A stretch of DNA of 64,000 nucleotides, from NCBI RefSeq assembly GCF_044324785.1, contig NZ_CP172127.1; one strand, written 5' to 3'. Below the pieces are notes generated by a model. The model was not told the origin of the DNA. It made no database searches and saw nothing but the letters and a program-made list of their open reading frames with translations. This DNA comes from Escherichia coli (GTDB taxonomy: Bacteria; Pseudomonadota; Gammaproteobacteria; Enterobacterales; Enterobacteriaceae). Made by a program: the position numbers and the translations under genes. Below are positions 1 through 64,000 of this stretch, piece after piece (positions within the stretch are counted from its first letter, which is position 1; every line of letters starts with the position of its first letter).

Positions 1-2
1 AA

Positions 3-785
3 TATTCCTTAGGGCAAAAGTATACCGAGGATAAAAGCCGTCATAAAGATAATGGGCAAGCCATCTTTTGGCTGAAAAAAGCTGCCCTACAAGGCCATAC
101 TTTCGCTTCCAACGCCCTTGGCTGGATACTGGATCGTGGAGAAGACCCCAACTATAAAGAAGCGGTTGCCTGGTATCAGATAGCCGCGGAGAGCGGAATG
201 TCTTATGCGCATAATAATCTTGGGTGGATGTACAGAAATGGCAACGGAGTCGCACAAGACTATACGCTGGCATTTTTCTGGTACAAACAAGCTGCATTAC
301 AAGGCCATAGTGACGCGCAAAACAATCTGGCCGATCTTTATGAAGACGGAAAAGGCGTTGCTCAAAACGAGACACTCGCCGCATTCTGGTATTTGAAAAG
401 CGCACAGCAGGGTAATCGGCATGCCCAGTTTCAAATTGCATGGGATTATAACGCTGGCGAAGGGGTGGACCAGGACTATAAGCAAGCCATGTACTGGTAT
501 CTGAAGGCTGCCGCTCAGGAAAGCGTCGGCGCTTACGTCAACATCGGTTATATGTATAAACATGGACAAGGCGTTGAGAAAGATTATCAGACCGCCTTTG
601 AATGGTTTATGAAAGCCGCTGAATGCAATGACGCCACTGCCTGGTATAACCTGGCCATTATGTATCACTACGGAGAAGGAAGACCTGTCGATCTCCGACA
701 GGCTCTCGACCTGTATCGTAAAGTTCAGGCATCCGGTACCAGGGATGTCAGTCAAGAAATCCGTGAGATTGAAGATTTACTGTAA
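3..785 (+). CDS. ybeQ: Sel1-repeat (TPR-like) protein, 5'-truncated by the window edge
   Basis: ORF track 198..785; by hand the frame stays open back to position 3 with no stop; repeated Sel1-type motifs (A..G..AQ..LG..Y..G.GV..D...A..WY.KAA). Confidence 0.85.
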   Translation, partial: YSLGQKYTEDKSRHKDNGQAIFWLKKAALQGHTFASNALGWILDRGEDPNYKEAVAWYQIAAESGMSYAHNNLGWMYRNGNGVAQDYTLAFFWYKQAALQGHSDAQNNLADLYEDGKGVAQNETLAAFWYLKSAQQGNRHAQFQIAWDYNAGEGVDQDYKQAMYWYLKAAAQESVGAYVNIGYMYKHGQGVEKDYQTAFEWFMKAAECNDATAWYNLAIMYHYGEGRPVDLRQALDLYRKVQASGTRDVSQEIREIEDLL

Positions 786-798
786 GAGATAAAAACAA

Positions 799-830
799 GG
801 GCCGGGGAATTTTATTCGGCCCATATTCTC
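799..830. terminator. Hairpin between convergent ybeQ and ybeL
   Basis: GGGCCG-gggaattttatt-CGGCCC. Confidence 0.45.
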
Positions 831-855
831 TTTATTGCTGTGCGAAATCAAACCA

Positions 856-1338
856 TTAAGGCTCGAACGGGCGTCTCTGGAACTGGTCATGACCACATTT
901 CGGGCATAGCGTCAGCACTTCCGGTGTATAGATCGGGAGATGGAAATGACATTTCTCGCAGACCAGATTACCCAGCCCGACCACTTCTCCGCTGTGATAA
1001 ACCCCGTGATGATTGAGGTCCTGGAAAACTTCGCGCCATTCAAGCTGCGTTTTATCGGTGATGTCTGCCAGTTCCTGCCACAAGCTTTCTTTAATCACCC
1101 GCATAAAGACGCTGTCAGACTCTTCTTTCAGGCTCTCTTCATAGCTCATGGCGAACTCTTCCAGGTCACGTCTGACAGCTCGCGTCAGCTCATCGACCTC
1201 GGTTCGCGTTAACTCCCCTGTTTTTATTACGCGCTCGCGCGCCTGCTCCACCAGTGCGTCGATATCACGTTCGCCATTGCGCAGACGTTCGCTCAGTGAC
1301 GCGACCAGTTCACGGTAATATTGAGCAACCTTGTTCAT
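856..1338 (-). CDS. ybeL: DUF1451 family protein YbeL with C-terminal zinc-ribbon-like Cys pairs
   Basis: ORF track 160 aa; CEKCH...CPKCG motif; convergent with ybeQ. Confidence 0.85.
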   Translation of the reverse strand: MNKVAQYYRELVASLSERLRNGERDIDALVEQARERVIKTGELTRTEVDELTRAVRRDLEEFAMSYEESLKEESDSVFMRVIKESLWQELADITDKTQLEWREVFQDLNHHGVYHSGEVVGLGNLVCEKCHFHLPIYTPEVLTLCPKCGHDQFQRRPFEP

Positions 1339-1572
1339 CGTTTCATCTCCCGGGTCGTTAACTGACTATAATAATAGACGTTCTTTGTTCCTTGCTTTGC
1401 TAATACGCCCACAAACTCTGTAAATTAATGTATGAATAATCCGGGCATCATTTCAACGTCGAGTGCGCGAAAGGCTGTTTTGACGCGGACGTTTGGGCTA
1501 TGCTATGCGGATCTGAAAAACCACCTCAACGCTACATTTGTAGCCGTATTGAAAACAGGACCACTGGCTGCC

Positions 1573-4155
1573 ATGCAAGAGCAATACCGCCCGGAAGAGA
1601 TAGAATCCAAAGTACAGCTTCATTGGGATGAGAAGCGCACATTTGAAGTAACCGAAGACGAGAGCAAAGAGAAGTATTACTGCCTGTCTATGCTTCCCTA
1701 TCCTTCTGGTCGACTACACATGGGCCACGTACGTAACTACACCATTGGTGACGTGATCGCCCGCTACCAGCGTATGCTGGGCAAAAACGTCCTGCAGCCG
1801 ATCGGCTGGGACGCGTTTGGTCTGCCTGCGGAAGGCGCGGCGGTGAAAAACAACACCGCACCGGCACCGTGGACGTACGACAACATCGCGTACATGAAAA
1901 ACCAGCTCAAAATGCTGGGCTTTGGTTATGACTGGAGCCGCGAGCTGGCAACCTGTACACCGGAATACTACCGTTGGGAACAGAAATTCTTCACCGAGCT
2001 GTATAAAAAAGGCCTGGTATATAAGAAGACTTCTGCAGTCAACTGGTGCCCGAACGACCAGACCGTACTGGCGAACGAACAAGTTATCGACGGCTGCTGC
2101 TGGCGCTGCGATACCAAAGTTGAGCGTAAAGAGATCCCGCAATGGTTTATCAAAATCACTGCTTACGCTGACGAGCTGCTCAACGATCTGGATAAACTGG
2201 ATCACTGGCCAGACACCGTTAAAACCATGCAGCGTAACTGGATCGGTCGTTCCGAAGGCGTGGAAATCACCTTCAACGTTAACGACTATGACAACACGCT
2301 GACCGTTTACACTACCCGTCCGGACACCTTTATGGGTTGTACCTACCTGGCGGTAGCGGCGGGTCATCCGCTGGCGCAGAAAGCGGCGGAAAATAATCCT
2401 GAACTGGCGGCCTTTATTGACGAATGCCGTAACACCAAAGTTGCCGAAGCTGAAATGGCAACGATGGAGAAAAAAGGCGTCGATACTGGCTTTAAAGCGG
2501 TTCACCCATTAACGGGCGAAGAAATTCCCGTTTGGGCAGCAAACTTCGTATTGATGGAGTACGGCACGGGCGCAGTTATGGCGGTTCCGGGTCACGACCA
2601 GCGCGACTACGAGTTTGCCTCTAAATACGGCCTGAACATCAAACCGGTTATCCTGGCAGCTGACGGCTCTGAGCCAGATCTTTCTCAGCAAGCCCTGACT
2701 GAAAAAGGCGTTCTGTTCAACTCTGGCGAGTTCAACGGTCTTGACCATGAAGCGGCCTTCAACGCTATCGCCGATAAACTGACTGCGATGGGCGTTGGCG
2801 AGCGTAAAGTGAACTACCGCCTGCGCGACTGGGGTGTTTCCCGTCAACGTTACTGGGGCGCGCCGATTCCGATGGTGACGCTGGAAGACGGTACCGTAAT
2901 GCCGACCCCGGACGACCAGCTGCCGGTGATCCTGCCGGAAGATGTGGTGATGGACGGCATTACCAGCCCGATTAAAGCAGATCCGGAGTGGGCAAAAACT
3001 ACCGTTAACGGTATGCCAGCGCTGCGTGAAACCGACACTTTCGACACCTTTATGGAGTCCTCCTGGTACTATGCGCGCTACACTTGCCCGGAGTACAAAG
3101 AAGGTATGCTGGATTCCAAAGCGGCTAACTACTGGCTGCCGGTGGATATCTACATTGGTGGTATCGAACACGCCATTATGCACCTGCTCTACTTCCGCTT
3201 CTTCCACAAACTGATGCGTGATGCAGGCATGGTGAACTCTGACGAACCAGCGAAACAATTGCTGTGTCAGGGTATGGTGCTGGCAGATGCCTTCTACTAT
3301 GTTGGCGAAAACGGCGAACGTAACTGGGTTTCCCCGGTTGATGCTATCGTTGAACGTGACGAGAAAGGCCGTATCGTGAAAGCGAAAGATGCGGCAGGCC
3401 ATGAACTGGTTTATACCGGCATGAGCAAAATGTCCAAGTCGAAGAACAACGGTATCGACCCGCAGGTGATGGTTGAACGTTACGGCGCGGACACCGTTCG
3501 TCTGTTTATGATGTTTGCTTCTCCGGCTGATATGACTCTCGAATGGCAGGAATCCGGCGTGGAAGGGGCTAACCGCTTCCTGAAACGTGTCTGGAAACTG
3601 GTTTACGAGCACACAGCGAAAGGTGGTGTTGCGGCACTGAACGTCGATGCACTGACTGAAGATCAGAAAGCGCTGCGTCGCGATGTGCATAAAACGATCG
3701 CTAAAGTGACCGATGATATCGGCCGTCGTCAGACCTTCAACACCGCAATTGCAGCGATTATGGAGCTGATGAACAAACTGGCGAAAGCAACGACCGATGG
3801 CGAGCAGGATCGCGCCCTGATGCAGGAAGCGCTGCTGGCGGTAGTCCGTATGCTTAACCCGTTCACCCCGCACATCTGCTTCACGCTGTGGCAGGAACTG
3901 AAAGGCGAAGGCGATATCGACAACGCGCCGTGGCCGGTTGCTGACGAAAAAGCGATGGTGGAAGACTCCACGCTGGTCGTGGTGCAGGTTAACGGTAAAG
4001 TCCGTGCCAAAATCACCGTTCCGGTGGACGCAACGGAAGAACAGGTTCGCGAACGTGCTGGCCAGGAACATCTGGTAGCAAAATATCTTGATGGCGTTAC
4101 TGTACGTAAAGTGATTTACGTACCCGGTAAACTCCTCAATCTGGTCGTTGGCTAA
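1573..4155 (+). CDS. leuS: Leucine--tRNA ligase
   Basis: ORF track 1432..4155 (907 aa) trimmed to the internal ATG giving MQEQYRPEE and 860 aa; class I aaRS motifs HMGH and KMSKS present. Confidence 0.95.
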
Positions 4156-4169
4156 GCGCGGGAGGAAGC

Positions 4170-4751
4170 GTGCGATATCTGGCAACATTGTTGTTATCTC
4201 TGGCGGTGTTAATCACCGCCGGGTGTGGCTGGCATCTGCGTGATACCACGCAGGTTCCTTCCACTATGAAGGTCATGATCCTGGACTCAGGCGATCCGAA
4301 CGGGCCATTAAGCCGTGCGGTGCGTAACCAGTTACGTCTGAATGGTGTCGAGTTGCTTGATAAAGAAACCACGCGTAAGGACGTTCCATCCCTGCGTTTG
4401 GGTAAAGTGAGCATCGCGAAAGATACCGCATCGGTATTCCGTAACGGTCAAACAGCAGAGTATCAGATGATCATGACGGTCAATGCGACCGTGTTGATCC
4501 CCGGCCGTGACATCTACCCGATTAGCGCCAAAGTCTTCCGTTCGTTCTTCGATAACCCGCAAATGGCGTTAGCGAAAGATAACGAACAAGACATGATCGT
4601 AAAAGAGATGTACGACCGTGCTGCCGAACAGCTGATTCGTAAGCTGCCAAGCATCCGTGCTGCGGATATTCGTTCCGACGAAGAACAGACGTCGACCACA
4701 ACGGATACTCCGGCAACGCCTGCACGCGTCTCTACCACGCTGGGTAACTGA
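4170..4751 (+). CDS. lptE: LPS assembly lipoprotein LptE (RlpB)
   Basis: 193 aa; lipobox LITAGC near the N-terminus; GTG start; immediately downstream of leuS. Confidence 0.92.
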
Positions 4752-5782
4752 TGATTCGGTTGTACCCGGAACAACTTCGCGCGCAGCTCAATGAAGGGCT
4801 GCGCGCGGCGTATCTTTTACTTGGTAACGATCCTCTGTTATTGCAGGAAAGCCAGGACGCTATTCGTCAGGTAGCTGCGGTACAAGGATTCGAAGAACAC
4901 CACACTTTTTCCATTGATCCCAACACTGACTGGAATGCGATCTTTTCGTTATGCCAGGCCATGAGTCTGTTTGCCAGTCGACAAACGCTATTGCTGTTGT
5001 TACCAGAAAACGGACCGAATGCGGCGATCAATGAACAACTTCTCACACTCACCGGACTTCTGCATGACGACCTGCTGTTGATCGTCCGCGGTAATAAATT
5101 AAGCAAAGCGCAAGAAAATGCTGCCTGGTTTACTGCTCTTGCGAATCGCAGCGTGCAGGTGACCTGTCAGACGCCGGAGCAGGCTCAGCTTCCCCGCTGG
5201 GTTGCTGCGCGTGCAAAACAGCTCAACTTAGAACTGGATGACGCGGCAAACCAAGTGCTCTGCTACTGTTATGAAGGTAACCTGCTGGCGCTGGCCCAGG
5301 CACTGGAGCGTTTATCGCTACTCTGGCCAGACGGCAAACTGACATTACCTCGCGTTGAACAGGCGGTGAATGATGCCGCGCATTTCACCCCTTTTCATTG
5401 GGTTGATGCTTTGTTGATGGGAAAAAGTAAGCGCGCGTTGCATATTCTTCAGCAACTGCGTCTGGAAGGCAGCGAACCGGTTATTTTGTTGCGCACATTA
5501 CAACGTGAACTGTTGTTACTGGTTAACCTGAAACGCCAGTCTGCCCATACGCCACTGCGTGCGTTGTTTGATAAGCATCGGGTATGGCAGAACCGCCGGG
5601 GCATGATGGGCGAGGCGTTAAATCGCTTAAGCCAGCCGCAGTTACGTCAGGCCGTGCAACTCCTGACACGAACGGAACTCACCCTCAAACAAGATTACGG
5701 TCAGTCAGTGTGGGCAGAGCTGGAAGGGTTATCTCTTCTGTTGTGCCATAAACCCCTGGCGGACGTATTTATCGACGGTTGA
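4751..5782 (+). CDS. holA: DNA polymerase III delta subunit
   Basis: 343 aa; start overlaps lptE stop by 1 nt (TGATG); conserved leuS-lptE-holA order. Confidence 0.92.
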
Positions 5783-5783
5783 T

Positions 5784-6425
5784 ATGAAATCTTTACAGGC
5801 TCTGTTTGGTGGCACCTTTGATCCGGTGCACTATGGTCATCTTAAACCTGTGGAAACGCTGGCGAATTTGATTGGTCTGACGCGGGTCACAATCATCCCT
5901 AATAATGTTCCTCCGCATCGTCCCCAGCCGGAAGCGAACAGCGTACAGCGTAAACACATGCTTGAACTGGCGATTGCCGACAAGCCATTATTTACTCTTG
6001 ATGAACGCGAGCTAAAGCGCAATGCCCCCTCTTACACTGCGCAAACACTGAAAGAGTGGCGGCAGGAACAAGGGTCGGACGTGCCGCTGGCGTTTATTAT
6101 TGGTCAGGATTCACTGCTGACCTTTCCGACCTGGTACGAATACGAAACGATACTCGACAATGCACATTTGATCGTCTGTCGGCGTCCAGGTTACCCACTT
6201 GAAATGGCGCAACCGCAATACCAGCAATGGCTGGAAGATCATTTGACACATAACCCAGAAGATCTTCACCTTCAGCCTGCCGGTAAAATTTATCTGGCTG
6301 AAACGCCGTGGTTTAACATCTCGGCGACCATCATCCGCGAACGTTTGCAAAACGGTGAATCGTGTGAGGATTTATTGCCGGAACCGGTACTGACTTACAT
6401 TAACCAACAAGGCTTGTATCGCTGA
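5784..6425 (+). CDS. nadD: Nicotinate-nucleotide adenylyltransferase
   Basis: 213 aa; nucleotidyltransferase motif [11 protein letters not shown]. Confidence 0.93.
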
Positions 6426-6448
6426 TACCTGTCGTTACGGAGGGCATG

Positions 6449-7060
6449 ATGCGACTGTGGTTAATTCGTCATGGTGAAACGCTAGCGAATATCGATGGTC
6501 TGTACAGCGGTCATGCTCCCACACCCCTGACTGCGCGCGGTATTGAGCAAGCGCAAAATCTGCATACGCTGCTACATGGTGTTTCCTTTGACCTGGTTTT
6601 ATGCAGTGAACTGGAACGGGCACAGCATACCGCGCGACTGGTTCTCAGTGATCGCCAGCTCCCCGTGCAAATAATCCCTGAACTCAACGAAATGTTTTTT
6701 GGCGACTGGGAGATGCGACATCATCGCGACCTCATGCAAGAAGATGCCGAAAACTATAGCGCGTGGTGCAATGACTGGCAGCATGCAATCCCCACGAACG
6801 GTGAAGGATTTCAGGCATTTTCGCAACGTGTGGAACGCTTTATCGCAAGGCTTAGTGAATTTCAGCACTATCAGAATATTTTAGTCGTCAGCCATCAGGG
6901 TGTACTGAGTCTGTTAATCGCCCGTTTAATTGGCATGCCTGCCGAGGCTATGTGGCATTTTCGCGTTGACCAGGGGTGTTGGAGCGCCATTGATATCAAC
7001 CAAAAATTCGCGACGCTACGCGTCCTCAATAGCCGTGCCATCGGGGTCGAGAATGCATGA
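6449..7060 (+). CDS. cobC: Alpha-ribazole phosphatase / histidine phosphatase family
   Basis: ORF 6446..7060; RHGET catalytic motif; start trimmed one codon to MRLWLIRHGET (203 aa), either ATG is possible. Confidence 0.88.
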   Translation: MRLWLIRHGETLANIDGLYSGHAPTPLTARGIEQAQNLHTLLHGVSFDLVLCSELERAQHTARLVLSDRQLPVQIIPELNEMFFGDWEMRHHRDLMQEDAENYSAWCNDWQHAIPTNGEGFQAFSQRVERFIARLSEFQHYQNILVVSHQGVLSLLIARLIGMPAEAMWHFRVDQGCWSAIDINQKFATLRVLNSRAIGVENA

Positions 7061-7301
7061 CTTTTCTGTTTTTTTACGGGTAAGCCGCAACGACCATTGA
7101 CAGCCCCGGGCAGGCTGATATTCTCCGCAGCCAGACTTTTTTCGCCAGACACGACTTTGTAGAAATTGTTTTACAAAAATGGCGATGCAATCTGCGGCGC
7201 GGGGTGGGATGATAGCCCACTTTCGAAAGCCGATTCGGCGACAATTGTCCCGAAATCGCCTCTGGTTCAGGTATACTGACAGACCATTTTTATCTATTTG
7301 A

Positions 7302-7637
<336 letters not shown>

Positions 7638-7640
7638 TGC

Positions 7641-8108
7641 GTGAAGCTGCAACTTGTCGCCGTGGGAACGAAAATGCCGGACTGGGTACAAACCGGTTTT
7701 ACCGAGTACCTGCGTCGTTTTCCGAAAGATATGCCCTTCGAGCTGATTGAAATTCCGGCCGGAAAACGCGGCAAGAATGCGGACATCAAGCGCATACTCG
7801 ACAAAGAGGGTGAGCAGATGTTGGCGGCCGCAGGCAAAAACCGCATTGTCACCCTCGATATTCCAGGCAAGCCCTGGGATACGCCGCAGTTAGCCGCTGA
7901 GCTGGAACGCTGGAAGCTGGATGGTCGCGACGTCAGTCTACTGATTGGCGGGCCTGAAGGGTTGTCGCCTGCCTGTAAAGCGGCGGCGGAGCAGAGCTGG
8001 TCGCTGTCGGCGCTTACCCTTCCCCATCCGCTGGTTCGCGTGCTGGTCGCAGAGAGTCTGTACCGGGCGTGGAGCATCACCACCAACCATCCTTATCACC
8101 GTGAGTGA
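7641..8108 (+). CDS. rlmH: 23S rRNA (pseudouridine1915-N3)-methyltransferase RlmH, SPOUT family
   Basis: 155 aa; GTG start 4 nt after rsfS stop. Confidence 0.92.
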
Positions 8109-8138
8109 TAAGGGAGCTTTGAGTAGAAAACGCAGCGG

Positions 8139-10040
8139 ATGAAACTACAGAACTCTTTTCGCGACTATACGGCAGAGTCCGCGCTGTTTGTGCGCCGGGC
8201 GCTGGTCGCCTTTTTGGGGATTTTGCTGCTGACCGGCGTGCTTATCGCCAACCTGTATAATCTGCAAATTGTTCGCTTTACCGATTACCAGACCCGCTCT
8301 AATGAAAACCGCATTAAGCTGGTGCCTATCGCGCCCAGCCGCGGCATTATCTACGACCGTAACGGTATCCCTCTGGCCCTCAACCGCACTATCTACCAGA
8401 TAGAAATGATGCCGGAGAAAGTCGATAACGTGCAGCAAACGCTGGACGCTCTGCGCAGCGTGGTTGATCTGACCGATGACGATATTGCTGCATTCCGAAA
8501 AGAGCGTGCACGCTCACACCGTTTCACCTCCATTCCGGTGAAAACTAACCTGACCGAAGTACAAGTGGCGCGCTTTGCCGTCAATCAGTACCGTTTTCCG
8601 GGTGTCGAAGTTAAAGGCTATAAACGTCGTTACTATCCTTACGGTTCGGCGTTGACCCACGTCATCGGCTATGTGTCGAAAATCAACGATAAAGACGTCG
8701 AACGCCTGAATAATGACGGCAAACTGGCCAACTATGCAGCAACGCATGATATCGGTAAGCTGGGCATTGAGCGTTACTATGAAGATGTGCTGCACGGTCA
8801 GACCGGTTATGAAGAGGTTGAAGTTAACAACCGTGGGCGTGTTATTCGCCAGTTAAAAGAAGTACCACCGCAAGCCGGACACGATATTTACCTGACGCTG
8901 GATCTCAAACTCCAGCAATATATTGAAACGCTGCTGGCGGGTAGCCGCGCAGCGGTGGTAGTCACCGATCCGCGTACAGGTGGGGTGCTGGCGCTGGTTT
9001 CCACGCCTAGTTATGACCCAAACCTGTTTGTTGACGGTATCTCCAGCAAAGATTATTCCGCCTTGCTGAACGACCCGAATACACCGCTGGTGAACCGCGC
9101 CACACAGGGGGTTTATCCTCCCGCGTCTACAGTTAAACCCTATGTGGCGGTTTCGGCATTGAGCGCCGGAGTGATCACGCGCAATACGACGCTGTTTGAC
9201 CCAGGCTGGTGGCAACTGCCAGGTTCGGAAAAACGTTATCGTGACTGGAAAAAATGGGGCCACGGGCGTCTGAATGTCACAAGATCGCTGGAAGAATCTG
9301 CGGATACCTTCTTCTATCAGGTGGCCTACGATATGGGGATCGATCGCCTCTCCGAATGGATGGGTAAATTCGGTTATGGTCATTACACCGGTATCGACCT
9401 GGCGGAAGAACGTTCCGGCAACATGCCTACCCGCGAATGGAAACAGAAACGCTTTAAAAAACCGTGGTATCAGGGTGACACCATTCCGGTTGGTATCGGT
9501 CAGGGTTACTGGACAGCGACCCCAATCCAGATGAGTAAGGCACTGATGATCCTGATTAATGACGGTATCGTGAAGGTTCCGCATTTGCTGATGAGCACCG
9601 CCGAAGACGGCAAACAGGTGCCATGGGTACAGCCGCATGAACCGCCCGTCGGCGATATTCATTCCGGTTACTGGGAGCTGGCGAAAGACGGTATGTACGG
9701 TGTTGCTAACCGCCCTAACGGTACAGCGCATAAATACTTTGCCAGCGCACCGTACAAAATTGCGGCGAAATCTGGTACCGCTCAGGTCTTCGGTCTGAAA
9801 GCGAACGAAACCTATAATGCGCACAAAATTGCCGAGCGTTTACGTGACCACAAACTGATGACTGCCTTTGCGCCATACAACAATCCGCAAGTGGCTGTCG
9901 CCATGATTCTGGAGAACGGTGGCGCGGGTCCAGCGGTTGGTACGCTGATGCGCCAGATCCTCGACCACATTATGCTGGGTGATAACAACACCGATCTGCC
10001 TGCGGAAAATCCAGCGGTTGCCGCAGCGGAGGACCATTAA
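8139..10040 (+). CDS. mrdA: Penicillin-binding protein 2 (elongasome transpeptidase)
   Basis: 633 aa; N-terminal TM segment; transpeptidase motifs STVK and KSGTA. Confidence 0.95.
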
Positions 10041-10042
10041 TC

Positions 10043-11155
10043 ATGACGGATAATCCGAATAAAAAAACATTCTGGGATAAAGTCCATCTCGATCCCACAA
10101 TGCTGCTGATCTTACTGGCATTGCTGGTTTACAGCGCCCTGGTTATCTGGAGCGCCAGCGGTCAGGATATTGGCATGATGGAGCGTAAAATCGGCCAAAT
10201 CGCGATGGGTCTGGTCATCATGGTGGTGATGGCGCAAATTCCTCCACGCGTTTATGAAGGCTGGGCCCCCTATCTCTATATCATCTGTATTATTTTGCTG
10301 GTGGCGGTAGATGCTTTTGGTGCCATCTCTAAAGGCGCTCAACGCTGGCTGGATCTCGGTATCGTTCGTTTTCAGCCGTCGGAAATTGCCAAAATAGCCG
10401 TACCACTGATGGTAGCGCGCTTTATCAACCGCGACGTTTGCCCGCCGTCGTTGAAGAACACAGGCATCGCGCTGGTACTGATATTTATGCCCACGCTGCT
10501 GGTGGCTGCGCAGCCTGACCTGGGGACATCAATCCTCGTTGCGCTTTCCGGTCTGTTTGTACTGTTCCTCTCTGGCCTTAGCTGGCGTCTGATTGGCGTC
10601 GCAGTAGTGCTGGTGGCGGCGTTCATTCCTATTCTGTGGTTCTTCCTGATGCATGATTACCAGCGCCAGCGCGTAATGATGCTCCTGGACCCGGAATCAG
10701 ACCCACTCGGCGCGGGCTATCATATTATTCAGTCTAAAATTGCTATTGGCTCCGGTGGATTACGCGGCAAAGGCTGGCTGCACGGTACTCAGTCACAGCT
10801 TGAATTTCTCCCCGAACGCCATACCGACTTTATCTTCGCGGTACTGGCGGAAGAGCTGGGATTAGTGGGCATTTTGATTCTGCTCGCTCTCTACATTCTG
10901 CTGATCATGCGCGGGCTGTGGATAGCCGCCAGAGCGCAAACCACCTTTGGTCGCGTCATGGCTGGCGGCTTAATGCTGATATTATTCGTTTATGTCTTCG
11001 TAAATATTGGTATGGTAAGCGGTATTCTGCCGGTTGTAGGGGTTCCGCTCCCACTGGTCAGTTATGGAGGATCGGCGCTAATTGTGCTGATGGCTGGGTT
11101 CGGGATTGTAATGTCAATCCACACCCACAGGAAAATGTTGTCGAAAAGCGTGTAA
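10043..11155 (+). CDS. mrdB: Peptidoglycan glycosyltransferase RodA (SEDS family)
   Basis: 370 aa polytopic membrane protein immediately after mrdA. Confidence 0.95.
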
Positions 11156-11165
11156 GAGGTGCGCA

Positions 11166-12254
11166 ATGCGTAAGCAGTGGCTCGGGATCTGCATCGCGGC
11201 AGGAATGCTCGCGGCATGTACAAGCGATGATGGTCAGCAACAGACGGTAAGTGTACCGCAGCCTGCGGTATGTAACGGCCCCATAGTTGAAATTAGCGGG
11301 GCGGACCCGCGTTTCGAACCACTGAACGCGACGGCAAATCAGGATTACCAGCGCGACGGTAAAAGCTACAAAATCGTGCAGGATCCGTCTCGATTTAGCC
11401 AGGCGGGACTGGCGGCAATCTATGATGCCGAACCCGGCAGTAACCTGACGGCCTCTGGCGAAGCATTCGATCCGACACAGCTGACAGCGGCCCATCCAAC
11501 GCTTCCGATCCCCAGCTACGCCAGAATCACTAACCTGGCTAACGGACGAATGATCGTGGTGCGCATTAATGATCGCGGTCCTTACGGCAACGACCGCGTT
11601 ATTTCGCTTTCTCGCGCGGCAGCTGACCGTCTTAACACGTCAAACAACACCAAAGTTCGTATCGATCCGATTATTGTCGCCCAGGATGGTTCGCTTTCTG
11701 GTCCTGGTATGGCCTGTACCACAGTTGCCAAACAGACTTACGCCCTGCCTGCACCTCCCGATTTAAGCGGTGGCGCGGGAACAAGTTCAGTGTCTGGCCC
11801 GCAGGGTGACATTCTTCCGGTCAGTAATTCGACGCTAAAAAGCGAAGATCCGACCGGCGCGCCGGTAACCAGCAGCGGTTTCCTCGGTGCACCAACGACG
11901 TTAGCGCCTGGTGTGCTGGAAGGCAGCGAACCAACACCTGCGCCACAGCCCGTTGTTACAGCCCCCTCGACAACGCCTGCAACCTCGCCTGCAATGGTGA
12001 CACCGCAAGCCGCCTCACAAAGCGCCAGCGGCAACTTTATGGTGCAAGTCGGGGCCGTTAGCGATCAGGCTCGTGCGCAACAGTACCAACAGCAACTGGG
12101 ACAGAAGTTCGGCGTCCCCGGTCGCGTAACTCAAAATGGCGCAGTCTGGCGGATCCAGCTTGGCCCATTCGCCAGCAAAGCCGAAGCCAGTACCTTGCAG
12201 CAACGTTTGCAAACCGAAGCCCAATTACAGTCATTTATTACCACCGCGCAGTAG
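11166..12254 (+). CDS. rlpA: Septal ring lytic transglycosylase RlpA (lipoprotein, SPOR domain)
   Basis: 362 aa; lipobox LAAC; Pro/Thr/Ser-rich linker; C-terminal SPOR-like region. Confidence 0.93.
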   Translation: MRKQWLGICIAAGMLAACTSDDGQQQTVSVPQPAVCNGPIVEISGADPRFEPLNATANQDYQRDGKSYKIVQDPSRFSQAGLAAIYDAEPGSNLTASGEAFDPTQLTAAHPTLPIPSYARITNLANGRMIVVRINDRGPYGNDRVISLSRAAADRLNTSNNTKVRIDPIIVAQDGSLSGPGMACTTVAKQTYALPAPPDLSGGAGTSSVSGPQGDILPVSNSTLKSEDPTGAPVTSSGFLGAPTTLAPGVLEGSEPTPAPQPVVTAPSTTPATSPAMVTPQAASQSASGNFMVQVGAVSDQARAQQYQQQLGQKFGVPGRVTQNGAVWRIQLGPFASKAEASTLQQRLQTEAQLQSFITTAQ

Positions 12255-12393
12255 CGTAAAGCAGGCATCTGATGTGTCAATTTCTGTAAATGACGTTAAC
12301 AAAGTCACGCGGAAAGTCAGATGCCTGCCGGTAGTGCATTTGCTATAGTAGGGCACTTTTTTTAATTCCATCACGGATGTCGTAGTTCAGACC

Positions 12394-13605
12394 ATGAATA
12401 CCATTTTTTCCGCTCGTATCATGAAGCGCCTGGCGCTCACCACGGCTCTTTGCACAGCCTTTATCTCTGCTGCACATGCCGATGACCTGAATATCAAAAC
12501 TATGATCCCGGGTGTACCGCAGATCGATGCGGAGTCCTACATCCTGATTGACTATAACTCCGGCAAAGTGCTCGCCGAACAGAACGCAGATGTCCGCCGC
12601 GATCCTGCCAGCCTGACCAAAATGATGACCAGTTACGTTATCGGCCAGGCAATGAAAGCCGGTAAATTTAAAGAAACTGATTTAGTCACCATCGGCAACG
12701 ACGCATGGGCCACCGGTAATCCGGTATTTAAAGGTTCTTCGCTGATGTTCCTCAAACCGGGCATGCAGGTTCCGGTTTCTCAGCTGATCCGCGGTATTAA
12801 CCTGCAATCGGGTAACGATGCTTGCGTCGCCATGGCCGATTTTGCCGCTGGTAGCCAGGACGCTTTTGTTGGCTTGATGAACAGCTACGTTAACGCCCTG
12901 GGCCTGAAAAATACCCACTTCCAGACGGTACATGGTCTGGATGCTGATGGTCAGTACAGCTCCGCGCGAGATATGGCGCTGATCGGCCAGGCGTTGATCC
13001 GTGACGTACCGAATGAATACTCGATCTATAAAGAAAAAGAATTTACGTTTAACGGTATTCGCCAGCTGAACCGTAACGGTCTGTTATGGGATAACAGCCT
13101 GAATGTCGACGGCATCAAAACCGGACACACTGACAAAGCAGGTTACAACCTTGTTGCTTCTGCGACTGAAGGCCAGATGCGCTTGATCTCTGCGGTGATG
13201 GGCGGACGTACTTTTAAAGGCCGTGAAGCCGAAAGTAAAAAACTGCTGACCTGGGGCTTCCGTTTCTTCGAAACCGTTAACCCACTGAAAGTAGGTAAAG
13301 AGTTCGCCTCTGAACCGGTTTGGTTTGGTGATTCTGATCGCGCTTCGTTAGGTGTTGATAAAGACGTGTATCTGACCATTCCGCGTGGCCGCATGAAAGA
13401 TCTGAAAGCCAGCTATGTGCTGAACAGCAGTGAATTGCATGCGCCGCTGCAAAAGAATCAGGTCGTCGGTACTATCAACTTCCAGCTTGATGGCAAAACG
13501 ATCGAACAACGCCCGCTGGTTGTGCTGCAAGAAATCCCGGAAGGCAACTTCTTCGGCAAAATCATTGATTACATTAAATTAATGTTCCATCACTGGTTTG
13601 GTTAA
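12394..13605 (+). CDS. dacA: D-alanyl-D-alanine carboxypeptidase PBP5
   Basis: 403 aa; signal peptide; SLTK, SGN and KTGHT active-site motifs. Confidence 0.95.
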
Positions 13606-13654
13606 AAATCGAACACTTGAAAGTGTAATTTCCGTCCCCATATACTAAGCATCA

Positions 13655-13695
13655 GTAAAAAACTCCCGCCTTCTGGCGGGAGTTGCTATTTAATT
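13655..13695 (+). terminator. Intrinsic terminator downstream of dacA
   Basis: GC stem ACTCCCGCC/GGCGGGAGT with a 5-nt loop, then a T-rich tail. Confidence 0.6.
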
Positions 13696-13714
13696 ACGTT
13701 ACGCCGGAGCTGAC

Positions 13715-13978
13715 ATGAAAACCAAACTTAACGAACTGCTTGAATTCCCTACTCCTTTTACTTACAAAGTTATGGGGCAGGCGTTACCTGAGCTGGTTGA
13801 TCAGGTGGTTGAAGTGGTACAGCGCCATGCGCCAGGTGACTACACCCCAACGGTAAAACCAAGCAGCAAAGGCAACTACCACTCGGTATCTATCACTATC
13901 AACGCCACTCATATCGAGCAGGTTGAAACACTGTATGAAGAACTGGGTAAAATCGATATTGTCCGCATGGTTCTGTAA
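13715..13978 (+). CDS. ybeD: UPF0250/DUF493 protein YbeD
   Basis: 87 aa; conserved position between dacA and lipB. Confidence 0.9.
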
Positions 13979-14080
13979 CTCGCTTCTCCGTTACCCGGCT
14001 CCTGGTCGGGTAACTCCCCTCTCCTCGCTGTGATATACTTTTCCCCCCCACTTTTACTCATTCTCCACGGAGATGCCGTT

Positions 14081-14722
14081 TTGTATCAGGATAAAATTCT
14101 TGTCCGCCAGCTCGGTCTTCAGCCTTACGAGCCAATTTCCCAGGCTATGCATGAATTCACCGATACCCGCGATGATAGTACCCTTGATGAAATCTGGCTG
14201 GTCGAGCACTATCCGGTATTCACCCAAGGGCAGGCAGGAAAAGCGGAGCACATTTTAATGCCGGGTGATATTCCGGTGATTCAGAGCGATCGCGGTGGGC
14301 AGGTGACTTATCACGGGCCGGGGCAACAGGTGATGTATGTGTTGCTTAACCTGAAACGCCGTAAACTCGGTGTGCGTGAACTGGTGACCTTGCTTGAGCA
14401 AACAGTGGTGAATACCCTGGCTGAACTGGGTATAGAAGCGCATCCTCGGGCTGACGCGCCTGGTGTCTATGTCGGGGAAAAGAAAATTTGCTCACTGGGT
14501 TTACGTATTCGACGCGGTTGTTCATTCCACGGTCTGGCATTAAACGTCAATATGGATCTTTCACCATTTTTACGTATTAATCCTTGTGGGTATGCCGGAA
14601 TGGAAATGGCTAAAATATCACAATGGAAACCCGAAGCGACGACTAATAATATTGCACCACGTTTACTGGAAAATATTTTAGCGCTACTAAACAATCCTGA
14701 CTTCGAATATATTACCGCTTAA
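14081..14722 (+). CDS. lipB: Octanoyltransferase LipB
   Basis: ORF track 14030..14722 trimmed to the in-frame TTG giving [10 protein letters not shown] and 213 aa; start assignment is from memory of the E. coli protein. Confidence 0.88.
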
Positions 14723-14981
14723 TTCCATACATCAATGGCCCAATTTACACTGGGTCATTACTCATAATACCTGCTAATGCTTTACATCTCCTTCGCGTTT
14801 GTATATTTTCTTTATCACTTGCAGAAATGCGATGCTACGCCTTGCTCCGTAACTCACCCCATTGATTAACTTATTGAAATAGTTGATTATGGTGAGCAAA
14901 AGCGTTCCGTTCCAATTAGACATAAGATTATTGTAATTTTTTTAAATATTATTTTTCCATGAATAAAATTGGAGTAAGTGC

Positions 14982-15935
14982 GTGGATAGTAATAATCAAA
15001 TTGAAACCTGTTTAAGCAGAAAGTCGTCAGAAGGTAAACCACAAATATTTACAACCTTACGAAATATTGATCTTAACCTTCTGACTATTTTTGAAGCTGT
15101 ATATGTACATAAAGGGATCGTTAATGCAGCGAAAGTGCTTAATCTGACACCCTCGGCAATCAGTCAGTCTATTCAGAAACTGCGCGTTATATTCCCTGAC
15201 CCATTGTTTATTCGCAAAGGCCAGGGTGTCACTCCTACCGCATTTGCGATGCATCTACATGAGTATATCAGTCAGGGCCTTGAGTCCATTCTTGGCGCGC
15301 TGGATATCGAAGGAAGCTATGATAAGCAACGAACGATAACTATTGCGACCACCCCCTCGGTCGGAGCCCTGGTCCTTCCTGTCATCTATCGGGCGATTAA
15401 AACTCACTATCCGCAGCTTTTACTGCGCAATCCGCCCATCAGCGACGCGGAAAACCAACTCAGTCAGTTTCAAACCGATCTCATCATCGATAACATGTTT
15501 TGCACCAATCGTACGGTGCAACATCATGTTCTGTTCACCGACAATATGGTGTTAATTTGCCGTGAGGGAAATCCACTACTCTCTTTAGAAGATGACAGGG
15601 AGACTATCGACAACGCTGCGCATATACTCCTGTTACCGGAAGGGCAAAATTTCAGCGGTCTGCGGCAGAGAGTTCAAGAGATGTTTCCGGACCGGCAAAT
15701 CAGTTTCACCAGCTACAACATTTTGACAATCGCTGCACTGGTTGCCAACAGTGACATGTTAGCGATTATTCCCAGCCGTTTTTATAACCTGTTTAGCCGT
15801 TGTTGGCCGCTAGAAAAACTGCCTTTTCCGTCCTTAAATGAGGAGCAAATAGATTTCTCTATCCACTACAACAAATTCAGCCTGCGTGATCCCATCCTGC
15901 ACGGGGTAATAGATGTTATCCGTAATGCATTTTGA
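14982..15935 (+). CDS. ybeF: LysR-family transcriptional regulator
   Basis: 317 aa; N-terminal HTH and LysR substrate-binding fold; GTG start with GGAG upstream. Confidence 0.88.
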   Translation: MDSNNQIETCLSRKSSEGKPQIFTTLRNIDLNLLTIFEAVYVHKGIVNAAKVLNLTPSAISQSIQKLRVIFPDPLFIRKGQGVTPTAFAMHLHEYISQGLESILGALDIEGSYDKQRTITIATTPSVGALVLPVIYRAIKTHYPQLLLRNPPISDAENQLSQFQTDLIIDNMFCTNRTVQHHVLFTDNMVLICREGNPLLSLEDDRETIDNAAHILLLPEGQNFSGLRQRVQEMFPDRQISFTSYNILTIAALVANSDMLAIIPSRFYNLFSRCWPLEKLPFPSLNEEQIDFSIHYNKFSLRDPILHGVIDVIRNAF

Positions 15936-16143
15936 AAAAGTATTGTTACAGCCAGATCACAGCGAAGAGCGAAAAAATGGCACAATCCAACAACAATTTT
16001 ACATTTTCGCGACCGCTTTGGCTGCTTTCAGGTCCGTTTCAATGATATACTGCCAGTCGTTAATTCAAAAATAGTTGATAATTACAACAATCTATTGAAT
16101 TGAAACGCTTTCCTTCGTAATTCGCAACTGGAACACGCACGCT

Positions 16144-17109
16144 ATGAGTAAACCCATTGTGATGGAACGCGGTGTTAAATACCGCGATGCCGATAAGATG
16201 GCCCTTATCCCGGTTAAAAACGTGGCAACAGAGCGCGAAGCCCTGCTGCGCAAGCCGGAATGGATGAAAATCAAGCTTCCAGCGGACTCTACACGTATCC
16301 AGGGCATCAAAGCCGCAATGCGCAAAAATGGCCTGCATTCTGTCTGCGAGGAAGCCTCCTGCCCTAACCTGGCGGAATGCTTCAACCACGGCACAGCAAC
16401 GTTTATGATCCTCGGCGCTATTTGTACCCGCCGTTGTCCGTTCTGTGACGTTGCCCACGGTCGCCCGGTAGCTCCGGATGCCAATGAACCAGTGAAACTG
16501 GCGCAGACCATTGCCGATATGGCGTTGCGTTATGTGGTTATCACCTCCGTTGACCGTGATGACCTGCGCGATGGCGGTGCCCAGCACTTTGCGGATTGCA
16601 TTACTGCCATTCGGGAAAAAAGCCCGCAAATCAAAATTGAAACTCTGGTGCCGGATTTCCGCGGTCGTATGGATCGTGCTCTGGATATTCTGACCGCCAC
16701 ACCACCAGATGTGTTCAACCATAACCTGGAAAACGTACCGCGTATTTACCGTCAGGTACGGCCTGGTGCAGATTACAACTGGTCGCTGAAGCTGCTGGAA
16801 CGCTTTAAAGAAGCGCATCCGGAAATCCCGACCAAGTCTGGTCTGATGGTGGGTCTGGGTGAAACCAATGAAGAAATTATTGAGGTAATGCGCGACCTGC
16901 GCCGTCATGGTGTGACGATGCTAACGCTGGGGCAATATTTGCAGCCAAGCCGCCATCACCTGCCGGTTCAACGTTACGTTAGCCCGGATGAGTTCGACGA
17001 AATGAAAGCCGAAGCGCTGGCGATGGGCTTTACCCATGCTGCATGCGGTCCGTTTGTCCGCTCGTCTTACCACGCCGATTTGCAGGCGAAAGGGATGGAA
17101 GTTAAGTAA
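16144..17109 (+). CDS. lipA: Lipoyl synthase (radical SAM)
   Basis: 321 aa; radical-SAM cluster motif CTRRCPFC plus N-terminal auxiliary-cluster Cys motif. Confidence 0.96.
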
Positions 17110-17147
17110 TCCTGTAATAATTACTTACATCTGTCTGATAAAAAACC

Positions 17148-17180
17148 CGCTTTTTGAAGCGGGTTTTTTGTATCGAACAA
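17148..17180. terminator. Bidirectional intrinsic terminator between convergent lipA and tatE
   Basis: AAAAAACCCGC-TTTTTGAA-GCGGGTTTTTT: hairpin flanked by an A-run and a T-run. Confidence 0.8.
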
Positions 17181-17209
17181 GATATTGAGGGAGCGTCCTG
17201 CTCGCCACG

Positions 17210-17413
17210 TCACTCTTTATGAGAGAGCTTTTCAGCCTGAAGATCAACGTCTGCGCCTTTTTTCGCCGCAGCATCGTCATCATTCATCGCCTTCTTGAAC
17301 CCTTTAATGGCCGCTCCAAGGTCTCCGCCCAGCGTACGTAACTTCTTAGTCCCAAACAGCAGAACGACCAGCGCCGCAACTACCAGCAGTTTGGTAATAC
17401 TAATCTCACCCAT
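17210..17413 (-). CDS. tatE: Twin-arginine translocase subunit TatE
   Basis: 67 aa; TatA/E-type N-terminal TM helix and amphipathic helix. Confidence 0.93.
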
Positions 17414-17541
17414 AGATACCTTCTTGACATATAACCGGCAACAGAACGCGCCTTAAAAACCAGAGAATATTAACGGTCATTCGACGCGCGCACACAATAG
17501 CAATCTGTAACAAGGTGAATCAAGCGCCGAGTAAAAAAACA

Positions 17542-18336
17542 TCATAATAATTGCGGCGGCGCAAAGCGACGGTTGTTTAAGACGGGCAGTTGCGCGCGCA
17601 CCTGACGCACACGTTCAGGCGTCACTTCCGCCATAATGAGTGCAGGCATTTCTGACGCTGCCGCAATGGTGACGCCAAAGGGATCTATAATTCGGCTTTG
17701 CCCGATATTTTTGTTCCCGCACTCCCCCGCCGCCACCATATAACAGGTGGTATCCAGCGCACGAGCGGCAAGCAACGTTGACCAGTGATGCTCTTTGAGC
17801 GGCCCACGAACCCAGGCGGCAGGAAGTACCAGGATTTCAGCTCCCTGTAATGCCTGTGCCAGCGCCAGCTCTGGAAAGCGTAAGTCATAACAGGTCATCA
17901 GACCGACCTTCATCCCTTCCACCTCCAGTAACGGAGCTATTTCATTACCAGCATCAACATGGCGTGATTCCTGAATGGCAAATGCATCATAGAGATGCAG
18001 TTTGGCATAACGGGCGACGATGTTTCCTGCCTGTAGCGCCACCAGCATATTCCATGCGCGCCCCGGCGTTGAAGGAACATGAATCGTCAGAATTGTCGTC
18101 ATCATGTTACGTTTACTTTCTCGCCGTAAACGTCCGAGGAATTCGCCTTCCAGCAGCTGTGCTGATTTAACCGATAGATCTGCATCATGATCATCACGCG
18201 CCAACAATGCTTCCGGCAGGACAAACAGCGAAACGTCGTTTTCCGCCGCCTGCGCCATCAACGAGGCACAAATCTCAGCGTTCTTTTCCCACACAGATGT
18301 AACAGCAAACTGTCCTGCGGCAACCAGCATTGCCAC
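17542..18336 (-). CDS. ybeM: C-N hydrolase (nitrilase superfamily) YbeM, intact
   Basis: 264 aa uninterrupted ORF; start may be the second Met. Confidence 0.85.
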
Positions 18337-18425
18337 CTCCTCCTGTCAGAGTCGTAAAATTCGCCAACGGCGATTATTCGGCGTTACACTTATCACTCAT
18401 ACAAATCAAATAGCAGGATTTTGCA

Positions 18426-18809
18426 GTGTTACAACTTCTTTTAGCAGTTTTTATTGGCGGTGGTACGGGAAGCGTGGCGAGATGGCTGTTAAGTATGCGA
18501 TTTAACCCGCTGCATCAAGCGATTCCGCTGGGGACGCTGGCTGCAAACCTGATTGGGGCATTCATCATAGGAATGGGATTCGCCTGGTTTAGCAGGATGA
18601 CGAACATTGATCCAGTGTGGAAAGTATTAATCACCACCGGATTTTGTGGCGGTCTAACAACCTTCTCAACATTTTCGGCAGAAGTGGTGTTTTTGTTACA
18701 AGAGGGCCGCTTTGGCTGGGCGTTACTGAACGTTTTCGTCAACCTTTTGGGGTCTTTTGCCATGACCGCACTGGCTTTCTGGCTGTTTTCCGCCTCAACC
18801 GCACACTAA
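18426..18809 (+). CDS. crcB: Fluoride ion channel CrcB/FluC
   Basis: 127 aa, four TM helices; GTG start. Confidence 0.92.
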
Positions 18810-18813
18810 AGAC

Positions 18814-18845
18814 CAAAAAAACCCGCTGATTAAGCGGGTTTTGAA
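18814..18845. terminator. Bidirectional intrinsic terminator between crcB and cspE
   Basis: AAAAAAACCCGC-TGATTAA-GCGGGTTTTG. Confidence 0.75.
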
Positions 18846-18861
18846 TTCTTGCTGACGTATC

Positions 18862-19071
18862 TTACAGAGCGATTACGTTTGCAGCAGAAGGGCCTTTGGC
18901 ACCGTTAGTGATTTCGAACTCTACGCGCTGACCTTCAGCAAGAGTTTTAAAACCATTAGTCTGGATTGCAGAGAAGTGTACGAACACGTCTTTGCTGCCG
19001 TCTTCCGGAGTAATGAAACCGAATCCTTTGGACTCATTAAACCACTTAACGTTACCTTTAATCTTAGACAT
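18862..19071 (-). CDS. cspE: Cold-shock-domain protein CspE
   Basis: ORF track 18862..19155 trimmed to [12 protein letters not shown] (69 aa); RNP1 motif KGFGFI. Confidence 0.95.
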
Positions 19072-19245
19072 CAAAATTACCTTTACATGAAAAATAGACA
19101 CAAATGCTGTGTCGGTTACCAGTACACCAATTGTGGTACGCTTTGTCCAGTGCAACTTTACTAAAAAGTGATAAAAGTCGCGTTATTTTTGATGTTACTT
19201 ATTTTAGTTATTGATTTTAAAGAAGTTACTAAAACTTCATTTGTC

Positions 19246-19806
19246 TCAAAACTGAAAGCGCATCCAGGCAAAGTACACATTGCCATTGTTGTAGGTACCC
19301 GGAATGTAGGTCATCTGAAAAGTCACTGGACCATAACCCACAGAGGCCAATGGCAGTAGAACCGGGAGAGGGATGTAATTCCAGTTATCGCGTGCCGTTA
19401 CGCCAGCGGTGAATCCCAGACCTAAATGAAAATTTTCATCCGCCAGCGGTCGCCAGGTACTTTCCCATCCGTATCCGGCAATCGGTTCCCATTTGTTCCA
19501 CGAGTCCTTAAATGCCATGGCATACAGGCCATGCCAGTTTCCTTTTTCATCCCAACGCGACAGGCCAAAACCGCCACCCCACGGTCGCTCGTTATAGCGA
19601 TCGGTTTTTTCTTTGTCGTAAGCGAAACGTGCATGCCAGGTGATGGCAGGAATATATAAATCATAATGTTCAGGCTGTTGCCAGGTTTGTGCAATATTTT
19701 CTCTAAACGTTGTCATCCACTCATCTGCGTTAGCAAAAACTTTACCAACGCTGATTAACTGAATAAAAACAAAGGAAAAGATAGCGACATATTTACTCAC
19801 GTTCAT
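19246..19806 (-). CDS. pagP: Lipid A palmitoyltransferase PagP (outer-membrane beta-barrel)
   Basis: ORF track 194 aa trimmed to MNVSKY (186 aa); signal peptide and aromatic-rich barrel. Confidence 0.93.
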
Positions 19807-20291
19807 TTGTGACCATAAAACATTTATCAAAAATCTACTACCAGCATAGCAAAGCTACAATTAACATAACCTTAATAGCCCCAACATAAAGAATAATCTG
19901 AATAGCTGCTCTATTTATTTCCGCTTGTTTAAGTTAAATATTTCCGCGCATCGATTAAAGATGATGCGTCGTTTTCTGCGATGGGAATAGTCAAAAAAGA
20001 AAAACCAAGTCTTTTTTGATGACAAAATGCAATCAAGGAAAAATTATTTTATTTTTTAACGAGATACAACAATCATCTTAACGAAGTATATAATATATAT
20101 CGTCAACCCATGCTCATGATAGATTATTTTATGAGCACGCAACCGCAGCTAACACCATTGCAATTAACAAATTTGCATCAATCCTCCATCAATTTACACA
20201 CATTATTATGTGATAATTGCCAACCGCTAAATATGCGTTTTGTTATCTATGTATAAAAACAGCAACTTCAATGTCTTAATGGCAGTTTTTC

Positions 20292-20305
20292 TTGATTTTA
20301 ATCAG
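20292..20305. promoter_or_regulatory. Candidate FNR half-site pair (TTGAT-N4-ATCAG) upstream of dcuC
   Basis: Matches TTGAT-N4-ATCAA at 9 of 10 positions, about 90 bp upstream of the dcuC ATG; dcuC is anaerobically induced. Confidence 0.35.
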
Positions 20306-20394
20306 CATTCATCGCCAATTTATTGGGCATATTTTTTCCTTAAGCTTTAGGAATTTTTTATTATTTACTTTGGGGCCTGGAGACAGGAAAAATT

Positions 20395-21780
20395 ATGCTG
20401 ACATTCATTGAACTCCTTATTGGGGTTGTGGTTATTGTGGGTGTAGCTCGCTACATCATTAAAGGGTATTCCGCCACTGGCGTGTTATTTGTCGGTGGCC
20501 TGTTATTGCTGATTATCAGTGCCATTATGGGGCACAAAGTGTTACCGTCCAGCCAGGCTTCAACAGGCTACAGCGCCACGGATATCGTTGAATACGTTAA
20601 AATATTGCTAATGAGCCGCGGCGGCGACCTCGGCATGATGATTATGATGCTGTGTGGCTTTGCCGCTTACATGACCCATATCGGCGCGAATGATATGGTG
20701 GTCAAGCTGGCGTCAAAACCATTGCAGTATATTAACTCCCCTTACCTGCTGATGATTGCCGCCTATTTTGTCGCCTGTCTGATGTCTCTGGCCGTCTCTT
20801 CCGCGACCGGTCTGGGTGTTTTGCTGATGGCAACCCTGTTTCCGGTGATGGTAAACGTTGGTATCAGCCGTGGTGCAGCTGCTGCTATTTGTGCCTCCCC
20901 GGCGGCGATTATTCTCGCACCGACTTCAGGGGATGTGGTGCTGGCGGCGCAGGCTTCCGAAATGTCGCTGATTGACTTCGCCTTCAAAACGACGCTGCCT
21001 ATCTCAATTGCTGCAATTATCGGCATGGCGATCGCCCACTTCTTCTGGCAACGTTATCTGGATAAAAAAGAGCACATCTCTCATGAAATGTTAGATGTCA
21101 GTGAAATCACCACCACTGCTCCTGCGTTTTATGCCATTTTGCCGTTCACGCCGATCATCGGAGTGCTGATTTTTGACGGCAAATGGGGTCCGCAATTACA
21201 CATCATCACTATTCTGGTGATTTGTATGCTGATTGCCTCCATTCTGGAGTTCATCCGCAGCTTTAATACCCAGAAAGTTTTCTCTGGTCTGGAAGTGGCT
21301 TATCGCGGGATGGCAGATGCATTTGCAAACGTGGTGATGCTGCTGGTTGCCGCTGGGGTATTCGCTCAGGGGCTTAGCACCATCGGCTTTATTCAAAGTC
21401 TGATTTCTATCGCTACCTCGTTTGGTTCGGCGAGCATCATCCTGATGCTGGTATTGGTGATCCTGACAATGCTGGCGGCAGTCACGACCGGTTCAGGCAA
21501 TGCGCCGTTTTATGCGTTTGTTGAGATGATCCCGAAACTGGCGCACTCTTCCGGCATTAACCCGGCGTATTTGACTATCCCAATGCTGCAGGCGTCAAAC
21601 CTCGGCCGTACCCTGTCACCCGTTTCTGGCGTAGTCGTTGCGGTTGCCGGGATGGCGAAAATCTCACCATTTGAAGTCGTAAAACGCACCTCGGTGCCGG
21701 TGCTTGTTGGGCTGGTGATTGTTATCGTTGCTACAGAGCTGATGGTGCCAGGAACGGCAGCCGCGGTCACAGGCAAGTAA
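20395..21780 (+). CDS. dcuC: Anaerobic C4-dicarboxylate transporter DcuC
   Basis: 461 aa polytopic membrane protein. Confidence 0.95.
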   Translation: MLTFIELLIGVVVIVGVARYIIKGYSATGVLFVGGLLLLIISAIMGHKVLPSSQASTGYSATDIVEYVKILLMSRGGDLGMMIMMLCGFAAYMTHIGANDMVVKLASKPLQYINSPYLLMIAAYFVACLMSLAVSSATGLGVLLMATLFPVMVNVGISRGAAAAICASPAAIILAPTSGDVVLAAQASEMSLIDFAFKTTLPISIAAIIGMAIAHFFWQRYLDKKEHISHEMLDVSEITTTAPAFYAILPFTPIIGVLIFDGKWGPQLHIITILVICMLIASILEFIRSFNTQKVFSGLEVAYRGMADAFANVVMLLVAAGVFAQGLSTIGFIQSLISIATSFGSASIILMLVLVILTMLAAVTTGSGNAPFYAFVEMIPKLAHSSGINPAYLTIPMLQASNLGRTLSPVSGVVVAVAGMAKISPFEVVKRTSVPVLVGLVIVIVATELMVPGTAAAVTGK

Positions 21781-21785
21781 ATAGT

Positions 21786-21816
21786 CATGCCGGAGGCAAG
21801 TTTCCTCCGGCTTTAT
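21786..21816. terminator. Hairpin terminator between convergent dcuC and dpiA
   Basis: GCCGGAGG-caagttt-CCTCCGGC followed by TTTAT. Confidence 0.7.
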
Positions 21817-21820
21817 CATG

Positions 21821-22501
21821 TCACCCACTGTGGTATATGCGTTGCGGTCTGCCAACTTTGCCGTGAACAATTTCAGCAATAATCAGATGGCGGCTGGCGC
21901 AATATTCAAGATAACGTCTGGCAGTGGTGCGGCTGATAGTCAGTGCCTGCGCCACCGTTTCTGCCGTATGTTGCACACCAGGCTCTTTAAACAGTTTTCG
22001 CACTGCGTTTAGCGTCAAGGGGTCAATGCCGGTCGGCAGTTCGTCTTTGGGTTCACCGCGAGCATAGGCATTAAACATCTCATCAATTTGCTTCTGGCTG
22101 GCGCTATCAATACTTTCCAGCATATGTTTACGCTGGCGGAAGCGGGTTAGCGTTTGCCCCAGCCGTTCATAGGCAATTGGCTTAATGAGATAATCAAATA
22201 CACCACAACGTACGGCTTCAGACACCGTTTCCATATCACTGGCTGCAGTGGTAAACACCACGTCGCCGGGATAATGCGCCTGCACCAGTTCATGCAGTAA
22301 ATTAATCCCTCTACCGTCAGGAAGATAGTTATCAAGCAAGATTAGCCCCGGCTTAAAACGCTCGATCATCATTCGGGCCTGCGCCAGGTTTCCCGCCAGT
22401 AATATCTGACTGAATCCGGGAATGTGACGAATATATTCCGCATGCATCTCTGCCAGCGGCGTTTCGTCCTCAACGATCAATAGGGTTAATGGAGCTGTCA
22501 T
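21821..22501 (-). CDS. dpiA: Two-component response regulator DpiA (CitB)
   Basis: 226 aa; receiver domain with conserved Asp plus C-terminal HTH. Confidence 0.93.
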   Translation of the reverse strand: MTAPLTLLIVEDETPLAEMHAEYIRHIPGFSQILLAGNLAQARMMIERFKPGLILLDNYLPDGRGINLLHELVQAHYPGDVVFTTAASDMETVSEAVRCGVFDYLIKPIAYERLGQTLTRFRQRKHMLESIDSASQKQIDEMFNAYARGEPKDELPTGIDPLTLNAVRKLFKEPGVQHTAETVAQALTISRTTARRYLEYCASRHLIIAEIVHGKVGRPQRIYHSG

Positions 22502-24128
22502 TAGGTTTCACTTTCGGAATATAGATTGAAAATAAGGTACCGCAGGGATCATTATCTTCGAGAGTGATAACACCACCGCAGCGCGTTACGTAGCTGGCAA
22601 TCAAGTACAACCCAATGCCATGTTCGCCGGGCTCGTCAGCACGCGTACTGACACCCTGCTCAAATATTTTGTCTCGTAGAGACTCTGGAACGCCGCAGCC
22701 CTGATCGGCGACTTCAATCACCACATCATCGCCTTCATCGCTGAGGAATAATTCAACGATCTTGTTTCCTTCATCGCTACGTAGGCTGGCTTCGAAGGCG
22801 TTATCAAGTAAATTGCCAACAATGGCTGCAAACTCGGTGCTGTCCAGTCCTGGCGGCAGTTGCGAAAGCTGACTTCCGGGGACGATGACCATTTTTAGCC
22901 CCAGTTCGCGGGCGCGCTGCACTTTACCAAAAAGCAGCCCCGCCACCTGGCGATCGGCAAACGCCTCGCGCAGGCTATCAATAAGCTGTTGCTGGGCCTG
23001 AGACTCCCCCTGCACCATCGCCAACACGCGATCATACTCTTTCATCTGCAACAGACCATTGAGCGTCGACATCCAATTGAGATGCTCGTGTCGCAATGTG
23101 CGCAGGCTCTCGACGTATTGTTTAATTTGCGTCAGTTGCGCATTGAGGGTGGATATTTCGTCTTTACTACGAAAGCTGATAATGGCCCCCAGCAAATCAT
23201 CACCTGAACGAATAGCTTCCCGGTTGGCAATAACGCTCAGACCGTTAAAGTTCGCCACCACATCCTGACGTTTTTCATCAATCTGTTCGGTAAAGAAATC
23301 GGCGGGCCTGACCACTTCAGCAATGGGTTTACCCAACCATTGCCGTCCGGGGGAACTCAGACCCAGCATCTTTCTTGCGTTACGATTGATGGCGGTAATG
23401 TAACCATGCGGATCCACCGCAATGAGCCCTTCATAAACCGAACTAAACAGCGCCTCTTGCTGACGGACCACGCGTGCGATTTGCTTTGGCTCCATGCCCA
23501 TCATCTGCCGACGGATATGCGCGGCCAGGAACCACGATAGCAACATCAGAATCCCTAACAGCACGACAAACACGCCAGCCATCGGTAATAAAAACTCAGC
23601 CCGCCAGCTATCAATTTTACTCACCAGGTAGCCAATCGACACCACGCCGATGACTTTTCCATCGTCATCAAAGATTGGCGTTTTGGCACGCATCGCCATG
23701 CCAATTGACCCTTTCCCGGTGATGAAGTAGCTCTCTCCTTTCTCCAGCGCGCCCGGTTTGGTGAACTGCATAGGATAACCAATTTTCTCCGGATTAGGAT
23801 GGTAAAGACGAATCGAGTGCCGATCGCCAATCACCACATAATCAAAATCGGTATCTCTTTGTAATTTGTTAGCGATGGTCGCCAGCCTCTTGTAGTCACG
23901 CGTTTTCACTGCGCTGATGATACTGTCATTAGAAGCAATAATTTTTGCCTGATTCATTGCCATGTCGCGCACATGAAGCGTTAAATAGTCCTCAAAACTG
24001 GCCGTAAAATATTGCGCCAGGGCTGCAATGACAAATATTGAGAACACCAGAATCAGCAAAAAGATACGCAGCGGAAATGCCAGTCTTTGGAAAAATGCAA
24101 ACTGTTTATTCTCGTTAAGCTGCAACAT
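22470..24128 (-). CDS. dpiB: Sensor histidine kinase DpiB (CitA)
   Basis: ORF track 22470..24188 trimmed to the ATG giving MLQLNENKQ (552 aa); two TM segments around a periplasmic domain, HATPase_c; 32-nt overlap with dpiA. Confidence 0.92.
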   Translation of the reverse strand: MLQLNENKQFAFFQRLAFPLRIFLLILVFSIFVIAALAQYFTASFEDYLTLHVRDMAMNQAKIIASNDSIISAVKTRDYKRLATIANKLQRDTDFDYVVIGDRHSIRLYHPNPEKIGYPMQFTKPGALEKGESYFITGKGSIGMAMRAKTPIFDDDGKVIGVVSIGYLVSKIDSWRAEFLLPMAGVFVVLLGILMLLSWFLAAHIRRQMMGMEPKQIARVVRQQEALFSSVYEGLIAVDPHGYITAINRNARKMLGLSSPGRQWLGKPIAEVVRPADFFTEQIDEKRQDVVANFNGLSVIANREAIRSGDDLLGAIISFRSKDEISTLNAQLTQIKQYVESLRTLRHEHLNWMSTLNGLLQMKEYDRVLAMVQGESQAQQQLIDSLREAFADRQVAGLLFGKVQRARELGLKMVIVPGSQLSQLPPGLDSTEFAAIVGNLLDNAFEASLRSDEGNKIVELFLSDEGDDVVIEVADQGCGVPESLRDKIFEQGVSTRADEPGEHGIGLYLIASYVTRCGGVITLEDNDPCGTLFSIYIPKVKPNDSSINPIDR

Positions 24129-24507
24129 TGTTTTCCTTGCGGGTTGTCCCGAGCCTCTTTGACGAATGTAATTAAAATGTTGAATCAAAATACATAGATA
24201 TTAAATATAATCGTGGCAAATTTTATTCATTAAATCAATTAAATCACTTAAACCTGCGGGTCATTTCGTAATTACATTAATTAAAAAACTTAAAACCATT
24301 AAATAAATAAAAAACCACTAACTCTATGTGAAATAAATCAAAATTTCACGCTGCAATACTCCTTAGGATGTATAGCGAAAGGAGAAAAAGATATACCTCG
24401 ATCGCCCCCCTTTCTCCCAAGTGAAAATAAAAGGTTATCAGTTTGCAACATCGAACAACATTCGTTGCAAATCGATAACAACATGCACCTTCAGGATACT
24501 ATTTATT

Positions 24508-25566
24508 ATGTTCGGCAATGATATTTTCACCCGTGTAAAACGTTCAGAAAATAAAAAAATGGCGGAAATCGCCCAATTCCTGCATGAAAATGATTTGAGC
24601 GTTGACACCACAGTCGAAGTATTTATTACCGTAACCCGCGATGAAAAGCTTATCGCGTGCGGTGGAATTGCCGGAAATATTATTAAATGCGTTGCTATCA
24701 GTGAATCCGTTCGCGGTGAAGGACTGGCGCTGACATTAGCCACCGAGCTAATTAACCTCGCCTATGAGCGGCACAGCACGCATCTGTTTATTTATACCAA
24801 AACCGAATACGAGGCGCTGTTCCGCCAGTGCGGTTTTTCCACGCTGACCAGTGTACCCGGCGTGATGGTGCTGATGGAAAACAGCGCCACGCGACTGAAA
24901 CGCTATGCCGAATCGCTGAAAAAATTTCGTCATCCAGGGAACAAGATTGGCTGCATTGTGATGAACGCCAATCCCTTTACGAATGGTCACCGTTATCTGA
25001 TTCAACAGGCTGCAGCACAGTGCGACTGGCTGCATCTGTTTTTAGTTAAAGAAGATTCTTCACGCTTTCCCTATGAAGACCGGCTGGATCTGGTGTTAAA
25101 AGGCACCGCCGATATTCCACGCCTGACTGTGCATCGCGGCTCCGAATACATCATCTCCCGCGCTACGTTCCCTTGCTACTTCATTAAAGAACAGAGCGTC
25201 ATTAACCATTGTTACACCGAAATTGATCTGAAGATTTTCCGTCAGTACCTCGCTCCCGCGCTGGGTGTAACTCACCGCTTTGTCGGTACTGAACCCTTTT
25301 GTCGCGTTACCGCCCAGTACAACCAGGATATGCGCTACTGGCTGGAAACGCCGACTATCTCCGCACCGCCCATCGAACTGGTTGAAATTGAGCGGCTGCG
25401 TTACCAGGAGATGCCGATATCCGCTTCCCGGGTACGTCAACTGCTGGCGAAAAACGATCTCACGGCTATCGCGCCGCTGGTCCCTGCAGTCACGCTGCAT
25501 TATTTGCAGAACCTGCTTGAGCACTCCCGCCAGGACGCGGCAGCTCGTCAAAAGACCCCCGCATGA
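24508..25566 (+). CDS. citC: [Citrate (pro-3S)-lyase] ligase
   Basis: ORF track 24421..25566 trimmed to MFGNDIFTRV (352 aa); divergent from dpiB. Confidence 0.92.
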   Translation: MFGNDIFTRVKRSENKKMAEIAQFLHENDLSVDTTVEVFITVTRDEKLIACGGIAGNIIKCVAISESVRGEGLALTLATELINLAYERHSTHLFIYTKTEYEALFRQCGFSTLTSVPGVMVLMENSATRLKRYAESLKKFRHPGNKIGCIVMNANPFTNGHRYLIQQAAAQCDWLHLFLVKEDSSRFPYEDRLDLVLKGTADIPRLTVHRGSEYIISRATFPCYFIKEQSVINHCYTEIDLKIFRQYLAPALGVTHRFVGTEPFCRVTAQYNQDMRYWLETPTISAPPIELVEIERLRYQEMPISASRVRQLLAKNDLTAIAPLVPAVTLHYLQNLLEHSRQDAAARQKTPA

Positions 25567-25580
25567 GAAACAGGTGAAAA

Positions 25581-25877
25581 ATGAAAATAAACCAGCCCGC
25601 CGTTGCAGGCACCCTTGAGTCTGGGGATGTGATGATACGCATCGCCCCACTCGATACGCAGGATATCGACCTGCAAATCAACAGCAGCGTTGAAAAACAG
25701 TTTGGTGATGCCATTCGCACCACCATTCTGGACGTTCTCGCCCGCTACAACGTGCGCGGCGTACAGCTGAATGTCGATGACAAAGGCGCACTGGACTGCA
25801 TTTTACGTGCACGACTGGAAGCCCTGCTGGCACGCGCCAGCGGTATCCCGGCTCTGCCATGGGAGGATTGCCAATGA
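25581..25877 (+). CDS. citD: Citrate lyase acyl carrier protein (gamma subunit)
   Basis: 98 aa. Confidence 0.93.
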
Positions 25878-26782
25878 TTTCCGCTTCGCTGCAACAACGT
25901 AAAACTCGCACCCGCCGCAGCATGTTGTTTGTGCCTGGTGCCAATGCCGCGATGGTCAGTAACTCATTCATCTACCCGGCTGATGCCCTGATGTTTGACC
26001 TCGAAGACTCCGTGGCATTGCGTGAAAAAGACACAGCCCGCCGCATGGTTTACCACGCGCTGCAACATCCGCTGTATCGCGATATTGAAACCATTGTGCG
26101 TGTCAACGCGCTGGATTCCGAATGGGGTGTCAACGACCTGGAAGCCGTCGTTCGCGGTGGTGCGGACGTTGTGCGTCTGCCGAAAACCGATACCGCTCAG
26201 GATGTTCTGGATATCGAAAAAGAGATCCTGCGTATCGAAAAAGCCTGTGGTCGTGAACCCGGCAGCACCGGCCTGCTGGCGGCGATTGAATCTCCGCTGG
26301 GCATTACCCGCGCAGTGGAAATCGCTCACGCTTCCGAGCGTTTGATCGGTATCGCCCTCGGTGCAGAAGACTATGTGCGCAACCTGCGTACAGAACGCTC
26401 CCCGGAAGGAACTGAACTGCTGTTCGCACGCTGTTCCATTTTGCAGGCCGCGCGCTCTGCGGGTATTCAGGCGTTCGATACCGTCTATTCCGACGCTAAT
26501 AACGAAGCCGGATTCCTGCAAGAAGCCGCCCACATCAAACAGCTGGGCTTTGACGGCAAATCGCTGATCAACCCGCGTCAGATTGATCTGCTGCACAACC
26601 TCTACGCACCGACCCAGAAAGAAGTGGATCACGCCCGCCGCGTCGTAGAAGCCGCTGAAGCCGCCGCTCGCGAAGGCCTCGGCGTGGTTTCCCTGAACGG
26701 CAAGATGGTGGACGGTCCGGTTATCGATCGCGCCCGTCTGGTGCTCTCCCGCGCAGAACTTTCCGGCATCCGCGAAGAATAA
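25874..26782 (+). CDS. citE: Citrate lyase beta subunit (citryl-CoA lyase)
   Basis: ORF track 25859..26782 trimmed to [10 protein letters not shown] (302 aa); ATGA overlap with citD. Confidence 0.93.
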
Positions 26783-26792
26783 GGCAATCAAA

Positions 26793-28325
26793 ATGACGCA
26801 GAAAATTGAACAATCTCAACGACAAGAACGGGTAGCGGCCTGGAATCGTCGCGCTGAATGCGATCTTGCCGCTTTCCAGAACTCGCCAAAGCAAACCTAC
26901 CAGGCTGAAAAAGCGCGCGATCGCAAACTGTGCGCCAACCTGGAAGAAGCGATTCGTCGCTCTGGTTTACAGGACGGCATGACTGTTTCCTTCCACCACG
27001 CTTTCCGTGGCGGTGACCTGACCGTCAATATGGTGATGGACGTCATCGCGAAGATGGGCTTTAAAAACCTGACTCTGGCCTCCAGCTCCCTGAGTGATTG
27101 CCATGCGCCGCTGGTAGAACACATTCGCCAGGGCGTGGTTACCCGCATTTATACCTCTGGCCTGCGCGGTCCACTGGCGGAAGAAATCTCCCGTGGTCTG
27201 CTGGCGGAACCGGTGCAAATCCACTCTCACGGCGGACGTGTGCATCTGGTACAGAGCGGCGAACTGGATATCGACGTGGCTTTCCTCGGCGTCCCGTCCT
27301 GTGATGAATTCGGTAATGCCAACGGCTACACCGGTAAAGCCTGCTGCGGCTCCCTCGGCTATGCAATGGTTGATGCCGACAACGCAAAACAGGTTGTGAT
27401 GCTCACTGAAGAACTGCTGCCTTATCCGCATAATCCGGCAAGCATTGAGCAAGATCAGGTTGATCTGATCGTCAAAGTTGATCGCGTTGGCGATGCCGCG
27501 AAAATCGGCGCTGGCGCGACCCGTATGACCACTAACCCGCGCGAACTGCTTATTGCCCGTAGCGCTGCAGATGTGATTGTCAACTCTGGCTACTTCAAAG
27601 AAGGTTTCTCCATGCAAACCGGCACCGGTGGCGCATCGCTGGCGGTAACCCGTTTCCTGGAAGACAAAATGCGTAGCCGCGATATTCGCGCCGACTTCGC
27701 CCTTGGCGGTATTACCGCAACGATGGTTGACCTGCACGAAAAAGGTCTGATCCGCAAACTGCTGGATGTACAGAGCTTTGACAGCCACGCGGCACAATCG
27801 CTGGCCCGTAACCCCAATCACATCGAAATCAGCGCCAACCAGTACGCTAACTGGGGTTCAAAAGGCGCATCGGTTGATCGTCTCGACGTGGTGGTACTGA
27901 GCGCGCTGGAAATTGACACCCAGTTCAACGTTAACGTGCTGACCGGCTCTGACGGCGTACTGCGTGGTGCTTCCGGTGGTCACTGCGATACCGCGATTGC
28001 CTCTGCACTTTCCATCATCGTCGCACCGCTGGTACGCGGTCGTATTCCGACTCTGGTGGATAACGTGCTGACCTGCATCACCCCGGGCTCCAGTGTCGAT
28101 ATTCTGGTCACAGACCACGGTATCGCAGTTAACCCGGCACGTCCGGAACTGGCAGAACGTCTGCAGGAAGCGGGGATCAAGGTGGTTTCTATTGAGTGGC
28201 TGCGTGAACGTGCGCGTCTGCTGACCGGTGAACCACAGCCGATTGAATTCACCGACCGCGTCGTTGCCGTTGTGCGTTACCGCGATGGCTCGGTGATCGA
28301 TGTTGTGCATCAGGTGAAGGAATAA
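26793..28325 (+). CDS. citF: Citrate lyase alpha subunit (citrate CoA-transferase)
   Basis: 510 aa. Confidence 0.95.
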   Translation: MTQKIEQSQRQERVAAWNRRAECDLAAFQNSPKQTYQAEKARDRKLCANLEEAIRRSGLQDGMTVSFHHAFRGGDLTVNMVMDVIAKMGFKNLTLASSSLSDCHAPLVEHIRQGVVTRIYTSGLRGPLAEEISRGLLAEPVQIHSHGGRVHLVQSGELDIDVAFLGVPSCDEFGNANGYTGKACCGSLGYAMVDADNAKQVVMLTEELLPYPHNPASIEQDQVDLIVKVDRVGDAAKIGAGATRMTTNPRELLIARSAADVIVNSGYFKEGFSMQTGTGGASLAVTRFLEDKMRSRDIRADFALGGITATMVDLHEKGLIRKLLDVQSFDSHAAQSLARNPNHIEISANQYANWGSKGASVDRLDVVVLSALEIDTQFNVNVLTGSDGVLRGASGGHCDTAIASALSIIVAPLVRGRIPTLVDNVLTCITPGSSVDILVTDHGIAVNPARPELAERLQEAGIKVVSIEWLRERARLLTGEPQPIEFTDRVVAVVRYRDGSVIDVVHQVKE

Positions 28326-28328
28326 GCC

Positions 28329-29733
<1,405 letters not shown>

Positions 29734-29783
29734 TTATTTAAGCACTTGATAAATTTGGAAATATTAATTTTCGGAGAACTCGT

Positions 29784-31247
29784 ATGTCTTTAGCAAAAGA
29801 TAATATATGGAAACTATTGGCCCCACTGGTGGTGATGGGTGTCATGTTTCTTATCCCTGTCCCCGACGGTATGCCGCCGCAGGCATGGCATTACTTCGCT
29901 GTGTTTGTGGCAATGATTGTCGGCATGATCCTCGAGCCAATTCCGGCAACAGCGATCAGTTTTATTGCGGTTACTATTTGCGTTATTGGCAGTAATTACC
30001 TGCTCTTTGATGCCAAAGAATTAGCTGCCCCAGCGTTTAATGCGCAAAAACAGGCGCTGAAATGGGGCCTGGCTGGTTTTTCCAGCACCACGGTATGGCT
30101 GGTATTTGGCGCATTTATTTTTGCATTAGGGTATGAAGTTTCCGGGTTAGGTCGTCGCATTGCCCTTTTCCTGGTGAAATTCATGGGCAAACGCACGCTG
30201 ACGTTGGGTTATGCGATTGTCATTATCGACATTCTGCTGGCACCGTTTACACCGTCCAACACCGCGCGTACTGGCGGGACCGTTTTTCCGGTCATTAAAA
30301 ACCTGCCGCCGTTGTTTAAATCATTCCCGAACGATCCGTCCGCGCGTCGTATTGGCGGCTATTTGATGTGGATGATGGTCATTAGTACCAGTCTGAGTTC
30401 GTCCATGTTTGTCACCGGTGCGGCACCAAACGTGCTGGGTCTGGAGTTCGTCAGCAAAATTGCCGGTATCCAGATTAGCTGGTTGCAGTGGTTCCTCTGC
30501 TTCCTGCCGGTTGGCGTTATCTTACTTATCATTGCGCCGTGGCTTTCCTACGTGCTTTACAAACCGGAAATCACACACAGTGAAGAAGTAGCAACCTGGG
30601 CGGGTGATGAACTAAAAACCATGGGTGCGCTGACACGCAGAGAGTGGACGCTGATTGGCCTTGTATTGCTCAGCTTAGGTTTGTGGGTATTTGGCAGTGA
30701 AGTCATTAATGCTACTGCGGTAGGTCTGCTGGCAGTTTCACTAATGCTGGCCCTGCACGTTGTGCCGTGGAAAGACATTACCCGCTATAACAGCGCATGG
30801 AACACGCTGGTCAACCTGGCAACTCTGGTTGTGATGGCTAACGGCCTGACTCGTTCTGGTTTTATTGACTGGTTCGCCGGTACCATGAGTACGCACCTGG
30901 AAGGATTCTCACCAAACGCAACGGTGATTGTACTGGTTCTGGTGTTCTACTTTGCACACTACCTGTTTGCCAGCCTGTCTGCGCACACCGCAACCATGCT
31001 GCCGGTTATTCTGGCCGTCGGTAAAGGTATTCCGGGCGTACCAATGGAACAACTGTGTATCCTGCTGGTGCTGTCTATCGGTATCATGGGCTGTCTGACG
31101 CCGTATGCAACCGGTCCTGGGGTGATTATTTACGGCTGTGGCTATGTGAAATCAAAAGATTACTGGCGTCTTGGCGCAATCTTCGGGGTGATTTACATCT
31201 CTATGTTGCTGTTGGTTGGCTGGCCGATTCTCGCCATGTGGAACTAA
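29784..31247 (+). CDS. citT: Citrate:succinate antiporter (DASS family)
   Basis: 487 aa polytopic transporter at the end of the citrate lyase operon. Confidence 0.94.
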   Translation: MSLAKDNIWKLLAPLVVMGVMFLIPVPDGMPPQAWHYFAVFVAMIVGMILEPIPATAISFIAVTICVIGSNYLLFDAKELAAPAFNAQKQALKWGLAGFSSTTVWLVFGAFIFALGYEVSGLGRRIALFLVKFMGKRTLTLGYAIVIIDILLAPFTPSNTARTGGTVFPVIKNLPPLFKSFPNDPSARRIGGYLMWMMVISTSLSSSMFVTGAAPNVLGLEFVSKIAGIQISWLQWFLCFLPVGVILLIIAPWLSYVLYKPEITHSEEVATWAGDELKTMGALTRREWTLIGLVLLSLGLWVFGSEVINATAVGLLAVSLMLALHVVPWKDITRYNSAWNTLVNLATLVVMANGLTRSGFIDWFAGTMSTHLEGFSPNATVIVLVLVFYFAHYLFASLSAHTATMLPVILAVGKGIPGVPMEQLCILLVLSIGIMGCLTPYATGPGVIIYGCGYVKSKDYWRLGAIFGVIYISMLLLVGWPILAMWN

Positions 31248-31277
31248 TACGTTCGCCAAACGCTGAATAAATCATCA

Positions 31278-31313
31278 CGCCCGCCAGGTAAGCCCACCTG
31301 GCGGGCTTTTTTA
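31278..31313 (+). terminator. Strong intrinsic terminator after citT
   Basis: GCCCGCCAGGT-aagccc-ACCTGGCGGGC followed by TTTTTT. Confidence 0.85.
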
Positions 31314-31360
31314 TGATTTAATAGATAGTATTCAGTGTATGTATGAGTTCCACACCCATT

Positions 31361-32167
31361 ATGAAAGCATTCTGGCGTAACGCCGCGTTGCTCGCGGTTT
31401 CTCTGCTTCCCTTCTCTTCTGCCAACGCCGTAGCGTTGCAGGCAAAACAGTATGGCGATTTTGATCGCTATGTCCTGGCCCTCTCCTGGCAAACCGGATT
31501 TTGCCAGAGTCAACACGATCGAAATCGTAACGAACGAGATGAATGTCGCCTGCAAACCGAAACGACCAACAAAGCTGATTTTCTGACCGTACATGGTCTG
31601 TGGCCAGGATTGCCTAAATCGGTTGCTGCCCGTGGTGTTGATGAACGCCGCTGGATGCGCTTCGGTTGCGCTACTCGCCCAATCCCGAATCTACCAGAAG
31701 CGCGCGCCAGCCGAATGTGTTCATCGCCGGAAACCGGGTTATCGCTGGAAACGGCCGCTAAACTAAGTAAAGTCATGCCAGGAGCTGGCGGACGTTCCTG
31801 CCTGGAACGCTACGAATATGCCAAACACGGTGCCTGCTTTGGTTTTGATCCAGACGCATACTTCGGCACGATGGTACGCCTGAATCAAGAAATTAAAGAG
31901 AGCGAAGCCGGAAAATTCCTTGCGGATAACTACGGTAAGACAGTGAGCCGCCGTGACTTTGACGCCGCCTTTGCCAAAAGCTGGGGAAAAGAGAACGTGA
32001 AAGCAGTTAAGCTAACGTGTCAGGGTAACCCTGCGTATTTGACTGAAATTCAGATCTCGATCAAAGCTGACGCCATCAACGCTCCGCTTTCTGCAAACTC
32101 ATTCTTGCCACAACCACACCCAGGCAACTGTGGCAAAACCTTTGTGATTGATAAAGCAGGTTATTAA
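31361..32167 (+). CDS. rna: Ribonuclease I (RNase T2 family, periplasmic)
   Basis: ORF track 31343..32167 trimmed to MKAFWRNAALLA (268 aa); signal peptide; HGLWP catalytic motif. Confidence 0.93.
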   Translation: MKAFWRNAALLAVSLLPFSSANAVALQAKQYGDFDRYVLALSWQTGFCQSQHDRNRNERDECRLQTETTNKADFLTVHGLWPGLPKSVAARGVDERRWMRFGCATRPIPNLPEARASRMCSSPETGLSLETAAKLSKVMPGAGGRSCLERYEYAKHGACFGFDPDAYFGTMVRLNQEIKESEAGKFLADNYGKTVSRRDFDAAFAKSWGKENVKAVKLTCQGNPAYLTEIQISIKADAINAPLSANSFLPQPHPGNCGKTFVIDKAGY

Positions 32168-32259
32168 TCCTCTGATTTACAAAAGACGCTAATTCGTCTT
32201 CCATAAACCATGACGATTAAGATTTATACATAATGCGCTGCATTGAGGAATTCCCTGAA

Positions 32260-32275
32260 TGTGACGCAAATCACT
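32260..32275 (+). promoter_or_regulatory. CRP-like site TGTGA-N6-TCACT with a downstream -10-like hexamer
   Basis: 9 of 10 match to TGTGA-N6-TCACA; TATCAT-like hexamer about 25-30 bp downstream. Confidence 0.35.
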
Positions 32276-32316
32276 TCAAAGAGTGAGCAACAGTCAGTAT
32301 CATCATGTGAGTTAAA

Positions 32317-32348
32317 CCCTCGCCGCCTGACGGTGAGGGTTTTCTTTT
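32317..32348 (+). terminator. Strong hairpin plus U-tract between rna and rnk
   Basis: CCCTCGCCG-cctga-CGGTGAGGG (9-bp stem with one G-U pair) followed by TTTTCTTTT; lies about 50 nt upstream of the rnk ATG. Confidence 0.6.
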
Positions 32349-32396
32349 GGGTATGTTTATCTGCGACACTCGCAGTACCGACGACATGGAGTAAAA

Positions 32397-32807
32397 ATGT
32401 CCAGACCAACTATCATCATTAACGACCTGGATGCCGAACGCATCGATATTCTGCTGGAGCAACCCGCCTATGCTGGTTTGCCAATCGCCGACGCGTTAAA
32501 CGCAGAGTTGGATCGCGCCCAAATGTGTTCGCCAGAACAGATGCCACACGACGTGGTGACAATGAACAGCCGGGTTAAATTCCGCAATCTTAGCGATGGC
32601 GAAGTGCGTGTGCGCACGCTGGTGTATCCGGCAAAAATGACCGATAGCAATACTCAGCTTTCCGTTATGGCTCCGGTAGGTGCCGCACTGCTGGGACTGC
32701 GCGTTGGCGATTCCATTCACTGGGAACTTCCGGGCGGCGTTGCAACCCACCTTGAAGTGCTGGAACTCGAATACCAGCCAGAAGCTGCTGGCGACTACCT
32801 GCTTTAA
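32397..32807 (+). CDS. rnk: Regulator of nucleoside diphosphate kinase Rnk (GreA/GreB-like)
   Basis: 136 aa; GGAG-type ribosome-binding site upstream. Confidence 0.92.
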
Positions 32808-32840
32808 TCCCATCTGCACAAGCGATAACTCGCTTTGCCC

Positions 32841-32866
32841 AGAGGATGCACTCGCATCCTCTTTCC
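32841..32866 (+). terminator. Hairpin terminator after rnk
   Basis: AGAGGATGC-actc-GCATCCTCT followed by a T-rich tail. Confidence 0.55.
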
Positions 32867-32949
32867 GCTCAAATATCAACCAGATTTATCATTTTGCTCT
32901 TAAGCGCAGCATTCTAATCTGAACTGGTTATTCATCTGCGGAACCTCAT

Positions 32950-33039
32950 ATGAGCGAAGCTCTCGGTATCACTGCATTTTATATATTCATAGCCGCAATT
33001 ATTGTTGCTGCAGTGCTATACCTTGAACAACGCTGGTAG
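32950..33039 (+). CDS. Hypothetical 29-aa single-TM small protein (MSEALGITAFYIFIAAIIVAAVLYLEQRW)
   Basis: Read by hand; below the ORF-track length cutoff; ATG to TAG; strongly hydrophobic core; weak ribosome-binding site. Confidence 0.25.
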   Translation: MSEALGITAFYIFIAAIIVAAVLYLEQRW

Positions 33040-33162
33040 CGCCTGGTTTTATTTATTTTCCAGCTCAATAGCAAATTCAGATCAAATCAGCCTCGCAAAT
33101 CATAGATTCATAACCAATAATGTGCTGTTATGTATACATGCAAAAACAAGGAGAGAATGCTT

Positions 33163-33591
33163 ATGTACAAAACAATCATCATGCCAGTGGATGTTTTCGA
33201 AATGGAATTGAGCGACAAAGCGGTTCGCCACGCTGAATTCCTCGCCCAGGATGACGGAGTTATTCATCTACTTCACGTACTACCGGGGTCAGCCAGCCTG
33301 AGCCTGCACCGTTTTGCCGCTGATGTGCGTCGTTTTGAAGAGCATCTGCAACATGAAGCAGAAGAACGTCTGCAAACGATGGTCAGCCACTTCACCATCG
33401 ATCCTTCCCGCATTAAGCAACATGTCCGTTTTGGTAGTGTGCGGGATGAAGTTAACGAGTTAGCGAAAGAACTTGATGCAGATGTAGTAGTGATTGGTTC
33501 GCGTAACCCATCAATTTCAACTCATCTGTTGGGTTCTAACGCCTCGAGCGTAATCCGCCACGCCAATTTGCCGGTGCTGGTTGTGCGTTAA
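33163..33591 (+). CDS. uspG: Universal stress protein UspG
   Basis: ORF track 33130..33591 trimmed to [10 protein letters not shown] (142 aa); AAGGAGA ribosome-binding site 8 nt upstream. Confidence 0.93.
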
Positions 33592-33605
33592 TTGCCAGAA
33601 TAAGT

Positions 33606-33645
33606 CTCCCGCCCTGCCCGGAGCCATCCCGGCGGGGCTTTTTAT
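33606..33645 (+). terminator. Terminator after uspG
   Basis: CCCGCC...GGCGGG stem followed by CTTTTTATT. Confidence 0.55.
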
Positions 33646-33651
33646 TGCCAT

Positions 33652-33690
33652 AAAAAAGCCGCCAGGTTTGACCCCGGCGGCTAAGCAATT
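33652..33690 (-). terminator. Terminator after ahpF (minus strand)
   Basis: GCCGCCAGG...CCGGCGGC stem with an A-run on the plus strand, i.e. a U-run on the minus-strand transcript. Confidence 0.55.
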
Positions 33691-33711
33691 GCAGGTGAAT
33701 CTTACTTCTTC

Positions 33712-35277
33712 TTATGCTGTTTTGGTGCGAATCAGGTAGTCAAAAGCACTCAGAGAGGCTTTGGCACCTTCGCCAGTGGCGATGATGATCTGCTTGTACG
33801 GAACCGTTGTACAGTCACCCGCTGCGAACACGCCTTTGACGTTGGTTTCGCATTTCGCATCAATGATAATCTCGCCCATGCGGTTACGTTCGACTGCGCC
33901 TTCGAGCCAGTTGGTGTTCGGCAGCAGACCAATCTGCACGAAAATACCGGCCAGTTCGATGTTGTGAATATCGCCGCTGACACGATCGCGATATTCCAGA
34001 CCAACGACTTTGCTGCCGTCGCCTTTCACTTCCGTAGTTTGCGCATTCAGAATAATGTCGACGTTTTTCAGGCTACGTAGTTTGTCCTGTAGAACCTGGT
34101 CGGCTTTCATTTCTGGCGCAAATTCCAGCAGAGTTACGTGCTCAACGATACCCGCCAGGTCGATTGCTGCTTCCACGCCGGAGTTACCGCCGCCGATAAC
34201 CGCTACGCGTTTGCCTTTAAACAGCGGGCCGTCGCAGTGCGGGCAGTAGGTCACGCCTTTGGTGCGATACTGATCTTCGCCCGGAACGTTCATGTTGCGC
34301 CATTTTGCACCGGTCGCCACGATAATGCTGCGTGCTTTCAGTACCGCGCCAGAAGCTGTTTCAATCTGATGCAGGCCACCTTCAACCGCTGCCGGGATCA
34401 GTTTGCTGGCGCTCTGGCTGTCGATCACATCAACGTCGTATTCATCAACGTGAACTTTCAGCGCACCTGCCAGTTTCTGGCCTTCGGTCTTCGGTACAGA
34501 AATGTAGTTTTCGATATCAACAGTATCGAGGATCTGACCACCAAAACGTTCGCCCATCAGACCGGTACGGATGCCTTTACGTGCGGAGTAAATTGCTGCC
34601 GCTGCACCCGCCGGGCCGGAACCAACGATTAATACGTCATAAGCATCACGCTTGTTCAGCTCTTCTGCCGCACGTTTTTCCGCGCCAGTATCAATTTTGG
34701 CGACGATTTCAGTCAACGTCATGCGACCCTGACCAAACTCTTTCCCGTTTACGAACACTGCCGGAACGCCCATCACGTTGCGATCGGTGATTTCGTTCTG
34801 GAAGGTGCCGCCGTCAATTGCAGTGTGCTTGATGCGCGGGTTCAGTACGCTCATCAGGTTCAGCGCCTGCACCACGTCCGGGCAGTTGTGGCAAGAGAGC
34901 GAGTAATAGGTTTCGAATTCAAAATCACCGTCAATATGGCGAATCTGCTCCAGCAGAGACTGCGCTTCTTTCGACGGATGACCACCGGTCCACAACAACG
35001 CCAGTACCAGCGAGGTAAACTCGTGGCCCAGCGGGGAACCTGCAAAACGTGGCCCCTGGTTAGAACCTGGGTTAGTGATCAGGAAAGACGGCTTACGCAC
35101 CGGCAAGCTGTTATCTTCTTTAAAGGTGACTTTGTCTGACAGTTCTGCGATTTCAGCCAACAGTTCCTTGATTTCTGCCGATTTAGCGCTGTCATCCAGC
35201 GTGGCAATTAACTCAACAGGCTTGGTCAATTTCTCAAGGTAAGCCTTGAGTTGAGTTTTCATATTTGTGTCGAGCAT
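33712..35277 (-). CDS. ahpF: Alkyl hydroperoxide reductase subunit F
   Basis: ORF track 33712..35307 trimmed to [10 protein letters not shown] (521 aa); redox Cys pairs CHNC and CPHCDG; FAD/NAD-binding GxGxxG motifs. Confidence 0.95.
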
Positions 35278-35447
35278 GTTTATCTCCTGGGCTTTAAACA
35301 TCATCATGCAAGCGGCCTCTGCGGCTACCTGGATGCAGCTTGCATCATGGTGCGGGGAAGAAAATCGGGTGCCGCAGCACCCGAAGAATTAGGTGAATTT
35401 CCGAAGTATTTCGCGCCGGAGTTGGTAGCGCGAAAGACGAAGGAAAT

Positions 35448-36011
35448 TTAGATTTTACCAACCAGGTCCAGAGACGGAGCCAGAGTTGCTTCACCTTCTT
35501 TCCATTTAGCCGGGCAAACTTCACCTGGGTGAGAAGCTACGTACTGTGCTGCTTTGATTTTACGCAGCAGGTCAGACGCGTCACGGCCAATGCCTTCAGC
35601 GGTAACTTCGATTGCCTGGATGATACCCTGCGGGTCAACAACGAAGGTCGCACGGTCAGCCAGACCTTCATCTTCACGCATGTTGTCGAAGTTACGGGTC
35701 AGGGCGCCAGTCGGGTCGCCGATCATCGCATATTTGATTTTAGCGATGGTTTCAGAGCTGCTGTGCCATGCTTTGTGGGTGAAGTGAGTATCAGTAGATA
35801 CTGCGTATACGTCTACACCCAGTTTCTGCAGTTCTTCGTAGTGGTCAGCAACGTCACCCAGTTCGGTCGGGCATACGAAAGTAAAGTCAGCCGGGTAGAA
35901 GAAGAAGACGCTCCAGCGGCCTTCGGTATCTTTTTCGGTGATTTCGATGAATTCGCCGTTTTTGAATGCCTGGTTTTTAAAAGGTTTAATTTTGGTGTTA
36001 ATCAAGGACAT
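35448..36011 (-). CDS. ahpC: Alkyl hydroperoxide reductase subunit C (2-Cys peroxiredoxin)
   Basis: 187 aa; peroxidatic Cys in FTFVCPTE. Confidence 0.96.
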
Positions 36012-36382
36012 CTATACTTCCTCCGTGTTTTCGATGAGATGTAAGGTAACCAATTTTTGCCGATTCGGCTAATGCGTTTCCATTATCAAATCGATAAGTT
36101 TTACCTTACAACCTTCGTAAGACAACTTTGTGAACTTTGCACCGCCAGCGGCGATAAAAAGTAAAATGGCCCCCTTTCCAGGTGACCGTGTAATCTGAAC
36201 TACCCTTTGGTATCTTCAGCGCCTGCCTGCAGGCTGAGGTGTTGCCCTTACAAAGGCAACAACGACATGGATTACAACACCCTCATAAACAAAGGGCAAT
36301 CACCTGATCTAAGCTCTTACCTATGACAGTGATAGGTTATGCCTTTTACCCGACTTTTGCACTGACTGAAAAGGACAAATTA
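36012..36382. promoter_or_regulatory. Divergent ahpC / dsbG control region; OxyR site expected but not pinpointed
   Basis: 371-bp spacer between divergent genes; ahpCF and dsbG are OxyR-regulated in E. coli; I cannot place the operator by eye. Confidence 0.4.
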
Positions 36383-37129
36383 ATGTTAAAAAAGATACTT
36401 TTACTGGCTCTGCTTCCTGCAATCGCCTTCGCAGAGGAACTTCCTGCTCCAGTAAAAGCGATTGAAAAACAGGGCATTACAATCATCAAAACGTTCGATG
36501 CCCCCGGAGGAATGAAAGGTTATCTCGGAAAGTATCAGGATATGGGCGTCACCATCTACCTGACTCCAGATGGTAAGCACGCTATCTCTGGTTACATGTA
36601 CAACGAGAAAGGTGAAAACCTGAGTAACACACTTATCGAAAAAGAAATTTACGCACCAGCCGGACGCGAAATGTGGCAACGGATGGAACAATCCCACTGG
36701 CTCCTCGACGGTAAAAAAGATGCGCCGGTCATTGTCTACGTTTTCGCCGATCCGTTCTGCCCATATTGTAAACAGTTCTGGCAGCAGGCGCGCCCGTGGG
36801 TAGATTCTGGCAAAGTGCAATTAAGAACATTGTTGGTTGGCGTTATCAAGCCAGAAAGCCCGGCGACAGCAGCGGCAATTCTTGCCTCCAAAGATCCCGC
36901 AAAAACCTGGCAAGAATATGAAGCCTCTGGTGGCAAGCTTAAGCTAAACGTGCCTGCAAACGTAAGTACAGAGCAAATGAAAGTGTTAAGCGACAACGAA
37001 AAACTCATGGACGATCTGGGGGCAAATGTCACACCAGCTATCTATTACATGAGTAAGGAAAATACACTGCAACAGGCCGTGGGGTTGCCCGATCAGAAAA
37101 CGCTTAATATCATTATGGGGAATAAATAA
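36383..37129 (+). CDS. dsbG: Periplasmic thiol:disulfide oxidoreductase DsbG
   Basis: ORF track 36323..37129 trimmed to [10 protein letters not shown] (248 aa); signal peptide; CPYC active site. Confidence 0.93.
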
Positions 37130-37336
37130 AAGATAATTCATGGATGGTTGAAATATATCCCTATTTTTCAACCATCCTAAAAAAGCATGAATTGCTCGCT
37201 CTGCCCTAAGTGGCTGTGCTATTTTAGAAAAACTTAATTCTGAATTAAGCAAAAAAACATAATACAAATAAATACAACAGCAACATTATTGATCAAGTGA
37301 ATGATTTATAGAAGAGATAATATAACGGAGTATGTT

Positions 37337-38239
37337 ATGGCGAATCTTTATGACCTAAAAAAATTTGATCTGAATTTACTGGTCATATTTGAGTGTATTT
37401 ATCAACATCTCAGCATTAGTAAAGCGGCAGAATCATTATATATAACGCCCTCTGCTGTTAGTCAGTCGTTACAACGTTTACGTGCGCAATTTAATGACCC
37501 GTTATTCATTCGCTCAGGGAAAGGTATCGCGCCGACTACGACAGGGTTAAATCTGCATCATCATCTTGAGAAAAATCTCAGAGGCATTGAACAAACGATC
37601 AATATTGTTAATAAGTCTGAGCTAAAGAAAAATTTTATTATCTACGGTCCTCAGCTTATTTCTTGTACTAATAACAACATGCTAATCCGCTGTCTTAGAC
37701 AAGATACTTCAATCGATATAGAATGCCATGACATACTGCTTTCAGCTGAAAATGCCGAAGAACTGTTGGTTCAACGCAAAACTGACCTGGCAATTACACT
37801 ACAACCAGTAATTAGCCGCTCTGTCATCTGCATGCCGTTACATACTATTCGCAATTCTCTTATATGTAGCAACAAACATCCTCGTATTACCGATACCAGT
37901 AACTATGAACAAATTATCGCCGAAGAATTCACCTTGTTGATATCTAAATCAGCAGGGATTGACGAAATTCAAATGGACATAGATGAACGTTTTATGAACC
38001 GTAAAGTTTCATTTCGCAGTTCTTCTTTGTTGACGATAATTAATAGTATTTCTGTTACTGACTTATTGGGCATTGTGCCCACCGAACTGTACGATTTACA
38101 TCGTGATTTTTTGAAGTTACAAGAGATAAAACTGGAACGACCACTTCCTGCGGTTAAACTTTATATTTCCTATAACAAGGCTTCGTTGAACAACCTTGTC
38201 TTCTCACGATTCATAGATCGTTTAAATGATAGCTTCTGA
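37337..38239 (+). CDS. ybdO: LysR-family transcriptional regulator YbdO
   Basis: ORF track 37301..38239 trimmed to MANLYDLKKFD (300 aa); HTH; AT-rich, low-GC coding sequence. Confidence 0.88.
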   Translation: MANLYDLKKFDLNLLVIFECIYQHLSISKAAESLYITPSAVSQSLQRLRAQFNDPLFIRSGKGIAPTTTGLNLHHHLEKNLRGIEQTINIVNKSELKKNFIIYGPQLISCTNNNMLIRCLRQDTSIDIECHDILLSAENAEELLVQRKTDLAITLQPVISRSVICMPLHTIRNSLICSNKHPRITDTSNYEQIIAEEFTLLISKSAGIDEIQMDIDERFMNRKVSFRSSSLLTIINSISVTDLLGIVPTELYDLHRDFLKLQEIKLERPLPAVKLYISYNKASLNNLVFSRFIDRLNDSF

Positions 38240-38385
38240 TTTATTACCACGGATAAATGTTATATTACGCATCAATTGATTCATTGTGTGAATATAAAAT
38301 AATGTGCTCTATCTTGCTTCGTTTACCCTATAATTAGCGGATTCATCTCACGAGTCGCCCCGTAACGTTCAGAGAGCGTTTTCAG

Positions 38386-39606
38386 ATGTCTATTTATAAA
38401 ATCCCGCTTCCACTGAATATTCTGGAAGCTGCAAAAGAACGTATTACCTGGACACTTAACACCCTACCCCGCGTCTGCGTTTCTTTTTCGGGTGGTAAAG
38501 ATTCCGGATTAATGCTGCATCTGACCGCCGAACTTGCCCGACAAATGGGCAAAAAAATTTGTGTTTTATTTATCGACTGGGAAGCTCAGTTCTCTTGCAC
38601 CATTAACTATGTTCAGTCCCTGCGCGAGTTGTACACCGATGTCATCGAAGAGTTTTACTGGGTTGCGCTCCCGCTTACAACGCAAAATTCCCTATCACAA
38701 TACCAACCCGAATGGCAGTGCTGGGAACCTGATGTCGAATGGGTACGTCAGCCCCCGCAAGATGCGATAACCGATCCTGACTTTTTCTCCTTTTACCAGC
38801 CTGGCATGACCTTCGAACAATTTGTGCGTGAGTTTGCCGAATGGTTTTCGCAAAAACGTCCGGCGGCGATGATGATCGGCATCCGTGCGGATGAGTCCTA
38901 CAACCGTTTTGTCGCCATCGCCAGTTTAAATAAACAACGTTTTGCCGATGATAAGCCCTGGACTACTGCCGCACCAGGCGGTCATAGCTGGTACATTTAC
39001 CCCATCTACGACTGGAAAGTCGCTGATATCTGGACCTGGTATGCTAACAATCAACAGCTCTGTAACCCACTGTATAATATAATGTATCAGGCAGGCGTCC
39101 CTCTGCGCCATATGCGAATTTGCGAACCTTTTGGCCCGGAGCAACGACAAGGATTATGGCTCTATCACGTTATCGAACCGGATCGCTGGGCTGCTATGTG
39201 CGCACGAGTCAGCGGGGTAAAAAGTGGCGGCATTTACGCCGGACATGACAACCATTTTTATGGTCATCGGAAAATCCTCAAGCCCGAACATTTAGACTGG
39301 CAGGAGTATGCATTATTGCTACTCAACAGCATGCCGGAGAAAACAGCTGAGCATTATCGCAATAAAATCGCCATTTATTTGCACTGGTATCAGAAAAAAG
39401 GCATCGAGGTTCCACAAACCCAGCAAGGGGACATTGGCGCGAAAGATATCCCCTCCTGGCGGCGAATATGCAAAGTTTTACTCAATAACGATTACTGGTG
39501 TCGGGCATTATCATTTAGCCCGACCAAAGCGAAGAACTATCAGCGTTATAACGAACGAATAAAAGGAAAACGTCAGGAATGGGGGATACTATGCAACAAC
39601 GATTAA
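38386..39606 (+). CDS. ybdN: PAPS-reductase-like PP-loop ATP pyrophosphatase fused to a DUF3440-type C-terminal domain (IbrA-like)
   Basis: 406 aa; PP-loop motif SFSGGKDS near the N-terminus. Confidence 0.9.
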   Translation: MSIYKIPLPLNILEAAKERITWTLNTLPRVCVSFSGGKDSGLMLHLTAELARQMGKKICVLFIDWEAQFSCTINYVQSLRELYTDVIEEFYWVALPLTTQNSLSQYQPEWQCWEPDVEWVRQPPQDAITDPDFFSFYQPGMTFEQFVREFAEWFSQKRPAAMMIGIRADESYNRFVAIASLNKQRFADDKPWTTAAPGGHSWYIYPIYDWKVADIWTWYANNQQLCNPLYNIMYQAGVPLRHMRICEPFGPEQRQGLWLYHVIEPDRWAAMCARVSGVKSGGIYAGHDNHFYGHRKILKPEHLDWQEYALLLLNSMPEKTAEHYRNKIAIYLHWYQKKGIEVPQTQQGDIGAKDIPSWRRICKVLLNNDYWCRALSFSPTKAKNYQRYNERIKGKRQEWGILCNND

Positions 39607-40208
39607 CGCAGGATTTAACCCAATTTCTCGCCAGCTTGCCGGAAGACGATCGCATCAAAGCGATTAATGAAATCCGCATGGCGATCCATAAGGTCAGTCC
39701 TTTTCGTGAAGAGCCGGTGGATTGTGTTTTGTGGGTGAAAAATAGCCAGCTCGTGCCGAATGATTACAATCCCAATAATGTGGCACCACCAGAGAAGAAA
39801 CTGCTGCAAAAATCCATTGAAATAGATGGCTTTACGCAACCCATTGTGGTCACGCATACAGATAAAAATGCCCTGGAAATTGTTGATGGTTTTCACCGCC
39901 ATGAAATAGGTAAAGGCTTATCATCGTTAAAATTACGCTTAAAAGGTTATTTGCCAGTAACCTGTCTGGAAGGTACACGTAATCAACGCATCGCCGCGAC
40001 TATTCGTCATAACCGCGCCCGTGGTCGCCATCAAATCACTGCCATGTCCGAAATTGTTCGTGAACTCAGCCAGTTGGGATGGGACGATCATAAAATCGGC
40101 AAAGAGCTGGGAATGGACAGCGACGAGGTGCTGCGCTTGAAACAAATTAACGGCCTGCAAGAACTGTTTGCCGACCGTCAATATTCCCGCGCCTGGACGG
40201 TTAAATAA
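39579..40208 (+). CDS. ybdM: ParB/sulfiredoxin-like nuclease-domain protein (IbrB-like)
   Basis: 209 aa; 28-nt overlap with ybdN suggests translational coupling. Confidence 0.88.
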   Translation: MGDTMQQRLTQDLTQFLASLPEDDRIKAINEIRMAIHKVSPFREEPVDCVLWVKNSQLVPNDYNPNNVAPPEKKLLQKSIEIDGFTQPIVVTHTDKNALEIVDGFHRHEIGKGLSSLKLRLKGYLPVTCLEGTRNQRIAATIRHNRARGRHQITAMSEIVRELSQLGWDDHKIGKELGMDSDEVLRLKQINGLQELFADRQYSRAWTVK

Positions 40209-41369
40209 CTACAGCTGGCGCAGGCGTTCAGCGGCAGCCAGCAACGTCGATTCCTTCTTGGCAAAACAGAGACGAATCAGTTTATGGGGGAAGGGATCGG
40301 CGCAAAACACCGACAGCGGGATCGCCGCTACGCCGTGCTCCCGCGTCAGCCACTGGCAAAACTCAACATCATCCAGCGTAGACACGGCGCTGTAATCCAC
40401 CAGCAAAAAGTATGTACCTTCGCACGGTAAAATCTCCAGCCGGCTTTCATTTAAAGCATTCACCAGAATATCGCGCTTCTGGCGATAAAAGTCCGGTAAC
40501 GCAAGATAATGCTCAGGTTCTGCACGTAGCATATCGGCAAGTGCCAGCTGTGCCGGGGTATTCACCGAAAAGGTCAGATACTGATGTACCTTGCGAATTT
40601 CGGCACTGATGGGCGCTGGCGCAACGCAATAACCCACTTTCCAGCCGGTCATATGATAGGTCTTGCCAAATGAAGAAACTGCCACCGCCCGCTCACGCAG
40701 CTGCGGATGCGCCAGCACGCTGGCATGGCCCTGTTGTGAAAAGTTGATGTGCTCGTAGACTTCATCGCTAATGACAAAAATCTCGTGCCCGCCGATCGCC
40801 TGCCACAGAGCGGAGAAATCAGCCTGCTGCCAGACAGTTGCACTGGGGTTATGCGGGGTGTTGAGGATCACCAGTCGGGTGCGCTCGCTTAACAATGCGG
40901 CAAATTCCTGCCAGTCCACGCGAAAATGCGGTGGTTGCAGTGCCATACGTTTCACTATTCCCCCCGAAAGCGCGATGGCGGGCGCGTAACTGTCATAGCT
41001 GGGATCAAAGCAGATCACTTCATCACCATTGCGCACCAATGCGGTAATCGCTGCATATAACGCTTCCGTCGCCCCTGCCGTTACGGTGATATCGCTATCG
41101 GCATCCGGTTGATAGCCATACAGACGTTCCGTTTTCTGAGCAATCGCCTCGCGCAAGGCCTGCACGCCAGTCATAGGCGCGTATTGGTTTGCCCCTTGGT
41201 CAACATGGTACGCCAGCCGCTCCTGCAAATAGCGCGGACCATCAAAATCAGGAAAGCCTTGCGACAGGTTAATCGCCTGGTGTTGCTGCGCCAGCGCGCT
41301 CATCTGGGTGAAAATAGTGGTGCCAAGTTGTGGAAGTTTGCTTTGTGGAATCAGAGGGTTATTTGTCAT
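40209..41369 (-). CDS. ybdL: PLP-dependent methionine aminotransferase YbdL
   Basis: ORF track 40209..41405 trimmed to MTNNPLIPQS (386 aa); fold-type I aminotransferase with Lys in SFGKTY. Confidence 0.92.
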   Translation of the reverse strand: MTNNPLIPQSKLPQLGTTIFTQMSALAQQHQAINLSQGFPDFDGPRYLQERLAYHVDQGANQYAPMTGVQALREAIAQKTERLYGYQPDADSDITVTAGATEALYAAITALVRNGDEVICFDPSYDSYAPAIALSGGIVKRMALQPPHFRVDWQEFAALLSERTRLVILNTPHNPSATVWQQADFSALWQAIGGHEIFVISDEVYEHINFSQQGHASVLAHPQLRERAVAVSSFGKTYHMTGWKVGYCVAPAPISAEIRKVHQYLTFSVNTPAQLALADMLRAEPEHYLALPDFYRQKRDILVNALNESRLEILPCEGTYFLLVDYSAVSTLDDVEFCQWLTREHGVAAIPLSVFCADPFPHKLIRLCFAKKESTLLAAAERLRQL

Positions 41370-41476
41370 TTTTTGTTGTGCCTGACGAAGTTGTGTTGAA
41401 GGCACTATAACACGATGCTAGTATTTGGCAATCAAGACGTTTAGATGTCTAAATAAAACAATAAGGACAACACAAC

Positions 41477-42565
41477 ATGCCTCACAATCCTATCCGCGTG
41501 GTCGTCGGCCCGGCTAACTACTTTTCACATCCAGGAAGTTTCAATCACCTGCATGATTTTTTCACTGATGAACAACTTTCTCGCGCGGTGTGGGTCTACG
41601 GCGAACGCGCCATTGCTGCGGCGCAAACCAAACTTCCGCCAGCGTTTGAACTGCCAGGGGCAAAGCATATTTTGTTTCGCGGTCATTGCAGCGAAAGCGA
41701 TGTACAGAAACTGGCGGCTGACTCCGGTGACGACCGCAGCGTGGTGATTGGCGTCGGCGGCGGCGCACTGCTCGACACCGCGAAAGCCCTCGCCCGCCGT
41801 CTCGGTCTGCCGTTTGTTGCCGTTCCGACGATCGCCGCTACCTGCGCCGCCTGGACACCGCTCTCTGTCTGGTATAACGATGCCGGACAGGCGCTGCATT
41901 ATGAGATTTTCGACGACGCCAATTTTATGGTGCTGGTGGAACCGGAGATTATCCTCAATGCGCCGCAAGAATATCTGCTGGCGGGGATCGGTGACACGCT
42001 GGCGAAATGGTATGAAGCGGTGGTGCTGGCCCCGCAACCAGAAACGTTGCCGTTAACCGTGCGCCTGGGGATTAATAACGCGCAGGCCATTCGCGACGTC
42101 TTGTTAAACAATAGCGAACAGGCGCTTGCCGATCAGCAAAATCAACAGTTAACGCAATCATTTTGCGATGTGGTGGATGCGATTATCGCCGGAGGTGGAA
42201 TGGTCGGTGGTCTGGGCGATCGTTTTACGCGTGTGGCGGCGGCCCATGCCGTGCATAACGGTCTGACCGTGCTGCCGCAAACCGAGAAGTTTCTTCACGG
42301 TACCAAAGTCGCCTACGGAATTCTGGTGCAAAGCGCCTTGCTGGGTCAGGATGATGTGCTGGCACAATTAACCGGGGCGTATCAGCGTTTTCATCTGCCG
42401 ACTACGCTGGCGGAGCTGGAAGTGGATATCAATAATCAGGCGGAGATCGACAAAGTGATTGCCCACACCTTACGTCCGGTGGAATCCATTCATTACCTGC
42501 CAGTCACGCTGACACCAGATACGTTACGTGCAGCGTTCGAAAAAGTGGAATCGTTTAAAGCCTGA
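41477..42565 (+). CDS. ybdH: Iron-containing alcohol / hydroxycarboxylate dehydrogenase YbdH
   Basis: 362 aa; GVGGGALLDTAKA NAD-binding motif of the Fe-ADH / glycerol dehydrogenase family. Confidence 0.9.
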   Translation: MPHNPIRVVVGPANYFSHPGSFNHLHDFFTDEQLSRAVWVYGERAIAAAQTKLPPAFELPGAKHILFRGHCSESDVQKLAADSGDDRSVVIGVGGGALLDTAKALARRLGLPFVAVPTIAATCAAWTPLSVWYNDAGQALHYEIFDDANFMVLVEPEIILNAPQEYLLAGIGDTLAKWYEAVVLAPQPETLPLTVRLGINNAQAIRDVLLNNSEQALADQQNQQLTQSFCDVVDAIIAGGGMVGGLGDRFTRVAAAHAVHNGLTVLPQTEKFLHGTKVAYGILVQSALLGQDDVLAQLTGAYQRFHLPTTLAELEVDINNQAEIDKVIAHTLRPVESIHYLPVTLTPDTLRAAFEKVESFKA

Positions 42566-42574
42566 CGTACATAT

Positions 42575-42772
42575 TTAGCAGCAGCGCGCGCCGCCTTTTC
42601 CACCGTAGCGCGCGTCCTGCCGCTCACGGAAAAACTCCTCGTAGGTCATCGGCGTTTGATCGGGATGGTTTACCCGCATATGTTCGACATAGTTGTCGTA
42701 ATCAGGCATACCAATCATCAGCTTCGCCGCCTGACCTAAATATTTTCCGGCTTTTGCCAGTGAATCAAACAT
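42575..42772 (-). CDS. ybdD: DUF466 small protein YbdD (CstA partner)
   Basis: ORF track 66 aa; 65 aa from the second Met; C-terminal CC. Confidence 0.85.
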
Positions 42773-42789
42773 CAATACCTCCGGTAAAC

Positions 42790-42935
42790 AGGTTGCTGAT
42801 AGAGTGCATTAATAGCTATCAACGCGCTCGGTCAGTCCCCTCGCCCCACCGGGGAGAGGGTTAGGGTGAGGGGGAACCCTCGGCACCATGCCAACTTTCG
42901 CCAACATTCGCCAACATTCCCCCCTCACTCTGACT
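42790..42935. repeat. Structured GC-rich palindromic element plus tandem direct repeats between ybdD and cstA
   Basis: CCCTCGCCCC-acc-GGGGAGAGGG hairpin, adjacent GGGTGAGGGGGAACCCTC, and tandem TTCGCCAACA repeated about 2.5 times. Confidence 0.5.
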
Positions 42936-45041
42936 TTAGTGCGCGCCTTTCGCCTGCGCCACGATCTCCTCGACATTTTCCGGCATTGGCTCATACGGCG
43001 TTTCTTTCGCCGTTGGCTTCGGCTCTTTCAATGCCGCCAGTGCCGTCTTAATCGAGAACAGTGCCAGAACCACCACGACCACCATAAAGAAGATGGTTAA
43101 CCCGGCATCAAGACGGTTGTTGAACACCAGTTGCGCCAGTTGTGACTCAGTATACTGCGATGGAATATTGCCGCTGTCGATCATTGCCTGGAACTTGTTA
43201 GCAATCGCCAGGAAGCCGACTTTCGCATCCGGGCTAAACGCTTTCTGCCAGCCTGCGGTCAGGGTACAAATCAGCAGCCAGGCCGTTGGTACCAGCGCCA
43301 CCCAGGCGTAACGTTGACGTTTCATTTTGAACAGCACCACAGCACAGAGCATCAGCGCCATCCCTGCCAGCATCTGGTTGGCAATACCAAACAGCGGCCA
43401 CAAGGTGTTAATACCGCCCAGCGGATCGACCACACCCTGATGGAGGAAGTAGCCCCACGCCAGCACGCACAGCGCCGTTGCCAGCAGGTTAGCAGGCAGT
43501 GAATCGGTCCGCTTCAGGCCAGGAGACACCACGCCCAGCAGATCCTGCAACATAAAGCGCGCAGCACGCGTACCCGCATCTACCGCCGTCAGAATAAACA
43601 GAGCTTCAAACAGAATGGCGAAGTGATACCAGAACGCCACATCCATCATGCCGCCCAGCGCGCCGTGCAGAATGTAGGCCATCCCCACCGCCAGCGTCGG
43701 CGCACCGCCCGCACGGGAAATGATCGACTGTTCACCCACTTCGCTGGCAATCTGGTTGAGCGTATCTGGTGTAATGCTAAAGCCCCAGCTACTCACCACC
43801 TGCGCGGCAGAAGCGACTACATCCGCCGTCCCTGCAGGAGCCAGCACCGCCATCGGGCTGTTCATGGCGAAGTACACACCTGGATCGATGATACAGGCGG
43901 AAACCAGCGCCATAATCGCCACGAAGGATTCCATCAACATCCCACCGTAGCCGATAAAGCACGCCTGCCCTTCGTTCGCCAGCATCTTCGGCGTGGTGCC
44001 GGAAGAGATCAGCGCATGGAAGCCAGACACCGCGCCACAGGCGATGGTGATAAACAGGAACGGGAACAGGTTACCGGTCCATACCGGGCCAGTGCCATCG
44101 ACAAATTTAGTTAGCGCAGGCATGGTCAGCGTCGGGCGCATAATCAAAATGCCTACCGCCAGACCGACGATGGTCCCGATTTTCAGGAAGGTTGAGAGGT
44201 AGTCGCGCGGGGCCAGCAACAGCCACACCGGCAGCACCGCCGCCACAAAACCGTAACCCACCAGCATCCAGGTCAGCTGCACGCCGGTAAAGTCAAAGTA
44301 CGGTGCCCAGGTCGGACTTTCTGCCACCCAGCCGCCAGAGATAATGGCGAAAATCAGGAACACCAAACCGATGACCGACACTTCGCCAATACGCCCCGGA
44401 CGCAGATAGCGCAGGTAGATCCCCATAAACAGCGCCAGCGGAATAGTGAACGCAACGGTATACGTTCCCCACGGGCTATGAGTCAGGGCTTTCACCACGA
44501 TCATCGCCAGTACTGCAAGGATAATGACCATGATCATAAAGCAGGCCACCAGCGCTATCACCCCGGCGGTTGGCCCCATCTCTTCTTTGACCAGCTCACC
44601 CAGCGAGCGACCGTCACGGCGCGTAGAAACAAACAGCACCATGAAATCCTGCACCGCACCGGCGAGAACCACCCCGGCGAGCAGCCAGATCATCCCTGGC
44701 AGGTAACCCATTTGCGCCGCCAGTACCGGCCCCACCAGCGGGCCAGCTCCGGCAATGGCCGCAAAATGGTGACCGAACAGCACTTTCTTGTCCGTCGGCA
44801 CATAGTCCAGCCCGTCGTTATGGCGCACCGCGGGCGTCATACGCGTCGGGTCAACCGCCAGCACATTTTTGGCGATATACAGACCATAAAAACGGTAAGC
44901 GATCAGATAGATACAGACCGACGCCACCACAATCCACAGCGCATTGATCTGTTCCCCACGATTTAAAGCAATGTATCCCAGAGCAAATGCTCCCATTACA
45001 GAGAGCACTGTCCAGACGAGGTATTTCCCTGATTTGTTCAT
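42936..45041 (-). CDS. cstA: Carbon starvation protein CstA (peptide / pyruvate transporter family)
   Basis: 701 aa polytopic membrane protein. Confidence 0.95.
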   Translation of the reverse strand: MNKSGKYLVWTVLSVMGAFALGYIALNRGEQINALWIVVASVCIYLIAYRFYGLYIAKNVLAVDPTRMTPAVRHNDGLDYVPTDKKVLFGHHFAAIAGAGPLVGPVLAAQMGYLPGMIWLLAGVVLAGAVQDFMVLFVSTRRDGRSLGELVKEEMGPTAGVIALVACFMIMVIILAVLAMIVVKALTHSPWGTYTVAFTIPLALFMGIYLRYLRPGRIGEVSVIGLVFLIFAIISGGWVAESPTWAPYFDFTGVQLTWMLVGYGFVAAVLPVWLLLAPRDYLSTFLKIGTIVGLAVGILIMRPTLTMPALTKFVDGTGPVWTGNLFPFLFITIACGAVSGFHALISSGTTPKMLANEGQACFIGYGGMLMESFVAIMALVSACIIDPGVYFAMNSPMAVLAPAGTADVVASAAQVVSSWGFSITPDTLNQIASEVGEQSIISRAGGAPTLAVGMAYILHGALGGMMDVAFWYHFAILFEALFILTAVDAGTRAARFMLQDLLGVVSPGLKRTDSLPANLLATALCVLAWGYFLHQGVVDPLGGINTLWPLFGIANQMLAGMALMLCAVVLFKMKRQRYAWVALVPTAWLLICTLTAGWQKAFSPDAKVGFLAIANKFQAMIDSGNIPSQYTESQLAQLVFNNRLDAGLTIFFMVVVVVLALFSIKTALAALKEPKPTAKETPYEPMPENVEEIVAQAKGAH

Positions 45042-45221
45042 AGTTGTTATCCGTGTGCATGTCCATAGAGATGTTACATTTTGTTTCTATAACATCTTTG
45101 TACAATTTAACAACACAGCAACCATGTAAATCGGAGTTGAAACCAATATTTAACTTAACAATGTTAACTCGATCACTCCGTTAACCGAGTTTTCCTGCAA
45201 TCTCATTTAATTCTGTCGGGT

Positions 45222-46383
<1,162 letters not shown>

Positions 46384-46384
<1 letters not shown>

Positions 46385-47241
46385 TATTTCACCTCGCGGG
46401 AGAGTAGCTTCCACCAGGCGTCGATGGTCGGTTTTTTCGCCAGCATGACAAAGTCGATATCGCCATGTACTTTGCGCCAGCGCGCCGCCAGCGCCATCAT
46501 CCGCACCGAATCCAGACCGTAGTCGATCAGGTTGTCGTCATCGAACGGTTCATCGGACTCGTCCAGCAACGGCAGGATCACCTCACGCAACGCCGCTTTG
46601 CTGGCGGGGACAGGTGCTGGCAGCAATTCTTCGGTCATCACCACCCGGCCAGAACGTCCGGCCACATATTTCAGCGACATCAAATGCTCGTCACGGCTGA
46701 AATCGGCCAGCGCATCTGCCACCATAAACGGTTTAATATCGCGCATAAATGCGTCCGTTGCGGTGGTCATACAGCCAATGTGGGCATATACCCCGGTAAT
46801 AATCAGCTGGTTACGTCCACTCTCTTTCAGCATTTGCTCCAGCGGGGAACGATGAAACGCGCTGTAGCGCCACTTCACCAGCACCGTGTCGTCGGCATCT
46901 GGCGTCAGGCTATCCACCACCTTTTGCTGTTCCGGCGAACGGGTCAGGCCAGGCCCCCACATATCATTCAACAGCGCCCGATCTTCATCGCTCTGCTCTT
47001 TCGGCTGGGCAGTGTAATAAACCGGGATATTGTGCTGTTTGCAGTAGTCGCGTAGTGCCGCAATATTCGCGATCACCTGCTCCATCATCGGGCAGTTCTC
47101 GCCCCAGAAGCTGACAAAATAGTCCTGCATATCATGGATTAACAACGCGGCACGTTGCGGTTCAAAGGCCCAGTCGACTTTATTCTTAGGGATATCGTGA
47201 GACTCCGGCAGTGCGTAAGCCTGTAATTTTGGAATAGCCAT
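46384..47241 (-). CDS. entB: Isochorismatase / aryl carrier protein EntB
   Basis: 285 aa; C-terminal carrier domain with phosphopantetheine site in YGLDSV. Confidence 0.95.
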
Positions 47242-47254
47242 CGTGTTCTCTCCT

Positions 47255-48865
47255 TCAGGCTGATGCGCGTGACGCCAGCCACTGACGTAATTGTTTTTTA
47301 TCGACTTTCCCGACCGCCGTCAGCGGAAGTGAATCCACACACTCCACGCGATCCGGTAATTTAAATTCGGCAATACCCTGTTCACGCAGGAAACGACGCA
47401 CCTGCACCGCGCGTAGAGGCTCTTTTACCACCAGATAAGCACAGCTTTTTTCGCCCATCAGCTCATCTTCCATGCTCACCAGTGCGGCGTAGATCACCGC
47501 CGGATGGCGCAGCAGCAGGTTTTCGATCTCTTCGGCAGCGATCTTCTCGCCGCCACGGTTGATCTGATCTTTCTCGCGCCCCTGCACGGTGATGTACCCC
47601 TCTGGATCAATAGAGATCAGATCGCCGGAACAGTAAAAACCGTTGGCATCAAAGGCGCTGGCATTGTGCTGCGGGCTTTTGTAATAGCCGCGGAAGGTGT
47701 ACGGACCGCGCGTCATCAGGCGTCCGACTTCCCCTTGCGGCAGTGGATTTCCTTCGGCATCGGCAACCCACACTTCATCGTCCGGACACATTGGATAGCC
47801 CTGGGTATGGATTATTTTCTCCGCGCTATCATCAAGTCGGGTGTAGTTCACCAGTCCTTCCGCCATGCCGAATACCTGCTGTAACTGGCAGCCAATCTCT
47901 GCGGGAATACGCGCCGCAAGCGTGGCAGAAAGACGTGCACCACCGACCTGTAACAGTTTCAGCGAGGCAAGCTGCGCCCGGCTTTCGCCTTCGGTCAGCG
48001 CCTGTAACCACAGGCTGACTGCGGGTGGCACCAGCGCGGTGACGTTGACCTGATGTTTTTCAATCAATGGGAAGCAGAGCGTGGCGCTGGGGTCGGCAGC
48101 CAGAACGACAGTGCCGCCAGCGAGAAATACGCCCAGCGATCCTGGCGAACTCATGGCGTAGTTATGAGCCGCCGGGATCGCGCACAGGTAGCGTGTCTGT
48201 TGTGTGAACTGACAAATATCGACGCTACGACGCACGCTGTAGTAATAGTCGTTATGAGTGCGCGGGATCAGTTTCGGTGTGCCGGTGGTGCCGCCGGAAA
48301 GCTGGAAATAGGCCACTTCATCAGCAGGTGACGGCGTGGCAGTAAAATCCTCAGCCGGATGGTTAATCGCATCCTGCAAATTATGCTCACCGCTGTCGTT
48401 GTGCAGTTGCACCACGCGAATGGAGGAATGCTCTGCAACAAATGTATTGAGGAAATCATCTCCGCTAAACAGCGCATGCTGGCGATCGGCAATCAGTAAC
48501 GCCGGTTCAATCTGGCTGGCATAGGCGTTCAGTTCACTACGCTGATGGCTGAACAGCGCCAGCACCGGTGCAACGCCCAGCTTCAGCAGCGCGAAAAAGG
48601 TAATATACAATTCAGCGACGTTACCCAGTTGTACCAGCGCGGTTTCACCAGGTTTAATGCCCTGACGGCGCAAACTACAGGCGAGGTTATCCGCCGCCTG
48701 ATTCAGCTCCCGGTAACTCAACTGCCGCTCGCCGTCGATGACCGCGATGCTGTCGCTTGCGGCATGACGGGTCAGAATGTCGGTCAGCGGCAAATCCTGC
48801 CAGTAGCCTTTTTCCCGATAGCGACGGGCAAATTCTTCCGGCCAGCGGGTGAATGGAATGCTCAT
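47255..48865 (-). CDS. entE: 2,3-dihydroxybenzoate-AMP ligase EntE
   Basis: ORF track trimmed to [10 protein letters not shown] (536 aa); adenylation core SGGTTGTPK. Confidence 0.95.
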
Positions 48866-48874
48866 CCTCACTCC

Positions 48875-50050
<1,176 letters not shown>

Positions 50051-50063
50051 ATCATCCTCCACA

Positions 50064-50100
50064 AAATGATAAAGGCTTTAATAATGATTATCATTTATAT
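50064..50100. promoter_or_regulatory. Fur box(es) in the divergent entC / fepB promoter
   Basis: AATGATAAA and ATAATGATTATCATTTA, close to the GATAATGATAATCATTATC consensus. Confidence 0.8.
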
Positions 50101-50238
50101 TTTCGGTCGCTAACCTAAAAGCAAACGCGCACTATGTCAACTCTTGAGGTAACGCAATCTGCAACTCGGGGTTGCATCTGGTTGTGGTTACAATGAAAAT
50201 GAGAAGCATTAACTTCATTAATAACAGGAAGCTGATTT

Positions 50239-51195
50239 GTGAGACTCGCCCCGCTCTACCGCAACGCCCTTCTATTAACAGGACTTTTGCTTTCAGGAAT
50301 AGCCGCAGTTCAGGCCGCCGACTGGCCGCGTCAGATTACTGACAGCCGTGGCACTCATACCCTGGAAAGCCAGCCGCAGCGTATTGTTTCCACCAGCGTC
50401 ACCCTGACCGGCTCACTGCTGGCGATTGATGCTCCGGTGATCGCCAGCGGCGCGACCACGCCAAATAACCGCGTAGCGGATGACCAGGGCTTTTTACGCC
50501 AGTGGAGCAAGGTGGCGAAAGAACGCAAACTGCAACGGCTCTATATCGGCGAACCGAGTGCAGAAGCCGTTGCCGCGCAAATGCCGGATCTGATTTTAAT
50601 TAGCGCAACCGGCGGGGATTCGGCGCTGGCGCTGTACGATCAGCTTTCCACCATCGCCCCAACATTAATCATCAATTACGACGACAAAAGCTGGCAGTCG
50701 CTGTTAACGCAGCTTGGCGAAATTACCGGGCATGAGAAACAAGCGGCAGAGCGGATTGCACAGTTTGATAAGCAACTGGCAGCGGCGAAAGAGCAAATCA
50801 AATTACCGCCGCAGCCGGTCACTGCCATTGTCTATACCGCCGCTGCACACAGTGCCAATCTCTGGACGCCGGAATCAGCACAAGGGCAGATGCTGGAACA
50901 ACTCGGCTTTACGCTGGCAAAGTTGCCCGCAGGGTTAAACGCCAGCCAAAGCCAGGGCAAACGCCATGACATCATTCAGCTTGGTGGAGAAAATCTGGCT
51001 GCAGGGTTAAACGGTGAATCGCTATTCCTGTTCGCCGGTGATCAGAAAGATACCGATGCGATTTATGCTAATCCGCTGCTCGCGCACCTGCCTGCAGTAC
51101 AAAACAAGCAGGTTTATGCGCTGGGAACCGAGACGTTCCGTCTGGATTACTACAGCGCCATGCAAGTGCTGGAACGGCTTAAGGCGCTGTTTTAA
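50239..51195 (+). CDS. fepB: Ferric enterobactin periplasmic binding protein
   Basis: 318 aa; signal peptide ending AVQA; GTG start. Confidence 0.94.
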
Positions 51196-51198
51196 GCA

Positions 51199-52449
51199 TT
51201 AACTGTCGGACGCTGTCACCTGCGGCGGCGTCTGGCGAAAACGCCGCAACTCCACCAGCACCAGCAATAACAACACGCCGATAATCAACAAACCAAAACC
51301 GCTCGCGCTTGCGGAAGCAACCGGTGTCATCATCGCGCCCAAACCGCCCAGCAGCGCCGCGCCTATGGCATCGCCCGTCACGTTTTGTGCCGTCCACAAA
51401 CCGTTAATCCGCCCTAACATCGCTTCCGGGGTTTGCGTTTGCAGCATTGTGTATTGCAGCAACGAACTAACCGCGCTCAGCCAGCCGAACAGCGCCAGAC
51501 AAACCACGCCTAAAATCCACATCGGCATCAAGCCAAACAGCCCAATGGCGAGGAACGATCCCAGCGTGGAGAGCAGCATCAATAACCCTGGTCGCGCGCT
51601 ATGTGCCAGCTTCCCGCTGGTTAACGCGCCAATAGCCGCACCGAGCGGGATCGCCGCATAGAGAAAACCAATCTGTGCCGCCGACATCTGCCAGTTGTCA
51701 GCCAGCGCCGGATACAGTACCCGCACCGCGCTCGCCATCGTCAATAAACCACCCAACAGCGCAATCCCTCCTACCAGCGGGCTGGCGAGCAGAAAACGAA
51801 ATCCTGCCAGTAATGATTTCAACGGATGCTCACGCGGCTGCGGTGGTGGTGGTAACGCCGGAAGGCTTAACAACGGTAGCAAGGTAATAAACGTGCCCGC
51901 CGCCGCCAGTCCGTAGTTCCAGGCTACGCCTCCGGTCGCCAGCAATAAACCGCCAATCATGGGCGAAATCACCGATCCCAGACGCACGGTCAACATGGTG
52001 ATCGCCCCGGCCTGCATTAAGTTTTCACGCCCTACCAGTGCTGGTGTCGCCGCCAGTAGCGCCGTAACGCCAAGTGATGCGAAAAAACCATCCCATAAAC
52101 CGAGTAAATAGATTGCCAGCAAAGATGGCTCCGGCAGCAACGCGTTCAGGCACAGTCCAATGAAGCCAATGCCACAGGTGCCGCGCGCCAGCAAAATCAC
52201 TTTTTTGCGCTCATAGCGATCCGCCAGCACACCGCCGACCATCAGGCCAACAAACATCGCGCCGCCGGTCAGCGTCACCGAAAGCCCCACCTGCCAGGTA
52301 GAATGCGTCATCATCTGGATCTGCACCGGTACCGCGACACCGAGCAAACCCAGAGACACAATTGAGATAAAACGAGCGAGGAATACTGCGCGAAACGCCG
52401 GGTGCGTTTTCAACAGGCTGAGGTTAAGCAGCCAGGATTGTTTATTCAT
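51199..52449 (-). CDS. entS: Enterobactin exporter EntS (MFS)
   Basis: 416 aa, 12-TM MFS transporter. Confidence 0.94.
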
Positions 52450-52522
52450 TACAATGCCTTGCCATCAAATATTTTAAATACCTATTCTTAGGCTGCACAT
52501 GCTAACATATCCAAATAAGATC

Positions 52523-52547
52523 GATAACGATAATTAATTTCATTATC
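52523..52547. promoter_or_regulatory. Fur box in the divergent entS / fepD promoter
   Basis: GATAACGATAATTAATTTCATTATC. Confidence 0.8.
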
Positions 52548-52559
52548 ATGGAAGTTCGT

Positions 52560-53564
52560 ATGTCTGGTTCTGTTGCCGTGACACGCGCCATTGCCGTGCC
52601 CGGATTGCTGTTATTACTGATTATCGCGACGGCATTAAGCCTGCTCATTGGGGCAAAATCACTCCCCGCTTCCGTAGTGCTGGAGGCCCTCTCCGGCACC
52701 TGCCAGAGCGCCGACTGCACCATCGTGCTCGACGCGCGACTGCCGCGCACCCTTGCCGGTTTACTGGCAGGCGGCGCGCTTGGGCTTGCCGGGGCGCTGA
52801 TGCAAACCCTCACCCGAAACCCACTTGCCGACCCCGGCTTGCTTGGTGTGAACGCCGGAGCCAGCTTTGCCATTGTGCTGGGTGCGGCGCTGTTTGGTTA
52901 CTCATCCGCGCAGGAACAACTGGCGATGGCCTTCGCCGGGGCGCTGGTGGCCTCATTGATTGTTGCCTTTACCGGCAGTCAGGGCGGAGGGCAGTTAAGT
53001 CCGGTGCGTTTAACCCTGGCGGGCGTGGCGCTGGCGGCGGTGCTGGAAGGGCTGACCAGCGGCATCGCCCTGCTTAATCCTGACGTCTACGATCAACTGC
53101 GTTTCTGGCAAGCCGGTTCGCTGGATATTCGTAATTTACACACCTTAAAAGTAGTGCTGATCCCGGTGCTGATCGCCGGAGTAACCGCGCTATTACTGAG
53201 CCGCGCACTGAACAGTTTAAGCCTTGGCAGTGACACCGCGACGGCGCTGGGCAGTCGCGTGGCGCGCACACAGTTGATTGGTCTGCTGGCGATTACCGTG
53301 CTTTGTGGTAGTGCGACGGCGGTAGTTGGCCCGATTGCCTTTATTGGCCTGATGATGCCGCACATGGCGCGCTGGCTGGTAGGTGCCGATCATCGCTGGT
53401 CGCTGCCCGTCACGCTACTTGCCACCCCTGCCCTGCTGCTGTTTGCCGATATCATCGGGCGGGTGATTGTGCCCGGCGAACTGCGCGTTTCTGTAGTCAG
53501 TGCCTTTATTGGCGCACCGGTGCTGATCTTCCTCGTGCGACGTAAAACGCGAGGTGGCGCATGA
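52560..53564 (+). CDS. fepD: Ferric enterobactin ABC permease FepD
   Basis: ORF track 52548..53564; I prefer the ATG at 52560 (334 aa) because the upstream ATG sits inside the Fur box; either start is possible. Confidence 0.92.
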   Translation: MSGSVAVTRAIAVPGLLLLLIIATALSLLIGAKSLPASVVLEALSGTCQSADCTIVLDARLPRTLAGLLAGGALGLAGALMQTLTRNPLADPGLLGVNAGASFAIVLGAALFGYSSAQEQLAMAFAGALVASLIVAFTGSQGGGQLSPVRLTLAGVALAAVLEGLTSGIALLNPDVYDQLRFWQAGSLDIRNLHTLKVVLIPVLIAGVTALLLSRALNSLSLGSDTATALGSRVARTQLIGLLAITVLCGSATAVVGPIAFIGLMMPHMARWLVGADHRWSLPVTLLATPALLLFADIIGRVIVPGELRVSVVSAFIGAPVLIFLVRRKTRGGA

Positions 53565-54553
53565 TTTACGTCTCTCGCCGATTAATTATCACCTGTTTGC
53601 TGCTAATTACCGCCTGTGTGGTTGCAGGTATCTGGGGATTACGCAGCGGTGCCGTCACGCTGGAAACCTCGCAGGTATTCGCCGCGCTGATGGGCGATGC
53701 GCCGCGCAGTATGACGATGGTGGTCACCGAATGGCGTTTACCACGCGTGCTGATGGCGCTGTTAATTGGCGCGGCACTGGGCGTCAGCGGCGCGATTTTT
53801 CAGTCGCTGATGCGTAACCCGCTCGGCAGCCCTGACGTAATGGGCTTTAACACCGGGGCGTGGAGCGGCGTGCTGGTGGCGATGGTGCTGTTTGGTCAGG
53901 ACCTGACGGCTATCGCCCTGGCAGCAATGGCGGGCGGCATTGTCACCTCGCTGCTGGTCTGGCTGCTCGCATGGCGTAACGGCATCGACACCTTTCGGTT
54001 GATTATTATTGGTATCGGCGTTCGCGCCATGCTGGTGGCCTTTAATACCTGGCTGTTGCTGAAAGCGTCTTTAGAAACGGCGCTAACAGCGGGTTTGTGG
54101 AATGCCGGATCGCTCAACGGCCTGACGTGGGCAAAAACCTCGCCTTCCGCACCCATCATTATATTGATGCTCATTGCCGCCGCCTTGCTGGTGCGGCGGA
54201 TGCGATTGCTGGAGATGGGTGATGATACCGCATGTGCGCTGGGCGTCAGCGTCGAACGTTCGCGGCTGTTAATGATGCTGGTCGCCGTAGTACTTACCGC
54301 AGCTGCCACTGCCCTGGCGGGGCCGATTTCCTTTATTGCTTTAGTCGCGCCGCACATTGCCCGACGCATTAGCGGCACCGCTCGCTGGGGGCTGGCCCAG
54401 GCGGCGCTGTGCGGAGCGTTGTTACTGCTGGCGGCCGATCTCTGTGCTCAACAACTGTTTATGCCGTATCAACTTCCGGTTGGCGTCGTTACCGTCAGCC
54501 TCGGCGGTATTTACCTTATCGTCTTGTTAATTCAGGAGTCTCGCAAAAAATGA
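53561..54553 (+). CDS. fepG: Ferric enterobactin ABC permease FepG
   Basis: 330 aa; 4-nt overlap with fepD. Confidence 0.94.
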   Translation: MIYVSRRLIITCLLLITACVVAGIWGLRSGAVTLETSQVFAALMGDAPRSMTMVVTEWRLPRVLMALLIGAALGVSGAIFQSLMRNPLGSPDVMGFNTGAWSGVLVAMVLFGQDLTAIALAAMAGGIVTSLLVWLLAWRNGIDTFRLIIIGIGVRAMLVAFNTWLLLKASLETALTAGLWNAGSLNGLTWAKTSPSAPIIILMLIAAALLVRRMRLLEMGDDTACALGVSVERSRLLMMLVAVVLTAAATALAGPISFIALVAPHIARRISGTARWGLAQAALCGALLLLAADLCAQQLFMPYQLPVGVVTVSLGGIYLIVLLIQESRKK

Positions 54554-55365
54554 CCGAATCAGTAGCCCGTTTGCGTGGCGAACAGTTAACCCTCGGATAT
54601 GGCAAATATACCGTTGCGGAAAATCTGACTGTAGAAATACCTGATGGTCACTTCACGGCAATTATCGGGCCAAATGGCTGCGGTAAATCCACGTTACTGC
54701 GGACCTTAAGCCGCCTGATGACGCCTGCTCACGGGCATGTCTGGCTGGATGGCGAGCACATTCAACATTACGCCAGTAAAGAGGTTGCACGCCGGATTGG
54801 TCTGTTGGCGCAGAATGCTACCACGCCGGGCGATATCACCGTGCAGGAGCTGGTGGCGCGTGGGCGTTACCCGCATCAACCGCTGTTTACCCGTTGGCGC
54901 AAAGAGGATGAAGAAGCGGTAACGAAAGCGATGCAGGCCACGGGAATAACTCATCTGGCAGATCAAAGCGTGGATACCCTTTCTGGCGGGCAACGCCAGC
55001 GAGCGTGGATCGCGATGGTGCTAGCCCAGGAAACGGCAATTATGCTGCTCGATGAACCCACGACCTGGCTGGATATCAGTCATCAGATTGATCTACTGGA
55101 ACTGTTAAGCGAACTGAACCGCGAGAAAGGCTATACCCTGGCGGCGGTGCTGCACGATCTTAATCAGGCCTGTCGTTACGCCAGCCATTTGATTGCATTG
55201 CGGGAAGGGAAAATTGTTGCTCAGGGAGCGCCGAAGGAGATTGTCACTGCTGAATTGATCGAGCGCATTTATGGTCTGCGCTGCATGATTATTGACGATC
55301 CGGTAGCCGGAACTCCGCTTGTGGTGCCGCTCGGACGAACGGCACCTTCAACCGCAAATAGTTAA
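54550..55365 (+). CDS. fepC: Ferric enterobactin ABC ATPase FepC
   Basis: ORF track 54409..55365 trimmed to MTESVARLRG (271 aa); Walker A GPNGCGKST and signature LSGGQRQR. Confidence 0.94.
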   Translation: MTESVARLRGEQLTLGYGKYTVAENLTVEIPDGHFTAIIGPNGCGKSTLLRTLSRLMTPAHGHVWLDGEHIQHYASKEVARRIGLLAQNATTPGDITVQELVARGRYPHQPLFTRWRKEDEEAVTKAMQATGITHLADQSVDTLSGGQRQRAWIAMVLAQETAIMLLDEPTTWLDISHQIDLLELLSELNREKGYTLAAVLHDLNQACRYASHLIALREGKIVAQGAPKEIVTAELIERIYGLRCMIIDDPVAGTPLVVPLGRTAPSTANS

Positions 55366-56495
55366 ACTAAGTGGTCTGCTATCATGGCATCCTGTTTTCT
55401 GGATGCCATCGCATAGCGCAACAGCACGCCACCACAAGCCACCATCCCGCCGATCATCGCAGAAAGGATCACAATAATCGCCTTACCCGGACCGTCTTTT
55501 TTCACTGGCAATGACGGGCTTAACTGATATTTAAACGGCGTAAAATTCACATCGTTGATATTTGCTTTTGTTAACTGCTCAACAAGATACTGACGATTAC
55601 GTAATTCACCGTTCAGTTCCGCAACGTCAGTAACCGCTTTTTCAATTTCCAGTTTGCGTTCAATACCGTCTGCGCCGAGAGAAATAGAGAAATCGGGGTC
55701 ATCTTTAACGGCCTGACCATTACTGTATACGGGCTTTTTAATTCCTGCCGCGTTGGCAATGTCGAGTGAATAATTGAGGCGCTGAATGTTTGCATCAAGT
55801 TGATTTTTCGTTTTAATGCGATCCTGAGCCAGTTTTTCTTTTTCAAACTGGGTTTTGATCTCCAGTTTATTACGGACGTTTTCTATCGACTCTTTCACCA
55901 CCAACGCAGAGATATAATCGATATACCCGCTCAAAACGGTCTGCGCCTCTTCACTGGTTGGCGCGGTAAAACTGAGCGTCCAGGAGGTATACAGTGACGG
56001 TTCATCTTTTTTCTTACTGGCATTGTCATCAACCGCTTTCATTTTTTCGCTCAATGCGACGATAGCTCGATGCAAATCCAGTTCGTCGATTTTCGCCTCT
56101 TTTAATTGGTCCATCACATAAGGTGATGAGCGCAGGTACTCTTCTAGTAAGCTAACAGACTGAAACTTCTTGATAAACAGGTTAAATGCACCGCCACGGT
56201 CGATATTAACATCGAGATCAAGAACGCGGAGTTTGGTAAAGGTTTTCTCCAGGTCCTGCCACTGAATGGCTTCGGCGGGAGTAATGACGGCTGAGCTGGT
56301 CCATTTTTGCGGCAGGATGAAAGAGATCAGCAATCCTGTGCAGGCAAACGCAAAAATGACCGCCATGACCGTTTTTTTGGCCCGCCATAAAACTTCGATT
56401 AGATTAAGTAAATCAATTTCATTATTACTGGGCGACGCCAGAGGATACTCGGGAAAATGAGCGTCACTTCCCTGTTTAATATTCATTGATGACAT
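55362..56495 (-). CDS. fepE: Polysaccharide co-polymerase (Wzz-like) FepE
   Basis: 377 aa; two TM segments flanking a periplasmic coiled-coil region. Confidence 0.92.
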   Translation of the reverse strand: MSSMNIKQGSDAHFPEYPLASPSNNEIDLLNLIEVLWRAKKTVMAVIFAFACTGLLISFILPQKWTSSAVITPAEAIQWQDLEKTFTKLRVLDLDVNIDRGGAFNLFIKKFQSVSLLEEYLRSSPYVMDQLKEAKIDELDLHRAIVALSEKMKAVDDNASKKKDEPSLYTSWTLSFTAPTSEEAQTVLSGYIDYISALVVKESIENVRNKLEIKTQFEKEKLAQDRIKTKNQLDANIQRLNYSLDIANAAGIKKPVYSNGQAVKDDPDFSISLGADGIERKLEIEKAVTDVAELNGELRNRQYLVEQLTKANINDVNFTPFKYQLSPSLPVKKDGPGKAIIVILSAMIGGMVACGGVLLRYAMASRKQDAMIADHLV

Positions 56496-56666
56496 GGGGT
56501 ATAACCTGAAAATGAGTCCAATAGGGGGAAATCTCCACGGCGCTCACTTTACCAGTTGGTGAGAATTATCCGAAGCTGAAGTTTGTAAATTACTCCCACT
56601 GAATGCAACATTCACTCTATTTCAGAGAAATACCTACCAAATTTATAAATTAAACAAATGATAAAC

Positions 56667-56699
56667 CCATAATTATTTTCTGTAATTATGGGTTTATAG
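56667..56699. terminator. AT-rich hairpin between fepE start and entF end
   Basis: AACCCATAATTAT-tttctgt-AATTATGGGTT. Confidence 0.5.
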
Positions 56700-56710
56700 A
56701 TAATATAAAT

Positions 56711-59700
56711 TTACTTATTTAGCGTCGCCCGAATAATCGGCCCAATTTTTTCAAACGCCACCGGAGAGATAATATCCACATGCGCACAATCCTGACGATA
56801 GATATCCAGCTCATCAATCCACGGTGCCCAGGCCTGTTCAGGACTCATACCTTCCTGAAGCGTGCGTTCGGCAACAAATAGCGTCGCTTTACCATCAAAC
56901 GGTACGCTATGAGCTGTCGTCAGCAGGCGCACAGCATCAGCGTAGTTGCCTTCAATGGTGGAAAACAATTCCGTGGAAGTACTTCCCTGCTGTGCCGCCA
57001 GGAAGGCTTCGCGCTCGCGGTTAATCTCCGCCAGCACTTCCGGGTCCAGACCATTAGCCTCTTTTTCCTGCCAGTTTTGCGTTTCTGGCGGCCAGGTATC
57101 CAGCAAGCCAAGAAATGCCACCTGTTCGCCACGGGCACGCAGTCGCGCCGCAATGCCCTGCGCCAGCGTACCGCCAAGTGAATAACCCAGCAGGTAATAA
57201 GGACCGTGCGGTTGTTGTTCAAGTAACGTTGCCAGATGCGCTTCGCAGACTTCATCCAGGTTTGCCGCCGTCTGCATGGGGCCATGAGGGCGCGGCGACT
57301 GAATGCCGATAATCGACCATTGTGGATCGAGATAACGCGAAAGCACGCTAAACTGCCAGGCAAAACCGGATGCCGGATGGAAACAAAACAGCGTCGGGCC
57401 ATTACCTTCACGCAACGTCAGAATGGTTTCGAATCCCATGCGCTGGGTGCTGTCTTCTTCACCATCAATAATCGTTGCCAGTTTGGCGACAGTTGACGCG
57501 ACCATCACCTGCCCCGGCGTCACCTGACGAGCAAACTGTCGACTTAACTGCGCTGCCAGTTTCATTGCCAGTAGCGAATGACCACCAAGCGCGAAGAAGT
57601 CAGCATCGGCATCCTGCACGTCACAACCCAGCAACGACGCGAATGCCGCAGCGATAATCGTTTCACTGCCCGCTTTCGGCGCACACCCCGGCGCTTGTGC
57701 TTTCAGTTCAGGCAACGGTAAGGCTTTGCGATCCAGCTTGCCGTTGGCGCTAAGAGGTAACTGTGGAAGTTGCAGCAGAACCACTGGCACCATATGTGGT
57801 GGCAATGTTTCGCGAAGCTGCGCCTGTAATGCGCTGGTATCCAACGGCAGGCCCGATTGCGACACCAGATAGCCCACCAACTGACGCGCATCACCACCAG
57901 TGGCTGCCGCCTGGTTAATCACACAGGCGTGGGTAACGGCTTGTTCGACATCCGGCAGCGCCTGCATCACGCGATCAATTTCGCCTAGTTCGATACGCTG
58001 CCCGCGAATTTTTAGCTGATCGTCACTGCGCCCGAGGTACTCCACTGCGCCGTTATCCAGCCAGCGGGCCACATCGCCGGTACGGTACATCCGTTCACCT
58101 GGGGCAAAAGGATCGGCAATAAAGCGGCTGGCGGTCAGATCGGGTCGTCCAAGATACCCCTGCGCCAGTTGAATACCGGTGAGATAGAGATCTCCCGCCA
58201 CACCCGGCGGCACCGGATGCATCATCGCATCAAGAATACGCAGGCCCGTATTCCACACCGGATAACCAATCGGCACACTGCTGCCGCGCACCTGTGCCAG
58301 TTCCTCGCCAAAAGCCGGATACCAGCTGACATCTACCGCCGCTTCCGTCGGGCCATATAGATTATGCAACGGCGCGCCGGTTAACTGTTGCCATTCGCGG
58401 CATAAATCAGCGGGTAAGGCCTCACCACTACAGAAAACCTGTTTCAACGTCGCGCAATTCTGGCGAGCGGTTTGCGGAGTCAGCGATGCAACAAATGCCG
58501 CCAGCATTGAGGGAACAAAGTGCGTGGTCGTTACACCATATTCGGCAAAGAATTGCTGCATAGCGAGCGGGTCGCGGTGCGCTTCCGGTTCAGCCATCAC
58601 CAGTTTAGCCCCGGCAATAAACGGCCAGAAAAACTCCCACACCGAGACATCAAAACTGCACGGCGTTTTTTGGGCAACGACATCTTCGCCTGTAAGCGGA
58701 TAATGATTTTGCATCCAAAGCAGGCGGTTAACGATAGCCGTCTGCCCGACCATTACCCCTTTCGGCCTGCCGGTGGAGCCAGAGGTAAAGATGATATAGG
58801 CCGTGTGGTGCGGTTGTGAAAGTTTCAGCGGCGCACTGCCCTGTGGGGTAAGCGGGGCGTTATAGCAAAGGCTGGTTAAATCTGGAACATCGGCAAAGCG
58901 CGGCAGTTGATCGTCGGTGGTGATTAACAGCGACGGACGCGCATCTTCCAGCATCATTTTCAGGCGATCGTCCGGATAGCCGGTATCCAGCGGTAACCAG
59001 GCCGCACCAGCCTCAACAATTGCATGTAGCGCCAGAGTCAAAAAGACCGAGCGCGGTAGCGCCACCGCCACGCTGTCGCCTGGTTTAACGCCGCGCTCAC
59101 GCAGCAGATTCGCCAGCGCCACCACCTGCTCGCGCATTTCCCGATAGCTGAACTGGTAACGCGCATCTGCCAGCGCCGGAGCATCCGGTGTTTTTGCCGC
59201 TTGTTCTGCCACCAGCGCGCTAAGCGTGGTTTCTGGAATCTCAACCTGAGTGGCGTTGATATGCGCTAACTGCGCATACTCACCTGGCAGCATAATATCG
59301 ACATCGCCGCACAACAGCGCCGGATCCGCGGCGAACTGGGCAATCAGCATTTTCAGGCGTTCAGCGTGTTGAATTAACGTTGGCTCAGCGTAACGCTGTT
59401 TATTGGCGAGGATCTCAATACTCAAATCACCGTGTTCATCCGGGAACAGGGCCAGTTCAAGGTCATTAACCGGACCGGTTGCCAGGGTATGGGTTTGCGT
59501 CTGAACACCAGGAATATCCAGTTGGTAATCAAATACCTTGATATTGAGTACCGGACCAAACAGCGGTTCATCATCTGCCGCTCGCCCGCTGTCACGGACA
59601 ATTTGTTCGGCATCGTAACGTTGATGACGACGCATTTTTTTCAGTTGTGCTGCCAGTCGGGTTGCCAGTTGCGGCAGCGTTTCTTGCACCGCAATGTGAA

Positions 59701-60592
59701 TCCCCAGCGGCAAAACGTTGAGCACGGGTCCGGTAGCCGTCAGCGCCGCCGAGCCCAGTCGACGCATAAAGATAAATCCGGCGGCGTAGTCCATGCGATT
59801 GCACAATCGCCCCAGCCACAAAGCCGTCAGCGCAAGGGCTAAATCGGTACGCTGCACTCCTGAAAGTTGCATAGCCAGCTGGCGGAATTCCCCGTCGGTA
59901 AACTCCAGTTTCAGGCGCAAAATATCTGCCGAAGCGCTGCGCCCCGGTAAAGGTGCCGGAGAAAGTGACGCGGGCGGTGGCAGTTGACGACGCTGTTCCG
60001 CCCAGAATGCCGCATCACGCTGCCAGGCTTCGCTTTCGCGGTATTGCTGGTACTCTTCCACTACATCAGCGAAAGGCGTAAACGGCGAAGCAGGCGTTGG
60101 TTCGCCACGCAGCAATGCGCAGTAAATATTGGCGATCTGGCGTGTAATGGCCGGGAAACTGAAGCCATCGACCAGCAAATGGTGATAACGCTGATACCAG
60201 TACCAGCGGTTATCCGCCACCTGTATCAGCTGATGAAAGACCAGTGGTTTACCACTATCGACGCGCAAATCTTGTTGCAAATCCGCCTGCATTAATGCCC
60301 GCGCAGTACCGTGCGGATCAATGTTGGTTCGCAGGTCGATAATTTCTGGCAATTCGAACGTCTGCGCATCATCGACCCACTGCCAGACTTCGCCGTTATC
60401 TTCCGTAAAACGCATCCGCAACGTATCTGCTTGCGCTAGTCCGGCAACCACCGCGCGGGCCAGTAATGGCGCATCAACCTCTCCGGTTAACTCAACGTAA
60501 TGCGCCACGCTCCAGGCGGAGGGTAAATCCGACAGTTTTTCTGCCATCCAGATGCCGGGCTGTGCGGCGACCAAAGGTAAATGCTGGCTCAT
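56711..60592 (-). CDS. entF: Enterobactin NRPS EntF (C-A-PCP-TE, serine-activating)
   Basis: 1293 aa; PCP motif LGGHSL; thioesterase GYSLGG. Confidence 0.96.
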   Translation of the reverse strand: MSQHLPLVAAQPGIWMAEKLSDLPSAWSVAHYVELTGEVDAPLLARAVVAGLAQADTLRMRFTEDNGEVWQWVDDAQTFELPEIIDLRTNIDPHGTARALMQADLQQDLRVDSGKPLVFHQLIQVADNRWYWYQRYHHLLVDGFSFPAITRQIANIYCALLRGEPTPASPFTPFADVVEEYQQYRESEAWQRDAAFWAEQRRQLPPPASLSPAPLPGRSASADILRLKLEFTDGEFRQLAMQLSGVQRTDLALALTALWLGRLCNRMDYAAGFIFMRRLGSAALTATGPVLNVLPLGIHIAVQETLPQLATRLAAQLKKMRRHQRYDAEQIVRDSGRAADDEPLFGPVLNIKVFDYQLDIPGVQTQTHTLATGPVNDLELALFPDEHGDLSIEILANKQRYAEPTLIQHAERLKMLIAQFAADPALLCGDVDIMLPGEYAQLAHINATQVEIPETTLSALVAEQAAKTPDAPALADARYQFSYREMREQVVALANLLRERGVKPGDSVAVALPRSVFLTLALHAIVEAGAAWLPLDTGYPDDRLKMMLEDARPSLLITTDDQLPRFADVPDLTSLCYNAPLTPQGSAPLKLSQPHHTAYIIFTSGSTGRPKGVMVGQTAIVNRLLWMQNHYPLTGEDVVAQKTPCSFDVSVWEFFWPFIAGAKLVMAEPEAHRDPLAMQQFFAEYGVTTTHFVPSMLAAFVASLTPQTARQNCATLKQVFCSGEALPADLCREWQQLTGAPLHNLYGPTEAAVDVSWYPAFGEELAQVRGSSVPIGYPVWNTGLRILDAMMHPVPPGVAGDLYLTGIQLAQGYLGRPDLTASRFIADPFAPGERMYRTGDVARWLDNGAVEYLGRSDDQLKIRGQRIELGEIDRVMQALPDVEQAVTHACVINQAAATGGDARQLVGYLVSQSGLPLDTSALQAQLRETLPPHMVPVVLLQLPQLPLSANGKLDRKALPLPELKAQAPGCAPKAGSETIIAAAFASLLGCDVQDADADFFALGGHSLLAMKLAAQLSRQFARQVTPGQVMVASTVAKLATIIDGEEDSTQRMGFETILTLREGNGPTLFCFHPASGFAWQFSVLSRYLDPQWSIIGIQSPRPHGPMQTAANLDEVCEAHLATLLEQQPHGPYYLLGYSLGGTLAQGIAARLRARGEQVAFLGLLDTWPPETQNWQEKEANGLDPEVLAEINREREAFLAAQQGSTSTELFSTIEGNYADAVRLLTTAHSVPFDGKATLFVAERTLQEGMSPEQAWAPWIDELDIYRQDCAHVDIISPVAFEKIGPIIRATLNK

Positions 60593-60807
60593 TGTGCCTC
60601 CTGCAACTGGGTGAAATTCGCCGGTGTCAGAGTACGCCAGTGGGCTTCAAGCCACTGCTGGCAGGACGCCTGTGACTGCGGCTGACACACAACGTCCCAG
60701 CCTGCCGGTAAGGCGCATTGTTGCGGCCACAGACTGAATTGCCCCTGCGCATTGCGCAAAATGTAAAACACGCCCTGCGGATCATCGAAGGGATTACTGA
60801 ATGCCAT
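60589..60807 (-). CDS. ybdZ: MbtH-like protein YbdZ
   Basis: ORF track trimmed to MAFSNPFDDPQG (72 aa); Trp-rich MbtH signature; 4-nt overlap with entF. Confidence 0.92.
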   Translation of the reverse strand: MAFSNPFDDPQGVFYILRNAQGQFSLWPQQCALPAGWDVVCQPQSQASCQQWLEAHWRTLTPANFTQLQEAQ

Positions 60808-60809
60808 AT

Positions 60810-62012
60810 TCAACTCCTGTCATGGAAAAGTGGTTGCCAGAGGTCGATTAGCCCCTGCATCAAGCCACCGCGCCAACAAAGCGCATCATGTCCGCCGTCA
60901 ACCTGACGCCAGAAAATGGATTCTTTTATGGGGTGTAATTGCGCATACAGCGCCTGATTGGCCCGCATGATCATCGGCTCGCGAATACCCGCTTCCAGCA
61001 CAATGCGCAGACCTTCGGCGCTAACTTCACCAGCTTTAAGTTGCTCAAGTAAAACACCTTCTTGCTGCCCGCCCCGATGCGGCCACCAGTACGATCCTGA
61101 CTGGCTTAATACACAGCCAAAGCGTTCAGGCCAGTGCAGTCCGGCATACAGCGCGGAAAGCCCACCAAAACTCTGCCCGGCGACCACGGTGCGATCGGCG
61201 CGATCGCTAAAAGGGGCAATAGCTTTCACCAGGGGTAATAACTCTTGCTGTACTGCCAGCCAGAAATCCGCATTACACGGCAGTTCGTGGGCGCGGTGCG
61301 TGGTGTCGATAGCGTCGATCAACACATACACGGCGGGAGGAAGTTGCCGACGATGGGTCAGCGAAGTCAGCGCAGGCCAGACGGGCATACTCTGCGCCCA
61401 AAATTCGCCATCAAGCAAAACTGCCAGCGGGCGTTCTTCTGCTGTTGCATCGCCGGTGGTAAAAATCCATACACGGCGTGAATTTTTCAGCCGCTCACTT
61501 TTCCAGATAATTTCTTTGGCAGGCGTTTCTGGCGCTTGCGGACAATCCCATCCCGGTTGCAGAGGCGCTTGCGGCATTTCGAGTGCAGAAACAGCGTGCC
61601 CTCGCCCGCCTTTCCAGCTTTGTGGATTCAGCGGATCGGCTATCGCCTGGGGTAATAGTTTTCGCCAGCCTTCGCGTAATTCGAGGCGATCGGGGGATGG
61701 TGCAGAAAAAATGTCATCGCGTTCAGTAGGAATAAAGCAGTAGCTGCCGCGCCAGTTGGCATTGAGTTGTGTCGTCCACTGCCAAACATCGGTTCCTGCA
61801 ATTCGCTGCATCGACTGGGGCTGGCTGTTCTGATGGTGATCGGTCACACCAGTGATGTAGACCCATACCCGCTTTATCGTCGAGTATTCTTCAGAACCTT
61901 GGGGATCACGCCACCAGAAAGTGACCTCAAACATTTCGTCATTCAGACGCTGCCATTCCGGGCCATGTTTCGACTGCCACCAGCTCTCACTTCCTACTTT
62001 TAACGCCGTCAC
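60810..62012 (-). CDS. fes: Enterochelin esterase Fes
   Basis: 400 aa ORF; serine hydrolase motif GQSFGG; the true start may be an internal Met. Confidence 0.93.
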   Translation of the reverse strand: MTALKVGSESWWQSKHGPEWQRLNDEMFEVTFWWRDPQGSEEYSTIKRVWVYITGVTDHHQNSQPQSMQRIAGTDVWQWTTQLNANWRGSYCFIPTERDDIFSAPSPDRLELREGWRKLLPQAIADPLNPQSWKGGRGHAVSALEMPQAPLQPGWDCPQAPETPAKEIIWKSERLKNSRRVWIFTTGDATAEERPLAVLLDGEFWAQSMPVWPALTSLTHRRQLPPAVYVLIDAIDTTHRAHELPCNADFWLAVQQELLPLVKAIAPFSDRADRTVVAGQSFGGLSALYAGLHWPERFGCVLSQSGSYWWPHRGGQQEGVLLEQLKAGEVSAEGLRIVLEAGIREPMIMRANQALYAQLHPIKESIFWRQVDGGHDALCWRGGLMQGLIDLWQPLFHDRS

Positions 62013-62059
62013 ACCATAACCCCATGTTTACTGTGCAATTTTTCATTGATTGCAGAAAT

Positions 62060-62090
62060 ATATTGATAATATTATTGATAACTATTTGCA
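62060..62090. promoter_or_regulatory. Fur box in the divergent fes / fepA promoter
   Basis: TGATAATATTATTGATAACTATTTGC. Confidence 0.8.
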
Positions 62091-62253
62091 TTTGCAATAG
62101 CGTAATGGCGCGCCGTGGGAAGCGCGGACATTAATTAACCAACTGCACTGCGTGTCTTTCAGGATCAAAGGTTTTCGCGGTAGCGGGGTGCGTCGTATTG
62201 ATGACGACCATGCCCGACAGTTGCAATTCGTGGCAAAAATGCAGGAATAAAAC

Positions 62254-64000
62254 AATGAACAAGAAGATTCATTCCCTGGCCTTGTTGGTCAATCTGGGGA
62301 TTTATGGGGTAGCGCAGGCACAAGAGCCGACCGATACTCCTGTTTCACATGACGATACTATTGTCGTTACCGCCGCCGAGCAGAACTTACAGGCGCCTGG
62401 CGTTTCGACCATCACCGCAGATGAAATCCGCAAAAACCCCGTTGCCCGCGATGTGTCGGAGATCATCCGTACCATGCCAGGCGTTAACCTGACCGGTAAC
62501 TCCACCAGTGGTCAGCGTGGTAATAACCGCCAGATTGATATTCGCGGCATGGGTCCGGAAAACACGTTGATTTTGATTGACGGCAAACCGGTCAGCAGCC
62601 GTAACTCGGTACGTCAGGGCTGGCGTGGCGAGCGCGATACCCGTGGTGATACCTCCTGGGTGCCACCTGAAATGATTGAACGTATTGAAGTTCTGCGTGG
62701 TCCGGCAGCTGCGCGTTATGGCAACGGCGCAGCGGGCGGCGTGGTTAACATCATTACCAAAAAAGGCAGCGGCGAGTGGCACGGCTCCTGGGACGCATAT
62801 TTCAATGCGCCAGAACATAAAGAGGAAGGTGCCACCAAACGCACTAACTTTAGCCTGACCGGTCCGCTGGGCGACGAATTCAGCTTCCGCTTGTATGGCA
62901 ACCTCGACAAAACTCAGGCTGACGCGTGGGATATCAACCAGGGCCATCAGTCCGCGCGTGCCGGAACGTATGCCACGACGTTACCAGCCGGGCGCGAAGG
63001 GGTGATCAATAAAGATATTAACGGCGTGGTGCGCTGGGACTTCGCACCATTGCAATCGCTGGAACTGGAAGCGGGTTACAGCCGCCAGGGTAACCTGTAT
63101 GCGGGCGATACCCAGAACACCAACTCTGACGCTTACACTCGCTCGAAATATGGCGATGAAACCAACCGCCTGTATCGCCAGAACTACTCGCTGACCTGGA
63201 ACGGTGGCTGGGATAACGGCGTGACCACCAGCAACTGGGTGCAGTACGAACACACCCGTAACTCGCGTATTCCGGAAGGTCTGGCGGGCGGTACCGAAGG
63301 GAAATTTAACGAAAAAGCGACACAGGATTTCGTCGATATCGATCTTGATGACGTGATGCTGCACAGCGAAGTTAACCTGCCGATTGATTTCCTCGTTAAC
63401 CAGACGCTGACGCTGGGTACGGAGTGGAATCAGCAGCGGATGAAGGACTTAAGTTCCAACACCCAGGCACTGACCGGAACGAATACCGGTGGCGCTATTG
63501 ATGGCGTGAGTGCCACCGACCGTAGCCCGTATTCAAAAGCAGAAATTTTCTCGCTGTTTGCCGAAAACAACATGGAGCTGACTGACAGCACCATCGTAAC
63601 GCCGGGGCTGCGTTTCGATCATCACAGTATTGTCGGCAATAACTGGAGCCCGGCGCTGAACATATCGCAAGGTTTAGGCGATGACTTCACGCTGAAAATG
63701 GGCATCGCCCGTGCTTATAAAGCGCCGAGCCTGTACCAGACTAACCCGAACTACATTCTCTACAGTAAAGGTCAGGGCTGCTATGCCAGCGCGGGCGGCT
63801 GCTATCTGCAAGGTAATGATGACCTGAAAGCAGAAACCAGCATCAACAAAGAGATTGGTCTGGAGTTCAAACGCGACGGCTGGCTGGCGGGCGTCACCTG
63901 GTTCCGTAACGATTATCGCAATAAGATTGAAGCGGGCTATGTGGCTGTAGGGCAAAACGCAGTCGGCACCGATCTCTATCAGTGGGATAACGTGCCGAAA
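62254..64000 (+). CDS. fepA: Ferric enterobactin TonB-dependent outer-membrane receptor FepA, 3'-truncated by the window edge
   Basis: Hand translation from the ATG: MNKKIHSLALLVNLGIYGVAQAQEP...; TonB box DTIVVTA; open to the window end, so absent from the ORF track. Confidence 0.93.

Follow-up and report, generated by a model that had tools for sequence, protein, structure and literature searches.

The adjacent genes ybdN and ybdM, two of the Escherichia coli K-12 genes that still have no known function, encode an obligate two-protein module. In the core genome of E. coli it probably represents a horizontally mobile family, that of IbrA/IbrB, and it is kept silent there by the repressor CitR together with H-NS. 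The reading that in our view best explains the folds, motifs, regulation, obligate pairing, distribution and purifying selection observed here is that of a DNA-directed, cysteine-independent adenylating pair that alters the expression or protection of DNA, to which we assign a probability of about 35%. YbdM, a ParB/KorB-like protein with a nucleotide-binding ParB/sulfiredoxin (Srx) domain and an HTH, would bind DNA and place YbdN there, while YbdN, a PP-loop enzyme of the CysD/FAD-synthase/PAPS-reductase clade, would use ATP to adenylate an oxygen, either on the DNA or on something bound to it. The product would be a covalent, non-sulfur mark that alters the expression or recognition of the marked DNA, and the pair would then represent an orphan type of DNA-modification module rather than restriction-type defence. 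The physical complex, the DNA substrate and the chemistry are the parts of this reading that we infer. A bolder version, in which the pair installs an undescribed cysteine-independent ATP-adenylation mark on DNA that activates silenced acquired genes or shields mobile DNA, with carriers among gut bacteria of many phyla, about 225 phage records and enterobacterial virulence plasmids, and with a dormant K-12 copy that could be woken by deletion of citR, strikes us as rather doubtful.

Organisation, regulation and conservation of the E. coli locus

The locus lies in a 64,000-nucleotide stretch of E. coli DNA (contig NZ_CP172127.1, assembly GCF_044324785.1), referred to here as the window, in which the neighbours of ybdNM are citR and ybdL. 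Its features are as follows.

37130..37336, + strand: dsbG-citR spacer, the very AT-rich citR promoter region (GC 29.5%)
37337-38239, + strand: citR (ybdO), LysR-type repressor of ybdNM; intact
38240..38385, + strand: citR-ybdN spacer, with a promoter-like site at 38276-38303 (GC 37.0%)
38386-39606, + strand: ybdN, 406 aa, intact; PP-loop ATP pyrophosphatase plus helical DUF3440 domain
38482..38505, + strand: PP-loop motif SFSGGKDS, YbdN residues 33-40, from the translation
39094..39534, + strand: DUF3440 C-terminal helical domain of YbdN, residues 237-383
39579..39606, + strand: ybdN/ybdM overlap of 28 nt (16 nt with the ybdM start at 39591)
39579-40208, + strand: ybdM, 209 aa, intact; predicted ParB/sulfiredoxin-fold N-domain plus KorB/ParB-type HTH
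39885..39899, + strand: DGFHR motif, YbdM residues 103-107, aligned with the ParB GERR box
40005..40031, + strand: RHNRARGRH motif, YbdM residues 143-151; family-specific, invariant

The LysR gene that the initial annotation had noted upstream of ybdN ends 146 nt before it and is the published, already characterised repressor CitR (PMC9068703), an H-NS target. YbdO matches the NCBIfam CitR equivalog NF047710 at 452.1 bits (cut-off 400) over residues 1-294 of 300; its reading frame is open from 37301, the annotated K-12 start being the methionine at 37337. Deletion of citR raises ybdN by 5.5 log2 and ybdM by 2.5 log2, and ChIP-exo places a CitR peak upstream of citR (PMC9068703), while the ybdO promoter is bound and repressed by H-NS (PMC9141747, PMC4720273). 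The promoter-like site in the citR-ybdN spacer, which is 70-78% identical to K-12, reads TTGATT-16-AATAAT (9/12 matches); the scan as a whole was at chance level, with promoter and terminator sites no more numerous than in shuffled sequence.

The 28-nt overlap between ybdN and ybdM is real. An alternative in-frame ATG of ybdM at 39591 has a better Shine-Dalgarno sequence (GGGGGA, with the 4-nt spacer TACT), and the two genes overlap whichever start is used. The description of the module as AT-rich held in part: citR (GC 37.2%) and both spacers are AT-rich, and ybdN (47.4%) and ybdM (46.5%) are AT-richer than ybdL (54.5%) and the window (51.8%), but these two genes are no AT-richer than dsbG (46.7%).

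Since the region was found in 5420 of 5426 complete E. coli genomes, and since dN/dS against K-12 is 0.03 for citR, 0.03 for ybdN and 0.02 for ybdM, these are conserved genes rather than chance ORFs, and the function of ybdNM has been maintained. Purifying selection on all three is strong (dN/dS about 0.03), and dS for citR is 2.16. Alleles at the locus are deeply diverged.

YbdN as a putative adenylating enzyme

YbdN had been described from its sequence as a PP-loop protein with a large C-terminal extension, and both parts of this description were borne out. The SFSGGKDS loop includes the SGGxDS motif of the PP-loop ATP pyrophosphatase/PAPS-reductase-like superfamily; Pfam PAPS_reduct covers residues 30-234 (2.8e-13), and the extension matches DUF3440 at residues 237-344 and 352-383. 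Fold comparisons revealed an adenine-nucleotide alpha-hydrolase fold like that of CysH, CysD and FMNAT, the nearest folds and sequence matches being CysD, FAD synthase (adenylyl-transferring) and the APS/PAPS reductases. Among 60 homologues the loop residues G37, K38 and S40 never vary, and conservation of S35, G36 and D39 is 90% or higher; D64, E66, S171 and D214 are invariant as well. The best matches are to CysD and the eukaryotic-type FAD synthase, and the intact SGGKDS PP-loop that all three have in common suggests transfer of AMP from ATP. Unlike CysD, YbdN has no CysN GTPase partner, and it differs from both enzymes in its 170-residue helical domain and its obligate ParB-like partner; its scores lie far below the family cut-offs (for CysD, 25 bits against 195).

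RefSeq names the ybdN product phosphoadenosine phosphosulfate reductase (CysH), databases call YbdN a 'PAPS reductase', and virome studies class such genes as sulfur 'auxiliary metabolic genes'. CysH proper carries a conserved C-terminal catalytic cysteine (ECGLH-type). As the YbdN family alignment contains no conserved Cys column, this cysteine is absent, and YbdN falls below the cut-offs of the CysH equivalogs (NF002537, 32.9 versus 154 bits; TIGR02057, 33.1 versus 254). Without this cysteine, and with a ParB-like protein as its obligate partner, the YbdN family is wrongly labelled 'PAPS reductase'. The best cysteine column has Cys in 85% of homologues but Ala in YbdN itself, and the remaining columns reach at most 51%, without co-conservation. 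An Fe-S or zinc site built from these partly conserved cysteines was considered and rejected, the patterns in 74 sequences not being co-conserved.

YbdM as a predicted ParB/KorB-like DNA-binding protein

In the case of YbdM, family-profile and model matches bear out the ParB/sulfiredoxin fold proposed for it initially; solved-structure searches with a single YbdN or YbdM were unproductive, and the matches came from family profiles. The N-terminal domain has the ParB/Srx alpha+beta fold, and the portion of the model that corresponds to YbdM has matches to KorB, Spo0J and PadC as well as to the HTH DNA-binding domains of KorB and ParB, so that the predicted architecture is a ParB/sulfiredoxin N-domain followed by a KorB-type HTH. 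Within DGFHR, which aligns to the GERR of Noc and ParB, D103, G104 and R107 are invariant, and R107, opposite the last R of GERR, provides the arginine of the GxxR/GERR position. Also invariant, in 62 sequences from many phyla, are R143, H144, N145, R146, A147, R148, G149 and H151, while the YbdM family has no conserved cysteine. YbdM differs from the CTP-switched clamps KorB, ParB and Noc in having DGFHR in place of GERR and an additional invariant motif, RHNRARGxH. In contrast to those clamps, its loci have no ParA or KorA neighbour: no ParA-type family of the kind that adjoins ParB in a canonical ParABS system was found among the neighbours of 70 loci or in the window.

DGFHR also resembles DGQHR, the motif of DndB. 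PADLOC, with whatever DndB models it includes, gave no DndB match for YbdM at E<=0.1. YbdM does match the ParB part of methyltransferases (phrog_498, 2.4e-10; PADLOC MTase_II, weakly, 4e-4). The ParB-domain DNA methyltransferases of phages and plasmids, which are orphan modification enzymes, join a ParB N-domain to a DNA-modifying activity, as the pair would; they occupy the same position beside the terminase in phage genomes and likewise have no restriction partner; their activity is a SAM methyltransferase, whereas YbdN is an ATP pyrophosphatase and a separate polypeptide.

An obligate and mobile pair

In 79 of 80 loci, drawn from many phyla, genes of the YbdN and YbdM families are direct neighbours, and in the lone exception the sequence stops at the stop codon; the pair is an obligate module. 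These loci, which came from a scan of genome contigs, span Enterobacterales, Bacteroidota, Clostridia, Verrucomicrobiota, Listeria, Helicobacter and one Heimdallarchaeote, and in most of them the two genes are spaced by -28 to +15 nt. Phage records tell the same story, with a YbdN relative in 224 and a YbdM relative in 226 (about 225 each) and equal counts in 9 of the 10 listed organism groups; Streptococcus thermophilus and Flavobacterium phages are among the carriers. A YbdN relative is present in 855 plasmid records, the plasmid copies being about 58% identical to YbdN, and 39% of E. coli genomes hold an accessory YbdN/YbdM copy located on an island, some genomes having several. Adjacency to iron-uptake loci is also seen, and may be no greater than the make-up of pathogenicity islands would lead one to expect. 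The YbdN family comprises about 1,700 clusters at 50% identity, and the paired families extend to Bacteroidota, Clostridia, Akkermansia, Listeria, an Asgard archaeon and phages, and to virulence plasmids of Klebsiella, Salmonella and E. coli. Natural fusions were also sought: the five longest YbdN-family representatives, read by eye, had no evident ParB part, the additional length being apparently some other sequence or an artefact. An artificial fusion of YbdN, a 30-residue linker and YbdM was modelled with a pLDDT of 75 and a pTM of 0.54 from 19 paired sequences; at that pTM it gives no more than a hint that strands may form at the N-terminus of YbdN and at the C-terminus of YbdM.

Directly upstream of the pair, on the same strand, 18 loci carry a gene for an SNF2 helicase (dsDNA translocase), a minimal core of about 420 aa with partial DpdE and generic helicase-domain matches, and in phages the pair adjoins DNA methyltransferases and terminase. 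Together with the KorB/ParB HTH matches, these neighbours link the pair to DNA. In this it resembles the Dpd system of 7-deazaguanine DNA modification, which likewise combines a ParB-like ATPase (DpdB) with an SNF2-like helicase (DpdE), but YbdN/YbdM loci lack both the transglycosylase DpdA and DpdC. A nucleic-acid role, as the initial annotation had suggested, is thus plausible, because of the KorB-type HTH, the SNF2 neighbour and the phage and plasmid distribution, whereas the Dnd/Ssp and defence-island context invoked alongside it did not hold up. A 140-aa protein encoded upstream in Bacteroidota loci matches none of the Pfam, PHROGs or PADLOC families; a hint of a GNAT identity (E 0.19) was dropped.

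Kinship with the prophage proteins IbrA and IbrB, proposed at the outset, is probable, going by RefSeq names: ybdM, like the accessory copies, is named 'IbrB-like domain-containing protein', and a 74%-identical YbdN relative is an 'IbrA family prophage gene co-activator'. The ECOR-9 IbrAB island, whose products co-activate the eib genes of prophages, shares with ybdNM both families, their order and the gene overlap, but ybdNM differs from it as a near-universal chromosomal locus with a LysR repressor of its own. In the account of Sandt 2002 given in PMC7649339, the IbrAB paralogues affect gene expression, and activation of eib-type prophage genes requires both of them. A search of the literature on ybdN, ybdM, IbrA/IbrB, DUF3440 and PAPS reductase with ParB found no biochemical characterisation.

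Alternative readings

The main rival is IbrAB-like transcriptional co-activation, with the pair as a co-activator or anti-silencer that carries out no DNA chemistry. YbdM would be an NTP-switched clamp like KorB and VirB that opens H-NS-silenced, horizontally acquired promoters, and YbdN would act on a protein or make a nucleotide ligand for YbdM. We rate this as somewhat less probable than our main reading. It leaves unexplained why an ATP pyrophosphatase should be obligate and so highly conserved across phyla, and why an SNF2 partner should be present; moreover, most non-enteric chromosomal copies sit amid housekeeping genes with no obvious silenced target, and there is no known YbdNM target in K-12. 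DNA modification by the pair, if true, would be a new chemical type and a mechanism for the 2002 IbrAB observation. A ParB-type anti-silencer whose co-factor is an enzyme would be new too, as a way of regulating virulence islands. Since the repressor is known, both outcomes are accessible to standard K-12 genetics.

A pair directed at small molecules or proteins is unlikely. Here YbdN would adenylate an oxyanion or metabolite, like CysD and FAD synthase, and YbdM would phosphorylate or use a nucleotide, like sulfiredoxin, SerK and SbnI, to yield an activated nucleotide-linked compound or signal, perhaps in sulfur or iron physiology. However, YbdM has retained a KorB/ParB-type HTH, the SNF2 neighbour and the lytic-phage copies beside methyltransferases and terminases point to DNA, and no conserved metabolic partner gene recurs. 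The induction of the cys regulon and of flagellar genes that follows deletion of citR (PMC9068703) may be independent of ybdNM.

Less probable still is anti-phage or anti-plasmid defence, or counter-defence by phages and plasmids, in which self and invader would be told apart by modification or by an NTP-dependent ParB-like activity. Dnd, Ssp, BREX type 4, Dpd and GmrSD do contain ParB-superfamily and PAPS-reductase-like proteins (PMC10853773, PMC12839542), a 2026 preprint lists untested clusters of NAP and PAPS-reductase (with or without ParBc) as PANGU-like defences (10.64898/2026.04.06.716658), and the module is mobile, multi-copy in some genomes and deeply divergent in its alleles at the locus. 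Yet an association with defence islands, the check proposed initially, was not seen. The two genes on either side of 70 non-enteric loci were ordinary, unrelated housekeeping genes rather than defence or phage genes. No Pfam family, and no nuclease or other effector, recurred among them, and domains of the restriction, methylase, integrase or defence type were not enriched. Comparison with the known defence systems of PADLOC-DB v2 returned weak partial matches to DndC, BrxP and the ParB part of MTase_II, and no system match. Furthermore, the E. coli core copy is near-universal and silent rather than variable, and its low dN/dS is not a diversifying pattern.

By analogy with TilS, TtcA, ThiI and MnmA, the two proteins might instead form a tRNA or rRNA modification pair. 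This is very improbable, as the partners of YbdN, a ParB/KorB-type protein and an SNF2 dsDNA translocase, are of a DNA type, Pfam detected no RNA-binding domain (THUMP, PUA or TilS C-terminal domain) in YbdN, and for YbdN the PAPS-reductase clade outscores tRNA enzymes.

The analogy with Dnd/Ssp-like phosphorothioation, in which YbdN would correspond to DndC/SspD and YbdM to DndB, had been drawn by the initial annotation and is, by sequence, largely refuted; we leave it only a very slight chance. The architecture is similar: in DndC/DndB, SspD/SspB and BrxP-DUF4007 a PAPS-reductase-like PP-loop enzyme (DndC, SspD or BrxP) is coupled to a protein that binds DNA (PMC10853773, PMC12839542), and in Dnd this partner belongs, like YbdM, to the ParB superfamily. 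YbdN also matches DndC and BrxP, but at 22.5 bits (4.6e-5) against a cut-off of 290.4 for DndC TIGR03183, at 22 bits over a partial stretch (1.5e-5) for PADLOC DndC and at 18.4 bits (1.2e-4) for PADLOC BrxP, with no PADLOC match to SspD at E<=0.1. In contrast to these systems, YbdN has no conserved cysteine or cysteine cluster for an Fe-S centre or persulfide, the YbdM family has none either, and the C-terminal domain of YbdN is DUF3440 rather than one of their extensions. Nor did a cysteine desulfurase, DndD/E, SspB/C or a restriction partner recur in the flanks of the 70 loci, which were also without DUF4007/SspB or SspC/BrxC neighbours.

Finally, a toxin-antitoxin role, derived by TASmania guilt-by-association for Listeria lmo1309/lmo1310 (PMC7020466), is not favoured, because both proteins are conserved and enzyme-like and overexpression of YbdM lowers growth by just 10% (PMC8764527).

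The citR-ybdN-ybdM locus is intact and held under purifying selection

The window carries three genes between dsbG on one side and the convergent ybdL on the other, in the order annotated in K-12:

37337-38239, + strand, citR/ybdO, LysR-type repressor, intact, 300 aa
38386-39606, + strand, ybdN, PP-loop/PAPS-reductase-like enzyme, intact, 406 aa
39579-40208, + strand, ybdM, ParB-like partner, intact, 209 aa

The initial annotation of this stretch (37337-40208) was correct, in that the genes are real and their reading frames intact, as was the 28-nt overlap of ybdN and ybdM at the annotated ybdM start (39579). This start has a poor Shine-Dalgarno sequence, and an in-frame ATG at 39591 (Met5, kept in close relatives) has a better one (GGGGGA, with TACT as a 4-nt spacer); judged from sequence, the real overlap may be 16 nt, from 39591, rather than 28 nt. 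The proposed AT-richness of the module holds for citR (37.2% GC) and the flanking spacers (29.5% and 37.0%), but not for ybdN (47.4%) and ybdM (46.5%), which are close to dsbG (46.7%).

Compared with K-12, dS was 0.27 for ybdN and 0.43 for ybdM, against 0.016-0.15 for flanking genes, with dN/dS of 0.03 and 0.02, respectively. For citR, 20% of nucleotides differ and dS is saturated (2.16), with dN/dS of 0.03. Because dN/dS is so low (0.02-0.03), we conclude that the module is kept by purifying selection and is not decaying. The ybdONM region of the window is only 80-90% identical in 3541 of 5420 E. coli genomes, and the regulator looks like a set of very old allele classes held under purifying selection, in agreement with a report that H-NS-bound ybdO is diverse in sequence (PMC4720273).

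Further upstream, rnk (32397-32807) and uspG (33130-33591) are separated by only ~320 nt (32808-33129), where K-12 has yldA and the alcohol-dehydrogenase gene ybdR; this indel accounts for the seemingly low identity upstream of 33050 in a sliding comparison. The entH/entA genes lie ~5 kb from the core ybdNM pair.

CitR represses ybdN and ybdM

YbdO scored 452 bits against the curated NCBIfam CitR equivalog, passing its cut-off of 400. Genes that we take, from their translations, to be citF, citX and citG (citrate lyase) and citT (citrate/succinate antiporter) occupy 26793-31247, 6-10 kb upstream of citR, in keeping with the published connection of CitR to the expression of cit genes.

A CitR ChIP-exo peak lies upstream of citR, and citR deletion raises ybdN 45-fold and ybdM 6-fold (PMC9068703), so that removal of a known repressor can turn on ybdNM in E. 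coli. Together with ybdNM, the same deletion induces the entire cysteine/sulfate-assimilation regulon (with cysD, N, C, J, I, A, W and U up by 1.8-2.8 log2) and the flagellar regulon (PMC9068703 Table 1). YbdN, with its CysD/CysH fold, might be the cause of this signature of sulfur starvation. In addition, the ybdO promoter is bound and repressed by H-NS (PMC9141747, PMC4720273). YbdM protein was 29-fold up in MG1655 carrying the Klebsiella multiresistance plasmid pUUH239.2, and its overexpression cost 10% in growth (PMC8764527). Since many large Klebsiella plasmids encode a related pair, with a YbdN-like gene ~58% identical to YbdN, part of that signal may come from peptides that YbdM has in common with a homologue on the plasmid. 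Our literature search found no biochemical activity for YbdN or YbdM.

ybdN and ybdM form an obligate, mobile pair

A search of all 1.84 billion cluster representatives (E <= 1e-3) returned 1,676 YbdN relatives. We compared 80 loci, taken as one genome per species and leaning to gut metagenome-assembled genomes, from Enterobacterales, Bacteroidota, Clostridia, Opitutales, Akkermansia, Helicobacter, Listeria, gut Alphaproteobacteria and a Heimdallarchaeote. A YbdM-family gene adjoins the YbdN-family gene in 79 of them, nearly always directly downstream (gap -28 to +15 nt); the 80th locus breaks off at the stop codon. In a phage collection, 224 records held a YbdN relative and 226 a YbdM relative, with equal counts for all but one of the ten organism groups listed, and 855 plasmid records held a YbdN relative, mostly ~58% identical. 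The pair is thus an obligate, mobile module that is both widespread and strongly conserved.

Of 5,426 complete E. coli genomes, 5,420 carry the ybdNM locus itself and 2,130 a related accessory pair, the latter at up to four places per genome. More distant Enterobacterales copies occupy different sites (beside phoQ, gss or kup, or on a conjugative element), which fits repeated horizontal insertion. The putative kinship of ybdNM with the prophage-associated IbrA/IbrB pair is drawn from database names and the 58%-identical accessory copies, rather than from the original IbrA/IbrB sequences. Two very short entries catalogued under Salmonella and Escherichia phages, OR851112.1 (2818 bp) and OR845499.1 (2297 bp), contain unannotated ybdN or ybdM at ~78-82% identity and look like fragments of bacterial chromosomes, not phage genomes.

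The folds are borne out, the sulfur-modification analogy is not

Profile and model matches bear out the structural assignments made initially, a PP-loop YbdN and a ParB/Srx-fold YbdM. YbdN has SFSGGKDS at residues 33-40; its family shows almost no variation in the PP-loop and none at D64, E66, W119, S171, D214 and Y230. YbdM alone matched Pfam ParB_N weakly (3e-4), and its family profile (62 sequences) matched Noc (1.4e-6), ParB and Spo0J, with DGFHR aligned to the GERR box. From these matches, and those of the YbdM part of an AlphaFold model of a fused YbdN-YbdM chain (pTM 0.54), YbdM is predicted to have an N-terminal ParB/Srx domain and, behind it, an HTH of the ParB/KorB type. Members from outside Escherichia and Citrobacter are all 41-63% identical to YbdM, and the family is unusually constrained for this breadth, with 32 invariant columns that include N61, N64-P65-N66, D103-G104 and R107, as well as a family-specific motif, R143-H-N-R-A-R-G149-x-H151.

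The proposed analogy with Dnd/Ssp sulfur modification, by contrast, fails these sequence tests. Neither family alignment contains a conserved cysteine: the commonest Cys column of the YbdN family has Ala in YbdN itself, and no other column holds Cys in more than 51% of sequences, these cysteines occurring in non-matching combinations. A PADLOC scan gave weak partial matches only (DndC, BrxP and the ParB part of a methyltransferase). On this evidence, none of the known sulfur chemistries (the CysH thiol, the Fe-S centres of DndC, TtuA and BrxP, and persulfide relays) can be the family mechanism. As the PP-loop is intact and YbdN lies near CysD and FAD synthase, the favoured reaction is a transfer of AMP from ATP onto an oxygen nucleophile. 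What is left standing is a widespread, strongly conserved, mobile PP-loop and ParB-like module, resembling the known pairing of PAPS-reductase-like enzymes with DNA-binding partners.

Neighbouring genes

In 18 loci, including Listeria, Opitutales, Clostridia, gut Alphaproteobacteria and Chitinophaga, an SNF2-family helicase core (~420 aa; phrog_62, with Pfam SNF2-rel_dom in 17) sits immediately upstream in the same orientation. In 13 Bacteroidota loci (including L037, 9569-9994, and L074, 9580-10002, in locus coordinates), a ~140-aa protein with invariant G16, V34, N40, P42, T45, W51, F63 and F127 takes the place directly upstream of the YbdN homologue; it matched nothing in Pfam, PHROGs or PADLOC. 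The Chitinophaga locus (L074) has both, in the order SNF2, ~140-aa protein, YbdN, YbdM. Beyond these partners, a Pfam scan of two genes on each side in 70 non-enteric loci found no family in more than five of ~230 proteins, the neighbours being ordinary metabolic, transport and signalling genes. This neighbourhood survey, of the kind proposed initially, gave no support to a defence-island or prophage setting for chromosomal copies. In phages of Arthrobacter, Mycobacterium and Bacillus, the pair sits beside DNA methyltransferases, just upstream of terminase, and in Streptococcus and Lactobacillus phages between lysis genes and early regulator genes.

A proposed mechanism and its rivals

The locus combines a repressed operon, an ATP-pyrophosphatase-type enzyme and a ParB/KorB-type partner with an HTH, strictly co-inherited and carried by phages and plasmids. 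We suggest that YbdN and YbdM would act together as a complex on DNA, with YbdM binding DNA, perhaps as a nucleotide-switched clamp, and delivering YbdN, which would adenylate a DNA-associated oxygen to leave a non-sulfur covalent change; the SNF2 translocase, where present, might give access to the duplex or movement along it. Since no restriction-type partner accompanies the pair and IbrAB reportedly affects gene expression, an orphan mark that modifies expression or protects is the most economical reading, to which we give a probability of about 35%.

The strongest rival, possible if on balance unlikely, sees in the pair an anti-silencer of the KorB/VirB kind, in which the enzyme has a protein as its target or a ligand as its product. 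It draws on the eib data, IbrA and IbrB being described in papers citing Sandt 2002 as co-activators of prophage eib genes, on the PerC-family neighbour and virulence-island settings of accessory pairs, and on the position upstream of terminase in phages. A small-molecule role is improbable, even with the nearest enzymes to YbdN acting on sulfate, APS and FMN, the existence of ParB-fold kinases (SbnI, SerK, sulfiredoxin) and the induction of the cys regulon on citR deletion (PMC9068703). Less likely than these three readings are a defence system, which is doubtful, RNA modification, which is very unlikely, and phosphorothioation, the least probable of all.

Accessory pairs beside iron-uptake loci

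Iron-uptake loci adjoin the accessory IbrAB-like pairs in all four contexts examined: iutA/iuc (L090, pair at 8992-10856), iroBCDN (L091, 8989-10850), a TonB-dependent receptor (L094, 8999-10851) and iucABCD with a PerC-family regulator (L095, 8936-10791). This adjacency may reflect a functional link, or else chance in the mosaic make-up of such islands. IS elements flank the pair in each of the four.

Follow-up and report, generated by a model that had tools for sequence, protein, structure and literature searches.

The window analysed in this work, a stretch of 64,000 nucleotides of Escherichia coli DNA (contig NZ_CP172127.1), carries the ent-cstA-ybdD-hcxA region of this bacterium in reversed order. 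The upstream gene cstA (42936-45041, minus strand) encodes a pyruvate/proton symporter of 701 aa, as assigned from the list of open reading frames and the RefSeq annotation of homologous loci, and the downstream gene ybdD (42575-42772, minus strand) encodes a protein of 65 aa belonging to the YbdD/YjiX family, an assignment based on the same list, the K-12 annotation (b4512) and the sequence itself. On the other side of ybdD we find its neighbour hcxA (ybdH), at 41477-42565 of the plus strand. The TAA stop of cstA occupies positions 42936-42938 and the ATG of ybdD positions 42770-42772, the latter with a Shine-Dalgarno motif GGAGG at 42778-42782, all of them on the minus strand. Counted from the annotated ATG, the cstA-ybdD spacer comprises 163 nt (42773-42935) and is 100% identical by blastn to that of E. 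coli strain 19KM1831. The first-pass annotation of this DNA had correctly located the cstA-ybdD spacer, but its left edge at 42776 assumed a TTG start codon instead of the annotated ATG starting at 42772.

CstA as well as YbdD is necessary for constitutive pyruvate uptake (PMC5847655), and therefore the CstA:YbdD ratio could matter. Kaplan et al. 2016 (PMC5100583) quote RegulonDB as having the two genes in separate single-gene units. A scan with promoter consensus sequences revealed no sigma-70 promoter-like site in the spacer, which is consistent with ybdD relying on read-through from cstA. No intrinsic terminator was detected on either strand of 42500-43200, and the sequence that follows each of the two helices described below is not T-rich. 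A search of 42300-43400 against Rfam at E ≤ 10 gave no family at its gathering score; the best hits were far below threshold (mir-423, 25.3 bits versus 71; Antizyme_FSE, 21.2 versus 40), and these miRNA and frameshift-element models were consequently discarded as chance matches.

A BoxC element in the cstA-ybdD spacer

The most conspicuous feature of the spacer is an inverted repeat, CCCTCGCCCC (42838-42847) and GGGGAGAGGG (42851-42860), with 9 out of 10 positions complementary and a loop of 3 nt, which folds as a hairpin at the DNA level. A third, G-rich block, GGGTGAGGGGG (42864-42874), can also pair with the first one (90% in a repeat search). The three blocks make up a core of 36 nt on the plus strand (42838-42873), CCCTCGCCCC-ACC-GGGGAGAGGG-TTA-GGGTGAGGGG, supported by a match to published sequences and by DNA folding, where blocks 1 and 2 form a Watson-Crick hairpin and block 3 is the proposed strand of a triplex or a G-quadruplex. 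The same strand of the core contains four G-tracts of at least three residues separated by loops of 3 nt. A 24-mer of the core occurs a single time in the window, with 0 occurrences expected from 100 shuffles.

The repeat search also revealed a stronger partner for the region of the third block, missed by the first-pass annotation: GTTAGGGTGAGGGGG (42860-42874) is 87% complementary over 15 nt to CCCCCTCACTCTGAC (42920-42934), an arm that abuts the cstA stop codon. In the mRNA sense, the arm beside the stop reads AGUCAGAGUGAGGGGGG (42919-42935, minus strand), and its delimitation comes from the repeat search, from minimum free energy (MFE) structures and from its single-copy nature in E. coli. 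Between both partners lies a tandem array of decamers (42890-42919, plus strand), detected with Tandem Repeats Finder and by allele alignment, with a period of 10, 3.0 copies, 95% matches and the consensus GCCAACATTC. This decamer is the TTCGCCAACA of the first-pass annotation in a different phase, and the count of about 2.5 copies given there becomes 3; the inverted repeat, the third block and the array themselves all lie where they had been placed. A second palindrome that had been pointed out, GAGGG..CCCTC, is also present, though it is only 5 bp long, and its AACCCTC half is absent from the other BoxC copies compared. The observation that the spacer does not match the classical REP was equally right, given that the REP consensus (GCCGGATG..CATCCGGC, an imperfect palindrome of about 35 nt) has no occurrence in 42773-42935.

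Judged by its sequence, the segment 42815-42886 (plus strand) is an intact BoxC, a short GC-rich repeat dispersed in the genomes of enterobacteria. An alignment with 14 copies of strain K-12 delimited a repeat unit in which the three-block core is preceded by GCTATCAACGCGCTCGGTCAG (left flank) and followed by AACCCTCGGCAC (right flank). The unit common to the K-12 copies consists of the left flank GYGCNCNNNCNG, TCCCCTCGCCCC, a loop of 3 nt, GGGGAGAGGG, TTA, GGGTGAGGGG and AA(N)GCAC, so that the flanks shared by the window and the K-12 copies are GCGCTCGGTCAG on the left and AA..GCAC on the right. The segment 42838-42873 follows the block layout of BoxC (a C-rich block, its G-rich complement and a G-rich mirror, each of ~10 nt, with 3-4 nt in the loops), and its second loop is the TTA of type A and not the CCG of type B; with the flanks, units of this family reach about 56-63 bp or more. 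The core contains exactly the published 21-mer of the G-quadruplex motif HPG1, GGGAGAGGGTTAGGGTGAGGG, and its 36 nt are those of the 'type A mm' entries in Table 1 of TM_ECO save for loop 1, which in the window is ACC and not TTT, TCT, CTT or CTC. The window copy also keeps the conserved G.A mismatch ('mm') found in 13 out of 23 K-12 copies. The order of blocks (C-G-G), the TTA loop, the flanks, the intergenic location and the multi-copy nature are all shared with the element called BoxC, PIT, TM_ECO or HPG1, a family that the first-pass annotation had not recognised. There are also some differences: in the window the element is intact, but in K-12 the third block of the copy occupying the same site is degenerate, GGGTGAGAGGG, and that copy is outside the 23 of Holder and co-workers; moreover, the complement of block 3 of the window copy doubles as one arm of the longer, locus-specific helix with the sequence at the cstA stop.

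BoxC was reportedly described by Bachellier, Hofnung and Gilson in the 1990s, and the PIT element by Hoyne and Maher in 2000. The number of copies of the family reported in K-12 ranges from about 20 to 33. According to Holder et al. 2015 (PMC4666352), their intrastrand triplex motif TM_ECO had a previous description as BoxC and was found again by Maher's group under the name of PIT element, and an independent survey counted BoxC (56 bp, 32 copies) among the known stem-loop families of E. coli (PMC2267715). Even the precise site has been tabulated, as 'cstA >>> 632058 - >>> ybdD', which is HPG1 no. 19 in Table 1 of Kaplan et al. 2016 (PMC5100583). Altogether, both the element and its presence between cstA and ybdD are already known in print, and the finding is real but ordinary.

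A search with the 160-bp spacer originally annotated (blastn, E ≤ 1e-5) found 55,693 places; of the 5,426 complete E. coli genomes searched, 5,356 had at least one, and the median was 12 per genome. As a consequence, the suggestion of a dispersed repeat family held up upon this genome-wide search, but its extent had to be reduced: multi-copy matches cover only positions ~37-101 of the query, and just the ~72 bp of 42815-42886 correspond to the repeat, the remainder of the supposed 160-bp element being single-copy. The decamer array and the 42919-42935 arm are thus specific to this locus, which ruled out that they could be a dispersed 'short form' of BoxC. A similarity restricted to short motifs hints, at low confidence, that the arm and the decamers could derive from a second BoxC, internally deleted and inverted. 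The repeat itself is fully intergenic, between the cstA stop (42936) and the ybdD start (42772).

It had also been considered that this could be a small mobile or repetitive element, and this class is right as regards the repeat, mobility being less probable: BoxC is essentially absent from phages and nearly so from typical plasmids, since most of the E. coli 'plasmid' matches listed are records of 0.7-4.9 Mb. Two 174-kb records of 'Campylobacter phage' contain BoxC, and a 465-bp contig of 'Streptomyces sp. DH24' and a contig of a 'Bacillota' metagenome-assembled genome (MAG) carry an enterobacterial YbdD (89-98% identity); all of them are probably the result of contamination or misbinning. 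On the other hand, BoxC-like blastn matches were obtained in 176 records of plasmids from Sinorhizobium, Rhizobium, Azospirillum and Shinella, with several places per record, and this similarity points to a related family of triple-block repeats in alpha-proteobacteria.

With respect to other families of small enterobacterial repeats, BoxC shares with REP/BIME sequences (PU) its short, GC-rich and palindromic character and its intergenic location, often between co-transcribed genes, but shows no similarity to the REP consensus, and REPs do not have a third block. ERIC/IRU, RSA and other small repeats or MITEs are likewise dispersed, intergenic and structured, although ERIC (~127 bp) and RSA (~152 bp) differ in sequence and length. 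To our knowledge, no RAYT-type enzyme has been linked to BoxC, and we know of no transposase associated with it.

Alleles of the spacer in E. coli and other Enterobacteriaceae

The comparison of presence and absence suggested in the first-pass annotation revealed that the spacer is polymorphic, both within E. coli and across the Enterobacteriaceae. Alleles were obtained with a 311-bp query reaching into both genes, sampling the matches evenly down the ranking and retrieving their sequences. We have found at least eight alleles, which make up a mosaic of BoxC, decamer copies (from 0 to 3) and REP. The most frequent one is the K-12 type (~70% of the sample), with BoxC, two decamers and a REP of ~35 nt. 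The window type has BoxC, three decamers and no REP, and only 290 genomes cover at least 80% of the 160-bp query; the allele of DG351-2 has two decamers and is otherwise identical to it. Rare alleles with BoxC are those of GPEC657 (one decamer, REP), S19-651 (two decamers, REP and a 6-nt deletion inside BoxC) and WWCOL-236 (two decamers, no REP and a different junction). The allele of strain 4069, with one decamer and REP but no BoxC, resembles Escherichia albertii. Finally, the type found in CFT073, Nissle and JJ1887 is a spacer of 112 nt where the BoxC core, the decamers and REP are all missing. Coverage is under 80% in 1,323 of 5,419 genomes (24%), which in the sample were mostly of the CFT073 type and also 4069-like; the cstA-ybdD spacer of about 24% of E. 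coli genomes lacks the BoxC core, CFT073, Nissle and JJ1887 being among them.

In the window, a junction ATTAATA (42808-42814, plus strand), defined from the K-12 sequence and the allele alignment, replaces the ~35-nt REP (GCCGGATAAGGCG..CGCCGCATCCGGC) that occurs in K-12 and in four species of Escherichia other than E. coli, and since REP-less alleles of the window type occur in only ~5% of E. coli genomes, the absence of REP is probably a derived loss. In the CFT073 type, the left flank of BoxC (CCGAGCGTGTTGATAGC) is retained, and a hairpin GCCCTCTTAATTCAGGAGGGC followed by ATTTGTA is found at the REP position. This hairpin with its ATTTGTA resembles the single hairpin in the spacers of Citrobacter and Salmonella. 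From its likeness to the Citrobacter version, it may be the ancestral intercistronic hairpin, which would have been replaced by REP in other lineages of E. coli. For BoxC itself the direction is less clear: its core is missing from both the other Escherichia species and the CFT073 type, which favours a gain, whereas the BoxC-type left flank retained in CFT073 and the different end points of the deletions favour a loss. Holder et al. 2015 (PMC4666352) reported an excess of variability around TM_ECO loci, including a 'palindrome effect' whereby a plain stem-loop is what remains after partial deletions, and the polymorphism of the cstA-ybdD spacer is the kind of local instability that these authors described.

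A second presence/absence polymorphism of BoxC occurs within the same 64-kb window, at fepB-entC. In K-12, the fepB leader includes a ~183-bp segment where a type A and a type B BoxC copy form an inverted pair, and the window is devoid of such a pair at ~50200-50230. The junction reads TTAA|TGCTTC in the window, compared with TTAA, the 183 bp and then TAATGCTTC in K-12; the TTAA and TAA around the K-12 segment might be a short target duplication.

We also extracted 77 cstA-ybdD spacers from other genomes, fetching the loci with YbdD and keeping one genome per species. In most Enterobacteriaceae (Salmonella, Citrobacter, Klebsiella, Kluyvera, Kosakonia and others) the spacer has 47-63 nt and a single GC-rich hairpin, such as GCCCTCTCC..GGGGAGGG in Salmonella arizonae. 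Atlantibacter and one genome of Citrobacter freundii have in the same place a canonical hairpin with a T-run behind it. The Escherichia species other than E. coli (E. albertii, E. whittamii and two more) keep the long helix beside the cstA stop, H1 (see below), together with REP, and have no BoxC core. BoxC itself sits between cstA and ybdD in about 13 other species, among the genera Enterobacter, Pseudocitrobacter, Lelliottia, Leclercia, Phytobacter, Pluralibacter and Cedecea, plus a misbinned MAG; at least 7 of the 13 carry inverted pairs, mostly of a type A (TTA loop) and a type B-like copy, whose orientations are not those seen in E. coli. For the 74 spacers with 30 nt or more, the median z-score of the MFE is -3.56, and 89% of them are below -2 (mononucleotide shuffles). 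Such stable folds with so varied sequences indicate that the conserved feature is a stem-loop and not a particular sequence, and the slot between cstA and ybdD seems constrained to some degree even if BoxC as such is not. In Enterobacter sp. Bisph1, Kosakonia cowanii and K. quasisacchari, however, the spacer is just 14-20 nt long, with no room for a hairpin; these three species offer natural 'no stem-loop' controls for any proposed function. Taken with the absence of the core in ~24% of E. coli, they indicate that the element is dispensable.

Predicted RNA structure and mapped 3′ ends of the cstA-ybdD spacer

The G-rich strand of the BoxC unit is the plus one, which is the template for cstA and ybdD, and the cstA-sense RNA therefore carries the C-rich complement. 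Folding of the cstA-ybdD junction bore out the prediction of a structured element: the cstA-sense RNA of the spacer has an MFE of -79.1 kcal/mol (z = -4.33), and none of 200 dinucleotide shuffles was equally stable, with a z-score of -4.03 for the opposite strand. When the window allele and 11 more from Escherichia were folded, the MFE structures paired the AGUCAGAGUGAGGGGGG arm with the complement of BoxC block 3 (42860-42874) in the helix that we call H1, whose predicted interior holds a small apical hairpin, GGCAUGGUGCC (42882-42892), along with the decamers. All 12 of them have a predicted H1 immediately behind the stop codon (GAGUGAGGGGG...CCCCCUCAC), and those alleles bearing BoxC add the predicted BoxC hairpin adjacent to it. 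RNAalifold detected no covariation among the 12 alleles, but only five invariant G-C pairs, as the arms are too similar and the runs of C misalign. As in Rho-independent terminators and attenuating hairpins, a GC-rich stem-loop follows directly the stop codon; unlike them, no U-tract comes after either the BoxC or the H1 helix.

The spacer does contain a known RNA 3′ end. Term-seq of K-12 mapped an end of the 'orphan' class at 632098(+), 84 nt upstream of ybdD (Adams et al. 2021, PMC7815308), whose reported upstream sequence includes BoxC, in agreement with the initial proposal that the element lies in the cstA-sense RNA. The signal is low (~1,686 reads) and occurs in one of the three condition tabs, the second one, which by the order of the caption corresponds to LB at OD 2.0, when cstA is induced. 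Coordinate mapping of this entry of their supplementary file 1 gives position 42827 of the window (minus strand), where the transcript would end in ...GGGGCGAGGGGACUGACCGAG|, at 9-10 nt downstream of the BoxC hairpin and with no U-run. This distance from the stem and the non-U context make exonuclease trimming or processing a better fit for the end than intrinsic termination. A second type-A copy with the same RNA orientation, in the fepB leader, shows a 3′ end at the same relative distance, 624567(-), and none is listed in the same file near BoxC copies in the G-rich orientation. No usable data on 3′ ends of cstA or ybdD were found in TERMITe 2025, in the paper on 3′-UTR valves or in the one on Nanopore RNA sequencing, and ybdD is not mentioned in Gasperotti 2020.

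The BoxC pair of the K-12 fepB leader has abundant Term-seq 3′ ends inside, at 624567(-) and 624680(-) (Adams et al. 2021), one of them ~10 nt 3′ of the type-A hairpin and the other immediately 5′ of the type-B one (103,563-243,213 reads). On this basis, the pair would seem to attenuate or process this leader in those strains that have it.

A proposed replaceable stem-loop and its alternatives

RNA hairpins of REP/BIME elements protect the upstream mRNA from 3′ exonucleases, as in the case of malE-malF. By analogy with these intercistronic sequences, we favour that BoxC at cstA-ybdD acts as a replaceable intercistronic RNA stem-loop bounding or protecting the cstA transcript, a reading to which we would give somewhat better than even odds (a probability of about 0.55). 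The BoxC hairpin (CCCUCUCCCC-GGUG-GGGCGAGGG) and the adjacent H1 would form a stable stem-loop module in the cstA-ybdD transcript, which would mark out the 3′ end of a cstA mRNA species and shield it, either by blocking 3′-to-5′ exonucleases or by pausing or weakly terminating the RNA polymerase. Expression of ybdD would thereby be set below, or apart from, that of cstA, and an influence of BoxC on the coupling or stability of ybdD expression, as originally suggested, is a plausible candidate effect. BoxC is best viewed as a neutral or selfish repeat that occupies the slot and substitutes for an ancestral hairpin; other lineages have there a REP, a simple GC hairpin, or BoxC in one or two copies. 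Several data weaken this role, namely the lack of a U-tract, the separate units of cstA and ybdD in RegulonDB, the dispensable core, the weak Term-seq signal, the absence of covariation and the assays of Maher's group with PIT elements, where, as cited in PMC4666352, neither promoter nor terminator activity nor any effect on the RNA polymerase was observed. A bolder version, which we regard as tentative and clearly less probable, would make of BoxC a REP-like determinant of RNA 3′ ends, whose C-rich orientation would fix the end ~10 nt downstream. The slot would be recurrently colonised under this version, and the BoxC copies of Escherichia, Enterobacter, Leclercia, Lelliottia, Pseudocitrobacter, Pluralibacter, Phytobacter and Cedecea may have arrived independently, replacing the ancestral GC hairpin; the resulting alleles, with or without BoxC, with 0 to 3 decamers and with or without REP, may tune the CstA:YbdD ratio.

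Two other explanations are in our opinion unlikely, to a similar extent. One of them places the relevant structure in the DNA: the G-rich template strand, when unwound, would adopt an intrastrand purine triplex or a G-quadruplex, leading to polymerase stalling and local rearrangement (Holder et al. 2015, PMC4666352) or to a regulatory switch among hairpin, G-quadruplex and duplex (Kaplan et al. 2016, PMC5100583). The four G-tracts with their short loops are compatible with such structures, TM_ECO oligonucleotides form a stable triplex in vitro as seen by CD and NMR (Tm 70-82 °C), and HPG2 shows transitions between G-quadruplex and hairpin by CD. Nevertheless, DMS footprinting in vivo revealed no triplex protection, a duplex is formed when the complementary strand is present, and the earlier in vivo assays of replication, transcription and conjugation are cited as negative in PMC4666352. 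The variety of spacer alleles matches that reported around TM_ECO loci, but part of it comes from REP and the decamer array and not from BoxC. The second explanation is that BoxC has no function here, and it is just a neutral or selfish remnant, spread by some form of copying or recombination and tolerated in a non-essential spacer, its structure being a by-product of the sequence. The absence of the core in so many E. coli genomes, the lack in the window of the fepB-entC pair of K-12, and degenerate copies such as the third block of K-12 or the deletion in S19-651 all speak for it, as do the inactive reporter assays and the neighbours of TM_ECO, which belong to no functional gene class and keep no fixed distance between the element and their ORFs (Holder et al. 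2015, PMC4666352). What this explanation does not account for is that a stable hairpin is kept regardless of its sequence in 89% of 74 species, and that two independent copies have an RNA 3′ end shortly 3′ of their hairpin.

Far less probable is that BoxC behaves as a MITE-like element that inserted into the spacer and whose movement depends in trans on a transposase or a RAYT-like enzyme. The repeat is certainly dispersed, intergenic and palindromic, its flanks are conserved beyond the core, the same spacer has been occupied independently in ~13 other species in both orientations and as pairs, and the K-12 fepB-entC segment is bounded by TTAA and TAA where the window has a single TTAA. But neither terminal inverted repeats nor consistent target-site duplications could be defined at cstA-ybdD, and the alleles differ by internal deletions with varied end points instead of clean insertions or excisions. 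Moreover, the near absence of BoxC from phages and the large size of the matching 'plasmid' records noted above also argue against mobilisation, and no link to mobile elements was found by Holder and co-workers (PMC4666352).

As a discovery, the value of this finding is small, as it deals with a repeat family known since the 1990s and a site tabulated in 2016. Of modest value is the picture of one hairpin slot filled interchangeably by plain hairpins, REP and BoxC across the Enterobacteriaceae, a slot that within E. coli has been quickly remodelled into at least eight alleles. If BoxC were indeed a REP-like determinant of RNA 3′ ends, this would provide a function for a repeat family that has gone without one for 30 years, despite the negative assays for termination. 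In this regard, the Term-seq data give a hint that BoxC hairpins mark RNA 3′ ends, which at this locus could affect the stoichiometry of CstA and YbdD in pyruvate uptake.

Follow-up and report, generated by a model that had tools for sequence, protein, structure and literature searches.

Fur operators of the enterobactin genes in the divergent spacers of an Escherichia coli genome

How many Fur operators serve the divergent promoters of the Escherichia enterobactin cluster, where do they lie relative to the transcription starts, and does their position tell us where the genes begin? We addressed this question in a window of 64,000 nucleotides from Escherichia coli (NCBI RefSeq assembly GCF_044324785.1, contig NZ_CP172127.1), which is the whole stretch of DNA analysed here. 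A sequence-only reading of the window had proposed three bidirectional promoters with clear Fur boxes in the entC/fepB, entS/fepD and fes/fepA spacers between 50063 and 62253. These outer edges had to be corrected: entC starts at the ATG at 50050 and not at the GTG at 50062 of its open reading frame, from which 50063 derives, and 62253 is one base short. The true spacers span 50051-50238, 52450-52559 and 62013-62254, respectively.

A Fur weight matrix was trained on 16 validated K-12 sites, all located outside the ent cluster. The leave-one-out scores of these training sites ranged from 15.5 to 29.2 bits, and the weakest of them, at 15.5 bits, was used as the threshold. Among the ∼64,000 positions of the window, the six top scores all fell inside the three divergent spacers:

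50077-50095, Fur matrix site of entC, 25.4 bits, rank 1 in the window
52526-52544, Fur matrix site of entS/fepD, 18.7 bits, rank 2
62074-62092, Fur matrix site of fes/fepA, 17.8 bits, rank 3
52520-52538, Fur matrix site of entS/fepD, 15.7 bits, rank 4
50083-50101, Fur matrix site of entC, 15.2 bits, rank 5
50192-50210, Fur matrix site of fepB, 12.7 bits, rank 6

The leave-one-out minimum was exceeded at entC (25.4 bits), entS/fepD (18.7 and 15.7 bits) and fes/fepA (17.8 bits), and among the four operators fepB alone stayed below it. Outside the spacers, nothing in the 64 kb scored over 10.9 bits (573-591, inside ybeQ), followed by a site of 8.8 bits at 37594-37612, both of them sub-threshold. 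A further palindrome, GATAATTATC, which precedes the fepE start site in K-12, was also considered as a Fur site and rejected: the matrix gave it −2.4 bits for the K-12 sequence and −6.9 bits for that of the window, where it carries one substitution. Matches to the classical Fur consensus, for which we used the 19-mer GATAATGATAATCATTATC, were found as follows:

52529-52547, minus strand, classical match in entS/fepD, 16/19
50080-50098, classical match at entC, 15/19
50195-50213, classical match at fepB, 15/19

The fes/fepA box matched the classical 19-mer at only 13/19 positions, and it is "clear" solely by the matrix or by a hexamer reading. Positive-scoring sites overlapped one another in a 6-bp register (starts 50065/50077/50083, 50192/50198, 52520/52526/52532 and 62062/68/74), a pattern of overlapping Fur sites that is expected for Fur polymerisation and was described by Chen 2007.

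The boxes were then set against experimental data from K-12. Footprint coordinates of Chen 2007 were converted from NC_000913.2 to NC_000913.3, with the offsets verified by the paper's own gene-start distances; the DNase I footprints (Chen 2007 Table 3) mapped exactly to 50056-50104, 52510-52578 and 62057-62104 of the window. Start-site 51-mers of K-12 (Kim 2012 Table S1) also matched the window exactly, and by them every operator lies either on a promoter or a short way downstream of one. Relative to these transferred starts, the operators occupy −17 to +9 at fepB, +1 to +49 at entC, +6 to +36 at fepD, the −35 region at entS and −53 to −6 at fepA. Promoter hexamers were located by script; a generic sigma-70 consensus scan did not recover the promoters mapped by experiment, and the start-site data were used in its place.

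Conservation points in the same direction. Sites of at least 17 bits occurred at fixed distances in 76/76 (entC/fepB), 79/79 (entS/fepD) and 62/62 (fes/fepA) Enterobacteriaceae loci. Klebsiella pneumoniae entC, whose promoter has been footprinted by Fur (PMC7298118), and the orthologous Enterobacteriaceae spacers share synteny and box positions with the window, the box lying roughly 35 nt away from the entC start, some 25-31 nt from fepD and some 70 nt from fes. The box sequences vary slightly; that of entS/fepD, for instance, reads AACGATAATTAATTTCATT in Escherichia (18.7 bits) and AACGATAATTACTATCATT (23.1 bits) in most other genera.

Spacers of 57-69% AT could by their composition yield matches to a motif that is AT-rich too, and a generic promoter scan placed TATAAT-like hexamers inside the boxes, as would be expected if the matches were chance products of promoter DNA and no Fur sites at all. 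However, composition-preserving shuffles of each spacer reached the observed maximum in only 0/2000 (entC/fepB), 3/2000 (entS/fepD) and 2/2000 (fes/fepA) trials, and whole-window dinucleotide shuffles gave 0.115 sites at or over 15.5 bits, where the real sequence has 4. The exact coincidence with the K-12 footprints and the conservation of the sites, at fixed positions, in all enterobacterial loci examined speak against chance as well, so that we regard such an origin as vanishingly improbable and effectively refuted. The boxes of the sequence-only reading were thus borne out in all three spacers, both by the matrix, whose top six scores stand far over the shuffled controls, and by the published footprints. 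Judged from sequence and position, they are almost certainly the canonical Fe2+-Fur operators of the Escherichia enterobactin regulon, arranged as four clusters of overlapping sites in three spacers. Fur occupancy and iron-dependent repression in this strain would follow by analogy with the K-12 literature.

The fourth cluster comes from the entC/fepB spacer, in which we located the following elements:

50056..50104, minus strand, Fur operator of entC (entCEBAH), by matrix and exact match to the K-12 footprint
50104..50140, minus strand, entC promoter, −35 TTGACA 50135-50140, 17-nt spacer, −10 TAGGTT 50112-50117
50172..50208, plus strand, fepB promoter, −35 TTGCAT 50172-50177, 17-nt spacer, −10 GAAAAT 50195-50200
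50192..50216, plus strand, Fur operator of fepB, overlapping the −10 and +1, by matrix and consensus (15/19)
50208..50241, plus strand, fepB leader of 31 nt, with an AU-rich stretch, Shine-Dalgarno AGGAAG 50226-50231 and GTG 50239

At entC, the main site of 25.4 bits is overlapped by those at 50083-50101 (15.2 bits) and 50065-50083 (8.3 bits), and the operator extends to the entC Shine-Dalgarno at 50055-50060. Exact mapping of the K-12 51-mers put the transcription starts at 50104 for entC and 50208 for fepB, 104 bp apart, and no shared operator was found between them: each promoter has a separate operator, and the two operators are about 100 bp distant from one another. An earlier vector study likewise described iron-controlled bidirectional expression from this spacer, with the entC box downstream of its own +1 and the fepB box overlapping its own −10/−35 (PMC5020551). 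A single shared operator cluster is thus seen at entS/fepD and fes/fepA, but not at entC/fepB, which consists of two back-to-back promoter-operator units.

The entS/fepD spacer holds the following elements:

52491..52515, both strands, overlapping opposed core promoters of entS and fepD, with K-12 starts on 100% identical sequence
52510..52578 (outer limits those of the K-12 footprint), both directions, entS/fepD Fur operator, by matrix and exact footprint match
52548..52562, plus strand, fepD translation start region, with in-frame ATG 52548, Shine-Dalgarno GGAAG 52550-52554 and the real ATG 52560

Transcription of fepD starts at 52515 from an extended −10 TGcTAACAT (52500-52508, plus), and that of entS at 52491, with a minor start at 52463, from an extended −10 TGtTAGCAT (52499-52507, minus). 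One operator cluster with one footprint serves both directions; its core sites at 52520-52538 (15.7 bits), 52526-52544 (18.7 bits) and 52532-52550 (3.9 bits) overlap the −35 region of entS and cover +6 to +36 of fepD. The K-12 fepD-entS (ybdA) region was 100% identical over the 151 nt compared, with no detectable sequence difference and with the same footprint, starts, opposed extended −10s and single Fur cluster. Its bidirectional promoter-operator was reportedly characterised by Christoffersen in 2001 and Lavrrar in 2002. Early microarrays were without significant Fur repression of fepD-entS (Chen 2007).

This box had been said to overlap the upstream-most in-frame ATG of fepD, and the overlap had been taken as support for the downstream ATG at 52560. 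The overlap is partly correct: the classical box ends at 52547 and merely abuts the ATG at 52548-52550, whereas the weak site 52532-52550 and the K-12 footprint do cover it. The start at 52560 was right as well, but the argument for it was a non sequitur, since the box position cannot tell the two ATGs apart when the transcription start at 52515 precedes both and the K-12 footprint spans both. What supports the start is the GGAAG 5 nt upstream of 52560, the K-12 annotation, in which FepD has 334 aa (as it has for strain N3 in RefSeq), and the fact that the second ATG is conserved and the first is not. The second ATG with its GGGAxG motif was present in 24/24 representative species aligned, whereas at the position of the first, Citrobacter and Salmonella have AGG; in Klebsiella and Raoultella a stop codon comes after it, and in Kluyvera it falls in another reading frame. 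Translation from 52548 would give a protein of 338 aa beginning MEVR; this ATG shares the fepD frame, is part of the mRNA and is conserved in the five Escherichia sequences examined (the window and four other genomes), but it has no Shine-Dalgarno (upstream lies aatttcattatc) and it overlaps the very GGAAG serving ATG 52560, which together with the species distribution makes its use very unlikely. fepD starts at 52560.

In the fes/fepA spacer, too, there is a single operator:

62057..62104, both directions, single fes/fepA Fur operator, by matrix and exact match to the K-12 footprint
62075..62110, plus strand, fepA promoter, −35 TTGATA 62075-62080, 17-nt spacer, −10 TAGCGT 62098-62103
62062..62097, minus strand, candidate fes promoter, predicted, −35 TTGCAA 62092-62097, 17-nt spacer, −10 TAATAT 62069-62074

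The cluster comprises the main site of 17.8 bits and a second one at 62062-62080 (9.4 bits) under one footprint, and a block of about 45 bp at the operator is nearly invariant across 22 genera. The fepA start maps exactly from K-12 to 62110, upstream of the fepA ATG at 62255. Kim 2012 Table S1 lists no start for fes; the candidate fes promoter, interleaved with that of fepA, would start transcription near 62062, ahead of the fes GTG at 62012. K-12 has the same operator and fepA promoter, and its single 48-bp footprint maps exactly; the only differences lie beyond the operator, in the fepA 5′ UTR, where one base is substituted at about 62188 and another at about 62197. The K-12 fepA-fes bidirectional control region is said to have been worked out by Hunt, Pettis and McIntosh in 1994 and by Escolar in 1998. 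A palindrome at the fepA start (about 62107-62127) is conserved; considered as an RNA structure it was rejected, as its fold was no better than that of shuffled sequence (z-score 0.30), and Rfam gave no family match within 44000-64000.

Taken from K-12 to this strain, the arrangement would work as follows. With sufficient iron, Fur dimers would bind, polymerise along each cluster and block RNA polymerase. The core promoter would be covered at fepB, where the operator lies over the −10 and +1, and at the single fes/fepA operator, which lies over the −35 and −10 of fepA and over the candidate fes promoter interleaved with them; the entS/fepD operator would cover the −35 region of entS. At entC (+1 to +49) and fepD (about +6 to +36), the block would fall just downstream of the start, within the polymerase footprint. 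Under iron limitation, Fur would be released and six transcription units de-repressed, namely entCEBAH, fepB, entS, fepDGC, fes-ybdZ-entF(-fepE) and fepA(-entD). These operators are already known, being textbook K-12 almost base for base, and the main proposal of the sequence-only reading agrees with the literature nearly word for word. The finding is mainly a quality check, as that reading had also judged: the ent/fep annotation is coherent, with fepD at 52560, entC at 50050 and fepB at GTG 50239, and the regulatory map of K-12 can be transferred nearly unchanged to this genome.

The sole non-textbook element is a polymorphism of the fepB leader. The K-12 fepB-entC promoter-operator regions were reportedly defined by Brickman in 1990 and by Elkins and Earhart in 1989. 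K-12 and the window are identical from entC through fepB +3, with the same two non-overlapping boxes, promoters and starts, but the entC/fepB spacer measures 188 nt in the window and 374 nt in K-12, in which a 186-bp dispersed-repeat insertion from fepB +5 lengthens the leader from 31 nt to the published 217 nt. About half of E. coli genomes, with K-12 among them, have the insertion; the repeat-free 31-nt leader of the window is the ancestral allele, and the K-12 leader was derived from it by repeat insertion. Owing to the insertion, the 3′ end of Fur box 1, that of fepB, reads ...GCATTATT in K-12 and ...GCATTAAC in the window, and the fepB footprint region is the same in both save for its last 8 nt. 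The first fepB site scores 12.7 bits in both, whereas the second, at 50198-50216, scores 4.8 bits in the window and 18.7 bits in K-12, in which the insertion creates a strong additional Fur site.

These scores raise the question whether fepB is under direct Fur control here, or only weakly or not directly so, its core TGAAAATGAGAAGCATT being kept as promoter −10/+1 and not for Fur. Across genera the core scores only 0.4-14.4 bits, reaching at least 12.7 bits in 22/76 loci, and the published fepB footprint and dimer-binding measurements quoted by Chen 2007 were obtained on the K-12 sequence with its insertion-derived ATTGAT. Nevertheless, only five sites in the 64 kb outscore the 12.7-bit one, which agrees with the classical box at 15/19 and lies over the −10 and +1, a position at which Fur represses even when its occupancy is moderate, and fepB has been listed in a Fur regulon conserved among nine strains, whose leaders may be of either allele. 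We consider weak or merely indirect control of fepB improbable and retain fepB among the Fur operators. It is a tentative idea, less likely than not, that the leader difference is functional; one half of the species would then differ systematically from the other in how strongly Fur represses fepB and in the post-transcriptional control of this gene, and operator data for K-12 fepB would not transfer to short-leader strains. The footprints, dimer counts and translational-enhancer results of K-12 fepB should not be extrapolated to genomes with the short leader, which make up roughly half of E. coli and include that of the window.

The enterobactin cluster of Escherichia occupies 44-64 kb of the window in reversed orientation relative to K-12, with entH, entA, entB, entE and entC (minus strand), fepB (plus), entS (minus), fepD, fepG and fepC (plus), fepE, entF, ybdZ and fes (minus), and finally fepA (plus), which is cut by the window end. 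Collinearity with E. coli extends over the whole window (ybeQ, leuS to cit, ahpCF, cstA to ent). None of the 5,426 complete E. coli genomes compared carried a window-identical sequence; the best match among them was strain N3 (98.3-99.3%; by segment, 99.3% for 1-25 kb, 98.5% for 25-50 kb and 98.9% for the ent region). The window therefore comes from an Escherichia or Shigella lineage outside that genome set. Corrected gene starts set the limits of the three divergent spacers.

Divergent spacers and the gene starts that limit them
50051-50238 (188 nt): entC/fepB spacer; entC ATG 50050, minus strand; fepB GTG 50239, plus strand
52450-52559 (110 nt): entS/fepD spacer; entS ATG 52449, minus strand; fepD ATG 52560, plus strand
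62013-62254 (242 nt): fes/fepA spacer; fes GTG 62012, minus strand; fepA ATG 62255, plus strand

For entC, GTG 50062 was rejected as merely the start of the longest ORF, and GGAGGA (50055-50060) precedes ATG 50050; the left boundary of 50063 drawn by the sequence-only reading therefore falls inside the entC leader.

A 19-nt Fur weight matrix was trained on 16 K-12 Fur sites (fhuA, gpmA, fiu, sufA, ydiE, yoeA, cir, mntH, exbB, yqjH, bfd, ryhB, sodA, fecA, fecI and fhuF; coordinates from Table 4 of Chen et al. 2007, PMC2189734), excluding the ent cluster to avoid circularity, and each coordinate conversion was verified by the published distance to the gene start. Leave-one-out scores of the training sites ranged from 15.5 to 29.2 bits. 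The top six scores of the whole window all fell within the three divergent spacers.

Highest-scoring Fur sites of the window
50077-50095: 25.4 bits, entC/fepB spacer, entC side
52526-52544: 18.7 bits, entS/fepD spacer
62074-62092: 17.8 bits, fes/fepA spacer
52520-52538: 15.7 bits, entS/fepD spacer
50083-50101: 15.2 bits, entC/fepB spacer, entC side
50192-50210: 12.7 bits, entC/fepB spacer, fepB side

Four sites reached at least 15.5 bits, against 0.115 in whole-window dinucleotide shuffles, and the observed maximum of each spacer was attained by 0/2000 (entC/fepB), 3/2000 (entS/fepD) and 2/2000 (fes/fepA) per-spacer shuffles. The proposal of Fur boxes in all three divergent spacers was thus borne out by the scan and its shuffle controls. 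Matches to the classical 19-mer numbered 16/19 in entS/fepD, 15/19 at both entC and fepB, and only 13/19 in fes/fepA. Positive-scoring sites in each cluster followed a 6-bp register, the same pattern as reported for footprinted Fur regions (Chen et al. 2007). Outside the spacers the top score was 10.9 bits, at GTTGAGAAAGATTATCAGA in the ybeQ coding region (573-591), which lies under the validated-site threshold.

K-12 DNase I footprints (Chen 2007 Table 3) were placed on the window after coordinate conversion; three matched exactly, and that of fepB corresponded except for its last 8 nt.

K-12 Fur footprints on the window
50056-50104: entC, exact match, extending to the entC Shine-Dalgarno
~50190-50220: fepB, last 8 nt different in the window
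52510-52578: fepD-entS, exact match
62057-62104: fepA-fes, exact match

Relative to K-12, the entS/fepD spacer was 100% identical, the fes/fepA spacer differed at two positions, both in the fepA 5' UTR, and the entC/fepB spacer was identical from entC to fepB +3 and diverged beyond. K-12 genome-wide start sites (Kim et al. 2012 Table S1, PMC3415461) also placed exactly, except for one mismatch in the fepE 51-mer, and were combined with promoter hexamers found by script.

Start sites and promoter elements
50104, minus: entC start site; TTGACA-17-TAGGTT, operator downstream (+1 to +49)
50208, plus: fepB start site; TTGCAT-17-GAAAAT, operator across -10 and +1
52491 (minor 52463), minus: entS start site; extended -10 TGtTAGCAT, 52499-52507
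52515, plus: fepD start site; extended -10 TGcTAACAT, 52500-52508
56538, minus: fepE start site; 51-mer with one mismatch
62110, plus: fepA start site; TTGATA-17-TAGCGT, within the single fes/fepA operator

Together they revealed three different layouts. As far as the operators are concerned, the earlier description of Fur-box bidirectional promoters holds for entS/fepD and fes/fepA, with one operator cluster each, but not for entC/fepB, which consists of two separate promoter-operator units. There, two non-overlapping promoters stand back to back with start sites 104 bp apart, in agreement with the 'two distinctly protected regions' of Chen 2007 and with the fepB-side box 1 overlapping its -10/-35 and the entC-side box 2 downstream of its +1 (PMC5020551). 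The entS and fepD extended -10 elements are one DNA stretch read from opposite strands, with start sites 24 bp apart, and a single operator cluster (52520-52550, fepD +6 to +36) also covers the entS -35 region. The abstract of Christoffersen 2001 reportedly describes 'overlapping and opposing promoter elements', in line with this layout. A fes start site is absent from Kim et al. 2012 Table S1. A candidate fes promoter (TTGCAA-17-TAATAT, minus strand) would be interleaved with that of fepA. Consistent with this candidate, Hunt 1994 is said to describe divergent promoters that overlap, together with just one Fur site.

Sites, statistics, positions, conservation and identity to footprinted DNA were all demonstrated for these spacers, and the best-supported explanation is classical holo-Fur repression. 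Holo-Fur would bind four operator clusters governing six transcription units and would stop RNA polymerase either by occluding the promoter or by occupying DNA just beyond the start site. Fur occupancy and the iron response in the window's strain are expected by analogy with K-12 and other strains. Such control had been called expected biology, rightly so, as PMC4911079 states it in almost the same words.

ATG 52560 is the right fepD start, because GGAAG (52550-52554) lies 5 nt upstream of it and is overlapped by the first ATG, RefSeq gives FepD 334 aa in K-12 and N3, and the second ATG with its GGGAxG motif is present in all of 24 representative species. In Citrobacter and Salmonella the first-ATG position reads AGG; in Klebsiella and Raoultella a stop codon comes after it, and in Kluyvera it lies out of frame. 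The start had been argued from a Fur box overlapping ATG 52548; that argument fails, because an mRNA beginning at 52515 contains both ATGs and the K-12 footprint extends over the two of them. Moreover, with its end at 52547, the classical box merely abuts the first ATG. An in-frame ATG 52548 occurs in every Escherichia sequence examined, with an in-frame equivalent in Enterobacter, Leclercia and Lelliottia.

A FepD-seeded scan with one genome per species yielded 80 loci across Enterobacteriaceae, nearly all keeping the window's gene order. All spacers that could be delimited held a Fur site scoring 17 bits or more, namely 76/76 entC-fepB (~35 nt away from the start of entC), 79/79 entS-fepD (25-31 nt from that of fepD) and 62/62 fes-fepA spacers (~70 nt from that of fes), and the fes/fepA operator block of ~45 bp was nearly invariant in 22 genera. 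The Escherichia entS/fepD box (52526-52544), AACGATAATTAATTTCATT, is weaker at 18.7 bits than the AACGATAATTACTATCATT (23.1 bits) of most other genera (loci L024-L099). The fepB-proximal site is less clear-cut: its core is kept across loci, but scores range between 0.4 and 14.4 bits, and part of the conservation may thus reflect promoter function.

The entC-fepB spacer measures 374 nt in K-12, 299 nt in N3 and 188 nt in the window. Since the spacer is also ~188 nt long elsewhere in Escherichia and in Citrobacter, Klebsiella and most other genera, the short form is ancestral. The K-12-type junction was found in 2,755 of 5,426 complete E. coli genomes; its 186-bp insert is a GC-rich dispersed repeat (median 6 places per genome), and N3 carries a 111-bp version. 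By eye, we take the 186-bp insert to resemble the boxC repeat family. Since it begins at fepB +5, the leader is 31 nt in the window (50208-50238, set against L002 15039-15224) and 217 nt in K-12; since it supplies ATTGAT, the second fepB Fur site scores 18.7 bits in K-12 and its window equivalent 4.8 bits. The window leader keeps the AU-rich stretch, Shine-Dalgarno and GUG start, features associated in K-12 with a translational enhancer and with RyhB pairing. This leader/operator polymorphism is the one observation here that is mildly new.

Minor features were also recorded. In the entF-fepE spacer (56496-56710), a weak start site belonging to fepE itself is known from K-12 (2 reads), and the palindrome upstream of it reads GATAATTATC in K-12 and GATAATTCTC in the window; as a Fur site it was rejected at -2.4 and -6.9 bits, respectively. 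A GC-rich palindrome, GGCGCGCC...GCGCG (62107-62127), spans the fepA start site and is kept in many genera; the stability of the RNA hairpin predicted there was not above that of shuffled sequence (z-score 0.30). Distances in Chen 2007 suggest that an older K-12 annotation started fes 78 nt further downstream (374 aa). Upstream of the fes GTG, the block AACCyyATGTTTA (62015-62030, minus; TAAACATGGGGTT on the fes strand) is kept across genera and includes an out-of-frame ATG and GGGG (62020-62023), the likely fes Shine-Dalgarno.
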